64,000 nucleotides of DNA from contig JAQTTB010000002.1 in the NCBI GenBank assembly GCA_028710985.1, positions 6,888 to 70,887 on the forward strand. Direction: 5' to 3'. This DNA comes from Patescibacteria group bacterium (lineage in GTDB: Bacteria; Patescibacteriota; Patescibacteriia; JAHJFT01). Positions within the stretch are counted from its first letter, which is position 1; the number at the start of each line of letters is the position of its first letter. Position numbers and translations under genes: made by a program. The notes under the pieces were generated by a model. That model had not been told where the DNA came from. It saw only the letters and a program-made list of their open reading frames with translations, and did not search any database. Of this stretch, positions 1 through 64,000 are shown piece by piece.

Positions 1-435
1 ATCGGCCACAACCCCGGGATTGATGCCGCGAAAATTAAACCAAAATTATTTACTGATAAATATTCCGCCTCCGGCGGAACCGAATATTTTTTAAGTTTTG
101 AAGACGCCCGGCGCCGCGTTGTCTTGGGATTTCTGCGCCTGCGCCTGCCTTCAAGCTCGAATCAGGCGGTTCTCTCGACCCTGCCCGAACTCGAGGGTGC
201 GGCCCTGATCCGCGAGCTTCATGTCTACGGCCAGCAGATTGAACTGGGCAAATCAGCCAAAACCGCGTCCCAGCACAAAGGTCTCGGCCGGATTCTCATG
301 AATCAGGCTGAATCAATCGCCAAAAAGAACGGTTTTTCCAAAATCGCGGTTATTGCCGGCATCGGCGTGCGTGAGTATTACAAATGCCTCGGATACGCGC
401 AAACCGGCTCATTTATGATTAAAAAACCGCGTTAA
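1..435 (+). CDS. C-terminal GNAT domain of an Elp3-like radical-SAM/acetyltransferase (5' partial; start lies upstream of the window)
   Basis: Frame 1 is open from nt 1 to the TAA at 433-435. The C-terminal pattern 'IRELHVYG...KIAVIAGIGVREYYKCLGY' resembles the Elp3 C-terminal acetyltransferase domain. Confidence 0.5.
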   Translation: MGHNPGIDAAKIKPKLFTDKYSASGGTEYFLSFEDARRRVVLGFLRLRLPSSSNQAVLSTLPELEGAALIRELHVYGQQIELGKSAKTASQHKGLGRILMNQAESIAKKNGFSKIAVIAGIGVREYYKCLGYAQTGSFMIKKPR

Positions 436-627
436 TCAACATCTTTTCCACAGTCAATCAACATCTTTACGCACTTTTAGGGGTTGACGCGATGTTTTAG
501 CCACTGTACACTGGCTAAGCTGGCTTCATTGCCAACAAATTGAAGAACCGACTAGTTAATAATTGGTAAACCCCCTCGGGTCACTGATTTTGACCAGCCG
601 GTTTTTTCTATATATAATAGTAGGACT

Positions 628-1857
628 ATGAAACACGACATTGATGACAATCAGGTGGATACAATAATTGAACACGAACTCCGGCGCCAGCAGGATGTTC
701 TGGAAATGATTCCGTCGGAAAACTATGTTTCTCCGGCCGTGCTCAATGCCCTTGGATCCGTCCTGACCAACAAGTACGCCGAAGGCTATCCCGGCAGACG
801 CTACTACGGCGGCTGCGAAAATATTGATGAGATTGAAACACTGGCAATTGAACGCGCAAAAAAATTGTTCAGCGCCAACTTTGTTAATGTTCAGCCCCAC
901 TCCGGCGCGCCGGCCAACATGGCGGTTTATTTCGGCCTGCTTGAACCCGGGGACATCATTCTGGGCATGGACTTATCGCACGGCGGCCACCTGACCCACG
1001 GCCATCCGGTGACATACACGTCAAAAATTTTCAACTTCATCAGATACAAGACCGCGAGCGACGGCCTGCTTGATTATGAAAACATTCATGAACTTGCCGT
1101 CAAACATCATCCAAAAATGATTCTTGTGGGCTACAGCGCGTATTCGCGGGACATTAATTTCCAAAAAATCCACGAGATCGCCGAGGAGATTGAAGCCTAC
1201 ACCATGGCCGACATTGCCCACATCGCCGGCATCATCGCGGCCGGAGAAATGGCCAATCCGGTTCCCCTCTTCGATGTTGTCACCACCACGACGCACAAGA
1301 CTCTCCGCGGTCCGCGCGGCGGCATGATTATGTCCAAGGACGCTGACGTGGCCAAACGCATTGATAAAGCCGTGTTCCCGGGCCTGCAGGGCGGTCCGCA
1401 CGAAAACAATATCGCCGCCAAAGCCGTGGCTTTTCACGAAGCCCTTCAGCCGGAATTTAAAACCTATATCAAGCAAGTGCTTGCCAATGCCAAAGTTCTT
1501 GAACAGGAATTCAAAAAAAGCGGCATCAAAATCTGCTTTGGCCAGACCGACAATCATCTGCTCCTCCTGGATGTCACACCGCTCGGCCTCACCGGCAAGC
1601 AGGCTGAAACCGCTTTGGACGCCGCCGGCATTACGGTCAACAAAAACATGATTCCCGATGATCCCCGCTCGCCCATGGATCCCTCTGGCATCCGGCTCGG
1701 AACGCCGGCCATCACCACCCGCGGCATGAAAGAGCCGGAAATGAAACAAATCGCCGAGTGGATTATCCAAGCTCTGAAAAACCATACAAACGAATCGGAG
1801 CTTGCCAAGATTAAATCTCAAGTCAAAAAATTAACTTCAAAATTCCCCATATATTAA
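628..1857 (+). CDS. glyA: serine hydroxymethyltransferase
   Basis: 409 aa with strong SHMT motifs (PSENYVSPAVLNALGSVLTNKYAEGYPGRRYYGGCE; TTHKTLRGPRGG). Confidence 0.95.
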   Translation: MKHDIDDNQVDTIIEHELRRQQDVLEMIPSENYVSPAVLNALGSVLTNKYAEGYPGRRYYGGCENIDEIETLAIERAKKLFSANFVNVQPHSGAPANMAVYFGLLEPGDIILGMDLSHGGHLTHGHPVTYTSKIFNFIRYKTASDGLLDYENIHELAVKHHPKMILVGYSAYSRDINFQKIHEIAEEIEAYTMADIAHIAGIIAAGEMANPVPLFDVVTTTTHKTLRGPRGGMIMSKDADVAKRIDKAVFPGLQGGPHENNIAAKAVAFHEALQPEFKTYIKQVLANAKVLEQEFKKSGIKICFGQTDNHLLLLDVTPLGLTGKQAETALDAAGITVNKNMIPDDPRSPMDPSGIRLGTPAITTRGMKEPEMKQIAEWIIQALKNHTNESELAKIKSQVKKLTSKFPIY

Positions 1858-1871
1858 AAAAATATCAATAA

Positions 1872-1908
1872 CAAAAACCGTCCCTACTTTATCCAGGGGC
1901 GGTTTTAT
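1872..1908. terminator. bidirectional rho-independent terminator between glyA and the convergent gene
   Basis: Hairpin AAAACCGTCCCT...AGGGGCGGTTTT flanked by A/T runs. Confidence 0.5.
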
Positions 1909-1915
1909 GATTATA

Positions 1916-2299
1916 TTAATTTAGCCGCGGAAAGGCGCTCATATCCAATATCTCCTTCTCTTCGTCACGCGAAATCACATCTTTATCTGCCAGATTAACA
2001 ACCAGGGCGGAATCCTTTGTATCCACTTTTTTAATAATCGGAATCCATTCAGCCCTAAAGTCAGCCAGCTTATCGTCAAGATAATCCTTGGTTACCATTA
2101 ATGCCTCTATTCGATTAAAGCGTTTATCAACTTGCTCAAACCTCTCGTCAATCTTATTAAATCGCTGTTCAATGCTCATGAATCGCTGGTCAACGCCATT
2201 GAATCTTTGATCAACTTTATTAAAGCGATCGTCAACACTATCGGCAAAAATATGCAGGGCATCCAATATTTCGTCAATTTTTGTCTCTAATTTATTCAT
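1916..2299 (-). CDS. hypothetical protein with tandem heptad repeats (DQRFNKV-like x6)
   Basis: 127-aa ORF with internal repeats DQRFNKV / DQRFNGV / DQRFMSI / EQRFNKI / DERFEQV / DKRFNRI. Confidence 0.45.
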   Translation of the reverse strand: MNKLETKIDEILDALHIFADSVDDRFNKVDQRFNGVDQRFMSIEQRFNKIDERFEQVDKRFNRIEALMVTKDYLDDKLADFRAEWIPIIKKVDTKDSALVVNLADKDVISRDEEKEILDMSAFPRLN

Positions 2300-2367
2300 A
2301 TATATCGTTTATTAATTATAACAACTACAGTGCGCTCAATCAACGATCTGTCAAGCCCGGACAAACG

Positions 2368-3180
2368 TTAAAGCGGGCTTCGGATATTTTTAAGCCCGGG
2401 ATTGGTCACGTGCGTGTATAATTGCGTAGTCCGGATATTCTGATGGCCAAGCAGGGCTTGCACATAGCGCACGTCAGTGCCATTTTCCAGCAAATGCGTG
2501 GCAAAACTGTGCCGAAGCGCGTGGAATCCGGCGGGCTTGTTAATCCCAGCGCGCTTCACGCAGTCAGAAAATACTCTTTGCGCCGTCCGGGTCGTAAGCC
2601 GGCCGCCGCGTTCGCTCAAAAACAGGTATTCATCCCCTGTTTTTCCGGCCGCTAAATTCAGCAGTTCGGCCTTAATTCGCTCCGGTATAACCGAAACCCG
2701 ATCCTTACCGCCTTTTGCCTCGCGAATATTCAGCATAAGCTCATCAAAATCCACATCGCGTACGCGCAGTCCGACAACCTCACTCACCCTCAACCCCGCG
2801 CCATACGCCAGGGCAATGAGAAGCCGGTGCTTAGCATTACGGCAGACATTCAGAATCCGCCCAATCTCATCGCGCGTCAGAACCACCGGCAATTTTTGCG
2901 ACCTCTTCACCGCCCTCACTTCAAGCAACCCGTGGCTTTTTACCACTTGCCGGTAAAAAAATTTAATCGCATTCAGCCATAAATTAATGGTTTGCGGCGA
3001 TAATCCCCTATCCCGCGCGTACAATATAAAATCCCGCACATTTTCCGAATCGGCAACCGCAAAATTATGCTTTTTGAATAAAAAATACTCCTTAATCGCC
3101 CGCCGATAACTATCAATTGTCTTGGGACTATAATTACGCACTTTAAGCTCTTTTTCCGTCTGTTCTAAATATTCTTGCAT
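2368..3180 (-). CDS. tyrosine recombinase, integron-integrase-like but with Xer-like architecture (no IntI-specific extra domain)
   Basis: 270 aa. Box I region (AYGAGLRVSEVVGLRVRDVDFD), KGGKDR, box II (HALRHSFATHLLENGTDVRYVQALLGH...LYTHV) and a C-terminal 'IRSPL' tail. The motif LPVVLTRDEIGRIL is reminiscent of IntI1. The gene is divergent from the adjacent attC-separated cassette array. Confidence 0.8.
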   Translation of the reverse strand: MQEYLEQTEKELKVRNYSPKTIDSYRRAIKEYFLFKKHNFAVADSENVRDFILYARDRGLSPQTINLWLNAIKFFYRQVVKSHGLLEVRAVKRSQKLPVVLTRDEIGRILNVCRNAKHRLLIALAYGAGLRVSEVVGLRVRDVDFDELMLNIREAKGGKDRVSVIPERIKAELLNLAAGKTGDEYLFLSERGGRLTTRTAQRVFSDCVKRAGINKPAGFHALRHSFATHLLENGTDVRYVQALLGHQNIRTTQLYTHVTNPGLKNIRSPL

Positions 3181-3301
3181 ATATCAATGAATTATTGCTA
3201 AAATACCCTTATGCCCTTATATTCATTATCCCCCAACCACCACCCAACACACAACTTTTGGGTGTTGTCATCTTTTTTCAACATATAAGAACGAGTTAGC
3301 T
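3181..3301. promoter_or_regulatory. attI-like region with first cassette junction (GTTAGCT at 3295-3301) and likely cassette promoter
   Basis: GTTAGCT is the reverse complement of the R'' (AGCTAAC) of the first attC. Small inverted repeat CAACAC..GTGTTG at 3244-3270. A TATAAAT -10-like box precedes 3474. Confidence 0.4.
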
Positions 3302-3473
3302 GAAATATTCCTTTTCTTTTTTGGGCTATCGCCCAATTGTTTTAAGAAATTTTCAAATTTCTTTTTCATTAATTATAGAGGGGAATATGGAGTTTTCTTC
3401 GCTCCGCTACGAAAACGATTTATTTATAAGGGGAAAACTAGTACAATACATTTGCATTACTTGAATATAAATT

Positions 3474-4532
3474 ATGATGTCTCAAACAACGCTGTTCGGC
3501 GAAAAGTACAAAATACACCAATTTCCAAGAACTCAATATTTGGGAAGCAAGGAGAAGCTTATCAAGTGGATTCTTGAAATTGCCCCAAAAGATATTGGAA
3601 CTGTTTTTGATGCTTTTAGTGGCACATCTGTTGTTGGTTATTATTTTAAAGATGGAGGCTATAAGGTTTATAGTAATGACTTTTTAAAATGTAACTCTTT
3701 AATTTCTAAAGCTTTAATTGAAAATCAAAATATCACTCTTGATAAAAATGATATAGATATTTTGTTAGACGAAACTACAAAAGCTGATAATCTAATCGAA
3801 AAGATTTTTACTGGAGTTTTTTTTGAAAAAGACCAAGCAAAATTTTTAGATATATTTAGAGCCAATGTTGAAAAACTAGACAACGAGTATAAAAAAGCAT
3901 TGGCTTTAGCTTTAATGAATAGATCTCTGACAAGAAAAATTACATTAGGTCATTTTGCTCACTTAAAAGCAATTGAATACAGTAAAAATCCAGATAGAAT
4001 TAAAAGAAATGCAAGTTTAGCAAAACACCTAAAAGATATTTTTCAAAGTCTTGTTCATTCATATAATCATGCAATTTTTGATAATAAAAAAAGGAACAAA
4101 GTTTTTTGCGAAGATACAATTTCTTTGCTTCCAAAACTTCAAGATGTCGATTTGGCTTATTTTGATCCACCTTATGTTGGCTGTCACCCAGACTACCAAG
4201 CATTTTATCATTTTTTAGAAACTTTTGTTCAGTACTGGAAAAATAAAGAATTTGTAAATGGCACAAAGTCATATTTTCCCAAAAAAGAAAGTGGATTTGT
4301 TCAAAAAACGGATATTGAAAAATCTTTTGAAAAACTTTTTGAAAACAGCAAACATATTCCTTATTGGTTAGTTTCTTACAATAGCAAGAGTTATCCAGAG
4401 AAAGAAAGAATGATCGAACTTATCAAAAAGCACAAAAAGGTAAAAGTGTACGAAAACGAATACTCAAATCATTATGGCGGGAAAGGAAGCCGTAAAGGAA
4501 CAGTTGAATATTTATTTTATTGCTATAACTAA
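3474..4532 (+). CDS. N6-adenine DNA methyltransferase, D12 class (Dam-like)
   Basis: N-terminal 'QYLGSKEKLIKWI' and the 'FDPPYVG' DPPY motif. Confidence 0.8.
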   Translation: MMSQTTLFGEKYKIHQFPRTQYLGSKEKLIKWILEIAPKDIGTVFDAFSGTSVVGYYFKDGGYKVYSNDFLKCNSLISKALIENQNITLDKNDIDILLDETTKADNLIEKIFTGVFFEKDQAKFLDIFRANVEKLDNEYKKALALALMNRSLTRKITLGHFAHLKAIEYSKNPDRIKRNASLAKHLKDIFQSLVHSYNHAIFDNKKRNKVFCEDTISLLPKLQDVDLAYFDPPYVGCHPDYQAFYHFLETFVQYWKNKEFVNGTKSYFPKKESGFVQKTDIEKSFEKLFENSKHIPYWLVSYNSKSYPEKERMIELIKKHKKVKVYENEYSNHYGGKGSRKGTVEYLFYCYN

Positions 4533-4538
4533 AACATT

Positions 4539-5630
4539 ATGAATCATAAAATCTACCAACAACTCAAAAAACTATACGACGCAAACGACTTTGAAAAATT
4601 ACTCAAAGATTCAAATAGTTTGCTTTTTCTGAAAATTCGTTCAATCACAAGAAAAGCCTTGCTTGTTGAATTTGCAGAAAAAATTGACATCGATCCCAAT
4701 CAGGGTACCAACGATTTAATTGAACAAATCGTAAATAACCCAAAAACTGAAAAAGCTATTGATAAATTTATCAATGACAAATTCCAAAATGAAAGAAAGG
4801 AAAGAAAAATCTATGAAGATAAACTCATTTCGGAATTATATAAACTGAAAATTTTCGATTGGGGTGGTCTGTATCAAAACAATCTTGAACGAACGATAGT
4901 TGATAACTACATCAAAAAAATTAAAAACTTTGATGTTTTAATGGACAAAATTGATAACGAAATACACGAAAGTTTAAAGGGATATGTTTTGTGTTCTTGG
5001 TTTAATCACTGGACTTCAATTTTGATCGAAGATATTTTTAAGGAACACAAGAGAGTGTTACCAACGATTGGGTTAATCAAAAAAGTTGATTTTTTTGTCG
5101 ATCAAATACCTTTCGACCTTAAAGTAACTTATTTTCCGGACGGATTCATGGCTTTAAAACGAAAAGAAAAAGGACTAAAACCGGAACTTACTGAACTCAA
5201 ACAAATCGCCAAAGCAAATAAAATCAAATTTGACTCAACACAAAAAAATAAATCTCTCCTTTCTGAACTGTTAATCAGACTATCCGAGAGTCATCTTGAA
5301 CCAGCTAAAAAAGCGATAACAGAATTTCACAAAACGAGATGGAAAATAATTGAAGAAGCAATGGAAAATAAAAAAGGGCTCATTAAATGGCTTTATGAGG
5401 AACAAGGCGAAAGGCGTTTTGATTCTGCTAATCGTTTATTTTTAGTATTGATAGAAAAAAATAATCTTGAGGAAAGCTGGAAACTCAAACGCAATATTGA
5501 TTTTCTAAAAGAAAGTGTCGGGTCTTATCTTGATAAGTTTAAAATCAACGATAATTTAGAGATCAATTTTGACTGGAAAGATGAAAAATACACATCTGTT
5601 TCAGATGCCTTGTTTATAGTGAAAGAATAA
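4539..5630 (+). CDS. hypothetical protein; candidate cognate restriction endonuclease of the adjacent Dam-like MTase
   Basis: 363-aa ORF lying 6 bp downstream of the MTase in the same cassette. Possible PD-(D/E)xK-like 'VDQIPFDLKV'. No firm motif recognised. Confidence 0.35.
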   Translation: MNHKIYQQLKKLYDANDFEKLLKDSNSLLFLKIRSITRKALLVEFAEKIDIDPNQGTNDLIEQIVNNPKTEKAIDKFINDKFQNERKERKIYEDKLISELYKLKIFDWGGLYQNNLERTIVDNYIKKIKNFDVLMDKIDNEIHESLKGYVLCSWFNHWTSILIEDIFKEHKRVLPTIGLIKKVDFFVDQIPFDLKVTYFPDGFMALKRKEKGLKPELTELKQIAKANKIKFDSTQKNKSLLSELLIRLSESHLEPAKKAITEFHKTRWKIIEEAMENKKGLIKWLYEEQGERRFDSANRLFLVLIEKNNLEESWKLKRNIDFLKESVGSYLDKFKINDNLEINFDWKDEKYTSVSDALFIVKE

Positions 5631-5635
5631 AGATT

Positions 5636-6451
5636 ATGGAAGAATTTATAACTAAATGGCAAACATTGATTGGCTCCGCACTTGGTCCTTTTCTTGCGGT
5701 TATTCTTTCAGCTATAGGTTTTTGGATAAAATCAATCATAGAAGGTAAGAAAGAGCGAAAAGAATTTTTGCGACGAATAGAAATTGGAATTACTCGAAGT
5801 CTTGATGATACATTCAAAACTCGAATAAAACTCCAATATTTTGTATCAAGATTGAGAACACTAATTACAGACATCAGAAAAATAACAGACATTAAACATT
5901 TTTCTCTTGAAACCATAAACTACCCAACCATACGCGATATTTATAAAGACGTCGATTTAGCAAATTTCAAGGTTAAAAGCTACTATCTACACAACATGCT
6001 TTTATGGGCTGACGCAGGAATCAAAGAAACAAATGAAACAGTAATCAGTCTAAAAAATGACTTTGCTGAATTGCAGAGAAAAAACGAACTACATATTATC
6101 TTAATGAGACAAAACCAAACACCAAATCCCGCCCAACAAAGAGCAGAATACGCCGACAATCTTGAATCATTTGCAAACGCCATAGATGAATTTATAACAA
6201 AATTCATGAAACAGGGCGTCGAGATATTGACTCAAATTAAAATTTATAACGAACATTTACGGAAAAAACATGGTTATTGGTTTTTATGGAAATGTGAAGG
6301 AACTAAATTTAAGTATTTTCGCAATAAAACCGAACAGAAAAATTTCTCAAGAAATCTTGACTCAATGGAAAGAATTGACAAAATTATCCAGAAAGAAGTT
6401 GGTGATGCTATCAAAGACGCAGAAGCCAGAGCCTCGAAACTACAACAATAA
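5636..6451 (+). CDS. hypothetical membrane-anchored coiled-coil protein
   Basis: 271-aa ORF with an N-terminal TM segment, in the same AT-rich cassette. Confidence 0.45.
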   Translation: MEEFITKWQTLIGSALGPFLAVILSAIGFWIKSIIEGKKERKEFLRRIEIGITRSLDDTFKTRIKLQYFVSRLRTLITDIRKITDIKHFSLETINYPTIRDIYKDVDLANFKVKSYYLHNMLLWADAGIKETNETVISLKNDFAELQRKNELHIILMRQNQTPNPAQQRAEYADNLESFANAIDEFITKFMKQGVEILTQIKIYNEHLRKKHGYWFLWKCEGTKFKYFRNKTEQKNFSRNLDSMERIDKIIQKEVGDAIKDAEARASKLQQ

Positions 6452-6524
6452 GATGTTTTCGGTCGGGGCAATTCACCCCTTTAATTCCCCTCTTGCCACT
6501 CCCTCAAACGAAAAAGAAATATTG

Positions 6525-6577
6525 TGTTTTGGATTTTGGGCATTCACCCCTAACCCCTCTGCCCAAAATCCAAAACG
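6525..6577 (+). other. 17-bp-stem hairpin in the cassette-1 3' region
   Basis: TGTTTTGGATTTTGGGCA / TGCCCAAAATCCAAAACG with a 17-nt loop. ATTCACCCCT is repeated at 6469 and 6542. Confidence 0.5.
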
Positions 6578-6645
6578 GAAAAAGAAATTTGAAAATTTTT
6601 TAAAACAAGTTTTCTTATCAGAAAACAAAAGAAAAGGAATACATC

Positions 6646-6743
6646 AGCTAACAGCGTATATCTGGTTCGCGCTTGCCTAACGGCAAATGCTCACCCATAT
6701 TGCTCCCTGCGGTCGCAACATCAGATATACGCGAACGTTGTGC
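6646..6743 (+). repeat. attC-like site 1 (R'' AGCTAAC, L'' GCGTATATCTG, L' CAGATATACGC, R' GTTGTGC)
   Basis: Perfect 11-bp L''/L' inverted repeat. R'' is complementary to the cassette start at 3295. Confidence 0.6.
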
Positions 6744-6796
6744 GGCATTGGCTTTCCATTTTTACTTCTTGAACATTCAATTATTTGGGCAGTTTT

Positions 6797-6838
6797 TTGA
6801 AAAATAAAATGACCCGTCAGCAGTTTGCCAAACGGGTC
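6797..6838 (-). terminator. rho-independent terminator of the reversed cassette gene
   Basis: Minus-strand hairpin GACCCGTTTGGCAAACTGCTGACGGGTC followed by ATTTTATTTTTC. Confidence 0.55.
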
Positions 6839-6882
6839 GTACAGATGAGGGGCGGCGGGGCGCGTTATTGCTCAGCAAGACT

Positions 6883-7164
6883 TCATCCTTCCAGTCTCGA
6901 AGTCACCTCCCTGAAGTGTTTACCGAGTTCCGGAAATGCAGAACCGCCGCGGATCTCATGAACTCGTCTGCAGATGGTCTTACGTTGCCGTTCTGGAAAA
7001 ACAGATTCCTTGAGAACTTCCAGCAACGTAATAGCCTTCTGTCTCCGCGCGTTGTCTTCTGCGTCCATGGTAGCGTCGCGATATCCGGAAGGATTGTACC
7101 TTGGCTTCACGGCTTCCTCAATCTTGTCGAGGAGTACTTGTGCCACTGATCTTTTTTCGCTCAT
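6883..7164 (-). CDS. hypothetical 93-aa protein (GC-rich gene in reverse orientation inside the cassette array)
   Basis: AAGGAGGTG Shine-Dalgarno 7 nt upstream of the ATG and its own terminator downstream. Chosen over the overlapping plus-strand ORF 6868..7149. Confidence 0.55.
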   Translation of the reverse strand: MSEKRSVAQVLLDKIEEAVKPRYNPSGYRDATMDAEDNARRQKAITLLEVLKESVFPERQRKTICRRVHEIRGGSAFPELGKHFREVTSRLEG

Positions 7165-7275
7165 GTCGCACCTCCTTTTATTACGCTAGCGACTCTTTCT
7201 TTTACCACAACCGCGCCCCGCCTGTCAAGAGATGGCAACTGCCCAAATAATTGAATAAAATGGAAAGTCAACATC

Positions 7276-7423
7276 GTATAACAAAGTATATTTGGCTCTG
7301 CTCCTCTCCCGCCGTTGGCGGGTTCGTCGCTCCGCCCAAATTGGCTTCCGTTCCGGCGGTGTGCTTTCGCACAATTAAACCGCCTCCACTCCAGCCAACT
7401 TCATATATACTTAAACGTTAAAT
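7276..7423 (+). repeat. attC-like site 2 (R'' GTATAAC, R' GTTAAAT)
   Basis: Imperfect palindrome TATAACAAAGTATAT...ATATATACTTAAACGTTAAAT. Centre contains TCGCTCCGCCCAAATTGG and a GTGTGCTTTCGCACA hairpin. Confidence 0.5.
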
Positions 7424-7506
7424 CCAATAGCGATTGTAATTGATAATCCCATCCCAAAGGCAGTGCTTAACGATAACTTAATAAATGTCTAAAATTTTAT
7501 AAAATT

Positions 7507-8343
7507 ATGAAGATAAAAATTTTAGGTTCGGGTGCATGGGAAGGAATTCCAGTTCCATTCTGTAAATGTAAAATTTGCGAATCAGCAAAGAAACCTAATT
7601 CAAAAGATAACAGAACAAGACCGCAAATTTCAATTGAATCGGATGAAGGGCAATTTTTGATAGAAATAAGTCCTGACATTCGCATTCAATCCACAAAATT
7701 TAATTTACCAAATATTAGCAATTTCCTAATAAGTCACTGGCATTTTGACCACATGTATGGCTTATTAGAACTTCATGCATGGATAGAATTTGTTTTAGGA
7801 CAAAAATCAAAATTATTTTGCTCTCAAAAGACAAAAGAATGGCTCGACCAGAGTTTTGGACATATACCAAAAGAAATAATTGTAGTCAAGCCATTTGAAA
7901 AATTTGATTTATTTGGCACAAAAATTACTCCGATACCTCTTTATCACATGAGTGGGCGAGATAATAATACAAAAGAAAACGAATTAGATAATGCGTATGG
8001 TTTTCTTTTAGAAAAAAATGGTAAAAAGGCAATTTATCTCGCCGATTACTATAAATTGCCAAATAAATCTTTAGAACTTGTAAAAGATTCCGATATTATT
8101 ATTGCTGATGGAACTTATCTTTTTGAAGAATCTTTTCCAGACAAACCAGAGCAAAATAATTTAAAAACTGACCCAGACCATTTGCATGGAAAACAAATTC
8201 TTGATTTTGTTAGCGGATTGAATGCTAAGAAAGTGATTTTTCATAGTATTTCACATTTAACAGAAAAATCACATGAGGAACTTCAAAAATTGCTCCCAAA
8301 AAATATGTTTATTTCTTATGATGGAATGGAACTGGAATTATAA
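7507..8343 (+). CDS. MBL-fold metallo-hydrolase
   Basis: HWHFDH motif; 278 aa; single-gene cassette. Confidence 0.7.
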   Translation: MKIKILGSGAWEGIPVPFCKCKICESAKKPNSKDNRTRPQISIESDEGQFLIEISPDIRIQSTKFNLPNISNFLISHWHFDHMYGLLELHAWIEFVLGQKSKLFCSQKTKEWLDQSFGHIPKEIIVVKPFEKFDLFGTKITPIPLYHMSGRDNNTKENELDNAYGFLLEKNGKKAIYLADYYKLPNKSLELVKDSDIIIADGTYLFEESFPDKPEQNNLKTDPDHLHGKQILDFVSGLNAKKVIFHSISHLTEKSHEELQKLLPKNMFISYDGMELEL

Positions 8344-8443
8344 ACGCACTGCCTTTTCCCACCCTTAAAATAGCAATCGCTACTCCTTCGCTCCATTTCA
8401 TTCCGCTCGGGCACGTTGCACTCTCCTCACTTCGTTCGTCGGC

Positions 8444-8538
8444 GGATTTAACAGGGCTTAAAGGGTTCGCTCGTTACACTTCGCTCTCCCAAATTTTTTG
8501 TGTGCGACAAAAAACTTCCCTTAAGCCCGATGTTATGT
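8444..8538 (+). repeat. attC-like site 3 (R'' GGATTTAAC, L'' AGGGCTTAAAGGG, L' CCCTTAAGCCC, R' GTTATGT)
   Basis: R'' is the exact reverse complement of the 9-mer GTTAAATCC that starts this cassette. L'' carries one extra A relative to L', as for an extrahelical base. Confidence 0.7.
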
Positions 8539-8564
8539 GAAATTTTTGTCCTATTTTTATCTAT

Positions 8565-8954
8565 ATGAACATAAAAAAAACTATTTTTAAAACCATTCTT
8601 ATAAATATTCTACTAGTTACAATTACAGCTATTATCTTAAGTTCGGTGTATTTACTTTCAGCACAAAAGACCGATCCAAAAAATTACTTACATATGGAAT
8701 ATTTAGATGACGAATTGCAGAATGGTCATTACATATGTCCGCATTTATGGGACAGATACTCCTATGCATGTGGCACAGGGGACTTAATTTATACTTTTGT
8801 TGTAGGTACTGTTGGTATAATTTTCCTTGCGTACATTCCACTTGGTCCAACTGCAGAATATGCGATTTTGAATTATGCAATTCTTTTGATAATTTTTATC
8901 ACTGTTTATATTGTGTCCAAAAATAGTACAAAAACATCACATAACAGCGTATAG
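8565..8954 (+). CDS. hypothetical small membrane protein (cassette-encoded)
   Basis: 129 aa with 2-3 predicted TM segments. The stop codon lies inside the attC R''/L'' region. Confidence 0.5.
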   Translation: MNIKKTIFKTILINILLVTITAIILSSVYLLSAQKTDPKNYLHMEYLDDELQNGHYICPHLWDRYSYACGTGDLIYTFVVGTVGIIFLAYIPLGPTAEYAILNYAILLIIFITVYIVSKNSTKTSHNSV

Positions 8955-9015
8955 CAGACTACGCTTCGCTCCGTCCAAATTGCTATGCAACTTCTGCTAT
9001 ACGTAAACGTTAGGC
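8938..9015 (+). repeat. attC-like site 4 (R'' CACATAAC, L'' AGCGTATAGCAG, L' CTGCTATACGT, R' GTTAGGC)
   Basis: R'' is the exact reverse complement of GTTATGTG at 8532. Centre contains TCGCTCCGTCCAAATTGC. Confidence 0.7.
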
Positions 9016-9036
9016 GAAATAACAAAAATTACCAAT

Positions 9037-9378
9037 ATGATATATATAATCTGGTTAGTCTTACTTAGCCTCTTTGTTTTTTCTTTCCTTGTTCCCAAAT
9101 TTCCTATCTGGATTCCTGTTTTAGCCTATTTATTGGTAGTTGGCGTGAGAGTTAAAGAAAAATATGGGAATTACTTAGATTGGATTGAAAAAAACCACCG
9201 CGATGAAGAGCGAGCGATTGATGCAAATTTGCATGATTTCGAAATTAAAGGGTTGGCCACAAGCGGAATGCGACTAAAGCAGGAAAATCATATTAAAAAA
9301 GACTTCGAGTATGAACGAAAAAAACAAAAAAGACAAAGAGACACAGAGCTAATCGATTGCTTATTCATAAAAAAGTAA
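9037..9378 (+). CDS. hypothetical small membrane protein (cassette-encoded)
   Basis: 113 aa with a hydrophobic N-terminus and a K/E-rich tail. Confidence 0.5.
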   Translation: MIYIIWLVLLSLFVFSFLVPKFPIWIPVLAYLLVVGVRVKEKYGNYLDWIEKNHRDEERAIDANLHDFEIKGLATSGMRLKQENHIKKDFEYERKKQKRQRDTELIDCLFIKK

Positions 9379-9390
9379 TTTTTGTTACAT

Positions 9391-9824
9391 CGCCTAACAC
9401 GGCATATCTGACTTCGCTTAAAAAACAGATAATTTTATTTACTAATATGCTACAATTATGTACGTACCCGCATGGATTTTCTTCGTCATTATGATAGCTA
9501 TGGCAGCTGCAACTATAGTAATTGATGATCACATAAAAAAGCAGAATAACAAACTAGAAGATCGAATTGATGATATCGAAAAAAGAATTAATGGTATTGA
9601 GGATTTTGTTGGTTTAGACGAAACGGCCCTAAAAGTACATAAGGAGTTGAAGATGGAGCAAGAGATGGATGAAATAACAAGGAATTCTTTTAATAAACAA
9701 GCTGGAAGGAATGTAAAATGAACATAGGATTATCTATTTTTTTAGCTCCGCCCATATTCCGCGCACACATTTTAATTAATAAATTGGGAGTGCGCGAAAC
9801 ATCGGATATGCCGAAACGTTATGT
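9391..9824 (+). repeat. attC-like site 5, enlarged to about 430 bp (R'' CGCCTAAC, L'' CGGCATATC at 9391-9411; L' GATATGCCG, R' GTTATGTG at 9804-9825)
   Basis: R'' is the exact reverse complement of GTTAGGCG at 9009. L''/L' match 9/9 although they lie 390 bp apart. The conserved centre (AGCTCCGCCCATATTCC plus a CGCGCAC..GTGCGCG hairpin) sits in the 3' half. Confidence 0.5.
9458..9721 (+). CDS. hypothetical 87-aa TM/coiled-coil protein carried on an insertion inside attC 5
   Basis: ORF lies between imperfect inverted repeats TAAAAAACAGATAAT (9419-9433) and ATTATCTATTTTTTTA (9729-9744). Confidence 0.4.
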   Translation: MYVPAWIFFVIMIAMAAATIVIDDHIKKQNNKLEDRIDDIEKRINGIEDFVGLDETALKVHKELKMEQEMDEITRNSFNKQAGRNVK

Positions 9825-9855
9825 GAAGTAATAATAATTCACTATTGCCCTTAAA

Positions 9856-10245
9856 ATGGAAAAAAAGATTAACAAATTCATCTATTGGACGCCGAGAATA
9901 TTATCAATAATGTTCATTTTATTCTTGATGCTGTTTTCTTTGGACATCTTTGACATGGATTTGAATTTTTGTGAAACTCTCGTTGGTCTGTTTATGCATA
10001 ATATCCCCGCATTATTCCTGTTGATCATTTTAATAATTTCCTGGAAATATGAAATTGTCGGAGGAATCGCCTTTATTCTCGCGGGGCTACTCTATATCCT
10101 GTTGCTGGCAATGAATCCCGTATTTGGATGGTATATGCTGTCATGGCCGGTAACAATTTCCGGTCCGGCATTTTTAATAGGAACATTATTTTTGGTTGGC
10201 TGGTTTTTAAAAAGAAAATCCAATAAAAATATTACTAAAATTTAA
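9856..10245 (+). CDS. hypothetical polytopic membrane protein (last cassette-like gene)
   Basis: 129 aa with 4 predicted TM helices; follows R' GTTATGTG at 9818. Confidence 0.5.
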   Translation: MEKKINKFIYWTPRILSIMFILFLMLFSLDIFDMDLNFCETLVGLFMHNIPALFLLIILIISWKYEIVGGIAFILAGLLYILLLAMNPVFGWYMLSWPVTISGPAFLIGTLFLVGWFLKRKSNKNITKI

Positions 10246-10256
10246 CTAAAAAAATT

Positions 10257-10736
10257 ATGAAAAAAACATTTTTTATGTTTGCCGCATGCCTGGGATTTAT
10301 CATAATTTTATCCGGCTGCCAAACTTATTCTCCGGATATATCAACCGAATCACCCGGCATAGAAGACGCCCTTCAGCCGGTCGGCCTGGCAAATCCGGCA
10401 TCGGAAAATTGCGTACAAAAAGGCGGCACCTTGGAAATGCGAACGAACAAAAACGGCGAATACGGAGTTTGCCTTTTTGAAGACAACCGCCAATGCGAAG
10501 AATGGGCGCTTTTCCGCGGCAATTGTCCGGTTGGCGGTTTAAAAATCACGGGCTATGACAACGACGCCGAGATATATTGCGCCATCACCGGCGGACAGGT
10601 TGAAGGCGTGGGAACCGAAACTCCGATGTGCAAAAGAATCGACGGTACATATTGCAACGCCCAATCCAACCTGGATGGCGAATGCCCGGACCCGAATGAT
10701 CCGAATCCCAACGCCGGAAATGTGGAAGCGCCGTAA
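10257..10736 (+). CDS. DUF333-type lipoprotein (two Cys-rich repeats)
   Basis: Lipobox ILSGC. Duplicated 'NC...GG...C' modules (ENCVQKGGTLE...; EIYCAITGGQVE...). Confidence 0.55.
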   Translation: MKKTFFMFAACLGFIIILSGCQTYSPDISTESPGIEDALQPVGLANPASENCVQKGGTLEMRTNKNGEYGVCLFEDNRQCEEWALFRGNCPVGGLKITGYDNDAEIYCAITGGQVEGVGTETPMCKRIDGTYCNAQSNLDGECPDPNDPNPNAGNVEAP

Positions 10737-10746
10737 AAAGATATAA

Positions 10747-11202
10747 ATGAAAAAACCAAAACTGATAAGAATTGATCTGGACAAGCCGATTACCCGGCTT
10801 GTGGGCAAGAGTGATCACAAAACACTGGGAATCTGGGCGGCTGACTGCGCCGAGCGGGTATTGCACTATTTTGAAGAAAAATATCCAAAAGATAATCGTC
10901 CCCAAAAAGCAATCAAGGCGCTCCGAACGTGGGTTAAGACCGGGGTGTTTAAAATGGCGGATATACGCGGATATTCGCTTGCGGCTCACGCGGCCGCCCG
11001 CGAAGTGAAGGAAGATGACGACGCGGCCCGGTCCGCCGCCCGCGCCGCCGGCCAGGCGGTGGCGACCGCGCATGTTCAGACTCACGCGATCGGCGCCGCA
11101 ATCTATGCCGCCACCGCGGTCCGCGACGCGACCGGCTCAATTGATGCCGCGGCCAAGGAACGCGACTGGCAATACCGCCGCCTGCTCAAAATGATAAAAT
11201 AA
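10747..11202 (+). CDS. hypothetical Ala-rich protein, possibly an immunity-protein-like family
   Basis: 'WAADCAERVL' motif and an Ala-rich helical C-terminal half. Confidence 0.45.
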   Translation: MKKPKLIRIDLDKPITRLVGKSDHKTLGIWAADCAERVLHYFEEKYPKDNRPQKAIKALRTWVKTGVFKMADIRGYSLAAHAAAREVKEDDDAARSAARAAGQAVATAHVQTHAIGAAIYAATAVRDATGSIDAAAKERDWQYRRLLKMIK

Positions 11203-11206
11203 ATTT

Positions 11207-11692
11207 ATGGAATTTCTTGACATCGTTGACCAAAACGACAATGTCATCGGCACGGCTTCCCGGAACGAAGTCTACGAAAAATCGCTGTGCCACCGCATCG
11301 CGCATGTTTTAATATTCAACGAAGAAGGAAAAATTGTTTTACAAAAAAGAAGCGATAAAGTATGCTTTTGCCCGGGCCACTGGTCAACCGCGGTCGGCGG
11401 TCATGTGCAAACCGGCGAAACCTATGAGCAAGCCGCTCTGCGCGAATATCAGGAAGAACTAGGGGCGAAAAGCATACTGGAGTTTGTCGGGAAAGACTTA
11501 TATAATGTTCCCCATACTCCCAATAAATTTCTAACCACCTTCAGAACACAGTTCAATGGTCCATTCGATCCGGACGCTGAAGAGGTTTCCGAAGTCGGAA
11601 TGTTCGATATCCAGGAAATACAAACAATGCTCGAGCGCGGAGAAAAATTTCACCCTGAATTAATATTTATTCTAAAAAAGTATTATCTATGA
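11207..11692 (+). CDS. NUDIX hydrolase
   Basis: Nudix box GGHVQTGETYEQAALREYQEELG. Confidence 0.8.
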   Translation: MEFLDIVDQNDNVIGTASRNEVYEKSLCHRIAHVLIFNEEGKIVLQKRSDKVCFCPGHWSTAVGGHVQTGETYEQAALREYQEELGAKSILEFVGKDLYNVPHTPNKFLTTFRTQFNGPFDPDAEEVSEVGMFDIQEIQTMLERGEKFHPELIFILKKYYL

Positions 11693-12357
11693 AAATACCA
11701 AAAAAGGCAGTAACTATTTCATTAATAATCATCGCGACTATTTTCGCGGTCTTCTTCGTGAGATTTTTCCTCGGCGGGCCGGAAGACAGCTGGATTTGCG
11801 TTAACGGCGAATGGGTTCAGCATGGAGCGCCGAGCATGCCCATGCCGGACGAACCGTGCACTCCTGTCAAAAATACCGCCACTGTAACAATCTCGGACGT
11901 CACGCTCTATCGCGGAACATGGTTTGATATTGAATATCCCAACGGCTTTACTCCAAGCCCGACAACTCCGACCGAAATCCGCGAAGGCGCAACGTACGTA
12001 CAGACCGACGAAGCGCGCTTTGTTTCTCCGGACGGAACGATTGAATTTTTTGTCTTTTCACCGCTGTGGGGCGGAGATCCGGCCGATTATCTGACCATCG
12101 GCCCGGCGGAAGAATTGGTTGATGAAGAAACCCAGGAAAGCGGAGCCGGCGTTGACAGTAAAATCACGCGATGGGTCACCGTAAGGGCAACCGACGGCTC
12201 ATACTACCGTTCATTCGTATCAATCAAAAGCCAGGTGGGAACCGGGAGCGATTTGCATCATGTATTCGGCATAAAATACCGCGACAATGAAACATACGAA
12301 TTGTACCGGGATGCTTATGTTGATTTCAAAAATTCTTTAAATCAGTACTCTGATTAA
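11689..12357 (+). CDS. hypothetical membrane-anchored/secreted protein
   Basis: N-terminal TM segment; 222 aa; start overlaps the upstream gene by 4 bp. Confidence 0.5.
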   Translation: MKIPKKAVTISLIIIATIFAVFFVRFFLGGPEDSWICVNGEWVQHGAPSMPMPDEPCTPVKNTATVTISDVTLYRGTWFDIEYPNGFTPSPTTPTEIREGATYVQTDEARFVSPDGTIEFFVFSPLWGGDPADYLTIGPAEELVDEETQESGAGVDSKITRWVTVRATDGSYYRSFVSIKSQVGTGSDLHHVFGIKYRDNETYELYRDAYVDFKNSLNQYSD

Positions 12358-12360
12358 AAT

Positions 12361-13296
12361 ATGAAAAATATTATTGTCACCGGCGCCACCGGACAAATCG
12401 GTTCCGAGCTGGTCATTGAATTAAGAAAAAAGTACGGCGAGCGGCAGGTCGTGGCCGTCGGCCATTCCAAGCCCATGTCCGGAGAATTAGCCAACGGTCC
12501 TTTTGAAACCGTTGATGTCACCGATAAAGCCGCGCTGGAAGAACTGGTGAACAAATACCAGCCGGACGCGATTTTCCACCTGGTCGGAATATTATCCGCC
12601 ACCGGCGAAAAAAATCCCGAACTGGCCTGGAATATCAACATGGGCGGCCTAAAAAATGTTCTGGACATCGCGCGCGACCGCCATATAGAAAAAGTTTTCT
12701 GGCCGAGCTCAATCGCGGCGTTCGGACCGACCACGCCCCGCGACAACACGCCGCAGCATACGGTTCTGGAACCCACTACCATGTACGGCGTGACCAAGGT
12801 CGCCGGAGAGCTTTTATGCCAGTATTATTGGAAAAAGTACGGACTGGACGTCCGGAGCTTGCGCTATCCGGGTTTAATCAGCTATAAAACACCCCCTGGG
12901 GGCGGCACGACCGATTACGCCGTGGCGATCTATTTTGAAGCCATAAAAAACAAGAAATATGAATGCTTTGTCGGGCCGGATACCGTTCTGCCCATGATGT
13001 ATATGCCCGACGCGGTCCGCGCCACTATTGAGCTCATGGAAGCGCCGGCCGAAAATATTAAAGTCCGAACCAGCTATAATTTGACGGCCATGAGTTTTTC
13101 CGCCGAAGAACTTGCCCGGTCGGTTAGCGATTCAATAAAAGACTTCACCTGCACTTATCATCCCGACGAGCGGCAGAAAATCGCGGATTCGTGGCCGCGG
13201 TCAATTGACGACCGCGCGGCCCGGGCGGACTGGGGCTGGAATCATATCTTTGATCTGAAAAAAATGAGCGAAGATATGTTAAAAAATATTCAATAA
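12361..13296 (+). CDS. NAD-dependent epimerase/dehydratase family protein (L-threonine 3-dehydrogenase-like)
   Basis: GATGQIGSEL Rossmann motif, YGVTKVAGE catalytic YxxxK, 311 aa. Confidence 0.7.
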   Translation: MKNIIVTGATGQIGSELVIELRKKYGERQVVAVGHSKPMSGELANGPFETVDVTDKAALEELVNKYQPDAIFHLVGILSATGEKNPELAWNINMGGLKNVLDIARDRHIEKVFWPSSIAAFGPTTPRDNTPQHTVLEPTTMYGVTKVAGELLCQYYWKKYGLDVRSLRYPGLISYKTPPGGGTTDYAVAIYFEAIKNKKYECFVGPDTVLPMMYMPDAVRATIELMEAPAENIKVRTSYNLTAMSFSAEELARSVSDSIKDFTCTYHPDERQKIADSWPRSIDDRAARADWGWNHIFDLKKMSEDMLKNIQ

Positions 13297-13298
13297 TC

Positions 13299-14123
13299 AT
13301 GCAGCTAATTGACGGCAAATCATTGGCCAAACAAATTCGCGGGCAGGTTCGCGCGCGGATTTCGGAAAGCGGTATTGCGCCCGGGCTCGCCATAATTCTG
13401 ATCGGCGATAATCCGGCCAGCGCGCTTTATGTTTCTCTCAAAGAAAAAGCCTGCCTTGAAGTCGGCGTCCGTTTCGAAAAATTTATTTACTCGGGGACTG
13501 AATCATCCGAAGAAATCATCGCCAAAATCCGTGAACTTAATGCCCGGCCCGATATCCACGGCATTCTTGTCCAGCTTCCCCTGCCCCCGGCCTACACGAG
13601 CGATGACATCGTGCAGTCCATCGATCCGGCAAAAGACATCGACGGCTTTCATACGGAAAATATTGACGCCCTGGTCCAGGGCAAGCCGCGCATTATTCCG
13701 CCCATTCACCAGGGCATCGTGCGCCTGATTGAATCGACCGGCATTGAGACAACCGGAAAAAAAGCCGCGATTTTTGCGAACAGCGCGGTCTTTGCCCTCC
13801 CGCTCCGCAAACTCCTGGAAGATAAAAAAATCAGCGTCACCGTCGCCCTTCCTCCACTTGAAAACACCGAAATAATTGCCAACGAATCGGATATAATTAT
13901 CGTCGCCGTCGGACGGCCGAAATTTATCAGCTGCGCCGATATCAAAGATAACGCCGTTATTATTGACTGCGGCACCAACAAAATTGACGAAAAATTGTTC
14001 GGCGACGTTGATTCCGAAACCTGCGCGCAAAAAAACGGGTTTATCACACCCGTTCCCGGCGGCGTCGGTCCCATGACCATCGCCATGCTCCTCAATAACC
14101 TTTACGAATTAGCGCGGAAGTAA
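13299..14123 (+). CDS. folD: bifunctional methylenetetrahydrofolate dehydrogenase/cyclohydrolase
   Basis: N-terminal MQLIDGKSLAKQIR; VQLPLP motif; 274 aa. Confidence 0.9.
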   Translation: MQLIDGKSLAKQIRGQVRARISESGIAPGLAIILIGDNPASALYVSLKEKACLEVGVRFEKFIYSGTESSEEIIAKIRELNARPDIHGILVQLPLPPAYTSDDIVQSIDPAKDIDGFHTENIDALVQGKPRIIPPIHQGIVRLIESTGIETTGKKAAIFANSAVFALPLRKLLEDKKISVTVALPPLENTEIIANESDIIIVAVGRPKFISCADIKDNAVIIDCGTNKIDEKLFGDVDSETCAQKNGFITPVPGGVGPMTIAMLLNNLYELARK

Positions 14124-15245
14124 TTCATACACAATACCAAGCGCGTACAATATTATAACCGCGACCGGAATCACCATCGGCCACTTCATCACCGCGTGAA
14201 GCGGCTTTTTGTTTTTTCTCAGCCTTAGATACATGAGCACAATTAGAATACCGTTGATACCGCCGAAAATCGCGCCCGTAAATCCGATGATGCTGATAAA
14301 ATTATTCGCGCCGGCTAAAAAAACTATCAGTGGCACGATACTGACCGTAAACCAAGCCAGATATTTATTCATCTTTAAATCAAATGTCAGTGATTCCTTG
14401 AAGTTAACCATCACCACCATCACGCTGGTCGCGATGGCTAAAAACCCGAATATAGCGCCCACGTATTTGATCCAATCGCCCCATTGTCCGGCCAATCCGA
14501 GTATGGCATCCGGCGAGGTTGCGTCGCCGGTAACGCCAACGACCACCATGGTAAACGCCATAACAAGAATCAACGGAATCAGAGTTGAGATAACAATAAC
14601 TAGTCTTAAATTCCCAACATGGCCCTTGAGCACGTCACGAATTTCTGGAATCGCGTCCAGCCCGCTCAGGGCAAAAAGAATCACACCATATGGCAGAAAA
14701 AAATAAATCGGATTAAACGTCGATAAATTAATTAGATCAATATGCGGCGCGCCGTATCCCAAAATAATGGCCATAACCGCGACGAGCAGGGCGGTCATAA
14801 AAATTTCAACCGCTGAAACCAGCCTTAGCCCGTAAAATGTCGCCAGAGCGATCAGCGCGAAAAAAACTATTTGATACTGAAAGACCGTTCCGCCGAATAA
14901 TCCGCCAAAAATCGCGTGCATAAACGAGCCGCCGATGATAATATAAGCAACCAACGAACCGACCATGCCGAGAATCACGGAAAAATATGCCGCCCGCTTG
15001 CCCCAACGGCCCAAATATACAGAAGCCGCACCAATAAGACGATGTTTCTCGCGTAAATTTACCACCACGTCCGCGTAGAACAGGTGCGTAGCCAAAAGAC
15101 CGGCGCCAATCACGGTAAGATAAGCAATTCCGATGCCAAACCCGACCCTTGACACCACATAGGGCACACCAAAAATACCGGCGCCGATAATCAGACCGAA
15201 CATGGTTGAAATCGCTTTGATAATTGATTTTTGCCCCTCTTTCAT
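14109..15245 (-). CDS. amino-acid permease (HAAAP/APC-type, 11-12 TM)
   Basis: Polytopic membrane protein. Start trimmed to the internal ATG (MKEGQKS...) so that it does not overlap dnaB. Confidence 0.65.
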   Translation of the reverse strand: MKEGQKSIIKAISTMFGLIIGAGIFGVPYVVSRVGFGIGIAYLTVIGAGLLATHLFYADVVVNLREKHRLIGAASVYLGRWGKRAAYFSVILGMVGSLVAYIIIGGSFMHAIFGGLFGGTVFQYQIVFFALIALATFYGLRLVSAVEIFMTALLVAVMAIILGYGAPHIDLINLSTFNPIYFFLPYGVILFALSGLDAIPEIRDVLKGHVGNLRLVIVISTLIPLILVMAFTMVVVGVTGDATSPDAILGLAGQWGDWIKYVGAIFGFLAIATSVMVVMVNFKESLTFDLKMNKYLAWFTVSIVPLIVFLAGANNFISIIGFTGAIFGGINGILIVLMYLRLRKNKKPLHAVMKWPMVIPVAVIILYALGIVYELLPR

Positions 15246-15351
15246 AGTCGTAATTATACCACTTGAACCTGTATATAAAAAGTTAATAATTAACATCAAA
15301 ATCCCCTTGCCAAATATGTCCGGCTTAAGGTAATATGAGTAGACAAAACAT

Positions 15352-16818
15352 ATGACAGAGAAAAATATTTTAGACAAGATTCCGCCTCAAAACCTCGAAG
15401 CTGAAATCTCGCTTCTCGGGGCACTTCTTTTGGATAAAGACGCCATGATCCGCATTGCCGATCTTATCCGATCCGATGATTTTTATAAAGACGCCCACGC
15501 GAAAATATTTGACGCAATGTTACATCTCTATTCCAAGCGCGATCCAATTGATATTTTGAGTCTGGTAAACCGGCTTTCCGAGACCAATTTGCTTGAATCT
15601 ATCGGCGGACGGACCTACCTCATGGAACTTGCCAACGCCGTCCCCAGCTCTTCCCATGTCCTGCATTACGCCCAAATAATTCAGAAAAAGGCCACCCTGC
15701 GGCGCCTGATTACTGCGGCCTCGGACATTGTTTCCCTTGGCTTTGAAGAAGCCGAGGATGTCGAGATGCTTCTCGACCGGGCCGAACAAAAGCTGTTCGG
15801 TGTTTCTCAAAAATATCTCCGACAGGCATTCGTTCCAATCAAGGATGTGCTCACCGAAGCGTTTGAACGCATTGACGAACTGCACCGGGAAAAAGGAAAA
15901 CTCCGCGGTATCCCTACCGGCTTTCATGAATTGGATGATTTGCTCGCCGGCCTGCAGAAATCTGACCTGGTTGTGCTGGCCGCCCGCCCGAGCGTTGGCA
16001 AAACCAGCTTGGCTCTTGATATCGCGCGCCATGTTGCCTGCAGATCAAAAATCCCGACCGGCATCTTCAGCCTTGAAATGTCAAAAGAACAATTAGTTGA
16101 TCGGCTCATCTGTGCCGAAGCCGGCGTGGACCTCTGGAAAATGCGCACCGGCCGCCTCTCCGACCGCGACGGCCAGGATGATTTTCCGCGCATCGGACAT
16201 GCCCTGGGCGTGCTCTCCGAAGCCCCGATCTTTATTGATGACACCGCCATGGCCAACATCATGGAAATCCGCACCAAGGCCCGCCGCCTGCAAATTGAAC
16301 ACAATCTCGGCCTGATCATCATTGATTATCTCCAGCTCATGGAATCAAGGCTGACCAACGAAAACCGCGTGCAGGAAGTCGCAGAAATCACCCGCGCGCT
16401 AAAAGGCATTGCACGCGAACTCAATGTTCCGGTCATCGCGATCTCCCAACTGTCTCGCGCCGTGGAAATGAGCAAACCCGCAATCCCCAAACTCTCTCAC
16501 TTGCGCGAATCCGGTTCAATTGAACAGGATGCTGACGTAGTCATGTTTATTTACCGCAAGGCCGCGGATAAAAACTACCGTCTTGAAGATATCGCCCCCG
16601 AAGAGCGCCATCTCGCCGAAATCCACATTGCCAAGCACCGCAACGGCCCGACTGGTCTGATTCGGCTTTTCTTTGACGAAACGCGCGCCAGCTTCCGCAC
16701 TCTTGAGCGCCGTCCGGCAATTGCCCAGCCGCCAGTTCAACCAGTAACCGCGCCGGCCGCACCGCTCCAACCGGCTCAAGCGGTTCAACCGCCTTCAGCT
16801 CCGGAAATTCCATTTTAA
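15352..16818 (+). CDS. dnaB: replicative DNA helicase
   Basis: DnaB N-terminal domain, Walker A ARPSVGKTS, 488 aa. Confidence 0.95.
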   Translation: MTEKNILDKIPPQNLEAEISLLGALLLDKDAMIRIADLIRSDDFYKDAHAKIFDAMLHLYSKRDPIDILSLVNRLSETNLLESIGGRTYLMELANAVPSSSHVLHYAQIIQKKATLRRLITAASDIVSLGFEEAEDVEMLLDRAEQKLFGVSQKYLRQAFVPIKDVLTEAFERIDELHREKGKLRGIPTGFHELDDLLAGLQKSDLVVLAARPSVGKTSLALDIARHVACRSKIPTGIFSLEMSKEQLVDRLICAEAGVDLWKMRTGRLSDRDGQDDFPRIGHALGVLSEAPIFIDDTAMANIMEIRTKARRLQIEHNLGLIIIDYLQLMESRLTNENRVQEVAEITRALKGIARELNVPVIAISQLSRAVEMSKPAIPKLSHLRESGSIEQDADVVMFIYRKAADKNYRLEDIAPEERHLAEIHIAKHRNGPTGLIRLFFDETRASFRTLERRPAIAQPPVQPVTAPAAPLQPAQAVQPPSAPEIPF

Positions 16819-16821
16819 AAT

Positions 16822-17424
16822 ATGAACAACCTACCCGATCCCATGCATAATCTGATTGCCTGGTTCAATCGTTTGCCCGGCGTGGGCCCAAAAACCTCTC
16901 TACGGTTTGTCTACTCCCTGCTCAAACGTCCAAAATCAGATCTGGAGCAGTTTGCCCGCGCACTGACCGACCTGCAGTCGCACATCAAGGTCTGTTCACG
17001 CTGCCAGACGTACACGCTCAAGGATCCGTGCGCTATCTGCGCCAATCCGAACCGCGACACCTCCCTGCTCTGCATTGTTTCCGAACCGCGCGACGTCCAG
17101 GCGATTGAAAATACCGGCGAATACCGCGGCCATTACTTTGTCCTTGGCGGATTGATTAATCCGATTGAGGGCATCACGCCACAGGAGCTGCGTTTTAACG
17201 AACTGGAGCAGCGTCTCGCTAATTCCCCGGCGGTCAAAGAAATTATCCTTGCCTTCAACCCCGACATCCAGGGCGAAACCACCACTCTCCATATTTCAAG
17301 AATACTAAAAAAATACCCTGCTCGGGTTACGCGTCTGGCGCGCGGATTACCGGTCGGCTCAGAGCTTGAATACGCCGACGAAATCACCTTGACTGACGCA
17401 ATCAAAGGCCGGCGAGAAATATAA
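16822..17424 (+). CDS. recR: recombination protein RecR
   Basis: HhH NRLPGVGPKT, C4 zinc finger, Toprim; 200 aa. Confidence 0.95.
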   Translation: MNNLPDPMHNLIAWFNRLPGVGPKTSLRFVYSLLKRPKSDLEQFARALTDLQSHIKVCSRCQTYTLKDPCAICANPNRDTSLLCIVSEPRDVQAIENTGEYRGHYFVLGGLINPIEGITPQELRFNELEQRLANSPAVKEIILAFNPDIQGETTTLHISRILKKYPARVTRLARGLPVGSELEYADEITLTDAIKGRREI

Positions 17425-17455
17425 AAACACCCCGGTACGATCGGGGTGTTTTTTA
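17424..17455. terminator. bidirectional terminator between recR and rplU
   Basis: ACACCCCGGTACGATCGGGGTGT followed by TTTTTT. Confidence 0.55.
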
Positions 17456-17457
17456 AT

Positions 17458-17772
17458 TTATTTGATTGACACGATTTCCAGCTTGGTGTACGGCTGGCGA
17501 TGACCGAATTCTTTTCGGTATCGTATTTTAGGCTTGTATTTGATAACCCGAATTTTGTCCGCCCTTCCCTGCTCCAGAACCTTGGCTTCAACCGACGCGC
17601 CCTTAACCAGCGGATCACCGATTTTTATATCCGCGCCGTTTTCATCGGCAATCAGCAAGACTTCCTTAATTTCAATTGTTTTTCCGGCCTCAACGTCCAA
17701 TTTTTCAACCTTGAGTACGCTTCCGGGCTTGATTTTATATTGTTTTCCACCGGTTTTAATAATCGCAATCAT
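17458..17772 (-). CDS. rplU: 50S ribosomal protein L21
   Basis: MIAIIKTGGKQYKI...; start trimmed to the internal ATG. Confidence 0.9.
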   Translation of the reverse strand: MIAIIKTGGKQYKIKPGSVLKVEKLDVEAGKTIEIKEVLLIADENGADIKIGDPLVKGASVEAKVLEQGRADKIRVIKYKPKIRYRKEFGHRQPYTKLEIVSIK

Positions 17773-17825
17773 ATTCTTGATAATAATTTTTAATGAAAAT
17801 ATTTTATCATAGTCGGCCCATCGCG

Positions 17826-18887
17826 TCAAGACGCCGTCCGGCCCTTATAATTTTTCACTAAAATTAAACCCATTATTACCATCACGCCTGCCAAAACAAC
17901 CAATGCCACCATTTTATATTTACTCTGTAAAAAAAGCGTGGTTAAGCCAAAAATCGTCGCCAAAAGATAGAGTATAAGCACCGCCTGCCGCTGATTCAGT
18001 CCGATATCCAGCAGCCTGAAATGCAAATGCTTACGGTCGCCGCGGAACGGCGATCTTTTTTCAATAAAAATACGTCGAATAACCACCCATATTACATCCA
18101 GCACCGGGATTCCCATCACGAGCAGGGCGGTCGCGATCTTGCCGCCGGAGATAATCGCCAGAGTGCCAAGCAGGAATCCGCAAAGCGTACTGCCGGATTC
18201 GCCCAGAAAAATTTTAGCCGGATAAAAATTAAAAATCAGGAAGCCCGCCAGCGCGCCGGCAACAATCATGGCGAGCAGGGCAACGTCCGGCTGATAATAA
18301 ACCGTAAACAATGCAAGAAATGCTATCATCAGCGCCCCAATTCCGGTGATACCGGCCGCGAGTCCGTCCAGGCCGTCCAAAACCTTTGTCGTGTATATCA
18401 TAAGAAGTATCCAGACGAATGTCAGCAAATCCGACGGCAGCGTCAAGAACCACCATTCCCACTGATTGAGCTTTATTACTCCGCCGAACGGGTTAGTTAT
18501 CTGATCGATGCCCACGCCGGCCGCCACCAGGCTCCCTGCCGCAAGAATCGGCCAGACGAGCTGATATTTTGGACGAAGATTAAATTTATCGTCAAGAATT
18601 CCGCCGATCATCAGAAATATCGCGCCCGCAAGAACCCCGGCCAAATGCTTTGCCTTGATTGGACTATCAAAAACCACATCAAACCCAAACCAGCACACCG
18701 CAACTACTGCGACAACCGCCGCTAATATCGCCAAGCCGCCCATAAGTGGAGTCGGATTCTTGTGTATCTTTCTCTCCTCCGTGCCCGGGCGATCAATAAT
18801 ATTTAATTTTAAAGCAAGCCACTTTACAAGTGGCGTTAATATCAGTGTCAACGCGAACGCTGACAAAAAAACTATAAAATAGCTCAT
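17826..18887 (-). CDS. MraY/WecA-family phospho-sugar transferase (polyprenyl-phosphate, GT4)
   Basis: Motifs ILDDKFNL, VLDGLDGLAAG, FNFYPAKIFLGESGS and a His-rich segment; about 10 TM helices. Confidence 0.75.
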   Translation of the reverse strand: MSYFIVFLSAFALTLILTPLVKWLALKLNIIDRPGTEERKIHKNPTPLMGGLAILAAVVAVVAVCWFGFDVVFDSPIKAKHLAGVLAGAIFLMIGGILDDKFNLRPKYQLVWPILAAGSLVAAGVGIDQITNPFGGVIKLNQWEWWFLTLPSDLLTFVWILLMIYTTKVLDGLDGLAAGITGIGALMIAFLALFTVYYQPDVALLAMIVAGALAGFLIFNFYPAKIFLGESGSTLCGFLLGTLAIISGGKIATALLVMGIPVLDVIWVVIRRIFIEKRSPFRGDRKHLHFRLLDIGLNQRQAVLILYLLATIFGLTTLFLQSKYKMVALVVLAGVMVIMGLILVKNYKGRTAS

Positions 18888-21625
18888 AGTTCCGCGGCCT
18901 TTTCAATGCGTAATTGACCTCCTTTTTCCAAATAAACAATATCGCGCCGTCCAATTTTTCCGGTCAATAAATAATTTGCCAGCGCGTCATTCACCCTCTC
19001 GTGAATCACTCTTTTTAATGGACGTGCGCCAAACAGCGGATCGAAACCCGCAGTGGCCAATTCCTCAGCCGCCTCTTCAGTGACCCGAAGATGAATTCCC
19101 TTCTCTTCCATTACGCCCTGAAGCTTTGAAAGCTGCAGCCAGGCAATCTGCAGAACCTCTTCGCGCGTGAGCGGCGCGAAAACAATAACTCCGTCAAAAC
19201 GGTTCAAAAACTCAGGACGGAAATATTGCTTCAGCTTCTCCTGGACCAGCGTGGTCTGGATCTGCGCAACCGGCGTATTTTTTTTAATCTCTTCCTGAAT
19301 AAAATCCGTACCCGCATTAGATGTCATGATGATAATCGCATTTGTAAAATCGACGGTCCGGCCGAGATTATCAGTTAACCGGCCGTCATCCATGACTTGT
19401 AAAAACGCGTTTAGTATATCAGGATGGGCTTTTTCGATTTCGTCCAGGAGTATCAGGGCAAAAGGCTTTTTGCGCACCATCTCGGTCAAAATTCCGCCTT
19501 CCTTATCGCCCGGCGCGCCAATCAGGCGGTAGATGCTGGTTTTTTCCTGATATTCGGACATGTCCAGACGAATCATATTATTCTCGTCGCCGAAATACAC
19601 TTCGGCTACGGTTTTTGAAAGTTCGGTCTTGCCCACACCGGTCGGTCCGAGAAACAAGAAATTGGCAATCGGGCGCTTCTTTTCCCGAAGTTCGGCGCGA
19701 GCGCGGCGCAGAGCCGCGGAAACCGCTTTCACGGCCTCATGCTGACCAATCACGCGCTTATGAATCTCATCTTCGAGTTTCAATAGTTTCTCGCTCTCTT
19801 CTCCGGTTATCGCGGTAACCGGCACTTTTGTTTTTTCAGTAATAATTTTCGCCGCGTCTTCGCCCGTGACTAAGGCTTTTTCTCCCCTGGTCTTCCTGAC
19901 CTCCAACGCCGCTTCTTTAATTATTTCAATTGCTTTATCCGGCAGATATCTTTCATGCATCAGCTTGGCGGTCAGCCGCACCGCTTTATCAATTGCATCG
20001 TAAGTGAAAAATACCTTGTTTTCATATTCAATGGAGCCGGCCTTGGCTTCAAGCACGCGAATTGCCGTATCCTCGTCCAGCTCACCGACGTCAATCTTTT
20101 GCATGCGATTGCCGAGCGTACGGCTTTCAATCGCGCGGGTATAATCACCGGGCCTTGAAGTCGCAATGGAAATAAAATATCCGCGGCCGAGTTCATTGGC
20201 AAAAACCTCAGCCAGGTCGATGCTCTGTTCACTGCCCGAAGTAATACCCACCATTTTATCAATATGCGGAACGACGAGAATTATATTGCCCGAAACACCG
20301 ACCTCATTCAGAACCTTCAAGAGCCTCTCTTCGGCCTCCGAGGCCGTGGCGCCGGAAACAAGCTGCGCCGTGCTTAAACTCACCAGTCTTTTATCCTGCA
20401 AAATCTTGGGCACGTCTTCCTGCGCCATGCGCTGGGCCAGGCCTTCGATGATTGCCTGCTTACCCACGCCGGACTCGCCGATAAGAATCGCACTCTGGCG
20501 GCCGCCCTCAATAATGCGCATCAGCTGATTGATTTCCGACGAACGGTTGACGCACGGACTCAAATATCCGTAAGTCGCCATCATAGTTAAGTCCGTGCTG
20601 AACCGGTCAAGCATTGGCGTGGCGATTGCCGTCATGGCACGGTTCATTGCGCCGCGCGGCTTAAGTCGCGCTGCGGCGCGAAATTCACGCCACTGCTCGG
20701 ACAATATCTCCTGGATCCTGATCCAGGAAACCACATTGTTAAGTTTTACGGTATCCACATCCAGGCCAAAGAGCAGTTCCTGCAGGTTTTGGTTTGCCGC
20801 AACAGCCTGCACGAACAATTCAATCGGTCCGATCAAGCGGTGCCGATGGTTATAGGCGTCAACATATGCCCCGAGCACCGCGGCCCTGAGCGCGTCTGAC
20901 CAGACCAGTCGGCCGCCGGCCGCCGGCGGTAGTTTGATGAGCATACCACCCAGGCTTTCCTGCAATTTCTTCATATCCACGCCAAGCCGTCCAAAAACCA
21001 ATCCAATTTGCGGAGTAGAAAGCAGACTGGCAAACAAATGCGCTGGTTCAACCACGCCGTGCTTGAAATTTTGGGCCAACTCATAAGCCCGCTCCAGGCT
21101 GCGCCAAGCCGAAATATTAATTGAACGCGTCACGTCAACACGCTGTTTGGCTACGGCCGCCTGTTCCCAGGGCGCGGCGGCCAAGGCATCTAGGTTGATT
21201 TCTTCTTCTTCGTAGCCGCGGCGCGGAATTTTAATTAAAGCTTCTCCCTCAAGAGCAAGCCGGTAAAAAACAAACGTTAATATCGCCAAACCGATCCAAA
21301 AAATCAAGATTCTGACGTTAGGATTCAGCCAGGTCGCGACTTCGGCCATGGGCAGCCAGCCAAAATTATAAAAATAAATTCCCGTTTGCACGATCGCCAA
21401 TACAGCCAGAATCAATATTGCAAAATTCACAAAATTATTTGCCGCACGGCGCCAGCGATTGAATATAATCTCAAACGGATCAATGTTCTTCCCCCAATAT
21501 AGAAATATAAGTGGCAGGCTTAACCCAAATCCGATGCCACGGCAGACCGAACACACGATATTGCCGTCGATTCCCGAACCAGCGCATTTTGGGCATTTAC
21601 TAATTTTTTGCTCAAGATTTTCCAT
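18884..21625 (-). CDS. ClpB/ClpC-family AAA+ ATPase with N-terminal zinc ribbon and two TM helices
   Basis: CPKC..CSVC zinc ribbon, two hydrophobic helices, two Clp_N repeats, two Walker A motifs (GESGVGKQA, GPTGVGKTE); 913 aa. Confidence 0.8.
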   Translation of the reverse strand: MENLEQKISKCPKCAGSGIDGNIVCSVCRGIGFGLSLPLIFLYWGKNIDPFEIIFNRWRRAANNFVNFAILILAVLAIVQTGIYFYNFGWLPMAEVATWLNPNVRILIFWIGLAILTFVFYRLALEGEALIKIPRRGYEEEEINLDALAAAPWEQAAVAKQRVDVTRSINISAWRSLERAYELAQNFKHGVVEPAHLFASLLSTPQIGLVFGRLGVDMKKLQESLGGMLIKLPPAAGGRLVWSDALRAAVLGAYVDAYNHRHRLIGPIELFVQAVAANQNLQELLFGLDVDTVKLNNVVSWIRIQEILSEQWREFRAAARLKPRGAMNRAMTAIATPMLDRFSTDLTMMATYGYLSPCVNRSSEINQLMRIIEGGRQSAILIGESGVGKQAIIEGLAQRMAQEDVPKILQDKRLVSLSTAQLVSGATASEAEERLLKVLNEVGVSGNIILVVPHIDKMVGITSGSEQSIDLAEVFANELGRGYFISIATSRPGDYTRAIESRTLGNRMQKIDVGELDEDTAIRVLEAKAGSIEYENKVFFTYDAIDKAVRLTAKLMHERYLPDKAIEIIKEAALEVRKTRGEKALVTGEDAAKIITEKTKVPVTAITGEESEKLLKLEDEIHKRVIGQHEAVKAVSAALRRARAELREKKRPIANFLFLGPTGVGKTELSKTVAEVYFGDENNMIRLDMSEYQEKTSIYRLIGAPGDKEGGILTEMVRKKPFALILLDEIEKAHPDILNAFLQVMDDGRLTDNLGRTVDFTNAIIIMTSNAGTDFIQEEIKKNTPVAQIQTTLVQEKLKQYFRPEFLNRFDGVIVFAPLTREEVLQIAWLQLSKLQGVMEEKGIHLRVTEEAAEELATAGFDPLFGARPLKRVIHERVNDALANYLLTGKIGRRDIVYLEKGGQLRIEKAAEL

Positions 21626-21626
21626 T

Positions 21627-22052
21627 TTATGTAAATTCGATAAATTGCAAAACGATCATAATCGCTAAAAATACCGGCCAGGCAATATAAACGGCAAAAA
21701 CAATCAGTGCAGCTATCGCGCAACCGATCAAGCCGATTGAGCGAATAATAATCATAAAAATTCTCATCAAAAAACTGATGATGCGTCCGGGGATATCCGA
21801 CACGGCGTACATTGGCCGGAAAATATTGACAATCCAGACGCGCACGGCAAGCCGCATCTCCATACCGCCCACGAACTTAAATAAAAAAACGGCCACGCGT
21901 ATCAATCCGCGCGTGTACCACCAAACCGGAAAATAAATCACATTGCCGGCAATATCCCACACAAGGGATTTTATCAAAATAAGTGTATTTGATTGAATCA
22001 TGGCGCCATTATACCAAAATTTTGGTTCAAAATAAACATCCCCATCCACCAT
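21627..22052 (-). CDS. hypothetical polytopic membrane protein upstream of the Clp ATPase (start uncertain)
   Basis: Hydrophobic ORF ending 1 bp before the Clp start; the longest ORF extends to 22160. Confidence 0.4.
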   Translation of the reverse strand: MVDGDVYFEPKFWYNGAMIQSNTLILIKSLVWDIAGNVIYFPVWWYTRGLIRVAVFLFKFVGGMEMRLAVRVWIVNIFRPMYAVSDIPGRIISFLMRIFMIIIRSIGLIGCAIAALIVFAVYIAWPVFLAIMIVLQFIEFT

Positions 22053-22113
22053 GGACATTATTTTAACGATATGCTTAAATGATCTGAAGGGCTCTTTCAA
22101 AAGGGAGGTTATC

Positions 22114-22941
22114 ATGGCCAATACTACCCCTGAACCCATTCTCTTGGTACTAAATCCCATTGCTCCATTTGAACTGATATTTTTCGGCTTACTGAGGCAG
22201 CTCCTGAGGAATCTGGGCTACAATGCGCACATCCTCAAGGTCGGGATCCCGCGCGATATCACGGGCCACAATTTGTTCACCTATTACACGACCAGGTGCA
22301 AATCCGAAACCCTCCGCATCGGCCGATACCTCGACCGGCCCATCACCCTAGTCGGATTATCAGCAGGCGGTGAAATTTGCCTCGAAACCGCGTCTTTCAA
22401 CCCCGAATTCGTGAACAAAATAATCCTGCTGGACTCCTACCTTTTTACCGAAGCTCAGAATCGCGTCGACATGATCTCGTACCGGCTCATCATCGCCTAT
22501 CTCAAAGCATTGGCCGGCCTAAAAAATAACCGGCTGGATAATCTGGGCATGCGCTTCCTTTTCTGGACGCAGGCCAAGGCCGGCGCGACCTTCCGGCAGA
22601 ATGTTGCGGCCATTGAGATGGCCAACGCGGGATTTGATTCCCTTGAGCCGTCCCGACACTTTGACGAGCTGCGCCAGGCGACCGTTGAGCTTGATCCCGC
22701 CTACCTTGCCAAGGCAATGGAAGACTGGCTTATCACCATCGCTAACTACGACTACGAGAGCCGGATCAACTACCTGCAGGATCGCATCTACTGTTTCCCG
22801 GCCACGGCTAACGCCAAACAGCTGAAAGGGAAAATCAAGCGCGTCAGCAAAATCCGGGACTGCCAACACATCGTTCCTTTGGACCGCCCGATCACCTGCC
22901 GCGACATCATCGCCGATGTCCTGAACGGCAAGTACGACTAA
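22114..22941 (+). CDS. alpha/beta-hydrolase fold protein
   Basis: GLSAGG nucleophile elbow. Start taken at MANTTPEP to avoid overlap with the upstream gene. Confidence 0.55.
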   Translation: MANTTPEPILLVLNPIAPFELIFFGLLRQLLRNLGYNAHILKVGIPRDITGHNLFTYYTTRCKSETLRIGRYLDRPITLVGLSAGGEICLETASFNPEFVNKIILLDSYLFTEAQNRVDMISYRLIIAYLKALAGLKNNRLDNLGMRFLFWTQAKAGATFRQNVAAIEMANAGFDSLEPSRHFDELRQATVELDPAYLAKAMEDWLITIANYDYESRINYLQDRIYCFPATANAKQLKGKIKRVSKIRDCQHIVPLDRPITCRDIIADVLNGKYD

Positions 22942-22946
22942 CGCAA

Positions 22947-22977
22947 AAATCGCCTCCCTTGGGGCGATTCTTTTTTA
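22947..22977 (+). terminator. rho-independent terminator
   Basis: AATCGCCTCCCTTGGGGCGATT followed by CTTTTTT. Confidence 0.55.
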
Positions 22978-23279
22978 TAAATTCTATTTATTCCTTACCC
23001 ATCCCCTGCCCCTTCCCGCCGCGAACCCGCGTGGCTATTGTTCGTTCATCGGGGCGGGAAGGGGTTGGATTAAGAAGGGGCTTCGCCCCTTCTCGTATCC
23101 CCTCTTTACGAACGTCTAAAACAGAACATGGGGTTCGGGGTGGCTGCTAAGCGTCGTATAGAAACACAAAGAGTTGCCTAATGAAATAGAGAGCGCATCA
23201 GCCACCCCGAAACTTTTTGGTTACTTTTTGGTTACAAAAAGTAACGCGCCGAAGGCAAGAGAAAAGAGGTAAAGAGGTG

Positions 23280-24392
<1,113 letters not shown>

Positions 24393-24444
24393 CTAAAACA
24401 AAAACGCGCGATTGTCGAGTCGCGCGCCATCTAAAATTATATAA

Positions 24445-24795
24445 TTAACGATTGACCGCAACGGCGCCCGGTTTTTTTACATAGCGGACATTTTCCACCG
24501 GCACCATGCCCAGAGTCTTCACCCGCTCTTCCACGCTGTCCAAAGACTGCAATTCCGCGATTTCCAGCTCCACCTTGCGGCTGCTGTCTTCAATGGCCTG
24601 GATCTTTTTTTCCAAATCCCGAATTTTATATCCCTTGGTCGTCACCTTATTAACTTGCACAAGATAAAATCCTCCCATAATCATAACCAATATCATGGCC
24701 ACGATATTGAGGTTTGTGATTTTAAAGAGCTTCAAGAATGTATCTTGGCGCTTAATTTCGTGCCGGATGTTTGTCAGCTTTTGGAAAGGTGACAT
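24445..24795 (-). CDS. FtsL-like cell-division protein (single TM, coiled coil)
   Basis: Positioned mraZ-rsmH-ftsL; TM segment plus coiled coil. Confidence 0.5.
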   Translation of the reverse strand: MSPFQKLTNIRHEIKRQDTFLKLFKITNLNIVAMILVMIMGGFYLVQVNKVTTKGYKIRDLEKKIQAIEDSSRKVELEIAELQSLDSVEERVKTLGMVPVENVRYVKKPGAVAVNR

Positions 24796-24798
24796 ATT

Positions 24799-25698
24799 TT
24801 ATTTTTGTTTTTTAATTTTTTCGCAGACGCGCAATTTCGCGCTGCGTGATCTGGGATTTATGTTAATCTCCCGCTCCGATGGTTTTATGGGTTTTTTTGT
24901 AATTAATTTTACCGTTGCCGCCCGGGCCTGACGCCGCATGAACTGTTTGACGATCCTGTCCTCCAGGGAATGAAATGTGATGACCGCCAGGCGTCCGTGA
25001 TTTCCAAGCGCTGATAAAGCGTCGGGCAATGCCTGTTCCAGCCCCTCAAGCTCGCCATTGGTTTCAATGCGCAGCGCCTGAAATGTCCGCGTGGCGAAAT
25101 GCAATTTTGAATGAAGATATTTCCACGGAACCGACTTTTCAATCACTCCGACCAGCTCCAGGGTTGTCTCAATCAGCTTTTTCTTTCTCTGCCGGATTAT
25201 CTGGCGCGCGATCGGCCGCGCGTAGCGCTCCTCGCCGTAGAGCAAAAATATTCTGGCCAAATCGGCCTCGGAATATGTATTCACGATTTCCGCGGCGGTT
25301 ATTCCCTGCTCCGTATCGAACCGCATGTCCAGCGGTCCCTGCTCGTGAAAGCTGAAGCCTCGCTCCGGAGATTTAATCTGAACAAGCGAGTAGCCAAGAT
25401 CTAATAAAATTCCGCGCGCATCAAAATCCGGGGCAGCATACTGACGTATGTTTTTATAATTATCGTTGACTAATTTGATTCTTTTACCAAACTTCGAAAG
25501 GTAATGTTGCGCGCGGCGCAATGCGCCTTCATCGCGGTCGAAACCAAGCAGCCGTCCGTCCGGCGCCGTAAGTTCCAAAATCGCCGAGGCGTGGCCTCCG
25601 TCTCCAACTGTCCCATCAACGAAGTTCTGGTTCGGCCGCGGATCCAGAAACTTAATTGTTTCTTCCAGCAAAACTGGTTCGTGTTTTAATTCATTCAT
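24799..25698 (-). CDS. rsmH: 16S rRNA (cytosine1402-N4)-methyltransferase
   Basis: MNELKHEPVLLEE start. ORF trimmed from the 395-aa read-through to 300 aa. Confidence 0.9.
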   Translation of the reverse strand: MNELKHEPVLLEETIKFLDPRPNQNFVDGTVGDGGHASAILELTAPDGRLLGFDRDEGALRRAQHYLSKFGKRIKLVNDNYKNIRQYAAPDFDARGILLDLGYSLVQIKSPERGFSFHEQGPLDMRFDTEQGITAAEIVNTYSEADLARIFLLYGEERYARPIARQIIRQRKKKLIETTLELVGVIEKSVPWKYLHSKLHFATRTFQALRIETNGELEGLEQALPDALSALGNHGRLAVITFHSLEDRIVKQFMRRQARAATVKLITKKPIKPSEREININPRSRSAKLRVCEKIKKQK

Positions 25699-25741
25699 GG
25701 GAGAGTGGGAGAGAGGAACCAAGGGGTTCCTCTCAGGAGAT

Positions 25742-26038
25742 TTAAGCTGCGGAGGATATGAAGCAGTACACGGTGGTCGATGCCGCGCGCGACCTTCTCT
25801 CGGCCGCATGATGCTGCTCGACAATCTCGCCGGCAAGCCGGAAGGCTTCCTCGTGGTCGTCGGAAAAGATGACCCTGTTGCGCGGAAACTCATCGCGCAC
25901 CTCATCAAGCTGCTCTGCACTGCAGAGCAAGAGGTATATATCTTTTCCCAACGAGTGAGACCGGAGTACCATCGGATCGTACACATTCGACACCCAGATG
26001 ATTACGAATGCCTGGGTCGAAATTCTGACTTGTGTCAA
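25742..26038 (-). CDS. hypothetical 99-aa protein (GC-rich, TTG start) inserted between mraZ and rsmH
   Basis: AAAGGGAGGTG Shine-Dalgarno 5 nt upstream of a TTG start codon. Composition differs from its neighbours. Confidence 0.4.
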   Translation of the reverse strand: MTQVRISTQAFVIIWVSNVYDPMVLRSHSLGKDIYLLLCSAEQLDEVRDEFPRNRVIFSDDHEEAFRLAGEIVEQHHAAERRSRAASTTVYCFISSAA

Positions 26039-26095
26039 GATGCACCTCCCTTTGCTTAGCCCCGGGTTTTGAATAGTAAAACTCAAGACCCGCGG

Positions 26096-26527
26096 TTAAA
26101 CACCGAGTTCAGCCAACTTCTCCGAAATATCGGATGAAGACTGCTCGGTGTTTTTTGAATACTGTTCCCACGAGGCAGAATCCCAGATCTCCAAACGATT
26201 GTATAACCCAGCAATTACCGCCTCTTTGGAGAGGCCGGCATACTGGCGGAGATATTCGGGTAAATTAATTCTGCCCTGCTTGTCTGGGATTACATCCATT
26301 GCTCCGGCCAGCATAAGCCGAGCAAACGCCCGCGCTTTGGCCTGGGAAATGGGTAAATTCGCTAATTTATTGGCCAAGATCCTCCATTCGTCCATGGTAT
26401 AAACAAAAAGACATTTATCAATGCCTCTTGTTATCACCGCTCCCTTGGCTAAATCGGACCGGAATTTTACCGGCACGGCCAGGCGGCCCTTTTCGTCTAA
26501 ATTGTGTTTAAACTCGCCGATGAACAT
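26096..26527 (-). CDS. mraZ: transcriptional regulator MraZ
   Basis: 143 aa with duplicated SpoVT/AbrB-like halves. Confidence 0.9.
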   Translation of the reverse strand: MFIGEFKHNLDEKGRLAVPVKFRSDLAKGAVITRGIDKCLFVYTMDEWRILANKLANLPISQAKARAFARLMLAGAMDVIPDKQGRINLPEYLRQYAGLSKEAVIAGLYNRLEIWDSASWEQYSKNTEQSSSDISEKLAELGV

Positions 26528-26551
26528 AAAATAGCTAAAAATCCCTTAGAG

Positions 26552-26665
26552 TTATCCACAACTAAACCAAGTTATCCCCACATCTCACCATCATTAACCC
26601 CTACATGCATATTATACCCCATTTTTCCCCACCCGTCCACCATTCAAATGCCGCACTTATCCACA
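26552..26665 (+). promoter_or_regulatory. cluster of DnaA-box 9-mers upstream of mraZ
   Basis: TTATCCACA (26552-26560), TTATCCCCA (26572-26580) and TTATCCACA (26657-26665), all in the same orientation within 115 bp. Confidence 0.4.
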
Positions 26666-26675
26666 ATCTTCCACA

Positions 26676-26711
26676 AATAAAAAAGACCGGCCATGCTGCC
26701 ATGGACCGGTC
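26676..26711 (-). terminator. rho-independent terminator of the 26775..27737 gene
   Basis: Imperfect hairpin GACCGG(C)CATGG...CCATGG(A)CCGGTC (1-nt bulge on each arm) followed by a T-run on the minus strand. Confidence 0.5.
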
Positions 26712-26774
26712 AGAACAAGAAACCATCCCCTAGCTGGGTACCGAAGCGTCCGGGCTCAACCGCTTGTCGACCCC

Positions 26775-27737
26775 CTACCCAAGATTCGCATCAATTTCTG
26801 CCGCTTCGAACACTGCCAGACGCATCGCCAGATCGTCACGAATCTTTTTCGCCTGCTTGGACCTGATGAATCGCTTGGTCGCGTCCAATTGGCCGATAGT
26901 CTCCTCCAGAAGTTCGCGTTCGTGCCGCTTGGCGGCCAACAGCGCCTCCATCACCTCTTCACGCTCGGCACGAATTTCGGCAATTTCTCGCCGACGTTCG
27001 CGCACTTCTCGGAGTAGGTTTGGCACTTCATGCCGCCACTCCTGAATACCGCCATGTATCTGATGCGCGAATCGGAGTGTCTCACCCACGGTAAGTGCGA
27101 TTGCGTCGCCTTTCCCGTCGATTAGCTCGACATACTGTCCGGCTATCGGATCAGTAATCGGTTTGGGCGCACGAACGCGCCAAGCCATTGTCAGCAGAAG
27201 ATAATCGCTGGAGTCGCAATAGAACAGCTGACCCTGCCTGCGTCTGAACCAGCCGCCAAGCGGTACACGGAGGAAGTTATTGTGTTTTCCCCTTGCAGCT
27301 AACGCGGAAGATGATTCAAGCGATCTATTTTTGAGCGACATATTTCCGCGCGAGACAATAATAACGCCGACGTCCGGGTCCACTCCCTGATTATCGAGAA
27401 TCCAGAACCACGCGTCGTAGCCCACGACGTTGCGGCGCCAGCAGGGAGTTATCTTTTCTATCTCTAAAAGTACCAACCCTACGCCGAAAAGTCCGCCCAG
27501 GACGAACCCTGCAGCCGTAACAAATAAAATAATAACGTCCATTCCCGATACTTGGTTTGGCATATGTGTGAGTATCCACAGATGCCAAACAAGGGACGGG
27601 ATGGCTAACGACAACAGGAGCATACCGATTAGTGCGATCTTCATCTTTCCCAGCTCCACCAGCCCCAATTCCATGGGAACCGCATCCTCGAGCCCCTCAG
27701 GCATCTTGTTCTCGTTCCTTTTCTCGTTCTCGCTCAT
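26775..27737 (-). CDS. hypothetical membrane protein (2 TM plus bPH-like and coiled-coil regions), GC-rich
   Basis: Start chosen at MSENEK, which has a GGAAAGGAAAC Shine-Dalgarno. The longest ORF extends to 27884. Confidence 0.45.
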   Translation of the reverse strand: MSENEKRNENKMPEGLEDAVPMELGLVELGKMKIALIGMLLLSLAIPSLVWHLWILTHMPNQVSGMDVIILFVTAAGFVLGGLFGVGLVLLEIEKITPCWRRNVVGYDAWFWILDNQGVDPDVGVIIVSRGNMSLKNRSLESSSALAARGKHNNFLRVPLGGWFRRRQGQLFYCDSSDYLLLTMAWRVRAPKPITDPIAGQYVELIDGKGDAIALTVGETLRFAHQIHGGIQEWRHEVPNLLREVRERRREIAEIRAEREEVMEALLAAKRHERELLEETIGQLDATKRFIRSKQAKKIRDDLAMRLAVFEAAEIDANLG

Positions 27738-27930
27738 CTTGGTTTCCTTTCCAACTTCCGCCTCGGGCGGAAAAGTGGGTGGCGCGGTGGAAGAGCCTTT
27801 CCTGATCCCGATAGCCCCAATGGCAATCAGGGGGGACAATCTCTTCAGCCCGCCGGGGAATTTTGTTTTTAAGGATCTCGACACTAAACATTAGCACTCT
27901 TTTTTCAAAATGTCAATACTGTCATGTTTT

Positions 27931-28330
27931 CGTCATTCCCGCGAAGGCGGGAATCCAAGCGCAATATACCGGGGGTATCTCAGTCAATATTATCGTACAA
28001 ATCACTCCAGAGAGGATTAAAATCCTCTATCAATCTAATCTTCCAACTGCGGTTCCATTTCTTTAATTGCTTTTCCCGCATAATTGCTTCTTCAATGCTC
28101 TCGTACATTTCGTAATATACTAACTTATTAATATAATGCTGCGCCGTGAAAGCGCTGTCTTCGCCTTGCTTATGCTCAAATACCCTGCGCTTTAAATTAT
28201 TCGTTACGCCAATATACAAAGTCCCGTTTCTATTGCTTGCGAGAATGTACGTATAAAATTGATAATAATCGAGCATCTGTACTATTTATTGTTTTCTGGT
28301 AGCTTATAGTATCTGGATTCCCGCCTTCGC
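27931..28330. mobile_element. 400-bp mini-element: 26-bp perfect hairpin-containing TIRs flanking a GIY-YIG nuclease gene
   Basis: CGTCATTCCCGCGAAGGCGGGAATCC at 27931-27956 and its exact reverse complement at 28305-28330. Each TIR folds as ATTCCCGC-GAAG-GCGGGAAT. Confidence 0.55.
27980..28276 (-). CDS. GIY-YIG nuclease family protein (COG2827-like, 98 aa)
   Basis: GTLYIGVTNNLKRRVFEH GIY-YIG motif. Confidence 0.8.
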   Translation of the reverse strand: MLDYYQFYTYILASNRNGTLYIGVTNNLKRRVFEHKQGEDSAFTAQHYINKLVYYEMYESIEEAIMREKQLKKWNRSWKIRLIEDFNPLWSDLYDNID

Positions 28331-28423
28331 GGGAATGACGGAAGAGTGATTTGCGTTAAAAAGCGATGCATGCCAGAATTTGACTTTATGCAAATGGAGT
28401 AGGAGATAAAAAACGCGATTTGT

Positions 28424-29671
28424 CTATAAAATCCGTCCTCTGATCTCGCGATGATACTTCACCGCAAACCGATGCGCCTCATCGCGGACACGGACTAAAA
28501 TTGCTTTGTATTGCTCGCTGACGCGTTTAAGCTCGGGATCGAGCCGGTCGTAAATCAATTCATCTTTTTTGCGCGTAATGCCCTTGGCAATGCCGACCGC
28601 CGGAATGCGCAGCCTAAACAGACTTAAAATTTCCAGAGCGGCATTCACCTGTCCCCTACCGCCGTCAATCAGAATCAAGTCCGGATGCGGCCAGCGGTTC
28701 CGGAAACGCCGCGCCAGAACTTCTTTAAGCATGCCGGTGTCATTGGTGCCGCGGATTGTTTTAATTTTAAATTTGCGGTACTCGCCTTTCGCCGGTTCGC
28801 CTTGATCAAAAACAACCATGCTTCCGACCGCGTGCTGTCCGCTGATCATTGATATATCGTAACCCTCGACCCTTCCAAAAATATTTATGAACTTCTCGCC
28901 GGCCAGGCCGATCTCCGGAGTCGGCTCATCACGCTTTAATAAAGCGATATCCTGAATATGCTCCAATGCGCGGATTTGATTACGGACCGTTGCTGCTTTC
29001 TCGAATTTTGAATTCTCCGACAATCGCTTCATTTCTTTTTTCAGATTCGCAAGAACCCGCGTCTTCCGGCCCTGAAAAAACAAAATCAGGTTGCGGATAA
29101 TTTTTGCGTAATCCGCGCGGCTGATCTTTCCCGCGCACACTCCCGGACATTTGCCAATCTGAAAATTAAAACACGCCCGCTTCTGATTCGGTTCACAGGT
29201 GGAATACGGGATCATCTTGCGGATAAGATCCAGAGCGGCGCGCAGAGAACGCGCCGAAAGATAGGGTCCGAACACGGCTTTGAATCTATTCCTATTCATG
29301 CGCCTGAGCTCAAGTCCACGAATCAGCATGGGCCGCGGAAAATCATCTTTGGTAATCGCGAGATATAAAAAACTTTTATCATCCTTTTCGCGGATATTGT
29401 ATTTGGGCAAATACTTTTTAATCAGATTGGCCTCAAGGATAAGGGCTTCGAGCACCGACAGCGTGATCTGATAATCAATGCGCCGGATGTCCCGGACAAG
29501 GCGCGCGGTCTTGTCGTCATGGGATTTTAGAAAATACGAAGAAACCCGGCTCTTGAGCGAAGCCGCTTTGCCCACATAAATAATCTCGCCGCCCGCGTCG
29601 CGCATCAGATAAACGCCCGGTTCGGCCGGCAATAGATTATTTTTAATTTTTACGTTTTTCGGAATTGCCAT
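28424..29671 (-). CDS. uvrC: excinuclease ABC subunit C, short form (lacks C-terminal HhH)
   Basis: N-terminal GIY-YIG (GVYLMRDAGGEIIYVGKA), Cys-rich region and UvrC RNaseH-like domain; 415 aa. Confidence 0.8.
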   Translation of the reverse strand: MAIPKNVKIKNNLLPAEPGVYLMRDAGGEIIYVGKAASLKSRVSSYFLKSHDDKTARLVRDIRRIDYQITLSVLEALILEANLIKKYLPKYNIREKDDKSFLYLAITKDDFPRPMLIRGLELRRMNRNRFKAVFGPYLSARSLRAALDLIRKMIPYSTCEPNQKRACFNFQIGKCPGVCAGKISRADYAKIIRNLILFFQGRKTRVLANLKKEMKRLSENSKFEKAATVRNQIRALEHIQDIALLKRDEPTPEIGLAGEKFINIFGRVEGYDISMISGQHAVGSMVVFDQGEPAKGEYRKFKIKTIRGTNDTGMLKEVLARRFRNRWPHPDLILIDGGRGQVNAALEILSLFRLRIPAVGIAKGITRKKDELIYDRLDPELKRVSEQYKAILVRVRDEAHRFAVKYHREIRGRIL

Positions 29672-29723
29672 GACTTGACATTTTTAAGTTTATATTGTAA
29701 GTTTCGCGTATAAGGAGGCTCCC

Positions 29724-30152
29724 ATGGACCAGCACCAAGCCAATAAACTGGAAGCTCTGGGCGGTGCGGTGGTGGAGATGGTTCTTTCCAATAACAGATA
29801 CGCGATCGGCGTTATGGACAATATCGGCAGCGGCACTCTGGCAATCTACTATAAGCGTAGTGTCACTCCCGCGACATTCCAACTCGGACAAATCCAGCAC
29901 CTGTTCAAACTCGGACCGGACAAAAGATTCAATCCCGACAAGCCAGATTATCACCCCAGAGACCGCTTGATGATTGAAGCAACCGACGGATCGACCGTCT
30001 ACGGCTACTTGATACGAGAGCATGAAAATCTCTTGGCCGTGGCCGGGGTAGTCATCATGCCGAACAAGTATCACCGACCCACCTTCTTCAAGCCACACGC
30101 CGAAATCGAACGCATCACCCGCCTCATCGTCATAGAAGAAATCACCCTATAG
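29724..30152 (+). CDS. hypothetical 142-aa protein (GC-rich, opposite strand between uvrC and uvrA)
   Basis: AAGGAGG Shine-Dalgarno 6 nt upstream and a terminator immediately downstream. Preferred over the antisense ORF 29643..30098. Confidence 0.5.
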   Translation: MDQHQANKLEALGGAVVEMVLSNNRYAIGVMDNIGSGTLAIYYKRSVTPATFQLGQIQHLFKLGPDKRFNPDKPDYHPRDRLMIEATDGSTVYGYLIREHENLLAVAGVVIMPNKYHRPTFFKPHAEIERITRLIVIEEITL

Positions 30153-30157
30153 CCCCT

Positions 30158-30189
30158 TAGTCTCTGCGCCTCGCAGAGCTATTTTTTTT
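30158..30189. terminator. rho-independent terminator
   Basis: CTCTGCGCCTCGCAGAG followed by CTATTTTTTTT. Confidence 0.55.
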
Positions 30190-32749
30190 ATCTCAAAACT
30201 TTTTTTAAATATTGTCCGGTGTAGGATTTCGGATTCGCGGCAATATCTTCGGGCGTTCCCTGCGCCACCAAGCTGCCGCCGCGGTCCCCTCCCTCGGGTC
30301 CCAGATCAATCACCCAGTCCGCGGTTTTTATGACATCCAGATTATGTTCAATCACCACCACCGAATTGCCGCGGTCAACCAAGCGATGCAGAACTTCAAG
30401 CAGTTTTTTTATATCTTCAAAATGCAAACCCGTGGTCGGTTCGTCCAAAAGATAAAAAGTCCGGCCGGTCGGCCGCTTGGCCAGTTCGTTCGCCAGTTTG
30501 ACGCGCTGGGCTTCGCCGCCGGAAAGCGTGGTCGCCGGCTGGCCGAGTTCCATATATCCGAGACCGACCTCGTTCATCACCTTGAGCCGGTCGGCAATCA
30601 GCGGAATGTCTTTGAAAAATTCGTAAGCATCCCCGGCCTCCATATCCAAAACCTGTGAAATGTTTTTTTCTTTCCATTTCACTTCCAGTGTCTCGCGGTC
30701 AAAACGCTTTCCCTTGCACACTTCGCAGGTCACGTAAACCGTGGGCAGAAAATGCATTTCAATCGCGATGTATCCGTGGCCTTCGCAATGTTCGCAGCGG
30801 CCCCCGCCTGCCATCCGGCTTGAGCCGTCAGGCGATTGGCGGGCAGGGCCCGGCACGTTGAAACTGAACCGGCCCGGACGGTATCCGCGGAACTTTGCCT
30901 CCGGCGTCTGCGTGAACAGATCCCGGATGTGCGAGAACGTGCCGGTGTAGGTCGCCGGATTTGAACGCGGCGTCCGGCCGATTGCCGACTGGTCAATCAG
31001 AATCGCCTTGTCCAGATATTCAAGCCCGAGGATCTGTTTTGCCGCGCCGAGCCGGTATCCGGTGCCGTTCAGCCGGTTGGCCAGATACTTGTAGACCACG
31101 TCATACATCAGCGAACTCTTGCCCGAACCGGAAACGCCGGTAACGCAGATGAAACGCCGGAGCGGAATCTCCAGATTCAGGCCCTTGAGATTGTGCTCCT
31201 TGGCGCCGATAATCTTAATCGCGTCGCGGCCGACCGCGCGCCGTTTCGCGGGCAGAGGAATTTCTTTGTCCCGGCGCAGATAAGCGCAGGTTGACGATTC
31301 CGTGTTTTTAAAAATCTCCGGAATTTCACCGCAACACACGACCTCGCCGCCGCGCTTTCCCGCGCCCGGCCCGAAATCAACCAGATAATCCGCCGCGCGG
31401 ATTGTTTCCTCGTCGTGTTCAACCACGATAATCGTGTTGCCGATGTCGCGGAGGTTGGCCAGAGTCTCAATTAATTTCGTATTGTCTTTTTGATGAAGGC
31501 CGATGGTCGGTTCGTCCAGCACGTACAGCGCGCCGACCAGGCGCGATCCGACCTGCGAAGCGAGGCGGATCCGCTGGGCTTCTCCGCCCGAAAGAGTGCC
31601 GGCCGTGCGGTCAAGCGTCAGATATTCCACGCCAACGTCAATCATAAACTGCAGGCGGTCAAGGATTTCTTTCATGGCCGCACCGGCGATTTCTTTTTCG
31701 CGCGCGGTCAGATTCAAGCTAAGAATGAATCTGGTCGCCAAATCTATATCCATGGAAACCAGCTCGTTGATATTTTTGCCGTTTATCAGCACATTCAGCG
31801 CCTCGCGCCGCAGGCGCTTGCCATTGCAGTCCGGGCATATTTCATCCGAATAAATAAATTCCGTGCCAATGCCGTGGCAGGTCGGACAGGCGCCGTAGGG
31901 GCTATTGAAAGAAAAAAGGCGCGGCTCGATTTCCGGAAAACTGAAACCGTCGTCCGGACAGCTGAATTTGGCGGAAAGCGAACGCTCTTCCCTGCCCCCG
32001 AAAATTACGGTAACCAGATTGTTACCGTATTCAAGCGCCACTTCAAGCGATTCCGCCAGGCGCTGGCGGTTCTCTTTGCCCAGCGCGAGCACATCGCTCG
32101 CCGGAATAATATCCGTGACCAGTTCAATGGTGTGCTTCTTGTTTTTGTCTAGTAAAATCCGTCCGCTTAATTTTCTCATCTTACCGTCGACGCGCACGAA
32201 CAAAAATCCGCTGTTATACCAGTCGTACAGCATCTGATAATATTCGCCCTTGCGCCCGCGCACCGCCGGCGCCAAAATATGAATCTCCTCCGCCTTGCCC
32301 GTACCGAGCAGCTTTTTCGCGGCCTTGCCGACCGAATCCACCATCTCCTCAACCGTCATTTTTCTGATTATCTTTCCGCAGACCGGGCAATACGGCACGC
32401 CGATGCGCGCGTAAAGCACGCGCAGATAATCATAGACTTCGGTGATTGTCGCGACCGTGCTGCGCGGATTGGCGCTGTGCGCTTTCTGGTCAATGGAAAT
32501 CGCCGGCGACAATCCCTCAATCTCATCAACGTCCGGCTTCTGCATCTGCCCGAGAAACTGCCGGGCGTAAGCCGAAAGCGATTCAACATAGCGCCTTTGC
32601 CCTTCGGCGAAAATCGTATCAAAAGCCAGGCTCGATTTGCCCGAACCCGAAACGCCGGTGAAGACAACCATTTTATTGCGCGGGATCTCAAGAGAGATAT
32701 TTTTTAAGTTATGTTCCCTAGCTCCCTTGATAATAATCTTATCTTGCAT
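30188..32749 (-). CDS. uvrA: excinuclease ABC subunit A
   Basis: Two ABC ATPase modules and Zn fingers; 853 aa. Confidence 0.95.
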
Positions 32750-32756
32750 GATTAAG

Positions 32757-32866
32757 TCTAAAATTAAAAGTTAAAAGTCTAAAGTCAAGTTAAAAGTCTA
32801 AAAGTTTATAATTCAATGACTTTTAACTCAACTTTTAACTTTAGACTTTTGACTAAACTTTTTCAG
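32757..32866. repeat. AT-rich long imperfect palindrome (AAAAGTCTAAAG repeats)
   Basis: AAAGTTAAAAGTCTAAAGTCAAGTTAAAAGTCTAAAAG ... CTTTTAACTCAACTTTTAACTTTAGACTTTTGAC. Confidence 0.45.
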
Positions 32867-32877
32867 AGAATATTATT

Positions 32878-33489
32878 CTATTGTAAATATGTCGGTGCTT
32901 TTCTCATATAAATATCCCAAAATGCGAGAAGACTCGCCATCCAGTCCCTCATGGTGAACCAGGCGATTTTTTGATAAGACCGGATGTCGACGCTGATTCC
33001 CCACGCATCCAATCCGATTTTATTGCACAAATAAAGGGCGCGCGGCAGATGGAAATTCTGCGTTACCAGAACAACCTTATTCTGGCCCAGTTCGTTCTTC
33101 AGGCGGTAGCAGCTGTCAAACGTCCGCGCGTTATTGCCGTCAACCAGCAGCATTTCATCCGGCACGCCGTTATCATACATATAAAGGACCATGGCCTGGA
33201 TCTCGGGCTGCGCCCAACGGCCGTCATCGCCGCTCAAAATGATTTTTTCGGTCTTTTGCGCCCGCCACGCCCGCACCGCGGTCTCAAGCCTGTCTTCCAG
33301 CGCATCGCTCGGCGTTTTGTCGCGTTTTACACTCGCACCAAGGACCACCATTACCGAATTCTCGGGCAGTGATTCAATGCTGTCGTAAATCTTATACGAA
33401 TATTCAGTCCGCACGCTGTAGGCCAGACCTCCGGCCGCGAGCATCGCCACCACGGTCAGTAAAATTACGATTTTAAGAAATGTTTTCAT
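32878..33489 (-). CDS. DUF218 (SanA/YdcF/ElyC-like) membrane-anchored protein
   Basis: N-terminal TM; DUF218-like core (VLGASV..., ILSGDDG...). Confidence 0.65.
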   Translation of the reverse strand: MKTFLKIVILLTVVAMLAAGGLAYSVRTEYSYKIYDSIESLPENSVMVVLGASVKRDKTPSDALEDRLETAVRAWRAQKTEKIILSGDDGRWAQPEIQAMVLYMYDNGVPDEMLLVDGNNARTFDSCYRLKNELGQNKVVLVTQNFHLPRALYLCNKIGLDAWGISVDIRSYQKIAWFTMRDWMASLLAFWDIYMRKAPTYLQ

Positions 33490-35486
33490 TGCTTCTTTTT
33501 GAGCACTTTAATTTCATCGCGTAAAACCGCCGCGAGTTCAAACTGCAGCTCAGCCGCCGCTTCTTTCATCTGCCGCTCCTTGTCAGCGATAATTTCCGAA
33601 ATACTGCGGATCTCGGCCGCGATTTCCATACCTAAAATATCCTTCACGTCCCTTTCTTCAAGGCCCAGTATCTTTGTGATATCTTTGATTTTCTTCTTAA
33701 TAGTACGCGGCGTGATGCCGTATTTTTTATTGTAGGCGGCCTGTTTTTTGCGGCGCCGGTTGGTTTCCCCCAGCGCCTGGCGCATGGAACCGGTTATCTC
33801 ATCGGCGTATAGAATGACCTCTCCGCGCACATTGCGGGCCGCTCGGCCGATTGTCTGGACAAGTGAAGTCGCGGAGCGCAGAAATCCTTCCTTATCCGCG
33901 TCCATAATTGCGACCAAGGTCACCTCGGGCAAATCCAATCCTTCACGCAGAAGATTAACGCCAACCAGACAGTCAAACTGGCCCTTGCGGAAACTCGTCA
34001 AAATACGGATGCGCTCCAGGGTGTCAATGCCGCTGTGCAGATACTTTGCTTTAATTCCCTGCTCGAGCAGGTAGTCGGATAAATCCTCGGCCATTTTTTT
34101 AGTGAGAGTTGTCACCAATGAACGCTCCTTGAGACGCGTTCTCTCTTTTACCTCATTGATCAGATCTTCAACCTGGCTTTTGTTCTTACCCTTGGCGGTC
34201 ACCGGCCGCACCGTCACCTCGGGATCAACGAGCCCAGTCGGACGGATAATTTGTTCAACAATCTTGCCGCTCACCTTCATCTCGTACGGACCGGGAGTTG
34301 CGGAGGTAAAAATACAATTCAGAATTTTTTTCTCAAATTCAGAGAATGTCAGCGGCCGATTGTCGTACGCGCTCGGCAGGCGGAATCCGTGATCAATCAA
34401 AGCTTTTTTGCGCGAACGGTCGCCGTTATACATGCCGCCGACCTGCGGCACCGTGACGTGCGATTCGTCGATTACCATCAGGAAATCTTCGGGAAAATAG
34501 GAAATCAAAGTATCCGGCGGTTCTCCGGCCTTGCGTCCGGCGAGATGCCGAGAATAATTTTCAATGCCCGAGCAGTAACCGATCTCGTTCATCATCTCCA
34601 GATCGTATCTGGTACGGCGCTCCAGCCGCTCGGCCTCGAGCAACAAACCGTTTTTATTAAAATATTTCAGACGCTCTTCCATTTCGGCGCGAATCTCCTT
34701 CAGTGCCCGCGCTTTATCCGGCCCCAGGGTAATAAAATGCTTGGCCGGAAAAATCCACGCCTCTTTGAGCGATTCGCGCCTTTTGCGCGACACCGGATCA
34801 ATAGCCTGGATATCCGCAACCTCGTCCGTCCCCAGTTCAACGCGGAAGATTATCTCCTGATTGACCGGCATTATTTCAAAAATATTGCCGCGCGCCCGGA
34901 ACTGTCCGCGCTTTACGTCAGCGTTGGTCCGATTAAATTGCAATTTGATTAACTCACGCATCAATTTAGTCCGTTCCATGGCCCGGCCGGTTTCAATTTT
35001 CAAAACAACCTTTTCGTAAGTTTCCGGCGCGCCCAGGCCGTAAATGCATGATACCGAAGCCACGATAATCACATCCCTGCGCGTCAGCAGGGCCTGGGTG
35101 GCCGCGTGGCGCAGGCGATCGATCTCATCGTTAATATCCGCTTCCTTCTCAATATATGTATCGGTATGAGGCAGATATGCTTCCGGCTGGTAATAATCAT
35201 AATAGGAAACAAAATACTCCACCGCGTTTTCCGGAAAAAATTCGCGGTATTCGTTGCAGAGCTGGGCGGCCAGGGTCTTATTGTGCGCGATCACGAGCGT
35301 CGGCTTCTTGACGCGCGCGATCACGTTCGCCACGGTAAAAGTCTTGCCCGAGCCGGTCACTCCGAGCAGGGTTTGATAGCGCATTCCCCGCGCCACGCCG
35401 GCGGCCAATTTTTCAATGGCCTGAGGCTGGTCGCCCGAAGGCTTGTATTTTGATTTCAGCTTAAAATTCATAAAAAGCTGGGCCAT
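33486..35486 (-). CDS. uvrB: excinuclease ABC subunit B
   Basis: 666 aa with helicase motifs and the C-terminal UvrB/UvrC interaction helix. Confidence 0.95.
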   Translation of the reverse strand: MAQLFMNFKLKSKYKPSGDQPQAIEKLAAGVARGMRYQTLLGVTGSGKTFTVANVIARVKKPTLVIAHNKTLAAQLCNEYREFFPENAVEYFVSYYDYYQPEAYLPHTDTYIEKEADINDEIDRLRHAATQALLTRRDVIIVASVSCIYGLGAPETYEKVVLKIETGRAMERTKLMRELIKLQFNRTNADVKRGQFRARGNIFEIMPVNQEIIFRVELGTDEVADIQAIDPVSRKRRESLKEAWIFPAKHFITLGPDKARALKEIRAEMEERLKYFNKNGLLLEAERLERRTRYDLEMMNEIGYCSGIENYSRHLAGRKAGEPPDTLISYFPEDFLMVIDESHVTVPQVGGMYNGDRSRKKALIDHGFRLPSAYDNRPLTFSEFEKKILNCIFTSATPGPYEMKVSGKIVEQIIRPTGLVDPEVTVRPVTAKGKNKSQVEDLINEVKERTRLKERSLVTTLTKKMAEDLSDYLLEQGIKAKYLHSGIDTLERIRILTSFRKGQFDCLVGVNLLREGLDLPEVTLVAIMDADKEGFLRSATSLVQTIGRAARNVRGEVILYADEITGSMRQALGETNRRRKKQAAYNKKYGITPRTIKKKIKDITKILGLEERDVKDILGMEIAAEIRSISEIIADKERQMKEAAAELQFELAAVLRDEIKVLKKKQ

Positions 35487-35612
35487 TAATACAAATCACC
35501 CCCCTCCTCGGCCCATGCAGGGGGGTATGAAAGATCCTTCACTTCGTTTCCGCCTTAGGCGGATTGAATAAATCAACGGTCTCAATTTAATCCGATTTTA
35601 GCACCTTATCGT

Positions 35613-36962
35613 CTAAAATTCAATTGTCTGCCCAAATGCCGGCACCGCGGCATCGAGCCCGAGCTCGTCGCGCAGTCTGGCCGCCAAGGCCCGGCTCGCC
35701 GCTTCATCTCCATGTACGCAAAAAATCTGCTTTGGCATTGTATCCGCGTTTTTTACCCAATTTATCAGCTTGTTCTGATCGCCATGCGCGGAATAGGAAT
35801 CCAGGGCCACGACCTCGGCCTTCACGCTGATTGCCCGACCGTGAATCTCCACGTGCCGGGCACCCTCGCTGATTCTCCGGCCGAGCGTGCCGCTCGCCTG
35901 ATATGACACAATGAGCAGGGTGCTATTCGGATCCTGGAGATGGCGCTCCAGATGGAACTGGATGCGGCCACCGGTCATCATGCCGCTACCCGCAATGATC
36001 ACCATCGGCGGCTTAATGTCATTAATTTTTTTGGATTCATCCACGCTCAGCGTTTCGTGCAAATTCTTAAAATCAAAGATATCATCTCCGGTTTTTTGCA
36101 GTCCAAGCGCGTCATTGTCATAATATCTGATGTAGTCGCGATAAACCTCGAGCGAACGAATCGCGAGCGGACTGTCCACAAAAATCGGCACGCTTGGAAT
36201 TTTATTATTTTCCACCATGCCATTGAGCTCATATAAAATCTCCTGCGTGCGCTCAATGGAAAAGGCCGGTATCAAAAGCGCGCCTCCGCGCTTCACAGTT
36301 CGGAGTATCACCTCTTGCAATTTCTCTTCACGTCCCGGCGCCGGCTCATGCAAACGGTCGCCGTAGGTTGATTCCAAAAGCAAAAAATCGCAGCCCGGCC
36401 GCGGCATGGTATCTTTAATAATCGGCACCCCGTCGTTTCCGATGTCCCCGGAAAAAATCACGGTTTTCCCTTCGGTCTTGACCAAAACAAACGCCGAACC
36501 AAAAATGTGTCCGGCGTCATAAAACTCAAAAAATATTCCCGGTTCGGGCTCAATGATCCGCCGGTAATCCGCACAATCAAAAAGATTAACCGCACGCTTT
36601 ACATCCGCTTCATGATACAGCGGCTCCTGGCCGTAATACTTCCTACCCATTTCCATGACATTGACGCTATCCATCCACATCAGTTCATTGAGCCGACAGG
36701 TCGGCGCGGTTGAAAAAATCGGCCCGCGAAATCCCTCGCGAACCAACCGGGGAATACGCCCGGTATGATCGATGTGCGAATGAGTGATAATTACCCAATC
36801 AATTTTCGTGGGATCAAACGGAAACGGTTCGTGATTACGCAAATCCGAATACCGCTCGCCCTGAAACATGCCGCACTCGACCAAAAACTTTTTACCGGCC
36901 GCCTCCACGAGATAACACGAGCCCGTCACCTCGCCGGCCGCGCCCAAGAAAGTGAGTTTCAT
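35613..36962 (-). CDS. MBL-fold beta-CASP ribonuclease (RNase J/CPSF-like)
   Basis: HSHIDHTG motif and beta-CASP region; 449 aa. Confidence 0.8.
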   Translation of the reverse strand: MKLTFLGAAGEVTGSCYLVEAAGKKFLVECGMFQGERYSDLRNHEPFPFDPTKIDWVIITHSHIDHTGRIPRLVREGFRGPIFSTAPTCRLNELMWMDSVNVMEMGRKYYGQEPLYHEADVKRAVNLFDCADYRRIIEPEPGIFFEFYDAGHIFGSAFVLVKTEGKTVIFSGDIGNDGVPIIKDTMPRPGCDFLLLESTYGDRLHEPAPGREEKLQEVILRTVKRGGALLIPAFSIERTQEILYELNGMVENNKIPSVPIFVDSPLAIRSLEVYRDYIRYYDNDALGLQKTGDDIFDFKNLHETLSVDESKKINDIKPPMVIIAGSGMMTGGRIQFHLERHLQDPNSTLLIVSYQASGTLGRRISEGARHVEIHGRAISVKAEVVALDSYSAHGDQNKLINWVKNADTMPKQIFCVHGDEAASRALAARLRDELGLDAAVPAFGQTIEF

Positions 36963-36968
36963 TAAATG

Positions 36969-37694
36969 TTATTGAATACTGGCAGTTGAAATCTTGCCGA
37001 GATTTTCAGACGTGATGCCCAACCCAAGCGTTCTCATGATATTATATGCATCTTCCGGCCGTCCGAGATAATATTTTTTCTTATCCTTAGGATAAATATA
37101 ATAAGCTTCGCCGTGGGATTGCACATCCAATAAGATTCGACCGACTACGTAATCAGGAAAATAAGTGGTGTTCGAGATAAAACTGTGCGTGGCGCCGAGT
37201 CCGAGCTTGCGCATGATATCAAAAGCATCCGCCGCCCGTCCGAGATAATACCGCCTCAGATTAACCGGATAGTAATAATATGCCTCGCCATGGCTCTGCA
37301 CATCAAGAAAAATATAACCCTTATACCGCGCCAGACTCGCGGCGGTTTCTGTCGATGCCCCGGACGAACCGGTTGAACCGGTCGTGGTAAGCGCCTTTGA
37401 GGTTGACTGCATCAGCGCCGCGCCGACCCAGCCCTCGGTTCCGTTTGACAATCGGACATTATTCCAACCGTCGGTATAACCAATGACACTAATCACGCTG
37501 CCCTTTACCACCGTGGTAAGTATCTTTGAATCGGTAGTGCATGGAAAATCGCGCACATACGCAGAGATAATCACTTCTCCGTTTTCATTTCTGTCGTAAA
37601 TCGGATCGCATCCGCAACACTCGCCTGCCCGGACCGGATTGGCCACAACCGCCATAGCGGCGAATAAAATCGCACAAATCACAAATATTCTCAT
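36969..37694 (-). CDS. secreted hypothetical protein with SH3-like region and duplicated 'LDVQSHGEAYYxYP...YYLGR' modules
   Basis: Signal peptide and two internal repeats of about 55 aa. Confidence 0.45.
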   Translation of the reverse strand: MRIFVICAILFAAMAVVANPVRAGECCGCDPIYDRNENGEVIISAYVRDFPCTTDSKILTTVVKGSVISVIGYTDGWNNVRLSNGTEGWVGAALMQSTSKALTTTGSTGSSGASTETAASLARYKGYIFLDVQSHGEAYYYYPVNLRRYYLGRAADAFDIMRKLGLGATHSFISNTTYFPDYVVGRILLDVQSHGEAYYIYPKDKKKYYLGRPEDAYNIMRTLGLGITSENLGKISTASIQ

Positions 37695-37762
37695 ATTATT
37701 AATTTAATCATTATCCATGTTTCATTATAACAAAATAGCTTCATCTTTGACAGATGAAGCTA

Positions 37763-39565
37763 TCATCGCGATCCTCCTGCCCTCCGCCGCGACGCCCGGA
37801 TCCTGTCCGTGTCCGTCAGCAGCTGCTTGCGCAAACGAACGCTCTGCGGCGTTATCTCCATATACTCGTCTTCGGCCATGATTTCCAGGCCGCGTTCCAG
37901 GGTCAATTCCACCGGCGGATCGAGCTGAATCGCGATATCCGAACTCGATGAACGCATATTGGTCAGATGCTTGCCCTTGATTGGATTAACCGTCATATCA
38001 TCGCCCTTGGCCGTATTGCCGATAACCTGGCCCTCGTACACCTCCACGTTCGGCTTTACGAACAGGGCCCCGCGGTTTTCCAGATTGGCGAGCGAATAGG
38101 CCAGTACCTTACCGGTTTCTCCAGAGATCATTGAACCCACATCGCGCTTCTCGATTTCTCCGACATGCGGTTTAAAGCCGATAAATTCACTGCACAGAAT
38201 CCCCTCGCCGCGCGTATCCACGATGAATTCACTGCGGTAGCCCAGCATGCCCCGCGTCGGTATTTCAAAAATCAAACGTGTATGATTTTGCTCGGGCCGC
38301 ATTTCCAGCATCTTGCCTTTCCGCTTTGACATTTTTTCAATCACCGTACCGACCGCATCTGAATTAATATCAATTGTCACCTCCTCGAACGGTTCTAGGC
38401 GGACGTCATTTTCTTCTTTAACAATAACCTGCGGCTGTGAAACCTGAAGTTCAAAACCCTCGCGGCGCATATTTTCCAAAAGTATGGCGATGTGCAATTC
38501 GCCCCGTCCGTAAACCTTGTACGACTCAACCGGCGAAAAATCGATTTTCAAACCCACGTTCACTTCAAGTTCTTTTTCCAGACGCTCCTTGATTTGCCGG
38601 CTGGTAACGAATCGACCCTCGCGTCCGGCAAACGGCGAATTATTAACCAAAAAATTCAAAGAAATTGTCGGGTCATCGATTTTTATGGCGGCGAGCAATT
38701 TCTGGTCCGGATCACGGCAGACCGTGTCGCCAATATATATCTGCGGCAATCCGGCGATCATAACGATGTCTCCGGCCGTAACCTCGGATACCTCTTTTCT
38801 GACCACGCCCTCAAAAGTAAAAAGCTTGGTGATCTCTCCAGGTACTATTTCGCCGGTGTGCTTTTTGACAAAAACATTGTCACCGACATGCGCCGCGCCC
38901 TGATATACCCTGCCGATACCCATGCGGCCGAGATAATTATCGTACGCCAAATTAAACGGCTGAAAAGCAAGAGGCAGATCAACCTCCGCCTCGGCCGGCA
39001 TCACCTTTTCCAAAATCGTATCCAGAAGCGGAGTCAAATCGCTTGACTCATCCGCGAGATTCATCTTAGCGATCCCCTGCTTAGCGATGGCATAGACCGT
39101 GGTGAAATCAAGCTGCTCATCGGTCGCACCCAAATCCATAAATAATTCCAGAATTTTTTCATGCGTCCAGTCAGGCCGCGCCGCCAGTTTGTCAATTTTG
39201 TTAATTACCACAATCGGCTTCAGGCCAAGGGCCAAAGATTTTTTTAAAACAAACTTTGTCTGGGGCATCGGACCCTCCTGCGCGTCCACGAGTAAAAGCA
39301 CGGAATCAATGGAGCGCAGAACGCGCTCCACCTCGGAACCGAAATCCGCATGTCCCGGAGTATCCACGATATTAATTTTTGTACCCCTGTAAAAAACCGA
39401 CGTATTTTTTGAATAGATAGTAATACCGCGCTCTTTCTCAAGAGCGTTTGAATCCATGCTGGTTTCATCATCGCTCACCATGCCGGTCTGACGCATCAGC
39501 GCGTCGGTCAGGCGCGTCTTGCCATGGTCAACATGGGCGATGATCGCGATATTGCGTATTTCCAT
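37763..39565 (-). CDS. typA: translational GTPase TypA/BipA
   Basis: AHVDHGKT G1 motif and EF-G-like domains; 600 aa. Confidence 0.95.
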   Translation of the reverse strand: MEIRNIAIIAHVDHGKTRLTDALMRQTGMVSDDETSMDSNALEKERGITIYSKNTSVFYRGTKINIVDTPGHADFGSEVERVLRSIDSVLLLVDAQEGPMPQTKFVLKKSLALGLKPIVVINKIDKLAARPDWTHEKILELFMDLGATDEQLDFTTVYAIAKQGIAKMNLADESSDLTPLLDTILEKVMPAEAEVDLPLAFQPFNLAYDNYLGRMGIGRVYQGAAHVGDNVFVKKHTGEIVPGEITKLFTFEGVVRKEVSEVTAGDIVMIAGLPQIYIGDTVCRDPDQKLLAAIKIDDPTISLNFLVNNSPFAGREGRFVTSRQIKERLEKELEVNVGLKIDFSPVESYKVYGRGELHIAILLENMRREGFELQVSQPQVIVKEENDVRLEPFEEVTIDINSDAVGTVIEKMSKRKGKMLEMRPEQNHTRLIFEIPTRGMLGYRSEFIVDTRGEGILCSEFIGFKPHVGEIEKRDVGSMISGETGKVLAYSLANLENRGALFVKPNVEVYEGQVIGNTAKGDDMTVNPIKGKHLTNMRSSSSDIAIQLDPPVELTLERGLEIMAEDEYMEITPQSVRLRKQLLTDTDRIRASRRRAGGSR

Positions 39566-39740
39566 ATTGATTAATCATATGAGTATAGTCCAAAATTATT
39601 AGTCTGTCAAACGTCTAGCCGAATGTAATCGATATTCAAGCATTGGGAATCAGGAATCAAGAATCATGAATCAGGAATAAAGCCCATCGCAACGCCCCTA
39701 ATTCCTGATTCCTAATTCTTGATTCTCTCCGTAGCAATTA

Positions 39741-39773
39741 CTCCTCTTGATAAATAAAACCGCTCGACTAAAA
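39741..39773 (-). terminator. terminator downstream of csp
   Basis: Hairpin CCGCTC...GAGCGG followed by a T-run on the minus strand. Confidence 0.5.
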
Positions 39774-39798
39774 GCCAGAGCGGATTTATTAAACGTGA

Positions 39799-39996
39799 TT
39801 AGGCGCGCGATACCTTGGTCGCGGCCGGGCCTTTTTCGGTGTCAATGAGTTCAAAGGTGACGACATCGCCGACCTTCAATTCATCAAACGTAACACCGAT
39901 TAATTCCTTTGAGTGGAAAAACAGATCCTTTTCCTCGCCTTCGCGGGCGATGAATCCGAATCCCTTGCCTGTAAGAGTCTTAATCGTGCCTTGCAT
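39799..39996 (-). CDS. cold-shock protein (CspA family)
   Basis: MQGTIKTLTGKGFGFI... RNP motifs; trimmed to the internal ATG (65 aa). Confidence 0.85.
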   Translation of the reverse strand: MQGTIKTLTGKGFGFIAREGEEKDLFFHSKELIGVTFDELKVGDVVTFELIDTEKGPAATKVSRA

Positions 39997-40260
39997 AGTT
40001 TTTATTGAATTTTGGTTTATTATATAGAAACTCGATGAGAAACTCGACGACTTTTCATATCTTATTTCACCCACACAGTATAGCACATATAGGATAATTA
40101 ATCAAGAGCCAACTAAAAAGCGCCATTTCACAATGGTGCCTCTTAGTTGGCTCCGAGCGGCGCGTGAACTTAGAACCGTTATTCTGAACGGCTGGCACTC
40201 CTACGAAATGGACGCGGCCGTCAAAATGCTCCGCCATGAATCACCGTTCGATATGATAGA

Positions 40261-43200
40261 TTAAGTATTTGTAGGTTCTTTCTCGGCCGTTAAAGATTCT
40301 ACTTCCTTCCAAAAATCCTTTTCTTCTTTTTTTGGATTAGACACTTTAAGTCCTTTAATTCGCTCTACAACAAAAGCTTTATTCTCACCCTCAGGCCAGT
40401 CCTTAAGGCGGGCTAACAAATCTTTAAAATCTTTTTCATAAGCTGGATAGGTTGGTTTCACTTCATCTAAAATTCCAAGAGAAGTCTGCAAGGAGTTCTT
40501 ATCACGATCCGGTCTCAACATATCAAACAAAACATAAACGAAATCTTTAACGGGAGTCTCCTGCATAATTCCTGTTAGGCTAGATACAGTTTTTAAGGCA
40601 AAATGATGAGCTGAAGTTAATATTTTTCCTGGTTGTCTGAGCCAATCCAGAATTTCTTTACCAATCTCTCGTTTTTTCTCTTCTCCCAAAAAGTCAGACT
40701 TGATTAAAAAGTTGAAGCCGGCTTCTTGAGACGCAAGTGCATCAGATTTTATAAGATTTTTAATTTGAGTTACTGCCTGATCTTTCAAATCTACTGGATC
40801 ATTTTTGCTTAATTGAATCGGCAGATAATCATAAACTGCAATTTGTTCTCCAAAAGGGATAGACGTTACTTTAGCCAATAAAGATTTTACAACCATTTGT
40901 CGATCCGGCAGATTATCGCCCAAACTCTTTATAAAATTCAAACTATTTGCACCCTTCTGGTTAATAATATTTTTAAGCAACTCAATCTTTTTATCCTTAT
41001 CTGCTTTTTTGTATACAATTTCTAATAACACATCATCACTCATACTACGAGATAGCAATGGTTTGAAGTAGGTAGATAGAAATTTTTCGGCAGTTTCTTT
41101 TTTCCAATAATCAAATACTAAACCAATCTTAGCGGCTCCAGCGTTTTGGAAGTAACCATTAATCTGAGCTACGAGTTCATTCTGTTGTGCTTCTGGCACA
41201 TAGAAGCTAATCCAACGTAAATTATTAACTAAGCCCGTGCGATTATCCCAAGCCCCAATACTATTAAACGCCTGGATAAAATTCTTTGTAAGCTGAATTT
41301 TAGTGCCGTCATCAACAATCTTAAACTGATCCTGAAATTCACTAAATATATCCCCGCAAGTAGCGAATAAAGTTTCTTTTTCTGCGCGGTAGTCTGGACT
41401 CTCGGTAGTCTCTTTATTTATTACTTCAGTAATTTTTTGCAGAATTATATTAAACTTGTTCTTCTCTGAAATGTATTCCTTAAACTGCTTAATTATTGTA
41501 ATCTGTCCCGATAGACTATCTCGGTTGAAATTAGCGATAAATTTGTCAAACGCCTGGGGAGAAATAAAGGTCGTCTGTTCTTCAAGTGTGCCAAATAGCG
41601 ATATAATATCGAAATTTGTTGAAAAATTCTCATCAATAAACTTAACGATCTGAATTTTATCTTCATCTGCTATTAATGAAGCGTTTTGTTTTAAGTTCGT
41701 AAGAATATCTTTTAATATTGACCCCATATTTGGCTTACGAACCTCTTCTGTTCCCACGGCCAAAACATAGCGCTTAATTAAGGGTGCGCGGAACTGGACA
41801 TCTAGTTCCTGCTTCGTAATAAGGTCAGAAAAAACTAAGTTAGTTTGGAGCTGAGTGAAAAATTGCCATAGATCAGCATCTAAAACACGAGCAAGGGATT
41901 CGTAATATACTTTAGTCGAAGACGAAATCCCCAATTCGTGGAAAGCCTCTAAGTGAGTAGTAAATATTTTAAGCAATATATCTCTCTGGCTCCTATACTC
42001 ACGCAAGAGATGACGGATAAAATCAACTAATGATCCTTTATTGGTTTCCGCCGAGGCAAGTTCCTTAAATTTATCTTTGTTGCCCTCGGCCAAACTCAGT
42101 ATCATTTCCTCTGAATTGTTGAGAGATTGATAAATGGTCGGTTCTTTGAAATAGATAAACGGGCGGGCGTTAGAAACGGTAATACGGCTCGTATTTAACA
42201 TGAAGTTACGTAAATCAGCAGAATCTTTATCTTTTAGAATGTTTTCTGGTTCAAACCATTTATCCTTTAATCGATGATAAGCGGGTGTAAATTTTTGTCT
42301 AAGCACCAATACTTTTGCTAAATAAGCGATATTGTCTTTAATCCTTTGCCATACCTCCGTTTTAGAAGCTAAGACTAATGCTGCTATTAAATTATTTATA
42401 AACTGTTTAATCTCACGAGGATTGTTAGAAAAAGCATTGCTAATCACATAAACAATATCCTCTGAATCTTGACCTTGGAGTAAACTTTTTATTTCGCCGG
42501 TATCATTAATCAGTTTTTTAATATATGCGTGAAGATCGGCTTCAATAAATTCGGGCGTCCAAATTACAACATTAAATAGCTTTCTAAGATATTCTGAAGG
42601 GTCAAAATCTTCATCATCCTGACCACCATAAAAACTTTTGATTTGGCTAATAATGGCTTCTGAATCGCAGGGAACTATAAAAACAAGTCCAGCAACACCG
42701 GCCGGATCAAGGAACGTTTTGATAGCAGAAAGAATTTTTATTGCCGCATCACCCTGAACACGATCAATGTTATCAAAAACTATTACAACTTTTTTATTAA
42801 CTTTTTGAAGTATCAGTCTAAACAGAGCTTCAAATTGCTCCGGGGAGTTTAACCGTTCCTCTTTTTCAACCCTTGTTTTAATAGAGGCAAGTGGATTTAA
42901 CGAAGATAAAAACTTTTCGACCGAGCGTTCCCAAACTTTCTCCAGTAAAGGCTTAAAAAAGAGAGCTAGAACAGAGAATGAAGCTACAACGGCCGCAAAA
43001 TCTTTAATTGTTTGAATAATCAGATTATTATTTTTGAAAATCAAATTTAAAATTACCCATCCGATTACTAAAATCAGAGATAAGACTAAAAGCCAGTTTG
43101 TTTTTAACAACAACCAAACTTTTTTAAGCCATCCGGCAGAGCTTACTTGCATTTCGGCCGTCGTTATTTCGCAACTTTCCTCTGTTGATTTATAAAGAGG

Positions 43201-43536
43201 GTCAAGTATTTTTTTATCCTCGGGCGAAAGTTGTTTTTGACTAATCAGAAAGTTTACTAATTCGATCAAAAAAATTCTGCGTAACGAATCTTCCTGATAT
43301 TTCCATGCATCAAAAACAAACATCGGGCTTTGTAGATCGTGACGTATCATTTCAATGATTGTACTTTTGCCCGTACCCCACCTACTAAAAAGTCCGATGG
43401 TATGAACACAAGAATCGTTTTCTAGTATCTCTTTCATAGCTGGAGCAACGTTCTCATGATAAAAGCCAAAAATACCATCTTGACCATTACCAAGCGGGAC
43501 ATCTTTCAAAAATTTAAATTTTAGTTCTTCGGGCAT
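40261..43536 (-). CDS. KAP-family P-loop NTPase (1091 aa, TM helices inserted into the P-loop domain)
   Basis: Walker A GLFSRWGTGKST; two hydrophobic helices after about residue 130; hhhhDNID Walker B-like (VIVFDNIDR). Confidence 0.7.
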   Translation of the reverse strand: MPEELKFKFLKDVPLGNGQDGIFGFYHENVAPAMKEILENDSCVHTIGLFSRWGTGKSTIIEMIRHDLQSPMFVFDAWKYQEDSLRRIFLIELVNFLISQKQLSPEDKKILDPLYKSTEESCEITTAEMQVSSAGWLKKVWLLLKTNWLLVLSLILVIGWVILNLIFKNNNLIIQTIKDFAAVVASFSVLALFFKPLLEKVWERSVEKFLSSLNPLASIKTRVEKEERLNSPEQFEALFRLILQKVNKKVVIVFDNIDRVQGDAAIKILSAIKTFLDPAGVAGLVFIVPCDSEAIISQIKSFYGGQDDEDFDPSEYLRKLFNVVIWTPEFIEADLHAYIKKLINDTGEIKSLLQGQDSEDIVYVISNAFSNNPREIKQFINNLIAALVLASKTEVWQRIKDNIAYLAKVLVLRQKFTPAYHRLKDKWFEPENILKDKDSADLRNFMLNTSRITVSNARPFIYFKEPTIYQSLNNSEEMILSLAEGNKDKFKELASAETNKGSLVDFIRHLLREYRSQRDILLKIFTTHLEAFHELGISSSTKVYYESLARVLDADLWQFFTQLQTNLVFSDLITKQELDVQFRAPLIKRYVLAVGTEEVRKPNMGSILKDILTNLKQNASLIADEDKIQIVKFIDENFSTNFDIISLFGTLEEQTTFISPQAFDKFIANFNRDSLSGQITIIKQFKEYISEKNKFNIILQKITEVINKETTESPDYRAEKETLFATCGDIFSEFQDQFKIVDDGTKIQLTKNFIQAFNSIGAWDNRTGLVNNLRWISFYVPEAQQNELVAQINGYFQNAGAAKIGLVFDYWKKETAEKFLSTYFKPLLSRSMSDDVLLEIVYKKADKDKKIELLKNIINQKGANSLNFIKSLGDNLPDRQMVVKSLLAKVTSIPFGEQIAVYDYLPIQLSKNDPVDLKDQAVTQIKNLIKSDALASQEAGFNFLIKSDFLGEEKKREIGKEILDWLRQPGKILTSAHHFALKTVSSLTGIMQETPVKDFVYVLFDMLRPDRDKNSLQTSLGILDEVKPTYPAYEKDFKDLLARLKDWPEGENKAFVVERIKGLKVSNPKKEEKDFWKEVESLTAEKEPTNT

Positions 43537-43603
43537 ATTTTTACTTTTTCACTACTTCTTCTACTAAAGATTTTATTTTCCAGATTTGGTCTAGTTACTT
43601 TGT

Positions 43604-44773
43604 TTACCGATTACCTTTTGCTCGATTGTGTGTCTTGCAAAGCATCTGGCAGTTTTTTGCTGAAGTTGCACCTCCCTTGCTCCAGGCTGCTACATGGTCT
43701 GCGTCCATTTCGCTAAAACTCCAAATCTTACTCTTGTTAGCATCATGCCCAATGGCACAATGCGGGCAGTTTGATTCGTCTTTTTTCTCTGCCTTGACGG
43801 TTTGTGTTGTATAAACCGTCTTTTTGGTTGCTTCATCAAAAACTCGGACTTCAAGTAATTTTGTGTCAATGGAACCACCAAGAATATACTCAAAAATACC
43901 TTTGCGATTTTTAACATACGGATCAGCATAGAGCTTCTGTACCTCGGCTGATACTTTGGCTGGATTGTACGATTTTTTATGGTGTTCCTCATAAAGTCGC
44001 CCCCACTCAAGACCGCGCATCTCGCTTTCAACATTAGTAAACACACTAGAAACCCAATCGATCACGCTGTTGAAATATTTTTTTAATTCATTAATATTTT
44101 TTTCAAAACGATGACGACTCATATAATCGCCGATATTACCTTTGCTTACCCAATCCAGCGCACATTCTAAAAATTCCTGCCGGTTAGCGCTACCGGATAC
44201 ATACGCGCTCCATTTTTGAATGTTGGCGTTTTGGCTATTACTAAATTCCTCCTTGCCGAGCGTTACAAACGGCCCGGAATACACCGCATTAAGTAATTCC
44301 TGACCATTAAGTGGAACACCGGCAATATTAATTGTTTTGAACCACTCTTTTATCTCGCTTTCTTTCCCTTCGCATTCGTAAATAAGTAAAGTAGTTTTTA
44401 AAATTTTACCCTGTTTGTCTTTTGCCATACCGCTAAAATATTGCTCCATGCCGTTTTCGTCTTTGATAGCAAATTTGTCAGTTATAAACCGCCCAAGACT
44501 AGTGATGCGTTGCTGGCCGTCTAAAACCTCTAAATTGTTGTCGCTTACTTTGTTAAAATAGATCAATCCTATCGGGTACTCTTTGAGGACTGATTCAATG
44601 ACGGCCATTTCTTTTTTACCACCATCAGAAGCATAAATATAATTGCGTTGATACTCCGGTTGAATGGTCAATTTACCAGACAAACCGAACAAACCCTTAC
44701 CTTCAAGTTCGTTATAGACAAACCCATCGCAAATATCTTTAACAGTAATATTAATTTTTAAAGTTGTTTTCAT
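43604..44773 (-). CDS. DUF262 (ParB-like) plus HNH nuclease; GmrSD/BrxU-like type IV restriction-type enzyme
   Basis: DUF262 motifs IQPEYQRNY and [11 protein letters not shown]-terminal HNH: CPHC...[12 protein letters not shown]...[15 protein letters not shown]. Confidence 0.7.
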
Positions 44774-45966
44774 ATTATTTTTTTCTTATGTTTAATAAGC
44801 ACTCTTTGATAAACTTTTTCCAATAAACCATCTCGAATAATTACTCCACTTGCGTTCAAGTCATAGGTTCCTGTTTTCCCGAATTTATCTAAATACGCCT
44901 GTTTACATTCTGCGGATGTATACACTTTTGTTTTTTGTTTATATAAATCTTCATTCTCACACATTCCAACAATCTTAAACTGCTCGGGGCTATATTTATC
45001 AAGAATACTGACCGGTACTCCCATTACGCCGCTGTAATCGCTCGGGATATTTTTTACTAACGACACTTCTATCGCGTTATAATTTTCATATTTCTCAAAC
45101 GGTTTTTTCATTACGAACTTTATCACCTCTGCCTTGGTCATGAGTGGGAGTGGCTGATGACGACGCCCATGGTCAAGATTGGTAAACCAGCGAACACCCT
45201 GCACTCTAGTGACATATACTTTTTTTCCGCTTTCATTTGTTTTTATTTCACGAACCTGCTCTAAATTGGCAATGTTTTCGGGTATCTCAAAAAACATTGC
45301 ACCGGCATTAACTTTGTAATTATTACCTAACCAAACTTTATTCTCTTTAAGTAATGGGAATATTTCTTTGTAGGTAATCGCGTTCAGGTTGCCGATGATC
45401 AAAAACTTTTTATCATACTTAACAAGTTGTTTTATGTACTCGCGAAATAGACTGAACGGCGGATTAGTTACCACAATGTCAGATTGTTTCAATAGATTAA
45501 TGGACTCATCGCTGCGAAAGTCGCCGTCGTCCTTTAGCGGCATCCATTCGTTATGTTTGTTTGCCTTTAACTGCTTAGCAATGTCTTTCAAGTTGAACTC
45601 GCCATCGCCGTCTATATCGCGCACTTCGTTAATAATGAACTTGTTGGCATTTATCTTTGGACGGCCTTTTGATTTAGTAAGAGTTTTGTCATCGCCAAAT
45701 AATTCCAGTTGCGTATTGGCAACGGGCGAGGGTTTGTAACTAGTGGTGATAAGCTGCTTCAATCCAAGCTTGTTGAAATTAAGCACGAAATAGCGGAAAA
45801 AATTGCTCTCAAACGGGTCGTCGCAGTTACAATACACCACCTTGCCTCGAAATACGTTAGGATCGTATTCCAAATACGCCTCAATCTCTTTCTGAATATC
45901 GCTGTACTGAGTATAAAACTCGTCATTCTTTACTTTTTTTGCGTTTGCAAGATTTTTGTTTGCCAT
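44770..45966 (-). CDS. N6-adenine DNA methyltransferase (NPPF motif; EcoRI-methylase-like family)
   Basis: N-terminal KNDEFYTQ and motif IV VVTNPPF. Overlaps the downstream DUF262-HNH gene by 4 bp. Confidence 0.65.
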
Positions 45967-45970
45967 AAAA

Positions 45971-46675
45971 TTATTTTTCGTTATCTAGGGCAAGCTTCAG
46001 TAAAAATATCGTCTCGGCTCTGAGTTTCGACTTCACCCAAGCTTTCTGCTTCTCGTCTAGAAGTTCGCCCATACCGGAAAGAATATTGCGGTCACTGACT
46101 TTCTCCAAAGAGTTAATGCATTTTTGTAAAAAATCTTTATAAGACGTTCCTGTTCGGCCCTCTATAATTTCTTTATTCACCGGCCAGTTATTATGCAAAA
46201 AATAATACACGTCAAAAATATCACGATTAGTCTTACCGATGCGTTCATACATCGCACAAAGTTTATGAGCCAACATATCTTCCTTCACCATGACTTTCAT
46301 AGAGATGCCAAGGTATGCCTTTACTTCATACCTCGATCCAAAATTCCGGCGATTTATTTCCACCTTAATATTTTGAGCACCGATTTCCTTATCATCGTAA
46401 GAAAGTAAAAATAAAAGATTGAACCTTTTCGTTTGAGCTTCTTTAATGGTGCCGTAGGCACTTAAAATCTTTTGAATTTGTTCAAAGACATAATCTTCCT
46501 TACTCTCTTCCAACAGATCAAAATCCAAGTCTACTGAAAAACGATTGAGATCATAAAAAAGAAAGGCGGCTGTACCTCCTTTGAATCCCAAAAGCGGTCC
46601 AATAGTTGAATCAGTGTAAATGTCTTTTAAAATTCTGACGAGAATATTTTTGTGTTTTACTGTATCAAGTGACAT
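45971..46675 (-). CDS. AbiEii/DUF1814 nucleotidyltransferase toxin
   Basis: GFKGGTAAFLFYDLNRFSVDLDFD motif. Confidence 0.75.
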   Translation of the reverse strand: MSLDTVKHKNILVRILKDIYTDSTIGPLLGFKGGTAAFLFYDLNRFSVDLDFDLLEESKEDYVFEQIQKILSAYGTIKEAQTKRFNLLFLLSYDDKEIGAQNIKVEINRRNFGSRYEVKAYLGISMKVMVKEDMLAHKLCAMYERIGKTNRDIFDVYYFLHNNWPVNKEIIEGRTGTSYKDFLQKCINSLEKVSDRNILSGMGELLDEKQKAWVKSKLRAETIFLLKLALDNEK

Positions 46676-46680
46676 AGAAT

Positions 46681-47313
46681 TTATTTGGGATTATTTATTA
46701 AAGACTCGTGATATTTTTTGACCATTCTCTCCATTCGTTTATTACCTCCGTAGATAGGCAAGATTAAGTTAACTTTGTCCCAATCCAAAACTGACAAATT
46801 ATCAAAATGATAATCCGTGTTTAAATAAACAACATCTAAAAATGCTCTTTCAGTCGAAGCAATACTGTAATTATCTTTTATTTCGATGCCGGCATTGTTA
46901 GTGAGAATTTCGTCTTTAATCCTTTTGAAAGCAACTACTTGCCCATCGCATTCAATTTCTTTATTTTGGTACGAAGCAACAAAAATTTTAGAGTAGTGTT
47001 GAAAGGTTACACCGGCCGATCCGAGGACGGTTTCAAAACTGACGTAAGAAGGCGTAAATATTTTGGTAGCTAACTCATATTTGTCGTAATTTTTGTCCTT
47101 GGCATAAAGACCGCGACGTATATGGTAAAGATTATTGTGTTTAGTATAGTAATTAACCCTTGAACCAGCGGTAAGCTTGTCAATTCCTCCCCAAAGCAAA
47201 ATAAGGTCTTTGAAAGAAAAAACCGTTTTGCTTGATCTCAATATTTCGTTTAAAAAGCCTTTTTCCATATGTTTGAAGTTAAATATAAGACCCTGCCTTA
47301 TGTTCAACTCCAA
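46681..47313 (-). CDS. AbiEi-like antitoxin / transcriptional regulator
   Basis: Directly upstream of AbiEii; N-terminal wHTH-like region with IRRGLYA; 210 aa. Confidence 0.65.
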   Translation of the reverse strand: MELNIRQGLIFNFKHMEKGFLNEILRSSKTVFSFKDLILLWGGIDKLTAGSRVNYYTKHNNLYHIRRGLYAKDKNYDKYELATKIFTPSYVSFETVLGSAGVTFQHYSKIFVASYQNKEIECDGQVVAFKRIKDEILTNNAGIEIKDNYSIASTERAFLDVVYLNTDYHFDNLSVLDWDKVNLILPIYGGNKRMERMVKKYHESLINNPK

Positions 47314-47367
47314 TTATATGATATAATCAATAAGAGTGCAAGAGCTAAGGGGATAAACAAAACAACT

Positions 47368-47445
47368 GATTAATCACTGTCTTATAATATAATAAGACAT
47401 GTAATTTTTTAGAAATAAAGAAGCCTTATTATATTATAAGGCTTG
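47368..47445. promoter_or_regulatory. two related palindromes in the divergent promoter region (candidate AbiEi operators)
   Basis: GTCTTATAATATAATAAGAC and AAGCCTTATTATATTATAAGGCTT sharing the core CTTATwATATwATAAG. Confidence 0.4.
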
Positions 47446-47453
47446 AATAACTT

Positions 47454-48398
47454 ATGAGAAAACAGCTTAAAGCAATAATTAATAAGCTAAACAAACGGCC
47501 AATATCTTCTTTGACCGGCGATGAATTTGATGTGTATTTTGAACACCGAATGGATAACTTGATATGTGATAAAAAGGTCCTCACTAAAAATGAGCTTGTC
47601 TATCTCCTTTCCGAAACCGGTCCCGGTAATCGACGCATTGATCCGCGATTAGTATTAAAGCTTGTCGATCAAAACATTCTAGTTTCTTCCATACTTGGGG
47701 CTTTACCTGAAATGACAAAATTAAAAGGCCAAAAAGAAAAAGTGGATAAATATATACTCGACCATAAAAGCTCTAAGGAAACTAAACAATCAATTATTAA
47801 ATTGATTGGGAGTTATCTAAAAAATGTAAAAATGATTTCAGATGATCCCTTTATAATCGAAGCCACATTTAAGAATATGCCAATCTCCTGCCTGATAAAA
47901 AACGGTGGCTGGATATTTCCGGATTCAGAATTATTTTCTTTTCTAAGCGCAGTTCAAAAACAAAAAAGGTTTCCAATAGTAATTGCTAAAAAGATATCGG
48001 GTATTCTTTTTCCGGTATTTAAGGGATTGTCGATTTTAGGTTTAAATCTATACAAAACCCTTTTGCCAGAGGAGGGAGAAAAGTTAATAACTAGCTCTAT
48101 TTATAAACCAAAAGAGAGTTTTCTATCAGAGCTGAAGTATAACGGTCAGTTTCAATTTTTAACAAGAGAATACGTTGAAAATATCCAAGACGAATATTGG
48201 AATGGCGATCCGCTAAAAAACTTCTTTGAGAATGTCTTGCTCGGAAATATATCTACTTATTACGAGAATTTCTCAAATTTGAAAATAAATATTACCGATA
48301 ATTTTGCCGATACTGTATCTCAGTTCAGAAAAAACAAAACGACAAAAAATTTACTTGAAATGTATAAAACGCAAGAAAAGATTATTAGCGCTAAATAA
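47454..48398 (+). CDS. hypothetical protein (314 aa, AT-rich, defence-island context)
   Basis: ORF only; no recognised motif. Confidence 0.45.
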   Translation: MRKQLKAIINKLNKRPISSLTGDEFDVYFEHRMDNLICDKKVLTKNELVYLLSETGPGNRRIDPRLVLKLVDQNILVSSILGALPEMTKLKGQKEKVDKYILDHKSSKETKQSIIKLIGSYLKNVKMISDDPFIIEATFKNMPISCLIKNGGWIFPDSELFSFLSAVQKQKRFPIVIAKKISGILFPVFKGLSILGLNLYKTLLPEEGEKLITSSIYKPKESFLSELKYNGQFQFLTREYVENIQDEYWNGDPLKNFFENVLLGNISTYYENFSNLKINITDNFADTVSQFRKNKTTKNLLEMYKTQEKIISAK

Positions 48399-48721
48399 TT
48401 TCCGTCAACTTCTTGTCAGCTTTTGTCAGAATAATTTATCCACAGATGGACCTATTGACCGCGGCCTTTCCGGTCCGCTATTATAAAAGCATAAGAGATA
48501 GGAGTTTGCCTGACGGCGTTCCGATTTATCGGAACTAAGTGTGACGGGGCTACGACTTCTGTCATCAAGCACTACGTGTTTTTTTGCTTGATGATGTGAA
48601 GTGGTAGCCCTTTTTTGTTTTTCAATTAAAAGTTAATTCCCTCTGAGGTTAAGTGCCTCGATAAGAAAGCTTAGTATTTGAATAGAAAGATAAAGGCTAG
48701 TCCCAGCGGGGCCAGCCTTTT

Positions 48722-48922
48722 ATGTTGCCCCAAGAAGCTATACAAGAATTTAAAGAATTATACGAGAAACGCTACGGCGTAAAACTCTCCGATGAGGAGG
48801 CTTCTTTGCGCGCCAACAATCTTTTTAAACTCTACAAAATAACTTATATGGGTGAGCCATCTATTGATGACTTCCAAGAAAAAGTAGTGAAAAGCCATGA
48901 CTTACAACCAAACCACAATTAG
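48722..48922 (+). CDS. small hypothetical protein (66 aa)
   Basis: ORF only. Confidence 0.25.
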   Translation: MLPQEAIQEFKELYEKRYGVKLSDEEASLRANNLFKLYKITYMGEPSIDDFQEKVVKSHDLQPNHN

Positions 48923-49208
48923 CGAAATCCAATTCTATCCGGTTAAACCCAAGGACGGTCTCCTCGGGTTTGTTTCGTTTGTCCTGGACGGCAAATTCTG
49001 GATGGGATCGGTGGCCGTGTTCAGCCGGCCGGCCGGCCGATACCGGCTGGTTTATCCCACACGCAAAGTGGGAGGCCAGAACATAAACATTTTTCATCCG
49101 ATTACCCATGAAGCCGGCCAGGAGGTCGAAATGGCCATTAATGAAAAAGTAGCTGAATTACTTAGTGAAAATTATGAATCAGACGAACCAACCCAAAACA
49201 CGTGGTAA
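48897..49208 (+). CDS. SpoVG-family protein
   Basis: IQFYPVKPKDGLLGFVSFVLDGKFWMGSVAVF...INIFHPITHEAGQEV resembles SpoVG. Confidence 0.55.
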   Translation: MTYNQTTISEIQFYPVKPKDGLLGFVSFVLDGKFWMGSVAVFSRPAGRYRLVYPTRKVGGQNINIFHPITHEAGQEVEMAINEKVAELLSENYESDEPTQNTW

Positions 49209-49608
49209 AAGCTTTAATTTCTTTCCGGCTCCTCACGCTCTCTTTGACGATGAAAAACTGCGTCGTACTTTGACTCACGCCGAACGCGACTTTTTAATGG
49301 CTTTATGCCATCTCACCAACCGCCACGGCAATAAGGACGGCTGGTTTTGGCACATCGACGAAACATTTATAACGCGAGAGAACAAAGAACACGGTTTCGC
49401 TTCATTGGGTTTTAGCCGGTCCACTTGCCGGCGCGTCAGAAAAAAATTGATCAACATGGGACTCATAGAAATAAAACCGGGCACGATGGAACGTGGCCGC
49501 TGGGTCGGAACGATGTACCGTCTCAACCCGCGATTGCTGAAAACGACGGGGGTTCAAAATGAAGCACGGTCAGGCACCATAGAGAACCCCGGCCCGGGAC
49601 CACCATGA
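49165..49608 (+). CDS. putative replication-initiator-like wHTH protein
   Basis: FFPAPHALFDD...ERDFLMALCHL...GFSRSTCRRVRKKLINMGLIEI wHTH pattern. Located directly upstream of an iteron-like repeat field. Confidence 0.35.
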   Translation: MKIMNQTNQPKTRGKSFNFFPAPHALFDDEKLRRTLTHAERDFLMALCHLTNRHGNKDGWFWHIDETFITRENKEHGFASLGFSRSTCRRVRKKLINMGLIEIKPGTMERGRWVGTMYRLNPRLLKTTGVQNEARSGTIENPGPGPP

Positions 49609-49689
49609 AGCACTAAGTAATAAAGATTGAGTAAGAAAAAATAATTAATAAAAAGCTTAAATAAAGCAAGCAAGCTTGCTGAAAAATTA

Positions 49690-50010
49690 AAAAATAGGGG
49701 TTGGGCAAAGCTTGGGTGAAACTTGGGTAGATTTCGATCCATTGAATGGCGACCAAAGGCGACTAAAAGGCGACCAGAAAATGAGGGTAAGGTGTGGGTG
49801 AAATGAGGGTGGAATTTGGGAATTATGGTTGCACTAAAATGCACTAAACCTGCACCAAAATTGGAGAAATCAGACTGGGGCAAAACTGGGGTGAAATTGG
49901 GGCAGCTTTTGGGAGAATCGTCTGCGACAAGGCATCGGGGAAACATCGGGTATTTTGGCGGACACGGCCGGATGAAATCGGTACAAAATCGGTATAAGAT
50001 TTGACCCTCC
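49690..50010. repeat. field of phased short direct repeats / A-tracts (iteron-like, predicted curved DNA)
   Basis: GGCGACCAAA / GGCGACTAAAA / GGCGACCAGAAA; TGCACTAAAA / TGCACTAAACC / TGCACCAAAA; CTGGGGCAAAA / CTGGGGTGAAA / TTGGGGCAG; AATGAGGGT x2; CTTGGGT x2; CATCGGG x2; AATCGGTA x2. Each unit recurs with a 10-11-bp period. Confidence 0.6.
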
Positions 50011-50119
50011 TCTTATTAAAAAATCAATAAAACGGTAAAATAGAAATATACGTTTGACTTACTTCGACCTTAGGCCCATGTTGTGTGTAGAAAGGTCGAA
50101 ACAAACAATTAAATAATTA

Positions 50120-50995
50120 ATGAACAAAACTATGACTAAAAACGCCAAAATTTACGCCGTAATCGCCATTGTAGCGGTTCTTGGGGCAGGTTACGGAGTT
50201 TATCACCTCTTAGGCAACAATGCACCGCGTGGGGCCGAAACAACAGACATGGCCTCCATTACGAACTTTGACCAGTGCGTCGAAGCGGGATTCGCCATAA
50301 TGAAGTCCTATCCCGAGCAATGTATGACTTCCGACGGACGGATTTTCGTAAACCAAAATCCGCCGGCAGAAAGCGAACTCAATAAAGCCGAAGAAGCGAT
50401 CCGCACTTTTATGGGAGAGCCGAATCTGGAGTTGCAATACACCGGCCAGAATAATCATCTCTCCAACTTCGCAGTCTTGAGCAACGTCAAACAAAACGAC
50501 GGCGGGTTCACGGCCGACAATCCAGAAGAATGGGATCGCCCGATTTACATTTTTCAACAAAAAGATTTTATCAACGACCGCTGTGAAATTTACGAATACG
50601 AAGTGAGCACGAAAACCTACCAGGTCATCCAGGTCGGCATCAGATATCCACAGGAGCGTAGCGCAGTCATGCCAGGCAACTGCCCTGGCAACGGATCGCT
50701 GGACTGGCCGCTTATGAGCAAAGACGAAATCGAACAGGCCGCGTTCTCATACCTCGGCCATGATCCGGAACACACTAAGTTTTTAATAAGGTCTGACATC
50801 CAGCCGCAATACATATCCAGCAAACCGGACGCGAAAAATCCGGCGGCCAATGAATGGCGCTGGGAGGATAAAAGCTACAAATTGCCGGACGGACTTATGG
50901 GCGACCCATGGCCTTATCCGACTATGAGAATAATAATGTCGGCCGGCGGTAAGTTGGTTTATTACCTGAACACCACCGACCTATTTAAAAACTAA
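50120..50995 (+). CDS. hypothetical membrane-anchored protein (291 aa)
   Basis: N-terminal TM. The stop overlaps the recombinase start (ATGA). Confidence 0.5.
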   Translation: MNKTMTKNAKIYAVIAIVAVLGAGYGVYHLLGNNAPRGAETTDMASITNFDQCVEAGFAIMKSYPEQCMTSDGRIFVNQNPPAESELNKAEEAIRTFMGEPNLELQYTGQNNHLSNFAVLSNVKQNDGGFTADNPEEWDRPIYIFQQKDFINDRCEIYEYEVSTKTYQVIQVGIRYPQERSAVMPGNCPGNGSLDWPLMSKDEIEQAAFSYLGHDPEHTKFLIRSDIQPQYISSKPDAKNPAANEWRWEDKSYKLPDGLMGDPWPYPTMRIIMSAGGKLVYYLNTTDLFKN

Positions 50996-50996
50996 T

Positions 50997-52607
50997 ATGA
51001 ACCAGGAAGTACAACCAAAATTCAAGTACTTCCTCTACGCTCGAAAATCTTCAGAACAAGAAGATAGACAGGTCCTTTCGATTGACTCGCAAAAGAGCGA
51101 ACTGGAAGCGCTTGCAAAAAGAGAAAAGCTCCAAATTGTGGAGCGTCTGGAAGAATCATACTCGGCCAAAGCACCGGGCCGTGAGATTTTCAATCAGATG
51201 ATAAAACGGATAGAGAAAGGCGAAGCTGAGGGCATAATCGCCTGGCATCCGAACCGGCTCTCGCGTAATTCCGTGGACACCGGATACCTGGTCTATCTCA
51301 TGGATCAGAACAGGCTTCAGGACATACGTACACCCGGTCAGGCCTATCGAAACACACCGAATGATAAATTTCTTCTTAACCTCCTGTGTAGTCAGGCTAA
51401 ACTTGAAAATGATAATAAGGGTATTGATGTAAAACGCGGACTAAGGCGCAAGGTAGAAATGGGTTGGCACCCTGGGCCAGCACCGGTTGGCTATATGAAC
51501 ACGCCAGATAAGCTGAAAGGTTTTAAAACGATCCGCAAAGACCCGAAGATGTTTCCGATTGTTCGGAAAATGTTTGATATGCTTTTAAGCGGAGATTTTA
51601 CCGCTCCCCGTGTTCATGAGATTGCTATTAGCAATTGGGGCGTAAAGAAATTAGCGCGAAGCGGATTCTACCGCGTGCTTTATAATCCTTTCTATTATGG
51701 CTGGTTTGAATGGCCACAAGGCTCAGGTAACTGGCACAAAGGCAAGCACGAGCCGATGATCACACGCGACGAATACGACCGAGTCCAAAAACTACTCGGC
51801 CATGGGAGCAAACCAAAACCGGAAACCCACACTTTCGCTTACACCGGCATGATTCGTTGCGGCGAGTGCGGCTGTATGGTTACGGCCGAGAATAAAATAA
51901 AGAAAAACAAAAACGGCAACGTCCATCACTACACCTATTATCACTGCACTAAAAGAAAAGGTCCGTGCAGTCAGAAATGCATTGAGGTGGATGAACTGGA
52001 AAAACAGATCAAAAAAACGTTGGCCAAAGTTCAGCCACCGGAAGAATTCCACGGCTGGGCAATGAAGTGGCTTCAGAACGAAAACGGACGCGAGGCGGCC
52101 GATCGAAACGCAATACTTTCCAACCAACAAAAGAATTACGAAGTCTGCGTGAAAAAACTAGACGCTTTAATTGATATGCGCGCCGCCGGCGAGATCAGCG
52201 AAGAAGAATTCACACGCAAGAAATCGGAAGTCAACCAGGAAAAAGCCAAGTTGCACGAACTTCTAAATGACACTGACAGCCGCATAGACAGCTGGCTTCA
52301 GACGGCCGATAACATTTTAACCTTCGCCGGCGACGCCAACGAAGCGTTCACAGAACGAGGCCAGCATGCGAGAAAAGTAATTTTGTCTGCCCTCGGTTCG
52401 AACCTCCTCTTAAAAGACAAAAACATAAGAATTGACACGGATTCCGCGCTTCTGCCGTTAATTCTTGTCTCATCCGGGTCAAATCAAAAAATTGGACGGT
52501 TAGAACCTGCCCAAATAGGCTCTAATAAAGAGAAAAGCGGAGCTTTTGGCTCCGCAAATCCCACATGGCTCTGGGGGTGGGATTCGAACCCACGACCAAT
52601 TGGTTAA
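50997..52607 (+). CDS. large serine recombinase (integrase)
   Basis: N-terminal resolvase domain (YARKSSEQEDRQVLSIDSQ), recombinase domain and zinc ribbon (CGECGC...YYHC). The ORF 3' end runs into the tRNA-Asn 3' end, so the true stop may be earlier. Confidence 0.85.
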   Translation: MNQEVQPKFKYFLYARKSSEQEDRQVLSIDSQKSELEALAKREKLQIVERLEESYSAKAPGREIFNQMIKRIEKGEAEGIIAWHPNRLSRNSVDTGYLVYLMDQNRLQDIRTPGQAYRNTPNDKFLLNLLCSQAKLENDNKGIDVKRGLRRKVEMGWHPGPAPVGYMNTPDKLKGFKTIRKDPKMFPIVRKMFDMLLSGDFTAPRVHEIAISNWGVKKLARSGFYRVLYNPFYYGWFEWPQGSGNWHKGKHEPMITRDEYDRVQKLLGHGSKPKPETHTFAYTGMIRCGECGCMVTAENKIKKNKNGNVHHYTYYHCTKRKGPCSQKCIEVDELEKQIKKTLAKVQPPEEFHGWAMKWLQNENGREAADRNAILSNQQKNYEVCVKKLDALIDMRAAGEISEEEFTRKKSEVNQEKAKLHELLNDTDSRIDSWLQTADNILTFAGDANEAFTERGQHARKVILSALGSNLLLKDKNIRIDTDSALLPLILVSSGSNQKIGRLEPAQIGSNKEKSGAFGSANPTWLWGWDSNPRPIG

Positions 52608-52640
52608 CAGCCAACTGCTCTGCCACTGAGCTACCCCAGA
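52566..52640 (-). tRNA. tRNA-Asn (GTT), CCA encoded
   Basis: Cloverleaf folded by hand: acceptor TCTGGGG/CCCCAGA, D arm GCTC-AGTGGCA-GAGC, anticodon loop CTGTTAA, T arm GTGGG-TTCGAAT-CCCAC. Confidence 0.85.
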
Positions 52641-52677
52641 AAACATTTGGCCATCTTAATACGTATGGCCAAAAAAA

Positions 52678-53988
<1,311 letters not shown>

Positions 53989-54013
53989 TGTTTGAAAAAA
54001 ATTTTACGATTTT

Positions 54014-55804
54014 CTAATCTGAGCTTTCCAATCCTTGGTATTTTTTCATAATTTTCTCAACCAGTTCCTTATCCCCTTTTTCTTCGGCTTCCCTCATCTG
54101 TTTGACAAGTTTTTGTTTTTCGTTCGTGTGATAAAGAGCTTCAGCGTAAGCGCATATTTTCAAAAGCTCTTTTTGCAAATCCGCGCTCTCAAAGTCTGGC
54201 CAGTCACGCTCGCCGGCCAGCGCCAGCTTCCGAAAAAAATCCACTCCCCCCTTATCCGGTGAACTCTTTTCAATAAATTTCTCTAATTCTTGATAAATAT
54301 TGCCTTCACCCGAACGCGCATCATTATAAAACAAAATCAGATTCTTGTACAGCTGTTGATAACTTTCCGACCAGATATACTCGGGATGGAAGTCGGCCTG
54401 GACCGCGGTAATGAGTTCGGGCCGGTTAATGAGTATGGAAATCAGTTTCGCCCAGACACGCTCTTCTTTGGTTTCTTCGGCCAGGACCGGCTTTGGCGGT
54501 TCCGGGGCGGCCTGCTCCTTAATGCGCGCCGGAGCGGGCAGGGATTCGCGCAAAATTTGTTCGCCCACGTCAATCATTTTTGAAAGCTGCTGCAGCCAAT
54601 GCGACTGCTCCACTCTATTTTTAATCCTGGCGATTTCCGAAAGCAGAAAAACTGACGCCTGCTTTTTTCCGGACGCGGAATTCAGATCAAAATTTTTCTT
54701 TGCGACTGAAAAATAATATTCCATGGCGCCGACTTTTTCTTTGATTGCTTTTTTCCAGAGTTCGGGGTCGCGGTTCGCGAGTTCATCCGGATCCTTTGCG
54801 CCGGAAATAAGAATCACGCTCACATTCATATCGCTCGCAAGCGCCATGTCAATGCCGCGCTTGACCGCCGTCTGTCCGGCCGCGTCCGCGTCAAACGCGA
54901 ACGCGATATTCTGGGTATAGCGTTTGATGATGCCGACCTGCTCGGCCGTGAGCGCCGTGCCGGATGAAGCGATGGCGTTCTTTACGCCGACGCGGTGCGA
55001 GGTTATCGCATCCATATTGCCCTCAACCATTACCGCGAGATCCTCCTGCTGGATGGCGCGCTTTGCTCGGTCCAGGCCGTAAATTACTTCGCTCTTATTA
55101 TAAATCTTTGTCTGCGGCGTATTGATATATTTTGCCTCCTTGGCTTCGGGGTCCAGAAGCCGCGCCGTGAATCCCACGGTATTGCCGTGGATGTTGCGGA
55201 TCGGAAACACCACCCGGCCGCGGAACCGATCGTAATACCCGCTGCCGCGCTCTTTGCGCGACACGAGCCCGGCCTCGTTGATATCCGACTCGCTGTATTC
55301 TTTCTTTTTTAAAAAATTCAATAATATCTCCCATTTATCCGGCGCGTAGCCGAGCATAAACTCCTCCACGACATCGGCCGGCAGATTTCTTTTTTCAATA
55401 TACTTTCTTGCCGCCTCGGCCGACTGTGATTCAAGCAGCACGCGGTGGTAAAACTTGGCCGCGAGATCATTGAGCGCGATAAGCTTCTGCCGCAAGCCGG
55501 TCTGCTCGCGGTTATACTCCGGCAAAGTAACGCCCGCCTTAGCCGCGAGTAACCGCAATGCCTCGGGAAAATCCACGCCGTCCATTTTCATGACAAACGC
55601 GAACTGATCCCCGCCCTCGCCGCAGCCGAAGCAGTGCCAAATCTGTTTTGACTTTGATACAAAAAAAGACGGCGTCTTTTCATGATGAAACGGGCAGCAT
55701 GCCTTAAAACTGCCGGACCCAGCCGGCCGGAGCTGCAGATACTCGCCGATCAAATCAACGATATCCAGTTTAGATTTTATTTGTTCAATCTCGCTCATAT
55801 CCAA
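54014..55804 (-). CDS. dnaG: DNA primase
   Basis: Zn ribbon CCPFHHEKTPSF...CFGCG and a Toprim domain; 596 aa. Confidence 0.95.
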   Translation of the reverse strand: MDMSEIEQIKSKLDIVDLIGEYLQLRPAGSGSFKACCPFHHEKTPSFFVSKSKQIWHCFGCGEGGDQFAFVMKMDGVDFPEALRLLAAKAGVTLPEYNREQTGLRQKLIALNDLAAKFYHRVLLESQSAEAARKYIEKRNLPADVVEEFMLGYAPDKWEILLNFLKKKEYSESDINEAGLVSRKERGSGYYDRFRGRVVFPIRNIHGNTVGFTARLLDPEAKEAKYINTPQTKIYNKSEVIYGLDRAKRAIQQEDLAVMVEGNMDAITSHRVGVKNAIASSGTALTAEQVGIIKRYTQNIAFAFDADAAGQTAVKRGIDMALASDMNVSVILISGAKDPDELANRDPELWKKAIKEKVGAMEYYFSVAKKNFDLNSASGKKQASVFLLSEIARIKNRVEQSHWLQQLSKMIDVGEQILRESLPAPARIKEQAAPEPPKPVLAEETKEERVWAKLISILINRPELITAVQADFHPEYIWSESYQQLYKNLILFYNDARSGEGNIYQELEKFIEKSSPDKGGVDFFRKLALAGERDWPDFESADLQKELLKICAYAEALYHTNEKQKLVKQMREAEEKGDKELVEKIMKKYQGLESSD

Positions 55805-55813
55805 TATCGAAAT

Positions 55814-56713
55814 TTAAATCGAAACCACAATCAATGACCGTTCATGCCCATATTTTTCCGGAGCATCCACCGTTGCTTTTCGGGCAGTGAATTTCTTAAA
55901 ACACTCTTCCATGTCGTGGGGCCATTGGCTAAGAATTGAAAGAAATTCTGGCAATTCCATATACTCCTCAAAACCATCGGTGATAACCGCGACCAAGTCG
56001 CCCGGCTCCACTTCGAAACTTCCGAAATTAAGATAACGATTGGCCGCTTCTTCGCCGGTCACCACGCCGTAACCGATCAGCTTGCCCTCGTCGTTTACTC
56101 CATTCCGTTTCTGACTCCATACATACTGCGCCTTGGCTTTCACGTCGTTTGCATCTCCCACATATGGCGGCGCTTCGGCCTCGACCTTTGCATTTATATC
56201 CGGTGATTTAAAAAACAGCGAACCGTCATTTTTAAAATGCATAATATATGAATCGCCAATCGAACCCCAGTACACTTTTTTGTCTATTATTACCGCAAAC
56301 GCGGCTGTGGCGGCGTAAAAATCATTATTCCAATAATCAACCGTTTCTTTTGTGCGTCCGTGCTCTTGATTATACTTCCCCGCCGCCTGGTTGGCTATTT
56401 GAAAAATTTCCCTAATGTCAGATTCATGAAATAACTCATATTTGTCTTCCGCGGCTTTTAAAAATTCTTCGCAAAACACGCGCGCAATCTCCCCGGCCGG
56501 CGACAGATTGGGATATTCTTTCCTCTCGACCAGATACTGGATCAGCGTAACTCCATCGGCCACCACAAAAATCGGATACTTCTCGGAAACAAGCAAAAAA
56601 TCTTCTTTTGGATGAAGACCATTCTTAATGTCTTCGAGCTTTAACCCAAATTCTCGAAGAGCGATTTTAATAAACTCTTTTGACGGTGGTTCAATGATAC
56701 TGAATTTTTTCAT
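55814..56713 (-). CDS. PP2C-family Ser/Thr phosphatase (SpoIIE/RsbU-like)
   Basis: VVADGVT...GSIGDS...VITDG metal-binding Asp motifs. Trimmed to the internal ATG, because the longer ORF overlaps tRNA-Ser. Confidence 0.65.
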   Translation of the reverse strand: MKKFSIIEPPSKEFIKIALREFGLKLEDIKNGLHPKEDFLLVSEKYPIFVVADGVTLIQYLVERKEYPNLSPAGEIARVFCEEFLKAAEDKYELFHESDIREIFQIANQAAGKYNQEHGRTKETVDYWNNDFYAATAAFAVIIDKKVYWGSIGDSYIMHFKNDGSLFFKSPDINAKVEAEAPPYVGDANDVKAKAQYVWSQKRNGVNDEGKLIGYGVVTGEEAANRYLNFGSFEVEPGDLVAVITDGFEEYMELPEFLSILSQWPHDMEECFKKFTARKATVDAPEKYGHERSLIVVSI

Positions 56714-56736
56714 GTTTAGGGTAAAGTTTTGAAATC

Positions 56737-56824
56737 TGGCGGTGGGAGTGGGATTCGAACCCACGATACCTTGCGGTATACACGCTTTCCAAGCGTGCGC
56801 CATCGGCCACTCGGCCATCCCACC
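56737..56824 (-). tRNA. tRNA-Ser (GGA), type II with long variable arm, CCA encoded
   Basis: Acceptor GGTGGGA/TCCCACC, anticodon stem CACGC/GCGTG with loop TTGGAAA, variable arm TATACC-GCAA-GGTATC, T arm GTGGG-TTCGAAT-CCCAC. Confidence 0.85.
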
Positions 56825-56943
56825 ATTGAGGAATTTTAAACGTTTTTAAATAATATCCATCCTTTCCTTATCTAGCTCTTTCGGCCACCCCCGCAAAACG
56901 GGGCCCCGCTGCGCGGGGTCGGCCATCCCACCATTAAGGAATT
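56811..56943. repeat. about 30-bp direct repeat duplicating the tRNA-Ser 5' end plus upstream flank
   Basis: TCGGCCATCCCACCATTGAGGAATTTTAAA (56811-56840) and TCGGCCATCCCACCATTAAGGAATTTTAAA (56914-56943). Confidence 0.55.
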
Positions 56944-57164
56944 TTAAATTTTAAGTTTTAAATTTTAATTCAATTTTAAATTACCAATCTCAAATGACTC
57001 AATGTAGGCATATTGTACCATTTTAGCCTTATTTTTTCAACCCCGCCCGGCTGCTAGATTCTAGATTCTAGCTACTAGATTCTGGTAATAAAAAAAAGAG
57101 CCGCTTGCGCGGACTCTTAGGGGAAGAAAAAAGAACTAACACAGACCATGGGCCTGCAGAATTG

Positions 57165-57281
57165 AAGGGACGGCGGGAATCGAACCCGCAACCTTTCCGG
57201 TTCCGGAATCGTGCTCAAGATAGGAGGTCAGTCCTTAGTCGACTCCGGTCGTTAACGCTCTGCCAGTTGAGCTACGTCCCT
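57165..57281 (-). tRNA. tRNA-like gene (117 nt) with canonical acceptor, D and T arms but a roughly 40-45-nt insertion in the anticodon/variable region; possible intron-containing tRNA or tRNA-derived pseudogene
   Basis: 5' AGGGACG-T-A-GCTC-AACTGGCA-GAGC-G ... 65-nt region with a 9-bp internal stem (CCGGAGTCG/CGATTCCGG) ... GCGGG-TTCGATT-CCCGC-CGTCCCT-T. A terminator hairpin lies downstream at about 57096-57125. Confidence 0.4.
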
Positions 57282-57778
57282 GTTGGGCACCGCGCTACCG
57301 CTGGCGCAAAGGCCGATGCGGTTTTTGCGGCGGTACCCTGCCCGGTTTCCCCCCTGCTCTGAACGGGCATATGCCTGATGCGGCGATCGGACTTTTTTGT
57401 CGGCCGGCTGATTTGTCGCCGGCTTGAGCGGGTCCGCACGCTCTTCCCGTCGTGCGCGGTTTTTGTTTCTCGGAGGAAACCGCGTTTATCCCCCATCGAG
57501 AGTGTTATCTGGTGCGCACCTCCGCTCGGCCGGAACGGATAACGGGGTTATCTCTTGCCCGCTATCCTCTCGCCGCTCTGATGGTCTTCTTCGGATCGTA
57601 CCACTTCTCGGTCTTCCTTCGCCTGGTTGGGCGCGCGCTCCGGATCTGCGACGGCGATGCCCTGGAGTAGCTCATCCTCGAGCTCCTTTCTCCCATGAAT
57701 GGTTGATGGGACCTCTCCACGAAAATATATTAATACATCAACCGCTGCCCGTCAACCAACTTATTCAAAATATGAATA

Positions 57779-57812
57779 TAAAAAAATGCCAGGTTCCTTG
57801 CGGAAACCTGGC
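57779..57812 (-). terminator. rho-independent terminator of the 57828..59390 gene
   Basis: CCAGGTTCCTTGCGGAAACCTGG followed by a T-run on the minus strand. Confidence 0.55.
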
Positions 57813-57827
57813 TTGAGAACGAAGGTG

Positions 57828-59390
57828 CTACTTCTTGGGAATGACCGGCTCGCAGTCGTGGATAACTATCCATCCGTCTTCGAGCGTGTAGTCCTCGCCC
57901 AGGCACTTGATGCGCCTGGGGATGACGAATTTCTCCTCGCTGACCTGGCTCTTGACCTGGCTCTGGAGTAACGAGATTTGACCCTCGAGTGACGAGATCT
58001 GGCCTTCGAGACCGGAGACTTGTCCTTCGAGTTCGCCTTTCTCGTTCTGGAGCTCCTGCACTCGTTTGGCATCCTCCCTGCCCTGCTGCAGGTCTTTGTC
58101 CAACGGGGGGCTGAAGACCTTCATCACGCCGTCGGTTGAGTACCAGGTGTAAATCTCCGGCTCCTCGCTCGCGGCGGAAGATTCGGCCGTCTCGGTCTCA
58201 TCCTCGGCTGAAGCGACAATGACCATGTCGGTCTGCTCCACCGGGACCGCGGTTTCCTCCAAGGCGTCGCCTGCTTCGGCATCGCTCGGCGCGATGACCA
58301 CGGGCTCGATGTCCGCCGGAGCGGGCACGGGCTCCACCTTGGTCAGGGCGGCCATGGAGTCATCCGTCTCGTGCTGCATGTCCTTGCCGCCGAACAGCCT
58401 ATTCCACCCCTGCCATTCATCCCGGCTGGTGACAACCAGGACGGTGACCAGGAACGCGGCCACGACTACGAAGCCGCCGACCGGCCACCATCTCTTGAAT
58501 TTGGACTTGGACTTCTCGACTTCCGCCATCGGCGCCTTGTCCGGAGAATCCTTGCCCTTTCCATTGTCCATTGCCTTATCCTCCTTTTTCTGCGCGAACT
58601 CGATCAATCGCTCGATCTTGTTCACTGTGCCGTTGTTGTCCCACTCGATGGCATACGCCACGGTTTCCGGCCGCACCGCGATCTGGACAATCTTGAACTT
58701 CACTAATCCGTTGCTGTCGGTCATGCCACTGTCGCTTTCCGCGGTTGGGCAGTCATCATCACTGAGACCGTCTCCCATGAGCATGATCTTGACATTCTTC
58801 GTATCCGGGACAAGGGTAATCATGATGCCGGTTGCCGCCTTATCGTGTTCGCGCACACGCGCGCGCACGGCGGCCGGCGAACCGACGTGCACCGAGTCCG
58901 GCGCTTCCACATCGCAGTGAAGCTCGCGCTGCGCCATTCTTTCCCCAATGCTGATGAACTCGGGTTCGGTAAGCAGCGCCTGTTCATCGCCGAAAACCGC
59001 CACCAGGCGCTCGATCGAATCCTCGACCCTGGTGTCCGGATTCAGCCACGAAATGTTAATCTTGGCGTCGCCCGGCCGGTCAAGACAGACCGTGAAATCG
59101 GCACGGCCGTCCGCGCTTGTCCCCTTCCCCACGTTCAGGCTGGGCGTTGATTCGAGCATTTCTCTCAGCTCGTTCTCCTTGCCCATCATGTCGTCCGGTA
59201 TGCACATACGCGTAATATCCGGATCGTCCAAGATATGCGCCGAACCTTCGGCCGTCACGAAAACCGTGACATTCTGAACCGGGCACGTGCCGCGCAGGGC
59301 AACGACCCTTATGATGACGATATCGCCGACCGACGCCATGTCGGTCGTATCGTCAACGATGACTTTAAAACCGTTTGGCTGGTCTTCCAT
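57828..59390 (-). CDS. hypothetical GC-rich protein (520 aa) with central TM helix, acidic tracts and C-terminal GQxSxLE coiled-coil repeats
   Basis: ORF with a GAGAGGGA Shine-Dalgarno. Repeats GELEGQVSGLEGQISSLEGQISLLQSQV. Composition differs from neighbouring genes. Confidence 0.5.
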   Translation of the reverse strand: MEDQPNGFKVIVDDTTDMASVGDIVIIRVVALRGTCPVQNVTVFVTAEGSAHILDDPDITRMCIPDDMMGKENELREMLESTPSLNVGKGTSADGRADFTVCLDRPGDAKINISWLNPDTRVEDSIERLVAVFGDEQALLTEPEFISIGERMAQRELHCDVEAPDSVHVGSPAAVRARVREHDKAATGIMITLVPDTKNVKIMLMGDGLSDDDCPTAESDSGMTDSNGLVKFKIVQIAVRPETVAYAIEWDNNGTVNKIERLIEFAQKKEDKAMDNGKGKDSPDKAPMAEVEKSKSKFKRWWPVGGFVVVAAFLVTVLVVTSRDEWQGWNRLFGGKDMQHETDDSMAALTKVEPVPAPADIEPVVIAPSDAEAGDALEETAVPVEQTDMVIVASAEDETETAESSAASEEPEIYTWYSTDGVMKVFSPPLDKDLQQGREDAKRVQELQNEKGELEGQVSGLEGQISSLEGQISLLQSQVKSQVSEEKFVIPRRIKCLGEDYTLEDGWIVIHDCEPVIPKK

Positions 59391-59512
59391 TGTTCCCTCT
59401 CTTTTTTTGGTTAAAGAGCTGATTTCACAACTTAACAGAAAAGTCTAAGATTGTCAATATCCTGACCAAGATTTGAAAAATTAGCCTATTTTTGCTATAA
59501 TTTGAGTAATTT

Positions 59513-60064
59513 ATGATAATAATTCTGCTTCAGGCTTTTTATCTTGCCCTGCCGGCCTATCTTGCCAATATGGCGCCGGTTATTATTGATAAACTCCGCC
59601 TTTTTCAGTTCCTAAACAAGCCCATTGATGCCAACCGCCTCTGGCGCGACGAACCGATTTTAGGCCGAGGCAAAACCTGGCGCGGCCTGATCTGCGGCGC
59701 TCTAACTGCCGTGGCGGTTGCCGGAATCCAGGCTCTTTTATATAACGAAAATCTGTTCCGGGAAATTACTATTGTTGATTTTTCCGGATATAATTTTCTG
59801 CTTTTTGGATTCCTAGCAGGCAGCGGCGCGCTTCTCGGCGACCTGATAAAAAGTTTTTTCAAGCGCCGCCTCGGCATCTTGTCCGGCGCTTCCTGGCCGA
59901 TTGCCGACCAGCTTGATTTTATCGCCGGGTTCCTGCTCTTCACCGGGTGGCTCGTCCGTCCCGAATGGCCAGTGGTCGTTGCCCTGATTATTCTGACCCT
60001 GATTCTCCATCCTCTGACCAATCTTATCGGCTATCTGATCCGATTTAAAAAAGTCTGGTGGTAA
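59513..60064 (+). CDS. DUF46/CarS-like CDP-alcohol (CDP-archaeol/CDP-diglyceride) synthase homologue
   Basis: LPAYLANMAPV and GRGKTWRG motifs; 5 TM helices; 183 aa. Confidence 0.55.
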   Translation: MIIILLQAFYLALPAYLANMAPVIIDKLRLFQFLNKPIDANRLWRDEPILGRGKTWRGLICGALTAVAVAGIQALLYNENLFREITIVDFSGYNFLLFGFLAGSGALLGDLIKSFFKRRLGILSGASWPIADQLDFIAGFLLFTGWLVRPEWPVVVALIILTLILHPLTNLIGYLIRFKKVWW

Positions 60065-60065
60065 T

Positions 60066-60935
60066 ATGAAAAAAGCGCTCGTATTCTACAATCCCAAGGC
60101 CGGCATTGTTTCCAAAAATAAAAAACGGCAGAAGCTCGTTGACGCGCTGGACCAGGCCGGCATCCAATCCCAGACTGTTCTGGTGCAGGATTATTGTAAA
60201 AAAAATTACCCGTCCAATGCACAATGTGATGTCGTGATTGCCGCCGGCGGCGACGGCACCATTTGCTTAGCCGCAAACTACATCATGAAACATTGTCCCG
60301 GAACGCCGCTCGGCATCATTCCCATGGGCTCGGGAAATCTTTTCGCCGAAACCATGTCCATTCCGGTAAATTTCGAACGCGCGATCAAAACCATCGCCGC
60401 CGCCAAAACAAAAAAAATTGATCTTGGCCTGGTGGACGGCCGTGAATATTTTGTATTATCATTTTCAATTGGCCACATGGCCGAAGTCATCTGCCGCACC
60501 CCGCAGTGTGATAAACAGCGCTACGGATTTTTTGCCTACCTCAAGGCCTTCATCATCCGCCGTATCAAAATTCGCCAGTTTGAATTTGAGGTTGACGGCA
60601 AGCCGTTCAAAATATTTGGCAATAATCTTTTTATATTCAACGGCATCCGCTTTTTTGGCTTCACCCCGGCAAAAAAATCCGATTGCCAGGACGGCGAGTT
60701 GGATCTTTTCATCACCTCCAACCGCTCGTTCATCGGCTGGTGGCAGGCCTTTTTATACATGGTACTTTTTAAAAAACCGCCGCACCTTGTCTCTACCACT
60801 TCAGGAAAAGAGTTTATCATTCACTCCACCGAAACTGGCGATCTTCGCGCCCAGATTGACGGCGACCGGCTGGAGCTCGGCCGAAGCGCCAAGATTACCA
60901 TCGTGCCATCTGTTCTTGATGTCATAACTCCCTAA
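60066..60935 (+). CDS. diacylglycerol-kinase-family lipid kinase (YegS/BmrU-like)
   Basis: DAGK_cat motifs VVIAAGGDGT and GIIPMGSGNLFA. Confidence 0.8.
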   Translation: MKKALVFYNPKAGIVSKNKKRQKLVDALDQAGIQSQTVLVQDYCKKNYPSNAQCDVVIAAGGDGTICLAANYIMKHCPGTPLGIIPMGSGNLFAETMSIPVNFERAIKTIAAAKTKKIDLGLVDGREYFVLSFSIGHMAEVICRTPQCDKQRYGFFAYLKAFIIRRIKIRQFEFEVDGKPFKIFGNNLFIFNGIRFFGFTPAKKSDCQDGELDLFITSNRSFIGWWQAFLYMVLFKKPPHLVSTTSGKEFIIHSTETGDLRAQIDGDRLELGRSAKITIVPSVLDVITP

Positions 60936-60939
60936 ATTT

Positions 60940-61530
60940 ATGTCAAACCGTTTTTTTGAAATAAAAGAAAAACTCCTCTCTTCCACTGTCCGGCATTTTC
61001 CGCGTTTTATAACGCCCAACCTGATCACCATAATGCGGATATTTTTTTTGCCGGTAATTATTTATTACATCCTCCATGGCAGGTTATTCGTAGCCATGAT
61101 TTTTTTCATTATAGTTTTTCTCCTTGACGTACTCGACGGTCCGCTCGCGCGAAGTCGAGGCCTGGTCACCAATTTCGGCGCGCTCGCCGATCCGTTTATT
61201 GATAAAATAATCTTCATCACCGTCCTGCTGCTTGTCACCTGGAACTCCCTGCCGCATTCGGTTATCTATACAATACTCGCCCTGGAAATTATGATGATGC
61301 TGGTCGCCGCCGTGCTCGCGCCTGTTGCTAAAAAACTTAACTTTAAATTCAAGGTCGGCGCCAACAAGTGGGGAAAATACAAAATGGTACTACAATTCGC
61401 CGGCATTGTCCTGATCATGGCCGCGCCGGAAAATCGAATTGTCATTGAAATCGCCACCGTATTTTTCTGCCTGGCGATAATCTATTCCGCCCGCAGCCTG
61501 GTCACCCACTGCAAGTCAATACAGCAATAA
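60940..61530 (+). CDS. CDP-alcohol phosphatidyltransferase (PgsA-like)
   Basis: D-G-x2-A-R...G-x3-D-x3-D motif LDVLDGPLARSRGLVTNFGALADPFIDK. Confidence 0.8.
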   Translation: MSNRFFEIKEKLLSSTVRHFPRFITPNLITIMRIFFLPVIIYYILHGRLFVAMIFFIIVFLLDVLDGPLARSRGLVTNFGALADPFIDKIIFITVLLLVTWNSLPHSVIYTILALEIMMMLVAAVLAPVAKKLNFKFKVGANKWGKYKMVLQFAGIVLIMAAPENRIVIEIATVFFCLAIIYSARSLVTHCKSIQQ

Positions 61531-61548
61531 AAAACTTTCAAACAATAA

Positions 61549-61572
61549 AACACGCTCCCGCGTGTTTTTTTT
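61549..61572 (+). terminator. rho-independent terminator of the lipid operon
   Basis: ACACGCTCCCGCGTGT followed by TTTTTTTT. Confidence 0.6.
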
Positions 61573-61575
61573 ATT

Positions 61576-61712
61576 TGTCATCCTGAGCCCCCCGCATAGC
61601 GGGGCGGGCGAAGGATCTCACATTTCTCGCAAACCGCTGTGGCGCCATGAATAGTCATCACGAGACCGTGAGATCCTTCGCCCCGCCTTCGGCGGGACTC
61701 AGGATGACGACA
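61576..61712. repeat. MITE-like palindromic element: two inverted copies of an approx. 45-bp hairpin-containing repeat (GTCATCCTGAG-CCCGC-NNNN-GCGGGG-CGAAGGATCTCAC)
   Basis: Left copy 61577-61620 and right copy (reverse complement) 61668-61708. Each carries a CCCGC-tetraloop-GCGGG hairpin, as in the GIY-YIG element TIRs. Confidence 0.5.
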
Positions 61713-61771
61713 ACGTCTTGCGCGTAAAAAAAGGCCCATGGCTATACGCAAGGCCTGTTTTATAAAAATTA

Positions 61772-62239
61772 TTAATTCAACCGCCAAACGTTTATCGCGA
61801 GAAACGTGGCGAACGCCACCCAGCCGGCGTACGGCAGCATGAGCCATGCCGCAGCGCGCGAGCGCGGCCATTCCATAATCATTATCGCGATGACCGTGGC
61901 CTCGAGAAATATCATCTCCAAAATCGCAAGCCCCATCAAATGCCACGCAAACCACAGCACGCACCAAAACGCGTTCAAGAAACCGTTGATAATAAAAAGT
62001 ACGGCTATCATCCTGAATCCCGCGTCATGTGGAAACTTATTCCACGCGATCAAAAGCGAAATGGTGGAAAGAATGTAAATCACGGTCCACGCCGCGCCAA
62101 TGACCCAGCCCGGCGGAGCGAACGCCGGAAGTTTTAACGTATCGTACCAGTCCATTCCCATCCCGGTAAAATATGATCCCAGCCAGCCGATGGCGAACGT
62201 GACAAGCGGTATAATTATGTAATTTGGTTTAATTTTCAT
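61772..62239 (-). CDS. tspO: TspO/MBR family tryptophan-rich sensory protein
   Basis: 5 TM helices and Trp-rich motifs; trimmed to MKIKPNY (155 aa). Confidence 0.8.
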   Translation of the reverse strand: MKIKPNYIIIPLVTFAIGWLGSYFTGMGMDWYDTLKLPAFAPPGWVIGAAWTVIYILSTISLLIAWNKFPHDAGFRMIAVLFIINGFLNAFWCVLWFAWHLMGLAILEMIFLEATVIAIMIMEWPRSRAAAWLMLPYAGWVAFATFLAINVWRLN

Positions 62240-62244
62240 ATTTT

Positions 62245-62946
62245 TTATTCCTTGCCCGCGCCGGCATTCGCAAAACACTGCAATAATTCTTCGGTCATCT
62301 TCCACCCGCATTTTCCGTCCACCCCGCGCTCGCAAATCGCGTTGCGGTAGCAGAGATATTCGGTCTTGAATTCGCAAGTCGTAATCGTATCCTCGTCGGC
62401 GCAAACCTGGCCACTGCATCCGGTCACCACGCAGCCACCTCTCGCCCGCCAGCCTTCGGTGGCTGAAAGGTTAAAACGCACCGGTATACTGATCTCCTTG
62501 TCATTCTCCGGCAAACCGGACGCATTATCATTCATAAGTATGATTGTCCCGGTCTCGGTCTCTGGCTTGTCATAAACAATGGATGCCGTGAACGGCACAA
62601 AATCCTCGGTCATCCAGTCGCTTTGCGCCGCGGCCGCCACTTGTCCGAGCAGGTTACCGTTTCCGTCAACAAGCCGCACCGGAAACGATGCCTCAAAATA
62701 CCAGCCACCGCGCGCCTGTCCGGTCACAACGAGCGGGCTCCCAACCAGCGCGTCTTCAAGCGGCGACGTAACGCGAATCATGTCCGATAAATCAGCCACC
62801 ACCGGTGTTTCGTTAATCTCTTCGCCGGTTGGCAGCTGTGGCTCGGGCGCGGTTACCCGGGGCACCAAAGTCCAGTAATAATACGCCATGGCTCCGATAA
62901 AAACCAAAATAAACAATGCGATTACGATTTTCCATGTTTTGTTCAT
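62245..62946 (-). CDS. secreted hypothetical protein with Ig-like (Gmad2-type) domain and C-terminal 8-Cys module
   Basis: Signal/TM anchor and a Cys-rich C-terminus (CVVTGCSGQVCADED...CEF...CYRNAICERGVDGKCGW). Confidence 0.45.
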   Translation of the reverse strand: MNKTWKIVIALFILVFIGAMAYYYWTLVPRVTAPEPQLPTGEEINETPVVADLSDMIRVTSPLEDALVGSPLVVTGQARGGWYFEASFPVRLVDGNGNLLGQVAAAAQSDWMTEDFVPFTASIVYDKPETETGTIILMNDNASGLPENDKEISIPVRFNLSATEGWRARGGCVVTGCSGQVCADEDTITTCEFKTEYLCYRNAICERGVDGKCGWKMTEELLQCFANAGAGKE

Positions 62947-62964
62947 ACAAAAAATTAATAATTA

Positions 62965-63648
62965 TTATAATTCATAAATCACATCCTTGCGTTCCACCAC
63001 GATCTTCCAACCGCGCCGCTTTGCTTCGTCATAAAGCTTGCGGTTTGGATTGAAACAAACCGGATTTTCAACGGCTCCAAGCAGACTGATATCCCCCTCG
63101 CTGTCGCCCACACCGTACGAACCCTCGAGCGTGAGATCTTCTTTCTCGCGCGCCCTCTCCAAAATCTTGGCCTTGTCGGCAATCAAATCCGCATATTCCA
63201 TCACGCCGGTGAACTTTCCGTCATCGCCCACCACGTAAATCCGGCCGTAGACTTTATCAAAGCCCATGCCGTTCCCAAAATCCTGCACAATCTCCATGGG
63301 CGAATGAGAAATCGCGAGTAAAAAATAATCCTTGGATTTTAATTCGCGAACAAGATCGCGCGTGTACCGATAGACGCGATTCTTCATTTGCCCGATCACT
63401 CGGCCAACCACATTTTTAAACCGCGCGTAATCCACGCCGGCAATGTTATTATTATAAGCCGAAACCACGGCATTGATATAATCGTCGTAAGAGCCCCGCC
63501 GGTCCAGCCAGGCGGCATATTGGTTTTCAAACGCCCGGCGGAAATCTTTTGGAAAAAGGCCCTCGTCAACCATCTCGTTTACGAGCTCAATTAAAAGGCT
63601 GGACCGAAAAATCGTGCCGTCGATATCAAATATTGCAACTTTTTTCAT
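62965..63648 (-). CDS. HAD-superfamily hydrolase (subfamily IB-like)
   Basis: MKKVAIFDIDGTIF DxDGT motif; trimmed to the internal ATG. Confidence 0.7.
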   Translation of the reverse strand: MKKVAIFDIDGTIFRSSLLIELVNEMVDEGLFPKDFRRAFENQYAAWLDRRGSYDDYINAVVSAYNNNIAGVDYARFKNVVGRVIGQMKNRVYRYTRDLVRELKSKDYFLLAISHSPMEIVQDFGNGMGFDKVYGRIYVVGDDGKFTGVMEYADLIADKAKILERAREKEDLTLEGSYGVGDSEGDISLLGAVENPVCFNPNRKLYDEAKRRGWKIVVERKDVIYEL

Positions 63649-63652
63649 AAGA

Positions 63653-64000
63653 TTAACATTTCCCCGCGAGCTGACCGCAGGCGGCTTCAATATCCTGACC
63701 AAAACTCCAGCGCTGGGTCACATTCACCCCGGCCTGTGCCAAAATTTCTTTAAAGGCTTTTATGCGTTCGGCTTTTGACGCTAAGAAATTGCCGGTCGGA
63801 TTAAAGCGGATTAAATTGACAAAATATAATGGATTATTCATGAGCCGCGCCAGAGCGCGCGCGTCTTCGTCTGTGTCATTTACCCCGTCAATCATCAGAT
63901 ATTCAAACATCACCTTACGCCGCGTCTTCCCGGCGTACTGTGCCACCTCGGCCATGAGCTCGTCAAGCGGATATTTTTTGGCAATCGGCATGAGCCGGAC
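63653..64000 (-). CDS. rlmN: 23S rRNA/tRNA m2A methyltransferase RlmN (radical SAM), C-terminal part; gene continues beyond the window
   Basis: C-terminal motifs EYLMIDGVNDTDEDARALARLM, NLIRFNP, DIEAACGQL. The ORF stays open to the window edge. Confidence 0.8.
   Translation of the reverse strand, partial: VRLMPIAKKYPLDELMAEVAQYAGKTRRKVMFEYLMIDGVNDTDEDARALARLMNNPLYFVNLIRFNPTGNFLASKAERIKAFKEILAQAGVNVTQRWSFGQDIEAACGQLAGKC

Follow-up and report, generated by a model that had tools for sequence, protein, structure and literature searches.

A probable integron-like gene-cassette platform in Patescibacteria adjoining a recombinase without the IntI additional domain

The 64-kb stretch of Patescibacteria DNA analyzed here (the window) contains a locus that, taken as a whole, is probably best explained as a chromosomal, integron-like gene-cassette platform run by an adjacent tyrosine recombinase of 270 aa. 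The anatomy of the sites at the cassette junctions is conserved across Patescibacteria and shows covariation, and in a relative cassettes have been replaced and re-ordered naturally at G|TT beside an identical recombinase. A platform whose enzyme lacks the additional domain of IntI (I2) is active in nature, at least in this relative, and the window's own enzyme is inferred to carry out the corresponding recombination. No earlier description of such a platform was found in the literature accessible to search. The system looks like the long-hypothesized intermediate between chromosome-resolving Xer enzymes and integrons.

The locus combines a divergent recombinase gene, an attI upstream of its start, junction sites with a structure of their own and crossover at G|TT. 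Five cassettes span positions 3296 to 9818, four of them co-oriented, within a low-GC island (30–40% GC in a host of about 50%, as seen in the 64-kb window). The first-pass annotation had described a recombinase divergent from an array with attC-like palindromes, and this integron-like layout is supported. The recombinase and the attI-like core are located as follows:

2368-3180, minus strand: IntI/XerA-like tyrosine recombinase of 270 aa, lacking the additional (I2) domain of IntI
3277-3306, plus strand: attI-like core, its architecture shared with 26 Patescibacteria loci

The recombinase matches PF00589 with 148.8 bits and passes the NCBIfam XerA model NF040815 (recomb_XerA_Arch; 232.3 bits, cutoff 220), while its score for the integron integrase model TIGR02249 (228.7 bits, in two separate stretches) lies under the cutoff of 265. 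The NCBI models of XerC and XerD are missed by far. Among solved structures, VchIntIA (2A3V, 165.7 bits) is matched better than XerA (150) or XerD (88), in line with the earlier description of the enzyme as IntI-like. Residues 7-173 and 200-270 align with VchIntIA residues 8-177 and 247-317, and the alignment extends through the C-terminal ...IRSPL, so that the IntI-type ...SPL tail is kept. In between, only 26 residues (174-199) face 69 in VchIntIA (178-246). Because about 43 aa fewer are found at this place, the additional domain is absent, as had been deduced from the length of the protein. True IntIs encoded in loci L064 and L074 align with 49-50 gap positions. All of 24 homologues retain the catalytic residues R131, K156/159, H220, R223, H246, and Y255, identity across Patescibacteria lineages amounts to 50-63%, and no paralogue was found in the 64-kb window. 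The annotation had left two alternatives, a minimal integron integrase or a Xer-like enzyme with integron-type activity; since the XerA model is passed and the integron integrase model is failed, the junction sites depart from canonical attC and the attI is similar to a Xer dif core, the latter is at least as apt as the former. The enzyme belongs to the “Cand” type of candidate phyla, with likeness to both IntI and XerA.

The attI-like core, which precedes the start codon of the recombinase by about 115 nt, consists of a left arm CAACATATAA (3279-3288), the centre GAACGAG (3289-3295) and a right arm TTAGCTGAAAT (3296-3306). Crossover falls between G3295 and T3296, as mapped from natural junctions in a relative, where the breakpoint is G|TTAT. 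The pattern TTCG[CT]ATA[AG]-nAAnGA-G|TTRnnnGAAAT is found in 26 Patescibacteria loci, 50-135 nt upstream of the recombinase start. The putative arms fit a 10 + 7 + 11 layout, and the core, written as cTTCGCATAA-TAACGA(G)-TTATCGGAAAT, resembles by inspection the dif site of E. coli, GGTGCGCATAA-TGTATA-TTATGTTAAAT. Bacterial dif is located at the GC-skew switch. In the window and in the related loci L007, L009, L013, L026, L034, and L079 the sign of the skew does not change across the locus, and the attI therefore does not lie at such a switch.

The cassettes carry a methyltransferase, a hydrolase and several further reading frames:

3296-6737, plus strand: cassette 1, 3442 bp; type II D12-class DNA methyltransferase and two ORFs
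3474-4532: methyltransferase of cassette 1 (PADLOC MTase_II, 196 bits)
4539-5630 and 5636-6451: further ORFs of cassette 1
6738-7417, plus strand: cassette 2, 680 bp; minus-strand ORF of 93 aa (6883-7164)
7418-8532, plus strand: cassette 3, 1115 bp; Apyc1-like hydrolase with MBL fold (7507-8343)
8533-9009, plus strand: cassette 4, 477 bp; 129-aa membrane protein (8565-8954)
9010-9818, plus strand: cassette 5, 809 bp (repeat I8); 113-aa ORF (9037-9378)

Homologues of the cassette 3 hydrolase have a precomputed match to PF23023, and in L086 and L087 a homologue with 86% identity is bordered by the same kind of site, next to a different neighbour. Logan unitigs confirm 3409-6582 in cassette 1 and are identical over 6703-10505. 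In the window's own organism no rearrangement was seen, the order being the same in three sequencing runs.

The junction sites were located by a hairpin scan that used no R'/R'' complementarity and returned four of the five, and by a covariance model (R1) trained only on sites from other Patescibacteria genomes; Rfam contains no attC family. R1 identified exactly the five window junctions (E 5e-15 to 9e-5), with no further match in the 64 kb (128 kb of strand):

6641-6748, plus strand: junction site 1, attC-like; hairpin scan, R1 70.3 bits, E 4.7e-15
7271-7428, plus strand: junction site 2, attC-like; hairpin scan, R1 69.5 bits, E 7.5e-15
8441-8543, plus strand: junction site 3, attC-like; hairpin scan and fold, R1 51.5 bits, E 2.2e-10
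8934-9020, plus strand: junction site 4, attC-like; hairpin scan, R1 70.0 bits, E 5.5e-15
9387-9829, plus strand: junction site 5; R1 in halves, 9704-9831 (29 bits, E 9e-5) and 9385-9407 (11.6 bits)

Each cassette start, GTTRnnnGAAAT, is matched by the cassette's own end, ACATCnnnYAAC. In four of the five cassettes nine positions are paired, two mismatched and one paired again (start GTTRnnnGA-AA-T, end A-CA-TCnnnYAAC), and beyond this 2x2 mismatch a further 25-75 nt of pairing is specific to each cassette. Examples are the terminal inverted repeats of cassette 1 (~3295-3367 / 6578-6652), the pairing of about 58 nt with an indel in cassette 2 (6748-6794 / 7237-7271, repeat I9) and that of cassette 4 (8532-8558 / 8919-8945, repeat I4). 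The R pairing is followed by an L hairpin of 11-13 bp, which exhibits a conserved G.T pair and the conserved loop motif GCTCnnCCCAWAT. Besides the 2x2 mismatch, an internal loop of 1 nt (A) versus 3-4 nt (NAAC) recurs between the R and L stems. In site 1, for example, R'' is ACATCAGCTAAC, L'' lies at 6654-6666, L' at 6720-6732, the bulge is GAAC and R' is GTTGTGCGGCAT. Site 5 is composed of R'' 9387-9398, L'' 9400-9410, L' 9803-9813, and R' 9818-9829 and spans 443 bp; its loop of 392 nt holds the second ORF of cassette 5 (9458-9721, 87 aa). Its R' is the last right arm and marks the array end at 9818-9829, followed by chromosomal DNA; no partner for it was found downstream in the window.

The four complementary pairs listed in the first-pass annotation were recovered on re-check precisely at the positions given there, as exact reverse complements. 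They had been assigned to consecutive cassettes, but a fifth, 6738-7417, sits between the first and the second and was overlooked because its ends pair via three G.T wobbles (GTTGTGCGG / CGTATAAC). The complementarity of 7-9 nt described there is present, though it forms part of the longer pairing given above, and of the single extra bases claimed for several L''/L' pairs, the one in site 3 (an A in L'') was retained while the generalization was not.

The complementarity between starts and ends goes beyond chance. The six nucleotides after GTT agree with the cassette's own end in 27 of 30 positions, while the R' in a site's own linear copy does so in 13 of 30, and only one of the 120 possible cassette re-orderings reaches 27/30. 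Together with the recovery of all five sites by a model from other genomes, this bears out the earlier judgment that the pattern is very unlikely by chance. In an alignment of 15 sites from eight genomes, pairing extends to 90% of cells, both partners vary in 20 of 29 pairs, and the covariation score is 0.64, compared with 0.18 for shuffled and at most 0.10 for slid alignments.

In their circular form the sites fold into the predicted structure with z-scores of -8 to -11, and the bottom-strand folding that had been suggested as a check gave the expected hairpins. For site 1 the DNA fold reaches -35.5 kcal/mol on the top strand (z -8.1) and -40.0 kcal/mol on the bottom strand (z -10.9), for site 4 -25.6 (z -8.6) and -28.8 kcal/mol (z -7.6), respectively. 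The linear copies, as present in the array, fold the L stem only, without a stable R stem. The sites share with attC the imperfect palindrome R''-L''...L'-R', the conserved AAC/GTT and an R'' complementary to the start of the same cassette. They do not show canonical attC geometry (7-bp R box, ~5-nt spacers, extrahelical bases, variable loop, 57-141 bp) and, with their long stems, asymmetric loop and conserved loop motif, are not canonical attC sites.

A search of relatives for the same site family, also proposed earlier, revealed that recombinase, attI and array recur across Patescibacteria. In related loci R1 detected 27 sites, and those in Patescibacteria are all upstream of the recombinase and on the strand opposite to it. 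Where the sequence reaches far enough upstream of the recombinase gene, almost all loci contain at least one cassette; L016 gave no R1 match at E ≤ 0.001. Two sites in L092 are inverted in orientation. Ten contigs share one identical recombinase homologue (60% identical to the window's enzyme) and an identical attI; directly behind ...ACGAG|TTAT their sequences part, and three different cassettes stand first in the array. One cassette of 1022 bp, 99.9% identical over its full length, comes first in L093 but second in L096, and a PALP cassette is found at position 2 in L093 and at position 1 in L094, L096, and L097. It is in this relative that the cassettes are seen as discrete, re-ordered mobile units. 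Assembly breaks are commoner on the array side, where 20 of 33 loci show one, than on the opposite side, with one of 33 (p = 2e-5).

Covariation and folding suggest that the junction sites act as single-stranded substrates; this, the reacting strand and the way in which a second exchange would be avoided without an I2 helix are inferred. In the proposed mechanism, the recombinase would insert and excise cassettes at G|TT, the boundary of centre and right arm in the dif-like attI, with one structured site per cassette. Once a cassette is excised as a circle, its start (TTRnnnGAAAT...) would pair with its own end (...ACATCnnnYAAC) to form a long stem with the 2x2 mismatch. This R stem would stack on the L stem of 11-13 bp, whose sequence (ATC[AG][GC]ATA...) resembles the attI left arm, and the folded strand would therefore mimic a two-armed Xer core site. 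[quoted passage not shown]

Three other explanations have to be weighed. The most serious, though an unlikely one, holds that the enzyme is the housekeeping single Xer of Patescibacteria with the chromosomal dif beside its gene, as in XerS/difSL and XerH/difH, and that the cassettes are IMEX-like hitch-hikers that mimic dif by a hairpin as CTX-phi does, the array being a by-product. It differs from the platform reading in the enzyme's primary job alone, cassette movement being alike. The passed XerA model, the likeness of the attI core to E. coli dif, the lack of a paralogue in the 64-kb window and a degree of conservation across lineages that is unusual for an accessory integrase are in its favour, and Smyshlyaev et al., where they discuss enzymes that replace Xer in particular classes, treat “Cand” as a subgroup of Xer-related recombinases from candidate phyla (PMC8138268). 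However, no skew switch is seen in the window or the six relatives, cassettes occur at nearly every sufficiently sequenced locus apart from L016 (at the threshold given above), and the protein, with its C-terminal tail of IntI type, is nearer to IntI than to either XerA or XerD. Some observations do tell against the platform reading: the defining IntI domain is absent and the integron integrase cutoff is failed while that of XerA is passed, R-L box spacing departs from canonical attC and the array copies lack a stable R stem, the cassette order in the window's own organism is unchanged in three sequencing runs, and 50-63% identity across lineages fits a housekeeping role.

That the cassettes are double-stranded Xer modules like Acinetobacter pdif, with complete core sites alternating as L'-centre-R' and R''-centre-L'' and a two-strand exchange that moves or inverts modules without need of a hairpin, is improbable. 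Site orientations do formally alternate, the centre of the R''-L'' site is of the canonical 6 nt, genes lie between R arms or between L arms (the ORF at 9458-9721; cassette 4 of L013), and the inverted pair in L092 would fit. Yet the centres are unequal (attI 7 nt, L'-R' 9 nt, R''-L'' 6 nt) and their sequence varies from cassette to cassette, a condition unfavourable to two-strand exchange, and there is one recombinase rather than a XerC/XerD pair. Compensatory changes moreover preserve L''/L' complementarity, would-be central nucleotides included, and start/end complementarity is preserved 25-75 nt past any protein-binding arm; intramolecular pairing is the only explanation for both. Least credible by a wide distance is the view that the palindromes are ordinary intergenic elements (terminators, REP/MITE-like) beside an unrelated island integrase: intergenic hairpins are common and the low-GC island has the recombinase at one edge, but the sites are strand-specific and restricted to the upstream side of the recombinase gene in many genomes, cassette ends are complementary in a cassette-specific manner, attI is conserved and whole cassettes are exchanged at G|TT. 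The specificity of R1, the placement of sites across genomes and the re-ordering of cassettes contradict it, and terminator-like and promoter-like counts are at chance level.

Integron integrases are defined by the I2 insertion. The literature regards the I2 helix as the innovation by which folded single-stranded attC sites became open to recombination, and it has been proposed that single-stranded IMEXs hijacked an ancestor of Xer type (PMC7790495, PMC4792948). Against this background, a broader reading with close to an even chance of being correct is that the family represents a living pre-I2 stage of the integron, in which a Xer/IntI-like enzyme performs hairpin-based single-strand recombination at a dif-like site, that the system is nearly universal in Patescibacteria, and that relatives without the insertion adjoin attC-type arrays in Spirochaetota, Bacteroidota and possibly DPANN archaea. 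If so, the I2 helix would not be required for cassette recombination, and an unrecognized integrase would lie beside many of the attC clusters that count as “integrase-less” in metagenome-assembled genomes. The Xer-like ancestor exploited by single-stranded hairpin elements has so far been hypothetical, and a natural, widespread system has that architecture. The origin of integrons thereby becomes experimentally testable, and a minimal structure-specific recombination system is on offer, as is a route of gene exchange, defence genes included, in small-genome Patescibacteria. Surveys that require the IntI-specific domain, such as IntegronFinder, may miss a large class of cassette platforms.

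Among known systems, the pdif modules of Acinetobacter are likewise bounded by inversely oriented Xer-type half sites and carry travelling cargo such as toxin-antitoxin, resistance or defence genes. They differ in having complete 28-bp double-stranded XerC + XerD sites with 6-bp centres, where centres of 9, 6, and 7 nt are found here, and exhibit neither hairpin covariation, extended terminal pairing nor a dedicated adjacent recombinase. The “Cand” simple tyrosine recombinases (Smyshlyaev et al., 2021) and archaeal XerA belong to the same family of about 270 aa, with an N-terminal SAM-like and a catalytic domain and a pass of the NCBI XerA model. The published view treats “Cand” as a Xer-related enzyme grouped with substitutes for Xer, and no report of an adjacent attI or cassette array was found for it in the literature accessible to search. 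Elements of the CTX-phi/IMEX type, which integrate at dif via XerCD, resemble the system in the folded single strand that mimics a two-armed Xer core (proposed here), in an unpaired or asymmetric centre that would prevent a second exchange, in a recombinase without I2 helix, in lacking a recombinase of their own and in forming tandem arrays at the site. Here, however, the elements are gene cassettes of 0.2-3.4 kb rather than phages or islands, a single recombinase serves them, the target adjoins its gene away from the GC-skew switch, and exchange takes place on the XerD-like arm side. With integrons, especially sedentary chromosomal ones, the system shares a divergent recombinase and a mostly co-oriented array, an attI next to the recombinase gene with G|TT crossover, cassette starts complementary to the R'' box at the cassette end, imperfectly palindromic junction sites that have R and L boxes as well as unpaired features, natural re-ordering of cassettes and cargo of defence or unknown function. 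It departs from them in the missing additional domain (I2 helix), in an R stem of 9 bp plus 2x2 mismatch plus 25-75 nt instead of ~7 bp at the stem base, in R-L spacers of 1 nt versus 3-4 nt instead of ~5 versus 5-6, in array copies that fold no R stem, in the conserved loop motif, in genes that can sit inside the L loop, and in short arrays of 1-5 cassettes.

The cassette array lies in a stretch of 29-40% GC (3.2-10.2 kb, against about 50% in the flanks), and the integron-like platform proposed for it in the first-pass annotation is confirmed as an observation and supported as an interpretation. The recombinase gene was found as described there, divergent to the array and coding for 270 amino acids. 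The array is framed by the following features.

628-1857: glyA, flanking the array on the side opposite to folD
2368-3180, minus strand: recombinase gene
3277-3306: attI, the dif-like core beside the recombinase gene
3295, 6737, 7417, 8532, 9009 and 9818: G|TT boundaries of cassettes 1 to 5
6650-6739, 7280-7419, 8450-8534 and 8943-9011: sites from the hairpin scan
6686-6697, 7337-7351, 8495-8508, 8968-8981 and 9746-9760: loop motif (T)CGCTCnnCCCA[AT]AT, also present in relatives

The hairpin scan made no use of R'/R'' complementarity; its pattern ran from AAC over a short spacer into a stem of 10 bp or more, then through a loop and back along the return stem to a second spacer and GTT. Over the full 64 kb, four sites had at least 10 paired bases and a 1-nt versus a 3-4-nt spacer, while all remaining candidates scored at noise level. 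When G.T pairs were accepted, a walk that began at the first GTT yielded five cassettes. The four R'/R'' pairs reported earlier are in place as exact reverse complements, and their cassettes stand, but they are not consecutive, as cassette 2 had been overlooked. The array ends at the last R' (GTTATGTGAAGT, 9818), for which no partner exists farther downstream.

The cassettes start with GTTRnnnGAAAT and end with ACATCnnnYAAC, and in four of the five these extended R boxes form nine pairs, two conserved mismatches (A.A and A.C) and one further pair. Pairing continues beyond the boxes for ~73 nt in cassette 1, ~58 nt with an indel in cassette 2, ~27 nt in cassette 4 and ~24 nt in cassette 5; in 15 cassettes from the window and its relatives, the alignment scores of these segments average ~38, versus 17.3 +/- 4 for mismatched start/end pairs. 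The R-L spacer consists of a single A on one strand and NAAC or GAT on the other, followed by an L stem with ATC[AG][GC]ATA... and a G.T pair in 12 of 15 sites. The loops carry GCTCnnCCCAWAT in the window and in distant relatives, whereas the loops of canonical integron attC sites are unconserved. This motif is kept across distant Patescibacteria lineages and might act as a promoter element or bind a host factor. One open reading frame (9458-9721) is located within an L-hairpin loop (9400-9813), between L'' and L' rather than R' and R''. Likewise, a gene occupies the 559-nt L loop of a site in L013 (Wolfebacteria CP011209, reverse complement 12323-12896), whose R loop measures only 25 nt. These cases suggest either that the core site can have cargo on the one or the other of its sides or that the L arm, too, can serve for exchange.

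Folding of the attC bottom strands had been proposed as a check, and as excised circles sites 1 and 4 form exactly the expected paired structure (z -7.6 to -10.9), with energies of -35.5 (top) and -40.0 kcal/mol (bottom) for site 1 and -25.6 and -28.8 kcal/mol for site 4. As arranged in the array, they form the L stem only (z -1.7 and -2.2). The start and the end of the same cassette match at 27 of 30 variable positions in the window, as compared with 13 of 30 for a site's own downstream R', and only 1 of 120 re-orderings reached 27 matches, the window sites having been found independently of complementarity. A pooled re-pairing test (0/100000) is biased because the chain-walker selects for complementarity, and the window test alone was relied on. 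In 15 circular-form sites from eight genomes, 90.1% of positions are paired and 20 of 29 pairs show compensatory changes; the covariation score is 0.642, versus 0.18 for shuffled sites and at most 0.097 with slid partners. The L-stem share of the covariation is inflated, since sites were chosen by stem length, but the six outermost pairs covary though not under selection in site choice.

A covariance model of the junction sites (R1), built on nine sites from other genomes and none from the window, scored window sites 1-4 at 70.3, 69.5, 51.5 and 70.0 bits and the two halves of site 5 at 29 and 11.6 bits. No further R1 match was found on either strand of the 64-kb window at E <=10, and no Rfam family matches the junction sites. 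Coincidental palindromes are excluded by these matches, by the one-sided placement of sites in relatives and by the re-ordering of whole cassettes. A scan for promoters and terminators gave counts at chance level, and TTGCTA-17-TATATT (3195-3223), which faces the array, was rejected as evidence for a cassette promoter.

The recombinase carries the Pfam Phage_integrase and N-terminal SAM-like domains. It passes the archaeal XerA model (NF040815, 232.3 bits, cutoff 220), fails the integron integrase model (TIGR02249, 228.7 bits, cutoff 265, with the match split in two stretches) and remains far below the cutoffs for XerC (196 bits, cutoff 335) and XerD (188 bits, cutoff 330). Among solved structures the top match is VchIntIA (165.7 bits), to which residues 7-173 align at 8-177 and residues 200-270 at 247-317. 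About 43 residues of the IntI insertion are therefore missing, which bears out the description of the protein as IntI-like but too short for the additional domain (I2). This alignment extends to the final residue (IRSPL vs VLSPL), whereas for XerA (150 and 144 bits) and XerD (88 bits) the alignments end at residue 265-266. True IntIs in two related loci (L064 and L074) share 36% identity with the query and align with 49-50 gap positions, and the catalytic residues do not vary among 24 homologues. Two descriptions suit the enzyme best, and equally well: an IntI-like protein that lacks I2, or a XerA-like protein that ends in an IntI tail.

The exact protein occurs in a "Patescibacteria group bacterium" assembly (159.6-kb contig), and thousands of ~270-aa proteins show ~60% identity to it. 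A scan of one genome per species yielded 80 loci. Of the 31 Patescibacteria loci examined, 26 carry a conserved attI core at a distance of 50-135 nt upstream of the recombinase start; it reads TTCG[CT]ATA[AG]-nAAnGA-G|TTRnnnGAAAT and resembles E. coli dif. On the array side, 20 of 33 loci have a contig end within 600 nt, as compared with one of 33 on the opposite side (p = 2e-5). Three contigs stop precisely at GTTA, GTTAT or GTTATGTG. The search of relatives for the same site family, as advised in the first-pass annotation, gave 27 R1 sites at E <=0.001 in the 80 loci; all Patescibacteria sites lie upstream of the recombinase and on the opposite strand to it. Four "empty platforms" reported by the chain-walker (L009, L011, L034, L079) were withdrawn, as R1 detects sites there. 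In the metallo-beta-lactamase (MBL)-fold cassette of L087, R'/R'' complementarity is limited to GTT/AAC, and the signature is therefore not universal. Viral contigs scanned with CAGATAYACNNNAACGTTRNNNGAAAT gave 0 matches.

Several further arrangements were observed in relatives. Seven loci (L002, L003, L007, L012, L014, L020, L030) carry a near-perfect palindrome, TT[CT]G[CT]ATAA[TC]ATAC[AG]AA, between start codon and attI; it consists of two left-arm-like half sites with nearly no spacer, is not obvious in the window and may be an operator or accessory binding site. Repeated mini-cassettes of 175-240 nt without an open reading frame strictly alternate with gene cassettes in three loci, all in reverse-complement coordinates:

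L013: 10915-11089, 12111-12285, 12894-13070
L026: 10907-11146, 12570-12809
L030: 10915-11114

Their R hairpin is a perfect 12 bp and lacks the 2x2 mismatch, and their L hairpin has symmetric 0/0 spacers; they may act as spacer units or represent a parasitic hairpin element. Farther relatives (33-40% identity) occur in Bacteroidota and Spirochaetota (L044, L052, L061, L062, L065, L069, L080, L037). They do not have the IntI insertion, have a C-terminus of ...KSPLD and mostly carry N-terminal extensions of 80-300 aa (none in L037, 265 aa; only ~20 aa in L069, 291 aa). They adjoin attC-type arrays with the same R'/R'' chaining, several of which lie downstream on the strand of the recombinase; L061 has four R1 matches.

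Cassette movement is visible in Portnoybacteria, where a recombinase with 60% identity to that of the window (P0008) is identical on many contigs. Ten of these contigs are identical downstream of the recombinase gene (murD/murC-type ligases, ribosomal protein L19, FtsH) and over 114 nt up to ...ACGAG, and past G|TTAT they split into three different first cassettes. A 1022-bp cassette (99.9% identity over its full length) comes first in L093 and second in L096, and the PALP cassette comes second in L093 and first in L094, L096 and L097, with clean joints at G|TT. These contigs show the behavior that defines integron cassettes, in nature, for a member of the family. In L092, which has the identical recombinase, two junction sites (673-887, 2751-2860) and their genes are reversed and face the recombinase, which suggests an inversion of part of the array.

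The MBL-fold gene of cassette 3 has homologues with 79-90% identity, whereas the nearest recombinase relative reaches only 63%. Its closest homologues (82-90%) lie on 1-2.4 kb contigs; L086 and L087 have a copy with 86% identity that lies between R1-type sites and precedes a different gene, AbiTii, and in L083, L085 and L088 the homologue has an ordinary chromosomal context. For the window organism, three sequencing runs gave unitigs that reproduce the window exactly at 767-3319, 3409-6582 and 6703-10505, and no variant cassette arrangement was seen in them. The Logan unitig breaks at 3319, 3409, 6582 and 6703 bracket the terminal inverted repeats of cassette 1 and may be due to coverage, heterogeneity or those repeats; neither simple presence/absence nor an inversion of cassette 1 would explain them.

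The cargo and its surroundings hold further accessory elements. PADLOC, Pfam and NCBIfam gave no match for six of nine cassette open reading frames. The other features are as follows.

7507-8343: MBL-fold protein of cassette 3, family annotated Anti-Pycsar Apyc1 (PF23023, precomputed for homologues)
9856-13296: accessory-looking DUF7670, DUF333, Imm5-like, NUDIX and epimerase genes without junction sites, from the array end to folD (13299-14123)
40261-48398: second low-GC island (34-39%) with defense-type genes: KAP-family NTPase (1091 aa), GmrSD-N + HNH protein, EcoRI-type methyltransferase, AbiEii toxin
57165-57281: Rfam tRNA spanning 117 nt, absent from the ARAGORN output
27928-27957 and 28314-28343: 30-nt inverted repeat, 97% complementary, 356 nt apart, TTTCGTCATTCCCGCGAAGGCGGGAATCCA
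61577-61606 and 61679-61708: inverted repeat pair GTCATCCTGAG...CTCAGGATGAC
32732-32877: cluster of AAAAGTTAAAAGTCTAAAGTC-type repeats

Homologues of the MBL-fold protein in DPANN archaea (Aenigmarchaeota, Nanoarchaeia, Woesearchaeota; 62-67% identity) hint at gene sharing between small-genome bacteria and archaea. The genes at 9856-13296 could be old cassettes stripped of their sites. No recombinase and no junction sites were found in the second island. The tRNA is probably intron-containing, and the three sets of repeats are unrelated to the array.

The attI of the window comprises a left arm (CAACATATAA), a centre (GAACGAG) and a right arm (TTAGCTGAAAT), and the cassette boundaries coincide with the junction of centre and right arm. 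This boundary is where bottom-strand cleavage, at 5'-...YAA^C, would be expected from a Xer-type monomer bound to the right arm; in integrons, the bottom strand is cleaved at the same position. In the folded cassette site, the R stem would represent the right-arm duplex and the L stem a duplex resembling the attI left arm, separated by a centre whose two strands differ in length (6 versus 9 nt). A single strand exchange would be followed by replication, as in attC x attI and CTX-phi. While I2 and extrahelical bases choose the strand and block the second exchange in integrons, the asymmetric centre and the conserved mismatches are proposed to do so here, and the long cassette-specific stems might compensate for an enzyme that requires a full duplex arm. 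Only anatomy, covariation and crossover position are observed; the remaining steps of this model we infer.

A housekeeping Xer/dif system exploited by IMEX-like cassettes would agree with the passed XerA model, with a core that resembles dif, with the high degree of conservation and with how the "Cand" subgroup has been treated in the literature (PMC8138268). However, cassettes are present at nearly every locus with sufficient upstream sequence, and neither the window nor six relatives show a GC-skew switch at the locus, which also led to rejection of a dif at the replication terminus. This alternative alters the main job of the enzyme, not the movement of cassettes. Double-stranded, pdif-like modules would account for the alternating site orientation and for genes between L arms, but the centres are unequal and covariation reaches past the binding arms. 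A classical integrase island with attL/attR was rejected, given the modular interior and the lack of flanking direct repeats past the core.

A full-text literature search, whose coverage is incomplete with most subscription journals outside it, found no description of cassette arrays beside candidate-phyla recombinases. I2 is held to have enabled attC recombination, and a Xer-like ancestor hijacked by single-stranded IMEXs has been proposed (PMC7790495, PMC4792948). In Archaea, 539 attC sites in 75 genomes are accompanied by only six IntIs (PMC9668308), a disparity that, speculatively, fits unrecognized integrases without I2. The system described here bears directly on the origin of integrons. 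It resembles integrons and single-stranded IMEX integration in the way it works, but the defining protein feature and the canonical attC geometry of integrons are not found, and it is therefore not classed as a member; it is a variant on the integron and IMEX theme.

Follow-up and report, generated by a model that had tools for sequence, protein, structure and literature searches.

A mobile integron cassette combining a probable Type IIP restriction-modification pair with an exchangeable payload gene on a Patescibacteria contig

Positions 3296-6737 of the window (the whole stretch of 64,000 nucleotides analysed here) probably constitute a mobile integron cassette, or small defence island, in which a Type IIP restriction-modification (R-M) pair is accompanied by an independent payload gene. 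We give this reading a probability of about 0.78. The unit, cassette 1 of the array, measures 3,442 bp and carries three co-directional genes (Table 1). Its GC content is 0.317 versus 0.471 for the remaining window. According to the mechanism that we propose, the D12-class methylase (M) would place an N6-methyl group on the adenines of a short palindromic site (CATATG according to our prediction), and the 363-aa protein (R) would cut the same site, when unmethylated, by means of an E/D/DxK active site that depends on metal. With the M gene ahead of the R gene at a spacing of 6 nt (the genes overlap in some relatives), the DNA would be protected before restriction sets in. The third gene would occupy a payload slot, bordered by the nuclease gene on one side and by a conserved 3' region with attC on the other. 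The entire unit would move through the action of an IntI-related recombinase, devoid of the additional domain, which recombines attC with attI. The R-M pair may also act as an addiction module.

Table 1 Features of the cassette and of the adjoining recombinase gene. Positions are those of the window; slashes mark crossover points
Feature	Position	Strand	Remarks
Tyrosine recombinase, 270 aa	2368..3180	-	adjoins array; Pfam Phage_integrase 1.7e-43
attI-type junction GAACGAG/TTAGCT	3289..3301	+	crossover G3295/T3296
Cassette leader, 178 nt	3296..3473	+	conserved between cassette copies (L005 alignment)
M, D12-class N6-adenine DNA methyltransferase, 352 aa	3474..4532	+	alpha-type motif order
R, probable nuclease of an unannotated family, 363 aa	4539..5630	+	6 nt past M stop codon
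Single-pass membrane protein, 271 aa	5636..6451	+	5 nt past R gene
3' untranslated part	6452..6645	+	common to cassette and L005
attC1	6646..6743	+	R'' 6646-6652 AGCTAAC; L'' 6654-6665 GCGTATATCTGG; L' 6722-6732 CAGATATACGC; R' 6737-6743 GTTGTGC; crossover G6737/T6738

Boundaries and mobility of the cassette

An earlier sequence-only reading of this DNA had recognized GTTAGCT at the junction and a single three-gene cassette preceding attC1. The motif is present at 3295-3301, the cassette is confirmed, and all the elements that had been listed were recovered where they had been placed. The 5' end of the cassette (G/TTAGCT, 3295/3296) is the exact complement (7/7) of its own R'' box (AGCTAAC, 6646-6652), and the first bases of cassettes 3, 4 and 5 show the same 7/7 complementarity to their own R''. 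Both crossovers are of the G/TT type. Copies identified in four other contigs (L005, L013, L024 and L027) start at G/TTAGCTG and end with the same attC. In the alignment with L005, similarity begins exactly at TTAGCTG and continues into the same attC; the attI of L005 is GAAACGAG/TTATCC. The same unit occurs in different arrays and at different positions: it comes first in the present array and third in L013, while in L005 it is preceded by a 155-bp element. Its proximity to the integrase, underlined in the sequence-only reading, is therefore correct for this array but is not a property of the cassette. The boundaries are more than chance, and the cassette is mobile. All its close relatives are found on Patescibacteria-type metagenome contigs.

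The site that closes the cassette, attC1, exhibits imperfect inverted repeats with an L-box complementarity of 10/10 in the structural scan. When its bottom strand is folded, the R and L boxes pair around an unpaired 3-nt spacer, and the arms are identical in L005, L013 and L027. Since the z-score of the fold is only -1.6, the site is supported by its architecture and not by its energy. The structural scan identified four sites resembling attC, each of them on the + strand, within the first 9 kb past the recombinase gene; whole-window shuffles yield 1-2 matches. A fifth + strand match at the methylase/nuclease junction (4495-4624) was judged to be a chance occurrence, given this chance rate and its location inside coding sequence. 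It is the sole match spanning a junction between genes, and the intergenic gaps of 6 and 5 bp leave no room for an attC. The absence of a cryptic attC between the genes, implied by the single-cassette proposal, is thus upheld.

The unit departs from the typical cassette form (one promoterless ORF of ~0.5-1 kb) by its three ORFs, its length and its conserved leader. The leader includes a terminator-like hairpin (3321-3336, GGGCTATCGCCC followed by a T-rich tract), and promoter-like matches are not above the shuffle expectation. The 3' untranslated part carries a perfect 17-bp inverted repeat (6526-6542 / 6560-6576), and L005 has the same GTTTTGGGC...GCCCAAAAC stem, followed by a AAACGGAAAAAGAAATTTG tract.

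The recombinase of the array is related to IntI but atypical, since ~42 residues are missing in the IntI1 alignment and its score with the TIGR02249 integron integrase profile (228.7) is below the cut-off of 265. The missing residues correspond to the IntI-specific additional domain, a hallmark of IntI (Messier & Roy 2001) and a criterion of IntegronFinder (PMC9668308). The protein adjacent to the array is therefore not an integrase with the additional domain, and tools of the IntegronFinder type would report arrays run by such recombinases as orphan attC clusters and not as complete integrons. These two features, together with the presence of three genes and their own leader, unlike classical cassettes, could also describe a genomic island located beside a Xer-type recombinase. 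However, the recombinase has an identity of 41% with IntI1 and scores above the cut-off of the NCBIfam profile NF040815, 'site-specific tyrosine recombinase/integron integrase' (232.3, cut-off 220), the attC sites form a chain with R''/R' complementarity in a single orientation, and the unit has exact G/TT boundaries at differing positions of different arrays, which makes such an island very improbable.

The methylase and its candidate nuclease partner

M is a D12-class methylase, as proposed earlier from its DPPY motif. It matches PF02086 (74.4 bits, cut-off 22, 1.5e-20) and carries both the AdoMet-binding motif I (FDAFSGTS, at residue 45) and the catalytic (D/N)PP(Y/F) motif (DPPY, at residue 231) of Type II methylases. 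The models that it matches best are those of Type II MTases, among them a two-domain model of 643 positions, of which M matches the second half; it is recognized by the PADLOC Type II MTase model PDLC03385 (2.4e-58) and by PHROG 27806, DNA methyltransferase (3.2e-63). The term 'Dam-like' employed in the sequence-only reading is appropriate at the class level only (PF02086): membership of the Dam family itself was rejected, with a TIGR00571 score of 19.6 bits versus a cut-off of 114.85. M falls in a clade of methylases linked to a partner and not in an orphan clade.

The 363-aa ORF previously noticed 6 bp past the methylase gene is present, its FDLKV motif occupying residues 192-196. It has 2,204 homologues, none of which carries a Pfam domain or an informative name, and 174 relatives in GTDB representative genomes are distributed across bacterial and archaeal phyla. 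In all of the 82 non-redundant loci, a same-strand methylase gene ends at or just before the R-family gene. These methylases belong to two unrelated classes. The D12 type is found in 27 loci, while the other 55 include an upstream ORF of 340-570 aa (PF01555 was recognized in 36 of the 39 that were scanned). Upstream of one chromosomal copy there is also a controller-like gene of the HTH_3 type. Because a methylase of one or the other of two unrelated classes adjoins it in every locus, R is considered to be the restriction partner. When five loci were sampled from the methylase side, the nuclease gene was intact in two, frameshifted in two and absent in one, so that the gene or its remnant accompanies the methylase in 4/5. 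A cassette 97.9% identical to the present one contains a 1-nt deletion in the nuclease gene. Such frameshifted copies beside intact methylase genes show the kind of decay that a toxic nuclease would be expected to undergo.

Residues D184, P191 and D193 of R are invariant in an alignment of 64 sequences, down to 22% identity, and E164 and K195 are conserved in at least 90% of them. In the AF2 model (pLDDT 93.9), the secondary structure elements around these residues follow the order helix-beta-beta-beta-helix...beta, and the residues are assigned to helix 131-168 and to strands 185-187 and 190-198. According to this model, E164, D184 and D193-L-K195 may form a candidate PD-(D/E)XK active site. 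A PDB Foldseek search with the model gave 0.39 as its best E-value; BstEII and 3ndh, which are restriction enzymes, come up only at E = 2 and 4.6, and R has zero matches in BFVD, a PDB profile search, Pfam, NCBIfam, PADLOC and PHROGs. R is recognized by no database or structure search, and its nuclease fold is an inference. The suggestion that the ORF is a restriction enzyme is thus strengthened by the methylase linkage, the invariant D..DxK and the decay pattern, whereas the PD-(D/E)xK fold finds no structural or profile match. The genomic context makes it very probable that R is a restriction enzyme, and more than 2,000 'hypothetical proteins' of bacteria and archaea would thereby acquire a probable function.

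In the DNA flanking the systems, CATATG has the lowest observed/expected ratio among hexamers with enough expected counts (0.39; bootstrap 95% interval 0.24-0.55), and it ranks 2/64 in each methylase-type subset taken separately. The ratio is 0.20 inside the M and R genes. It is 0.97 (0.78-1.18) in control loci, which are not phylogenetically matched for the non-Patescibacteria loci. CATATG is the predicted recognition site because it is the most depleted hexamer around the systems (0.39 versus 0.97 in controls). CTCGAG exhibits a depletion equal to that of CATATG in the higher-GC subset, and the window itself shows no CATATG depletion (10 observed versus 10.6 expected). The GATC-like site envisaged in the sequence-only reading does not hold, since GATC gives no specific signal: its ratio is 0.66-0.77 in the system loci, 0.75 in the control loci and 0.73 in the window. 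The analysis leads to a prediction that can be tested cheaply: a Type IIP enzyme specific for CATATG, in which E164, D184, D193 and K195 are the catalytic residues.

The payload slot

The third gene encodes the 271-aa membrane protein already described from the sequence, which has a single hydrophobic helix at its N-terminus (residues ~10-32) and whose model is helical throughout (pLDDT 85.9). Its 186 homologues belong to no known family; there is no PADLOC, Pfam, NCBIfam or PHROG match and no fold match. The place of the gene is a swappable slot. In cassettes with the same ends, this slot holds a CBASS cyclase (1.9e-91) and a 2TM effector (3e-20) in L013 or a PifA-like NTPase (4.8e-89) in L024. 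Because CBASS and PifA-like genes replace it there, the 271-aa gene lies outside the R-M system. Elsewhere, the gene directly past the nuclease gene is PifA-like (L015), Old/AriA-like (L020 and L022) or PDC-S46 (4.5e-279, L025).

Relatives of the 271-aa protein (X) are found within R-M operons of Types I and II or next to them, and likewise with HEPN_AbiU2 genes, in arrangements such as HsdS-X-HsdR (L131), HTH-X-methylase-R.HinfI (L010-12) and EcoRI-like methylase-X (L125). They have no constant partner: some adjoin or follow housekeeping genes and others Rhs/CdiI toxin modules. Judging from its position, the protein most probably acts independently, in defence or abortive infection. The swappable slot provides a means of detecting new defence genes from their location ('guilt by position'), and the first candidate is the 271-aa family.

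The three genes could instead form one system, in which the 271-aa protein would serve as a second-line or abortive effector when restriction is inhibited, like PrrC, an accessory abortive-infection gene inside the EcoprrI Type I operon. The position of the gene, on the same strand as the R gene and immediately downstream with no intervening attC, agrees with this, as does the embedding of its relatives in the R-M operons cited above. It is nevertheless rather unlikely, given that a self-sufficient CBASS or a PifA-like NTPase takes its place in sister cassettes with identical ends, that the relatives lack a constant partner and that the M-R pair is found without the 271-aa gene in 80/82 loci. 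The nature of R itself can also be questioned. It might be another methylase-associated factor, for instance a DNA-binding regulator or a different effector, leaving an orphan methylase with an accessory gene. R resembles no known nuclease family or fold, and its model is more than half helical, with a helical N-terminal part of 170 residues. However, its strict and exclusive adjacency to two unrelated methylase classes, the invariant D...DxK and conserved Glu on the expected secondary structure elements, the frameshifted copies adjoining intact methylase genes and the specific avoidance of one hexamer palindrome around the R-family loci all argue for a nuclease and render this alternative distinctly improbable. 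The reading retained here remains that of a Type IIP pair followed by an independent payload gene. A more extended version, which we advance only as a tentative and rather doubtful proposal, would be a composite defence cassette circulating among integrons that probably belong to Patescibacteria and are run by the atypical recombinase, with an R-M chassis (a probable CATATG cutter), an exchangeable second module and a new membrane family that may be an R-M-linked Abi or second-line factor.

Relation to known systems

Like the Dam, DpnIIA and EcoRV-type D12-class methylases, M includes PF02086 and has motif I preceding DPPY; however, it is ~70 residues longer, and M.DpnII (2dpm) matches it only weakly (E = 0.042). 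CATATG is the NdeI site. The likeness to NdeI-type Type IIP systems resides in the site predicted by hexamer avoidance, which contains adenines, the base that M would modify, while no PADLOC Type II nuclease model matches R. As for PrrC-type accessory genes, relatives of the 271-aa gene separate hsdS from hsdR, or a controller HTH gene from that of a Type II methylase, but the protein shows no sequence or fold similarity to those accessory proteins and possesses a membrane anchor.

R-M functions are enriched in cassette metagenomes. R-M systems, including XbaI, have already been observed in integron cassettes (PMC10661359), and among the archaeal cassette proteins with a functional annotation 8.3% are methylation or restriction proteins (PMC9668308). 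The simple presence of an R-M system in an integron cassette is therefore already known. The cassette described here is similar to these examples in that a methylase and nuclease pair is bounded by attC within a cassette array. It differs in carrying a third, swappable defence-type gene and a nuclease of an unannotated family, and in being associated with a recombinase lacking the IntI additional domain. According to PMC12614218, an integron cassette can contain an entire defence system, and such anti-phage cassettes of chromosomal and mobile integrons are viewed as 'biobanks' of defence systems. The sister cassettes with CBASS or PifA-like genes conform to this view. Here, however, there are two systems per cassette, with an R-M 'chassis' (5' end, methylase, 3' region and attC) and a variable payload, an arrangement of which no description was found in the literature searched. 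The new elements are the host setting, the nuclease family that had no annotation and the slot with its swappable payload. A single integron cassette can thus bring two defence systems together, the second occupying an exchangeable place.

The 363-aa protein and its methylase partner

The 363-aa protein encoded in cassette 1 has 2,204 homologues (E ≤ 0.001), all lacking both a Pfam domain and an informative name. Its profile search retrieved 606 cluster representatives, and 174 relatives are present in GTDB representative genomes, where the hosts include Patescibacteria, DPANN, Methanosarcinales, Chloroflexota, Bacteroidota, Planctomycetota, cyanobacteria and others. Complete genomes with the methylase-nuclease system include CP064962.1 and OY761460.1. 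In all 82 non-redundant loci examined for a gene of this family, a same-strand ORF ends at or just before its start. This upstream ORF is a homologue of the window D12 methylase in 27 loci (49-99% identity). It measures 340-570 aa in the other 55, and 36 of the 39 scanned match the N6_N4 methylase family PF01555, which is unrelated to D12. One chromosomal copy is additionally preceded by an HTH_3 controller-like gene. A gene that was in every case accompanied by a DNA methylase, of either of two classes, shows the profile of a restriction endonuclease.

The 352-aa methylase is a D12-class N6-adenine methyltransferase (PF02086, 74.4 bits) that carries motif I at residue 45 and DPPY at 231. PADLOC Type II methylase models match it best (2.4e-58), and further matches are to a phage methylase PHROG and to the second half of a two-domain PADLOC model of 643 positions. 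The sequence-only reading had called it Dam-like, with a possibly GATC-like site. The Dam family model TIGR00571 scores 19.6 for a cut-off of 114.85 and GATC is as depleted in control loci, taken around the 271-aa family, as around the R-M loci; the GATC hypothesis was therefore rejected. Five methylase homologues, picked solely for their long contigs, have a nuclease partner that is intact in two cases, frameshifted in two and missing in one (frameshifted in two chromosomal copies and absent beside one methylase homologue among L177, L178 and L176). In a 97.9% identical cassette on another contig, L027, the nuclease gene lacks 1 nt within an A-rich run (window equivalent ~5161); an assembly error could also account for this. 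A toxic nuclease usually decays in this way, through frameshift or loss. The sampled homologues, mostly with an intact or frameshifted nuclease gene, and the L027 frameshift thus identify a partner-linked methylase clade and not an orphan one.

In an alignment of 64 sequences with identities as low as 22%, residues D184, F185, P191, D193, Y286, Q289 and R299 are invariant and the conservation of E164 and K195 is 90% or more, so that the FDLKV motif singled out from the sequence alone corresponds to the most conserved spot of the family. In the AlphaFold model (pLDDT 93.9, pTM 0.89), a long helix has E164 at its end, a short strand has D184 at its start, and the next strand holds D193-x-K195; a helix comes after it and, further on, another strand (299-306). 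As modelled, this is the order of elements of the PD-(D/E)XK core. The protein has no match in Pfam, NCBIfam, PADLOC or PHROGs, and phmmer and profile searches of PDB sequences, as well as tblastn searches of plasmids and phages, were empty. Foldseek searches with the model gave nothing in BFVD and a lowest E of 0.39 in the PDB, with BstEII and a second restriction enzyme listed at just E = 2 and 4.6. Restriction enzymes are notoriously divergent, so these empty searches count more heavily against placing the protein in a known nuclease family than against a restricting function. The R-M interpretation stands as far as methylase linkage is concerned, and the PD-(D/E)xK fold suggested with it is left without a structural or profile match. 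On the evidence of its context, not of its fold, the 363-aa protein is very probably a restriction enzyme, and cassette 1 a functional-type Type II R-M cassette (probability about 0.8). Its specificity and the role of its third gene are less certain.

Predicted recognition site

Hexamer counts in the pooled flanks of the methylase-nuclease pair (82 loci, 391 kb, R-M genes excluded) were compared with their maximal-order Markov expectation. CATATG is the most depleted palindrome and the lowest among all hexamers with enough expected counts (observed/expected 0.39, 22 vs 55.8; bootstrap over loci 0.24-0.55). It ranks second of 64 palindromes in the flanks of both D12-partner loci (0.41) and N6_N4-partner loci (0.38), and first of 64 inside the methylase and nuclease genes (0.20). 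The control loci give a ratio of 0.97 (0.78-1.18; rank 38 of 64). CTCGAG depletion equals that of CATATG in the higher-GC subset only. The window contains 10 CATATG sites for 10.6 expected, none of them in cassette 1; this lack of depletion fits a recently captured mobile cassette and is also a caveat to CATATG. On the basis of hexamer avoidance, CATATG, the NdeI site, is tentatively predicted as the recognition site, at a little under even odds. A literature search on NdeI gene and protein data returned nothing usable.

Cassette boundaries, mobility and recombinase

The three ORFs, the GTTAGCT junction and attC1 (see table) had been placed correctly in every particular by the sequence-only reading. 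Cassette 1 starts with G/TTAGCT (slash, junction point), which is exactly complementary to AGCTAAC (6646-6652), the R'' box in the attC of the same cassette. The same 7/7 rule applies to cassettes 3, 4 and 5 (ATTTAAC with GTTAAAT, ACATAAC with GTTATGT, GCCTAAC with GTTAGGC). The attC-like sites were obtained by a structural scan for the pattern xxxxAAC, L'', L', GTTxxxx, which gives 1-2 matches in shuffled windows, both strands summed. Their bottom strands fold with the R and L boxes paired and a short unpaired spacer between them; a generic inverted-repeat search did not recover them.

Features of cassette 1 and of the remaining window (window coordinates)
Feature	Position	Strand	Remark
127-aa ORF	1916-2299	-	between glyA and the recombinase gene
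Tyrosine recombinase, 270 aa	2368-3180	-	left of the cassette 1 genes
GTTAGCT junction	3295-3301
Cassette 1	3296-6737		3,442 bp
Methylase ORF, 352 aa	3474-4532		co-directional with the other two cassette genes
363-aa ORF	4539-5630		co-directional; 6-nt gap after methylase ORF
271-aa ORF	5636-6451		co-directional; 5-nt gap after 363-aa ORF
17-bp inverted repeat	6526-6576		cassette 1 3' untranslated region
attC1	6646-6743	+	imperfect inverted repeat of attC type, 3' of the three ORFs
attC-like site	7276-7423	+
attC-like site	8446-8538	+
attC-like site	8939-9015	+
Fifth attC-like site	9391-9823		arms 433 nt apart
87-aa ORF	9458-9721		between the arms of the fifth site
Second low-GC block	~40000-49000		0.34-0.40 vs ~0.50
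tRNA-Ser	56737-56824
Rfam tRNA match	57165-57281	-	117 nt, 47 bits; adjoins tRNA-Ser

The earlier view of a single multi-gene cassette is also borne out, as no attC separates its genes. The sole scan match among them (4495-4624, at the methylase/nuclease junction) has weak R boxes (4/7), lies inside coding sequence and was rejected as chance because shuffles yield one or two such matches; the junction is also conserved in non-integron loci. The fifth attC-like site, with arms GCCTAAC..CGGCATATCTGA (R''/L'') and TCGGATATGCCG..GTTATGT (L'/R'), exceeds the other attCs (77-148 nt) in length by a wide margin.

In contig L005 the similarity to the window begins exactly at TTAGCTG, spans both R-M genes and reaches the same attC, while the recombinase genes share just 57% identity and no relationship is seen on the attI side beyond GAACGAG/TT. 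The 5' end and attC of cassette 1 are found again in L013, L024 and L027. Judged from such sequence comparisons, cassette 1 is a mobile integron cassette. The corresponding unit is the third cassette in L013 and follows a 155-bp ORF-less element in L005, which makes the integrase-proximal place of cassette 1 incidental. This element (~155 bp), absent from the window, occupies all three cassette junctions of L005 (6584-6737, 9933-10088 and 11398-11550). It starts with G/TTATCCAAAATG and ends with GGCCGA/TT, and may represent either an empty cassette present in repeated copies or a small mobile element with attC/attI junctions as its targets.

The G+C content of the cassette 1 segment is 31.7% vs 47.1% in the remaining window. 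The second low-GC block may be another island of foreign DNA. Elsewhere, the Rfam tRNA match, which has no ARAGORN call, may represent an intron-containing or otherwise unusual tRNA. Cassette 1 has a conserved 178-nt leader opening with a terminator-like hairpin, features with which it could be expressed on its own terms instead of from the integron promoter; a promoter scan of the cassette gave matches at chance level only and Rfam none. The perfect 17-bp inverted repeat in its 3' untranslated region (GTTTTGGATTTTGGGCA / TGCCCAAAATCCAAAAC), conserved in a shorter version in L005, might serve as a terminator or mark a recombination scar.

The recombinase is 41% identical to IntI1 (the reference being rebuilt from two L093 reading frames), and an RSPL motif at the C-terminus is common to both. 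Compared with IntI1 the window enzyme lacks ~42 residues corresponding to the IntI-specific additional domain, which is likewise missing from the L005 enzyme. Related recombinase genes are found in L013 and L134, and L094 carries a deletion variant of IntI1. The window protein passes the NCBIfam model 'site-specific tyrosine recombinase/integron integrase' (232.3, cut-off 220) and fails TIGR02249. The array is therefore classed as integron-type by its sites and cassette behaviour, and its enzyme is not filed as a canonical IntI; IntegronFinder-type tools probably would not call the window and L005 arrays complete integrons. A literature search for integrons in Patescibacteria returned nothing usable. 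The adjacent 127-aa ORF has repeated 'DQRFNxVDxRF' heptad-like units of coiled-coil type, with just weak matches to Pfam coiled coils.

The third gene and relation to known systems

The 271-aa protein is modelled as all-helical (pLDDT 85.9) and has a single transmembrane helix, at the N-terminus; its conserved polar residues include E43, R46, E49, a KSYYLHN motif and N133. It has no family in Pfam, NCBIfam, PADLOC or PHROGs, and Foldseek gave generic coiled-coil matches only, with no fold match. Its relatives (X) recur within or next to other genes of restriction or abortive infection: HsdS-X-HsdR (L131), HEPN_AbiU2-X-HsdR (L115), EcoRI-like methylase-X (L125), N6_N4 methylases (L098, L107, L120), HTH-X-methylase-R.HinfI (L010-12), Dcm...Vsr-AbiU2-X (L007-9) and DUF4238-X (L104). 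By analogy with PrrC, the protein might be functionally coupled to restriction, a possible reading of its role that is not favoured. The family (186 homologues) has no constant neighbour, and PADLOC runs on the unannotated neighbours were mostly empty.

Between the same 5' end and attC, the other cassettes carry different payloads: a complete minimal CBASS (cyclase 1.9e-91, 2TM effector 3e-20) in L013 (2759-6870), a PifA-like KAP NTPase (4.8e-89) in L024 (43-4992) and two small proteins, the first weakly PycTM-like, in L005. At other loci the gene directly 3' of the nuclease gene is PifA-like (L015), an Old/AriA-like ATPase-TOPRIM protein (L020, L022) or PDC-S46 (L025). In L134, another array of this kind, a relative of the 271-aa protein (49% identity) is encoded close to the recombinase gene and is directly followed by an attC-like site. 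This segment (2015-4970) appears to be the first cassette after a short-type recombinase gene 44.6% identical to that of the window, and the relative is preceded by a 311-aa protein with a weak match to the protease section of the PADLOC model RT-Protease_XI. The R-M pair with its attC is thus best read, from these arrangements, as carrying a second defence gene that can be exchanged, and the 271-aa protein, on this carrier reading, as an uncharacterised defence or abortive-infection candidate. The chassis is itself mosaic: the L024 methylase is 92% identical to that of the window and its nuclease only 60%, which means that recombination has taken place inside the R-M pair.

XbaI has been cited as an R-M system in integron cassettes, among which R-M functions are enriched (PMC10661359, PMC9668308), and integrons are already described as stores of anti-phage systems (PMC12614218). 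An R-M system in a cassette is, in view of these reports, ordinary. What is new is a large, phylogenetically widespread putative restriction-enzyme family without annotation or structural relatives, for which catalytic residues and a site are predicted, together with a composite cassette whose second defence module can be swapped, a membrane-protein family accompanying R-M systems and an atypical recombinase.

Follow-up and report, generated by a model that had tools for sequence, protein, structure and literature searches.

The DNA analysed here, a stretch of 64 kb that we refer to as the window, comes from a Patescibacteria genome and carries the gene of a tyrosine recombinase of 270 aa (2368..3180, minus strand), which is divergent from an array of cassettes on the plus strand. 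The array region is low in GC (31-40%, against about 50% elsewhere in the window). The recombinase matched the Pfam family Phage_integrase (1.7e-43) and passed the NCBIfam model XerA_Arch / "integron integrase" with 232 bits at a cutoff of 220; against TIGR02249 it scored 229, below the cutoff of 265, and the match was split into two stretches. The best solved structure was that of VchIntIA (2a3v, 1.6e-47), in comparison with which about 43 residues are absent between query positions 172 and 199. An additional domain around patch III, specific to IntI, is treated as defining for integron integrases (Messier and Roy 2001, cited in PMC9668308). Judged from its sequence, the recombinase is nearest to integron integrases, yet it lacks the IntI-specific extra domain. 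Because of these absent residues and the score below the TIGR02249 cutoff, we call the platform integron-like, a label that we keep for the array until activity is demonstrated; its layout reads as integron-type.

We scanned both strands of the whole 64 kb for the pattern AAC-N-stem...stem-N3-5-GTT and found five attC-type sites, all on the plus (array) strand, at 6646-6743, 7276-7423, 8446-8538, 8939-9015 and 9392-9824. The remaining four matches lie on the minus strand, are long-range and have atypical spacers, and were attributed to chance. All five array sites have the same layout, in which AAC, a single base A and the L'' box are followed at a distance by the L' box, 3-5 bases and GTT, and the spacer is asymmetric in 5/5 of them, with 1 nt on the 5' side and 3-5 nt on the 3' side; we identified no canonical extrahelical bases in the L box and saw the spacer asymmetry alone. 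The site of cassette 1 (6646..6743) has R'' AGCTAAC and R' GTTGTGC, and that of cassette 2 (7276..7423) has the core motif GCTCCGCCCAAATT and a predicted fold in the form of a three-way junction. In cassettes 3, 4 and 5, the first nine bases are each complementary at 9/9 positions to the R'' at the end of the same cassette (start/R'' pairs GTTAAATCC/GGATTTAAC for cassette 3 with its site at 8446..8538, GTTATGTGA/TCACATAAC for cassette 4 and GTTAGGCGA/TCGCCTAAC for cassette 5). The R' of the cassette 4 site (8939..9015), GTTAGGC at 9009-9015, sets the start of cassette 5.

Cassette 5 (9010..9818, plus strand) reads as one mobile unit, in which ORF113 (9037-9378, plus strand) takes the ordinary cargo position and is followed by a giant attC enclosing a second gene, ORF87. 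On the evidence of its boxes, the segment 9392-9824 is a single attC-type site of 433 nt that closes this cassette. Its 5' half (9390..9411) consists of R'' TCGCCTAAC (9390-9398), the spacer A (9399) and L'' CGGCATATCTGA (9400-9411), and its 3' half (9802..9824) of L' TCGGATATGCCG (9802-9813), AAAC (9814-9817) and R' GTTATGT (9818-9824), in which crossover presumably takes place between G9818 and T9819. Both R boxes, GCCTAAC (9392-9398) and GTTATGT (9818-9824), fit the consensus RYYYAAC / GTTRRRY. Repeat search and folds placed three further elements between the halves on the same strand: a closing stem with a left arm at 9416..9438 and a right arm at 9724..9746, which we assign to a hairpin arm H1; the junction motif TCCGCCCATATT (9747..9758), for which the subfamily consensus is TCCRCCCAWATT; and a hairpin H2 at about 9759..9796 (CCGCGCAC ... 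GTGCGCG, with GCGCAC opposite GTGCGC). ORF87 (87 codons, 9458..9721, plus strand) occupies the loop of H1 and is co-oriented with the array. This site is the last recognisable attC of the array.

An earlier note on this DNA had proposed that the two halves belong to one recombination site, and the elements that it listed in support were recovered with shifts of a few bases at most: an R'' perfectly complementary to the cassette start, an L''/L' match across about 390 bp, and a central motif with a GTGCGC hairpin in the 3' half. The start of cassette 5 (9009-9017) is the 9/9 complement of the R'' at 9390-9398, so this R'' marks the end of the cassette starting at 9010. The L'' and L' boxes form 11/12 Watson-Crick pairs and one T-G wobble over a distance of about 390 nt that includes the whole gene, and the sole L'-R' matching this R'' lies 400 nt downstream. 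Its L box, CGGCATATC, occurs more often in the subfamily than any other, so at the window site taken alone the L''/L' match proves less than it seems to. Together with the layout common to the array and a predicted fold that apposes the boxes, these observations uphold the unity of the site. Two nearer candidate partners were rejected: CAGATAAT at 9426-9433 as L', which is not followed by GTT, and GAACATAGGATTATCT at 9720-9735 as R''-L'', which is not conserved in a related copy of the site described below (L084).

To place the site among its relatives, we fetched 80 loci encoding recombinases with 55-62% identity to that of the window, nearly all of them from Patescibacteria genomes. The upstream array strand showed 78 attC-like matches in 343 kb, compared to 6 for the opposite strand and to 1 and 5 for the downstream controls. 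Intact compact attCs with the L box of the window site were found at six loci (L073, L066, L018, L029, L044 and L011). They follow a common plan, R'' - A - CGGCATATCTGG - H1 - TCCRCCCAWATT - H2 - CWTC - RGATATGCCG - AAAC - GTTRRRY, and the bottom strands of the intact relatives are each predicted to fold as a three-way junction of the R/L stem, H1, TCCRCCCAWATT and H2. In L073, L066, L018, L029, L011, L083, L078 and L008, the H1 stem measures 7-11 bp and its loop 3-24 nt; where H1 is longer its stem is A/T-rich, as in L083 (GGGAAAATCAC...GTGATTTTCCC). Comparison with these intact sites of the same family maps the enlarged part of the window site to the H1 arm.

The inverted repeat that brackets ORF87 lies exactly at this H1 position, between CTGACTTC and TCCGCCCATATT, with ORF87 as the loop. 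Repeat search gave 23 nt with 83% complementarity for 9416-9438 and 9724-9746, and a core of 18 bp with 2 mismatches for 9416-9433 and 9729-9746. The earlier note had reported imperfect inverted repeats at 9419-9433 and 9729-9744 and read them as the ends of a tiny inserted element; the repeats are indeed present, but they extend further outward (GCT/AGC) and correspond to the H1 stem rather than to element ends. Related genomes show the same layout with other genes, so the supposed terminal repeats are a hairpin stem. Because the repeat takes in GCT/AGC, the 3-bp direct repeat GCT is ambiguous and provides no evidence for a target-site duplication, and since the right-hand AGCT is palindromic, repeat and "duplication" are indistinguishable. 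The GCT on both sides lies in the boxes TTCGCT ... GCTCC, which intact sites already have; related boxes, GGTTCGCT... and ...CTTCGCTCYCCCAAATT, flank H1 in intact sites such as the second attC of the window and that of L008. An apparent 8-bp target duplication in L026a (CGCTCGCT) was rejected because intact attCs carry the same two boxes.

We then considered how the enlarged site would fold. In both the minimum-energy and the centroid predictions, L''/L', the closing stem and H2 were paired on both strands, and the R box was paired in the bottom-strand fold only, so that the R and L boxes are predicted to be apposed, with the R box confined to the bottom strand in this respect. Over the full 441 nt, the fold had no advantage in stability over shuffled sequence (z = -0.4 and +0.6); since the coding loop dominates the energy, this value is uninformative at full length and the topology alone is informative. 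After trimming of the loop, the giant attC gave the same three-way junction as its intact relatives, with z = -5.6.

The protein encoded by ORF87 has a hydrophobic N-terminus (residues about 5-22), read by eye from the sequence as a membrane helix, followed by a conserved FVGLDE..LK segment. It matched no Pfam family and had no significant match in PHROG, and in NCBIfam there were weak sub-threshold matches only; no DEDD transposase or reverse transcriptase family was among the results from these three collections. An exhaustive HMMER search of 1.84 billion cluster representatives recovered three homologues, with 56%, 46% and 40% identity, and their alignment has 15 invariant columns. A word-indexed search of 5.8 billion protein clusters showed no close relatives beyond the samples from which the window itself derives. 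A scan of 8900-10300 for promoters and terminators gave nothing above shuffled expectation.

The 56% homologue is encoded at L084, a JGI metagenome contig from an unrelated metagenome with other neighbours, and it lies there within the same attC frame. The L'' region, the closing stem (15 bp and perfect in L084), the junction motif, H2 and L' are common to both copies. By eye, the alignment showed about 90% nucleotide identity in the attC halves, stem and H2 and about 68% in the ORF, with a protein identity of 54-56%. The L084 copy looks decayed, with R' ATT, the spacer ACCC and an insertion of about 66 nt near L''. As H2 is otherwise unrelated among family members, we conclude that frame and gene descended together and do not represent two independent insertions. 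The 46% and 40% homologues (P0004 and P0005), like a further one that the metagenome scan revealed (L095), belong to compact clusters of small genes that have neither an attC nor a flanking repeat, which argues that the ORF87 gene predates its place inside an attC.

The enlarged segment was also sought in other contexts. BLAST of the 326-bp segment (9419-9744) against 83 fetched loci found no independent copies besides L084/L094, which alone carry the module, and word-indexed and exhaustive protein searches, JGI metagenome contigs and viral contigs yielded none outside an attC. The JGI metagenome contigs were scanned by family alignment and the viral contigs twice, by protein family and by repeat pattern. 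A probe with H2 for an empty-site allele of the window attC frame returned only chance A/T-rich matches. Among the contigs of the source samples, neither variants without cassette 5 nor excised circles were found, and all contigs with ORF87, ORF113 and ORF129 have the same arrangement.

A stringent scan of all loci, requiring at least 11/12 L-box pairs, detected 56 compact sites on array strands and 3 elsewhere. It also detected 13 giant sites of 376-1045 nt with family-typical R''/R', all on array strands and none on control strands, and two further giant sites with R' ATT were found in L084. At least 12 giant attCs besides that of the window are thus present in related arrays, and their cargo is unrelated: it includes a Trypsin_2 peptidase, a DpnI-like protein, a Trypco2 domain protein, small membrane proteins and one gene pair. 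The nested genes have full length, with 74-252 codons, and show conservation between genomes, and the nested ORFs are co-oriented with the array in 11/11 cases. One content, shared by L026b and L061, has no clear ORF, and comparison of the non-coding content nested in L026/L061 with Rfam gave no match. Rfam itself has no attC family.

The closing stems measured in nine giant sites are 13-25 bp long, mostly perfect, and close loops of 229-758 nt; that of L026d is a perfect stem of 21 bp, read by eye. They are longer than the stems of the compact sites, and the closing repeats of different giant sites have unrelated sequences without common termini. At least one nested gene, that of L012 2786-3161, occupies the H2 arm instead of H1, and another site of the same locus (724-1145) has no clear closing stem.

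Covariation was analysed for the 12-bp L helix of 11 giant sites. All positions were paired (100%) and 7/12 pairs were changed on both sides, a result reached by 0/500 shuffles, and slid registers fell short of it as well. Since complementarity of the L boxes had served to select the giant sites, their percentage of paired positions is to some extent circular; the covariation and the strand asymmetry alone are independent. Rare L boxes in giant sites (CGGCATAGC, TGTTGTATC, CTGTGTATC, GCGGGCTAG and CGGGTTAGC) also pair perfectly with their distal partners. L026b and L061 form an orthologous pair with a common attC frame and a common start of the nested content; their closing stems keep one register, in which 23/27 and 25/27 positions are paired although 10 positions differ on both sides. 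In four other giant sites the distal R'' was complementary to the cassette start at 9/9 positions, and in a fifth at 8/9. The preceding R' of L061 is only about 30 nt away from the R'', so the whole cargo there lies inside the attC.

These results suggest that 9392-9824 is probably one functional-looking attC with a gene in the loop of its H1 arm and a long stem that keeps the recombinase-binding boxes together. Under this explanation, sites of the family would fold, when single-stranded, as a three-way junction, with the R/L stem for recombinase binding, H1, TCCRCCCAWATT and H2. In the window site the H1 loop would have grown to 295 nt and enclosed the complete ORF87, and an A/T-rich stem of 18-23 bp would close it, so that the R'', L'', L' and R' boxes still meet on folding. 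The cassette 9010-9818 would then carry two cargo genes, ORF113 in the ordinary place and ORF87 inside the recombination site, and cassette recombination could not separate ORF87 from its attC. Excision of cassette 5 would be expected to give the circular junction ...GATATGCCGAAACG|TTAGGCGAAATAAC... and the deletion junction ...CTGCTATACGTAAACG|TTATGTGAAGTAAT.... The alternative that the earlier note had offered, an unusually long attC variable region that encodes a protein, was essentially right, and the related arrays extend it to a recurrent architecture.

Two things are inferred, namely recombination of giant sites by the recombinase and entry of the gene into an H1 loop that already existed, probably through an illegitimate insertion event. 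Of the single events that could have placed the gene there, insertion into an exposed hairpin loop is the simplest, and the rivals invoking fused cassettes or a mobile unit fit less well. The variable terminal structure (VTS) of attCs has a published range of 20-100 nt (PMC4889954), and for a long VTS a loss of recombination of up to 4 logs is reported under replicative conditions, an effect not seen with sites delivered as single strands (PMC8946536). In view of this published penalty, the giant site may be poorly active; the strong closing stem is plausibly a way round it.

The window site resembles integron attCs in being an imperfect palindrome R''-L''...L'-R' with AAC/GTT triplets and an asymmetric, presumably unpaired spacer, in lying at the 3' end of its cassette within a co-oriented array divergent from a tyrosine recombinase, and in the complementarity of the cassette start to R''. 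Unlike in these attCs, the distance that corresponds to the VTS is about 390 nt here and up to about 1000 nt in relatives, instead of 20-100 nt (PMC4889954), two arms and a conserved motif make up a junction in place of a simple VTS, and the adjacent recombinase is without the IntI-specific domain. Coding sequence within an attC also occurs as short ORFs in normal attCs, where it serves translation reinitiation (PMC8876359), but these comprise a few codons in sites of about 60-140 nt, whereas full genes are present here. Synthetic attCs in coding sequences (PMC7439510) likewise indicate that attC function depends on structure while the content is free; they are engineered, and their arrangement is the converse, with the site inside the gene. 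In the searchable literature, the coverage of which is incomplete, we found no published description of full genes inside attC arms.

A different reading is that the closing stem acts mainly in RNA, in the stability, processing or translation of the ORF87 message, and that its attC position is incidental. The known effect of attC hairpins in transcripts on cassette translation (PMC8876359) agrees with this, as do the uniform co-orientation of the nested ORFs and the tight bracketing of ORFs by closing stems, which sometimes overlap the stop codon. It leaves unexplained why the stems are always at the position of an attC arm; moreover, L026b and L061 have the same stems around content without a clear ORF, and no promoter-like or terminator-like signal stands out. 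As a replacement for the explanation preferred above we consider an RNA role unlikely, and it is compatible with that explanation rather than exclusive of it.

Fusion by decay is likewise improbable. Here, two cassettes with ORF113 and ORF87 would have been joined through deletions that removed the 3' half of the first attC and the 5' half of the second, leaving an inert relic, and L''/L' would match since both attCs came from the same common subfamily. Fused cassettes that arose through partial loss of an attC are well documented (PMC8876359), CGGCATATC is the commonest L box in related arrays, the stretch 9720-9737 (GAACATAGGATTATCTAT) resembles a degenerate R''-L'', and the terminal position of the window site in the array would suit a relic. 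However, two independent deletions are needed, with borders that happen to leave a long complementary stem. The look-alike at 9720-9737 is absent from L084 and is thus not conserved, and the cassette start is complementary to the distal R''. The giant sites with rare L boxes pair perfectly too, the closing stems show compensatory change, and the attC parts are more conserved than the ORF. As in the fused cassettes blaGES-1/aacA4 and aadA1/blaOXA-9, two complete genes would move as one with a single crossover pair; those cassettes consist of a truncated upstream attC and a complete compact downstream attC, whereas in the window the halves of one attC bracket the second gene. Their hallmark, a downstream attC with its own R''/L'', was looked for beside the 3' half, and no conserved R''/L'' was found there; the scenario that the earlier note had named as fatal to its proposal, an ordinary ORF87 cassette with its own complete attC, was not found either.

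We give equally little credence to the transposition of a miniature non-autonomous element carrying ORF87 into the attC, the reading favoured by the earlier note, perhaps with attC hairpins as specific targets and, in a form that the note did not spell out, with GCT as the target duplication: an imperfect inverted repeat of 18-23 nt does bound the segment, and GCT occurs on both sides of it and several other giant sites show GCT...AGC(T) at their borders, but the repeat coincides with the H1 stem of intact sites, GCT is intrinsic to their boxes next to a palindromic AGCT, the closing repeats across giant sites (13-25 bp) share no terminal sequence, there is no transposase, the protein-cluster, JGI metagenome and viral-contig searches gave no copy outside an attC or as a separate unit, the second copy in L084 shares the complete attC frame including the variable H2, and ORF87 homologues outside arrays are without such repeats. 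Insertion sequences of the IS1111-attC group and group IIC-attC introns similarly place extra DNA in or beside an attC and exploit its hairpin; they carry a gene for a transposase, or for a reverse transcriptase together with a ribozyme, and have recurrent identical ends, in contrast to the window site and its relatives, where the cargo is an ordinary small gene that differs from site to site without shared ends.

With the preferred explanation of a gene held in the H1 loop of one attC, the recurrence of giant sites (about 15-20% of the detectable sites sampled) raises the possibility, which we put forward tentatively and regard as doubtful, that cargo inside the attC is a regular, selected cassette architecture of integron-like systems in Patescibacteria and perhaps records cassette birth. 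In such a model, a gene landing in the loop of an attC arm would gain mobility immediately, since a working recombination site would already enclose it, and later rearrangement could yield ordinary cassettes in which the gene precedes the attC. If this is true, it offers a concrete and testable route for the long-standing question of the origin of integron cassettes. If the recombinase uses the giant sites, attC recombination would tolerate far wider structures than thought, one cassette would hold cargo in two topologically different places, and gene capture by an attC arm would be a candidate first step of cassette formation.

The site also directs attention to a large and so far little studied group of integron-like arrays in Patescibacteria, in which the recombinase is without the domain that defines integron integrases. 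AttCs are treated as compact hairpins with the cargo outside, and detection software and cassette definitions assume so; the length of the window site is four times that of the textbook range, and a complete conserved gene occupies one of its side arms. If cargo inside attCs is indeed regular, current integron-finding tools would systematically miss or mis-delimit such cassettes. The default size limit of IntegronFinder, 200 bp, would exclude the 433-nt site.

The tyrosine recombinase gene associated with the array (window 2368-3180, minus strand) has relatives in the fetched related loci L004-L083. The array-linked recombinases form a uniform family of about 270 amino acids, which is widely distributed in Patescibacteria; one relative lies outside this group, in an Altiarchaeales genome, with 57% identity. 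The nearest kin of the family are the integron integrases, whereas the IntI-specific extra domain that defines those integrases is absent from it. Arrays of attC type adjoin the recombinase gene in 29 of the 35 loci whose upstream sequence extends for 3 kb or more. The recombinase and its arrays have the appearance of an integron-like system in which the integrase lacks its defining domain.

Giant attCs in other loci differed in their content and in the arm that carries it. In L012, the site at 2786-3161 (minus strand) contains a gene for a Trypco2 domain protein, and we found that this gene is located in the second variable hairpin arm (H2) instead of the first (H1), indicating that either arm of an attC can be expanded. 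The orthologous giant attCs of L026 (3274-3838) and L061 (2452-3089), both on the minus strand, hold relatively GC-rich content with no convincing ORF, which opens with a conserved hairpin (ACCGCCTCAACCTTT..GGTATATTGGCGGT) and is enclosed by two closing stems in succession. A search of this content against Rfam gave no match; it may be a non-coding RNA riding inside the attC.

A second copy of the module carrying ORF87, the 87-codon gene nested in the giant attC of the window, was found in L084 with altered parts at 3086-3160 and 3552-3572. Its TCGCCTAAC and L'' box are set apart by about 66 nt that include a separate small hairpin, and the R' box reads ATT, not GTT; this copy appears to be inactivated. 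Homologues of ORF87 were also found free of any array in L086 (400-1900) and L095 (1-900), within series of small genes, each of which is preceded by a near-identical leader, AAATAAATYTATG. This leader is an unusual repeated translation-start context, and its source may be a phage or another kind of mobile element.

The first cassette of the array, about 3.4 kb long, contains three genes (window 3474-6451, plus strand) without intervening attC and ends at the attC at 6646-6743. One of them encodes a D12-class adenine methyltransferase, while the products of the other two belong to no known family; the cassette could represent a module for restriction-modification or defence. The gene of cassette 3 (window 7507-8343, plus strand) encodes a metallo-beta-lactamase-fold protein that precomputed annotation assigns to the anti-Pycsar Apyc1 family (PF23023); on that assignment, it would be a candidate anti-defence gene carried as a Patescibacteria array cassette.

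Conserved non-coding elements were found upstream of two attCs. The palindromic element TTTTGGGCATTCACCCCTAACCCCTCTGCCCAAAATCCAAAAC (window 6525-6590) lies immediately 5' of an attC, and the core of this element is found again, on the array strand, in five further unrelated loci (L006, L032, where it occurs twice, L033, L041, and L084). The second segment (window 8343-8445, core GGCACGTTGCACTCT at 8410-8424) abuts the R'' box of an attC on its upstream side, lies outside the attC hairpin, is not an ORF, and is shared with the arrays of two more genomes (L008 and L028).

Far from the array, a second low-GC island occupies window 40000-48000 (34-38% versus about 50%); a minus-strand ORF of 1091 codons lies within it.

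Follow-up and report, generated by a model that had tools for sequence, protein, structure and literature searches.

A Patescibacteria locus of the Ssn/NTS type: a 98-aa GIY-YIG nuclease gene between two inverted copies of its probable recognition hairpin

The stretch of DNA analysed here (hereafter, the window) comprises 64 kb of a Patescibacteria metagenome-assembled genome (MAG) and carries a short gene for a GIY-YIG nuclease, ssn, bracketed by two hairpin-forming repeats in inverted orientation. Both repeats match the Neisseria Transformation Sequence (NTS), and the features of the locus, in coordinates of the window, are as follows:

27980–28276, minus strand: ssn gene; its 98-aa product consists of one GIY-YIG domain and belongs to the Ssn nucleases
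28313–28340, minus strand (that of the gene): upstream NTS, minus-strand reading CGTCATTCCCGCGAAGGCGGGAATCCAG, 28/28 fit to the NTS consensus
27931–27958, plus strand (opposite to the gene): downstream NTS, CGTCATTCCCGCGAAGGCGGGAATCCAA, 27/28 fit to the NTS consensus
27935–27954, no strand assigned: hairpin core of the left NTS, ATTCCCGC-GAAG-GCGGGAAT, a dRS3-type palindrome ATTCCC-N8-GGGAAT
28317–28336, no strand assigned: hairpin core of the right NTS, from folding and pattern match
27926–27927, plus strand: predicted Ssn cut site, about 4 nt 5' of CGTC, transferred from the oligonucleotides of PMC11893778
28344–28345, minus strand: predicted Ssn cut site, about 4 nt 5' of CGTC, transferred from the same oligonucleotides

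The left arm, the 26-mer CGTCATTCCCGCGAAGGCGGGAATCC, lies at positions 27931–27956 of the plus strand, exactly where the initial annotation had placed it. Its exact reverse complement, which that annotation had located at 28305–28330 to give a unit of 400 bp, does exist, but 10 bp higher, at 28315–28340, and the NTS-ssn-NTS unit in the window is 410 bp long. The inverted repeat extends to 30 nt with one mismatch (27928–27957 and 28314–28343); the idea that this extended repeat ends at the cut site was dropped when the cut position was re-derived as about 4 nt, not 3 nt, from CGTC. As single-stranded DNA, both arms fold into the stem-loops that had been read from the letters, with an 8-bp stem and a 4-nt loop (−8.7 to −9.6 kcal/mol; z of −2.5 to −3.4 against shuffled sequences), and an Rfam-type search of the window matched no RNA family that could explain them. 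Between the arms, no ORF of substantial length was present other than the 98-aa one at 27980–28276 (minus strand), in keeping with the earlier description of a GIY-YIG gene standing alone in the unit. Further copies of the repeat and target-site duplications, for which a search had been suggested along with that description, were not found: no 26-mer beyond the two gene-flanking arms appeared in the 64-kb window when three mismatches or a looser hairpin pattern were allowed, and no direct repeat is present at the flanks of the unit (...TGTCATGTTTT and GAAGAGTGAT...). None of 100 dinucleotide-preserving shuffles of the window gave any match to the 26-mer with up to 3 mismatches (0/100).

Base composition was considered as a sign of recent transfer and proved weak, as the interior of the unit has a GC content of 0.371 vs 0.49–0.55 in its neighbours, yet 18% of the equal-sized segments of the 64 kb have a GC content no higher than this. 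A long low-GC stretch (0.26–0.33 vs a mean of 0.46 for the window), which may be an island, was noted at about positions 3000–6000.

The NTS is a 28-nt sequence of consensus CGTCATTCCCGCGMAVGCGGGAATCYRG that contains the dRS3 palindrome ATTCCC-N8-GGGAAT (Chenal et al., Nat Commun 2025, PMC11893778). [quoted passage not shown] Binding or cutting is lowered by single mutations that affect GTC, the stem, or the C that follows it, and changing the sequence of the stem while keeping its structure abolishes activity (PMC11893778). Hundreds of NTS copies are present per Neisseria genome, where the enzyme reduces transformation by NTS-bearing DNA about five-fold, and the NTS-ssnA-NTS layout has already been described (PMC11893778). 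The suggestion in the initial annotation that the nuclease acts on hairpin DNA thus agrees with experiments on the Ssn family, whereas the novelty that it had attributed to the element is superseded by the published architecture (PMC11893778).

The right arm of the window equals the Neisseria NTS consensus. The upstream site is located 36 nt 5' of the ssn ATG and 83 nt past the uvrC stop codon, and the downstream one 21 nt past the ssn stop codon. The degenerate SRM pattern of PMC11893778 matched once in the window, at the right copy (mean of 0.12 matches in shuffled sequences); the left copy misses the strict pattern because its last base is A, where the consensus has G.

The ssn product matches the Pfam GIY-YIG family PF01541 over residues 7–80 (E 3e-17), with no second domain. 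For comparison with SsnA we used the N. gonorrhoeae ortholog from a PLSDB record, not the N. meningitidis protein; this ortholog has 94 aa and carries Y6, Y17, and E64, as described for SsnA, in which these are the positions of the catalytic mutants (PMC11893778). The window protein is 51% identical to it over 92 residues without gaps (BLASTP, E 6e-35), and its Y10, Y21, and E68 align with Y6, Y17, and E64; against the N. gonorrhoeae chromosome, tblastn gave E 7e-25, below the value of 1e-10 taken as the criterion for homology. In addition, all of the 23–25 family-invariant residues found in alignments of 26 and 40 family members are kept. An AlphaFold2 model showed a single compact GIY-YIG fold (mean pLDDT 89.3), and its nearest PDB entries were the UPF0213 proteins BH0048 (1zg2) and EF2693 (1ywl), Slx1, and the N-terminal domain of UvrC; no Ssn structure was found in the PDB. 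The UPF0213/YhbQ-type small GIY-YIG proteins, represented by these two best solved-structure matches, are thus alike in fold and size, but their sequence similarity is weak (E 9e-5 and 3e-4) and they form a separate subfamily, for which no association with NTS has been reported. Among NCBIfam models none was specific for the window protein, the sole match being TIGR01453 with 21 bits, below its cut-off of 56. Exact-sequence look-ups for the ssn protein, for the only paralog found (P0002, 81% identical at the protein level), and for the ORF neighbouring ssn with two alternative starts returned none on record. The PLSDB entries NZ_CP119140.1 and NZ_CP119142.1 are 2.17-Mb N. gonorrhoeae chromosomes filed as plasmids, a labelling error.

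The initial annotation had set the unit apart from both classical insertion sequences and homing endonucleases, and in this it was right. A classical insertion sequence was rejected, as there is no transposase (DDE, serine, or HUH/Y1), the product of the sole ORF being GIY-YIG, nor a target-site duplication, nor near-identical copies. A GIY-YIG homing endonuclease of the I-TevI type was rejected likewise: the protein is a single domain of 98 aa, encoded at an intergenic chromosomal site, it falls short of the TIGR01453 cut-off, and its family is nearly absent from 2.9 million viral contigs, with one real relative among them. Association with phages or defence amounted to a marginal PADLOC match (UzuA, E 0.0019, 15.9 bits); among the PHROGs, none with a known function was matched.

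Taken together, a size below 150 aa, homology to SsnA, the catalytic residues, and NTS/SRM sequences in both the 5' and the 3' flank indicate that the locus is very probably a Patescibacteria member of the Ssn/NTS system, in which the gene for a 98-aa nuclease lies between inverted copies of the 28-nt hairpin that the enzyme recognises, their CGTC ends pointing away from the gene. It shares with Neisseria SsnA a single GIY-YIG domain of about 95 aa, the same catalytic residues, the 28-nt NTS, and the inverted NTS-gene-NTS arrangement (PMC11893778). It differs in its host, a Patescibacteria MAG, a phylum that the text of PMC11893778 does not mention, in having two NTS copies in 64 kb vs hundreds per Neisseria genome, and in that its activity and biological role are predictions.

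Relatives of the window protein were collected from GTDB species genomes and JGI metagenomes, each of which gave more than 570; the best 80 of each were kept (160 loci), and these are 53–67% identical to the window protein, no closer relative than 67% being found in either collection. The genome loci are labelled as Patescibacteria, Proteobacteria, Bacteroidota, Planctomycetota, Omnitrophota, Elusimicrobiota, Nitrospirae, and Spirochaetes, among others, and the metagenome contigs carry no organism labels. NTS-like matches were defined as ungapped matches to the 26-mer with up to 5 mismatches within 150 bp of the gene, and 149 loci could be evaluated. Matches were present on both sides of the gene in 73 of them, on one side only in 39, and on neither side in 37, although several loci scored as lacking NTS carry variant hairpins with other loop lengths that the ungapped search misses. 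These counts reproduce the published survey, in which 71% of homologs had one SRM or more and 42% had SRMs in both flanks (PMC11893778). The nearest pair was oriented as in the window in 58 of the 73 loci, that is, with the upstream site on the strand of the gene, the downstream site on the opposite one, and the CGTC ends outward, and the unit measured 352–493 bp from outer end to outer end (median 378, 410 in the window).

Tandem arrays of NTS were also observed next to ssn homologs: 12 copies in two runs with a period of 41–42 bp (L011, 3613–4185; homologous and related loci are numbered L, proteins P), an array with a 165-bp period (L015, 1047–2615), and 6 copies with a 41-bp period upstream of the gene (L074). 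Arrays of such short period could pass for CRISPR arrays. In addition, the N-terminal extension MLDSRLRG... of a 111-aa homolog (P0046) resembles, by eye and at the protein level only, a reverse-strand translation of an NTS-like repeat; gene callers appear to run ssn ORFs into the repeat in this case.

The motif as a whole is near-invariant across the 160 loci; GTCAT, the stem, and ATCCAG are conserved at 90–100%, and directly outside the 28 nt conservation is at background level. Moreover, the 26-mer recurs without a single mismatch beside homologs in genomes of Tepidisphaeraceae, Rhodospirillales, and Gammaproteobacteria whose proteins are 56–61% identical to that of the window. The perfect arms had been taken at first as a sign of recent mobility, a reading that does not survive these comparisons: since the same 26-mer flanks such divergent homologs and the motif is near-invariant, the identity of the arms reflects a conserved recognition site, not recent movement.

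The positions of the two sites, so close to the start and stop codons, could also be read as those of regulatory or terminator elements of ssn, for instance in autoregulation, with nuclease expression as the only role of the unit. A hypothesis of this kind, in which the protein acts on its own flanking sites, was the starting point for finding ssnA (PMC11893778). Nevertheless, neither hairpin is followed by a T-run, predictions for the strand of the gene gave neither a terminator-like nor a promoter-like site, the motif is kept in its sequence and not in its structure alone, and Ssn binds ssDNA only, neither dsDNA nor RNA (PMC11893778), all of which makes a purely regulatory function of the hairpins highly unlikely.

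With respect to the genomic context, uvrC occupies positions 28424–29671 of the minus strand, the same strand as ssn, and the unit lies 83 bp downstream of its stop codon, not upstream of uvrC as had been stated. The connection with uvrC that had been drawn from this vicinity was abandoned as well, since uvrC was a neighbour of ssn homologs in none of 80 homologous loci (0/80), and three relatives whose UvrC is 75–76% identical show the order uvrA, a small ORF, uvrC, mraZ, rsmH, with no ssn; on these two results a functional link was rejected. A truncation of uvrC by the insertion was also rejected, as UvrC proteins of 393–458 aa with the same domains are the norm among the best 120 Patescibacteria-type matches. 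The spacer between uvrC and mraZ measures 166–362 bp in the three relatives vs 1897 bp in the window, where an ORF of 369 aa (26775–27884, minus strand), absent from the corresponding spacer of the relatives, sits between ssn and mraZ. This ORF, which matched no Pfam, PHROG, or PADLOC family, is lineage-specific and has a GC content of 0.54 vs 0.37 for ssn. A 98-aa ORF in one relative (L086) was considered as a displaced ssn and discarded, as it is not homologous.

In the uvrC-mraZ spacer of a further relative (L084, 5248–5611), three clustered NTS-like hairpins were found with neither an ssn gene nor a remnant of it, one of the GTCATCCTGAG type, one with a long loop (TGTCATTCCTGC...GCAGGAATCCAG), and one TGTCATTCCCGCGCAAGCGGGAATCC; in Patescibacteria, NTS-like repeats are thus also found on their own, and this in the same spacer where the window has its unit. 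Furthermore, Logan contigs from three independent assemblies with identical uvrC (L081, SRR22315509; L082, SRR22315506; L083, SRR22315508) all break off at the inner edge of the NTS nearer to uvrC, 109–110 nt past the uvrC stop codon, and differ at their other ends. Logan assemblies use a k-mer of 31, and a shared repeat of 27 nt, being shorter, should not by itself break the assembly graph. Population heterogeneity past the NTS, or a clash with the NTS of the paralog or of other organisms in the sample, are possible explanations for these ends.

Several observations bear on whether the unit moves. Paralogs from the same genome are alike only between the outer ends of their NTS, including the non-coding spacers inside, and unrelated outside: a pair from one MAG (L038/L054) is 85.7% identical over 378 bp, and the pairs L012/L062 and L128/L151 follow the same pattern. 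In addition, the relatives with uvrC adjoining mraZ have no ssn in between, and the phyletic distribution is patchy, with the closest homologs spread over many phyla at 53–67% identity (best 80 + 80 of more than 570 each). These observations suggest that the unit moves as a block, and the NTS-gene-NTS arrangement would be an evolutionary unit that was probably acquired horizontally as such. A search for filled and empty sites among related plasmids of Rhizobium gave no clean pair, synteny breaking at the gene in both cases.

These same observations could be accommodated by an autonomous IS-like transposon, in which Ssn would act as the transposase, nick the hairpin ends, and let the 410-bp unit excise or copy itself to new sites; the resemblance of the inverted-repeat layout to an insertion sequence has been raised as a hypothesis (Discussion of PMC11893778). 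We consider this unlikely. The flanks show no target-site duplication, and the perfect arms are explained by conservation of the site. The window contains a single copy of the unit, and its sole paralog, being 81% identical at the protein level, is not a recent one; in 32 complete replicons, only 1–2 copies were found per replicon. Moreover, synteny around the unit is maintained between genera (L017/L047/L058, L064/L068, L055/L066, and L008/L030/L078), as seen in Flavobacteriales, Lysobacter/Pseudoxanthomonas, Bdellovibrionales, and Patescibacteria. [quoted passage not shown] Finally, the characterised members of the Ssn family leave dsDNA uncut (PMC11893778).

The likeness to the "peel and paste" elements IS200/IS605 is in the small size and in an enzyme that recognises subterminal hairpins in ssDNA. 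In IS200/IS605, however, the two ends are not inverted with respect to each other, and the Y1 transposase cuts both of them on one strand and also rejoins them. In the window, by contrast, the sites are inverted, the cleavable sites are on opposite strands, and the enzyme is GIY-YIG, with no Y1/HUH domain.

A closer parallel may be found in the RAYT/TnpA-REP systems (REP/BIME, REPIN), where a single-copy gene likewise lies between inverted hairpin palindromes recognised as ssDNA, and where the palindrome can disperse through the genome. On this model, ssn would be a single-copy and mostly vertically inherited nuclease gene that spreads or maintains its cognate palindromes elsewhere, the repeats being unexpanded or lost in this genome. 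The low copy number of ssn fits such a model, as do the abundance of NTS in Neisseria, with 16 copies in the 3.3 kb around ssnA of N. gonorrhoeae (L089), the tandem arrays near ssn in L011, L015, and L074, the solo NTS-like hairpins in the spacer of L084, and a gene-less inverted pair of a related hairpin at positions 61577–61708 of the window. On the other hand, the only NTS copies in the 64 kb are the two that flank the gene, with no repeat expansion, and Ssn is unrelated to the HUH/Y1 transposases, its only Pfam match being to the hydrolytic GIY-YIG family. To our knowledge, GIY-YIG enzymes have neither a covalent intermediate nor a rejoining chemistry, and we know of no mechanism by which a hydrolytic nuclease of this type would copy repeats. 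On balance, a RAYT/REP-like behaviour of ssn seems possible but doubtful; the same analogy was drawn, as a hypothesis, in the Discussion of PMC11893778.

More speculatively, NTS-ssn-NTS could represent an unrecognised class of mobile element, nicked as ssDNA at its hairpin ends, once per strand at the 5' edge, with host replication or repair completing the movement; the solitary, self-flanked copy in this Patescibacteria genome would then be the undomesticated state that precedes a spread of the hairpins such as that seen in Neisseria. We regard this proposal as improbable; a literature search found no later paper testing the mobility of NTS-ssn-NTS.

Returning to the reading of the locus as an Ssn/NTS member, the enzymatic activity, cut positions, and biological role proposed for the window protein are carried over from its characterised homologs. 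By analogy with the Neisseria and Wolbachia enzymes, it would ignore dsDNA and RNA and bind the NTS only once the DNA is single-stranded and the hairpin has formed, reading the GTC that directly precedes the stem and the C that directly follows it; the cut would fall about 4 nt 5' of CGTC. This position was derived from the oligonucleotide numbering of PMC11893778 (20-nt product, G26 as part of CGTC, and C49 directly behind the palindrome), and it differs by about 1 nt among Ssn homologs. Because the two NTS are inverted, cleavage would be possible at a single site per strand, the one at the 5' edge of the unit as that strand is read. Substrates would form wherever the DNA becomes single-stranded, as in the template of the lagging strand or in DNA entering by transformation or conjugation. 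The arms are identical because both are selected as recognition sites, not because the insertion is recent. The role played in Neisseria, where transformation is restricted at many NTS-flanked genes, is not simply transferable, because the window has two NTS copies and ssn is the sole gene flanked by them.

Judged from these sequence data, the locus is a new Patescibacteria example of a kind of element already known, Ssn/NTS. Its modest value is that of a clean minimal case, with a single nuclease gene and two cognate sites that have no further copy in the 64 kb, and the existence of relatives without the gene at the same site makes it convenient for testing whether NTS-ssn-NTS moves as a unit driven by the nuclease. 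It also adds one more predicted Ssn enzyme with canonical NTS specificity for ssDNA-cutting tools.

The gene-less pair at 61577–61708 is a second, different pair of inverted hairpins, with a left arm GTCATCCTGAGCCCCCCGCATAGCGGGGCGGGCGAAGGATCTCAC and an inverted partner, the arms being 46–72 nt apart. It shares the 5' GTCAT of the NTS, and its GTCAT ends face outward, as in an empty unit; the SRM pattern of PMC11893778 gave no match at this pair. Hairpins of the related GTCATCCTG type flank an ssn homolog in L076 and also occur in L084. One possible reading of the pair is a REPIN/MITE-like doublet of a different Ssn-type site, which the paralog P0002 might recognise. Finally, a 117-nt Rfam tRNA match (57165–57281, minus strand; 47 bits) is much longer than a normal tRNA and may hold an intron or an insertion.
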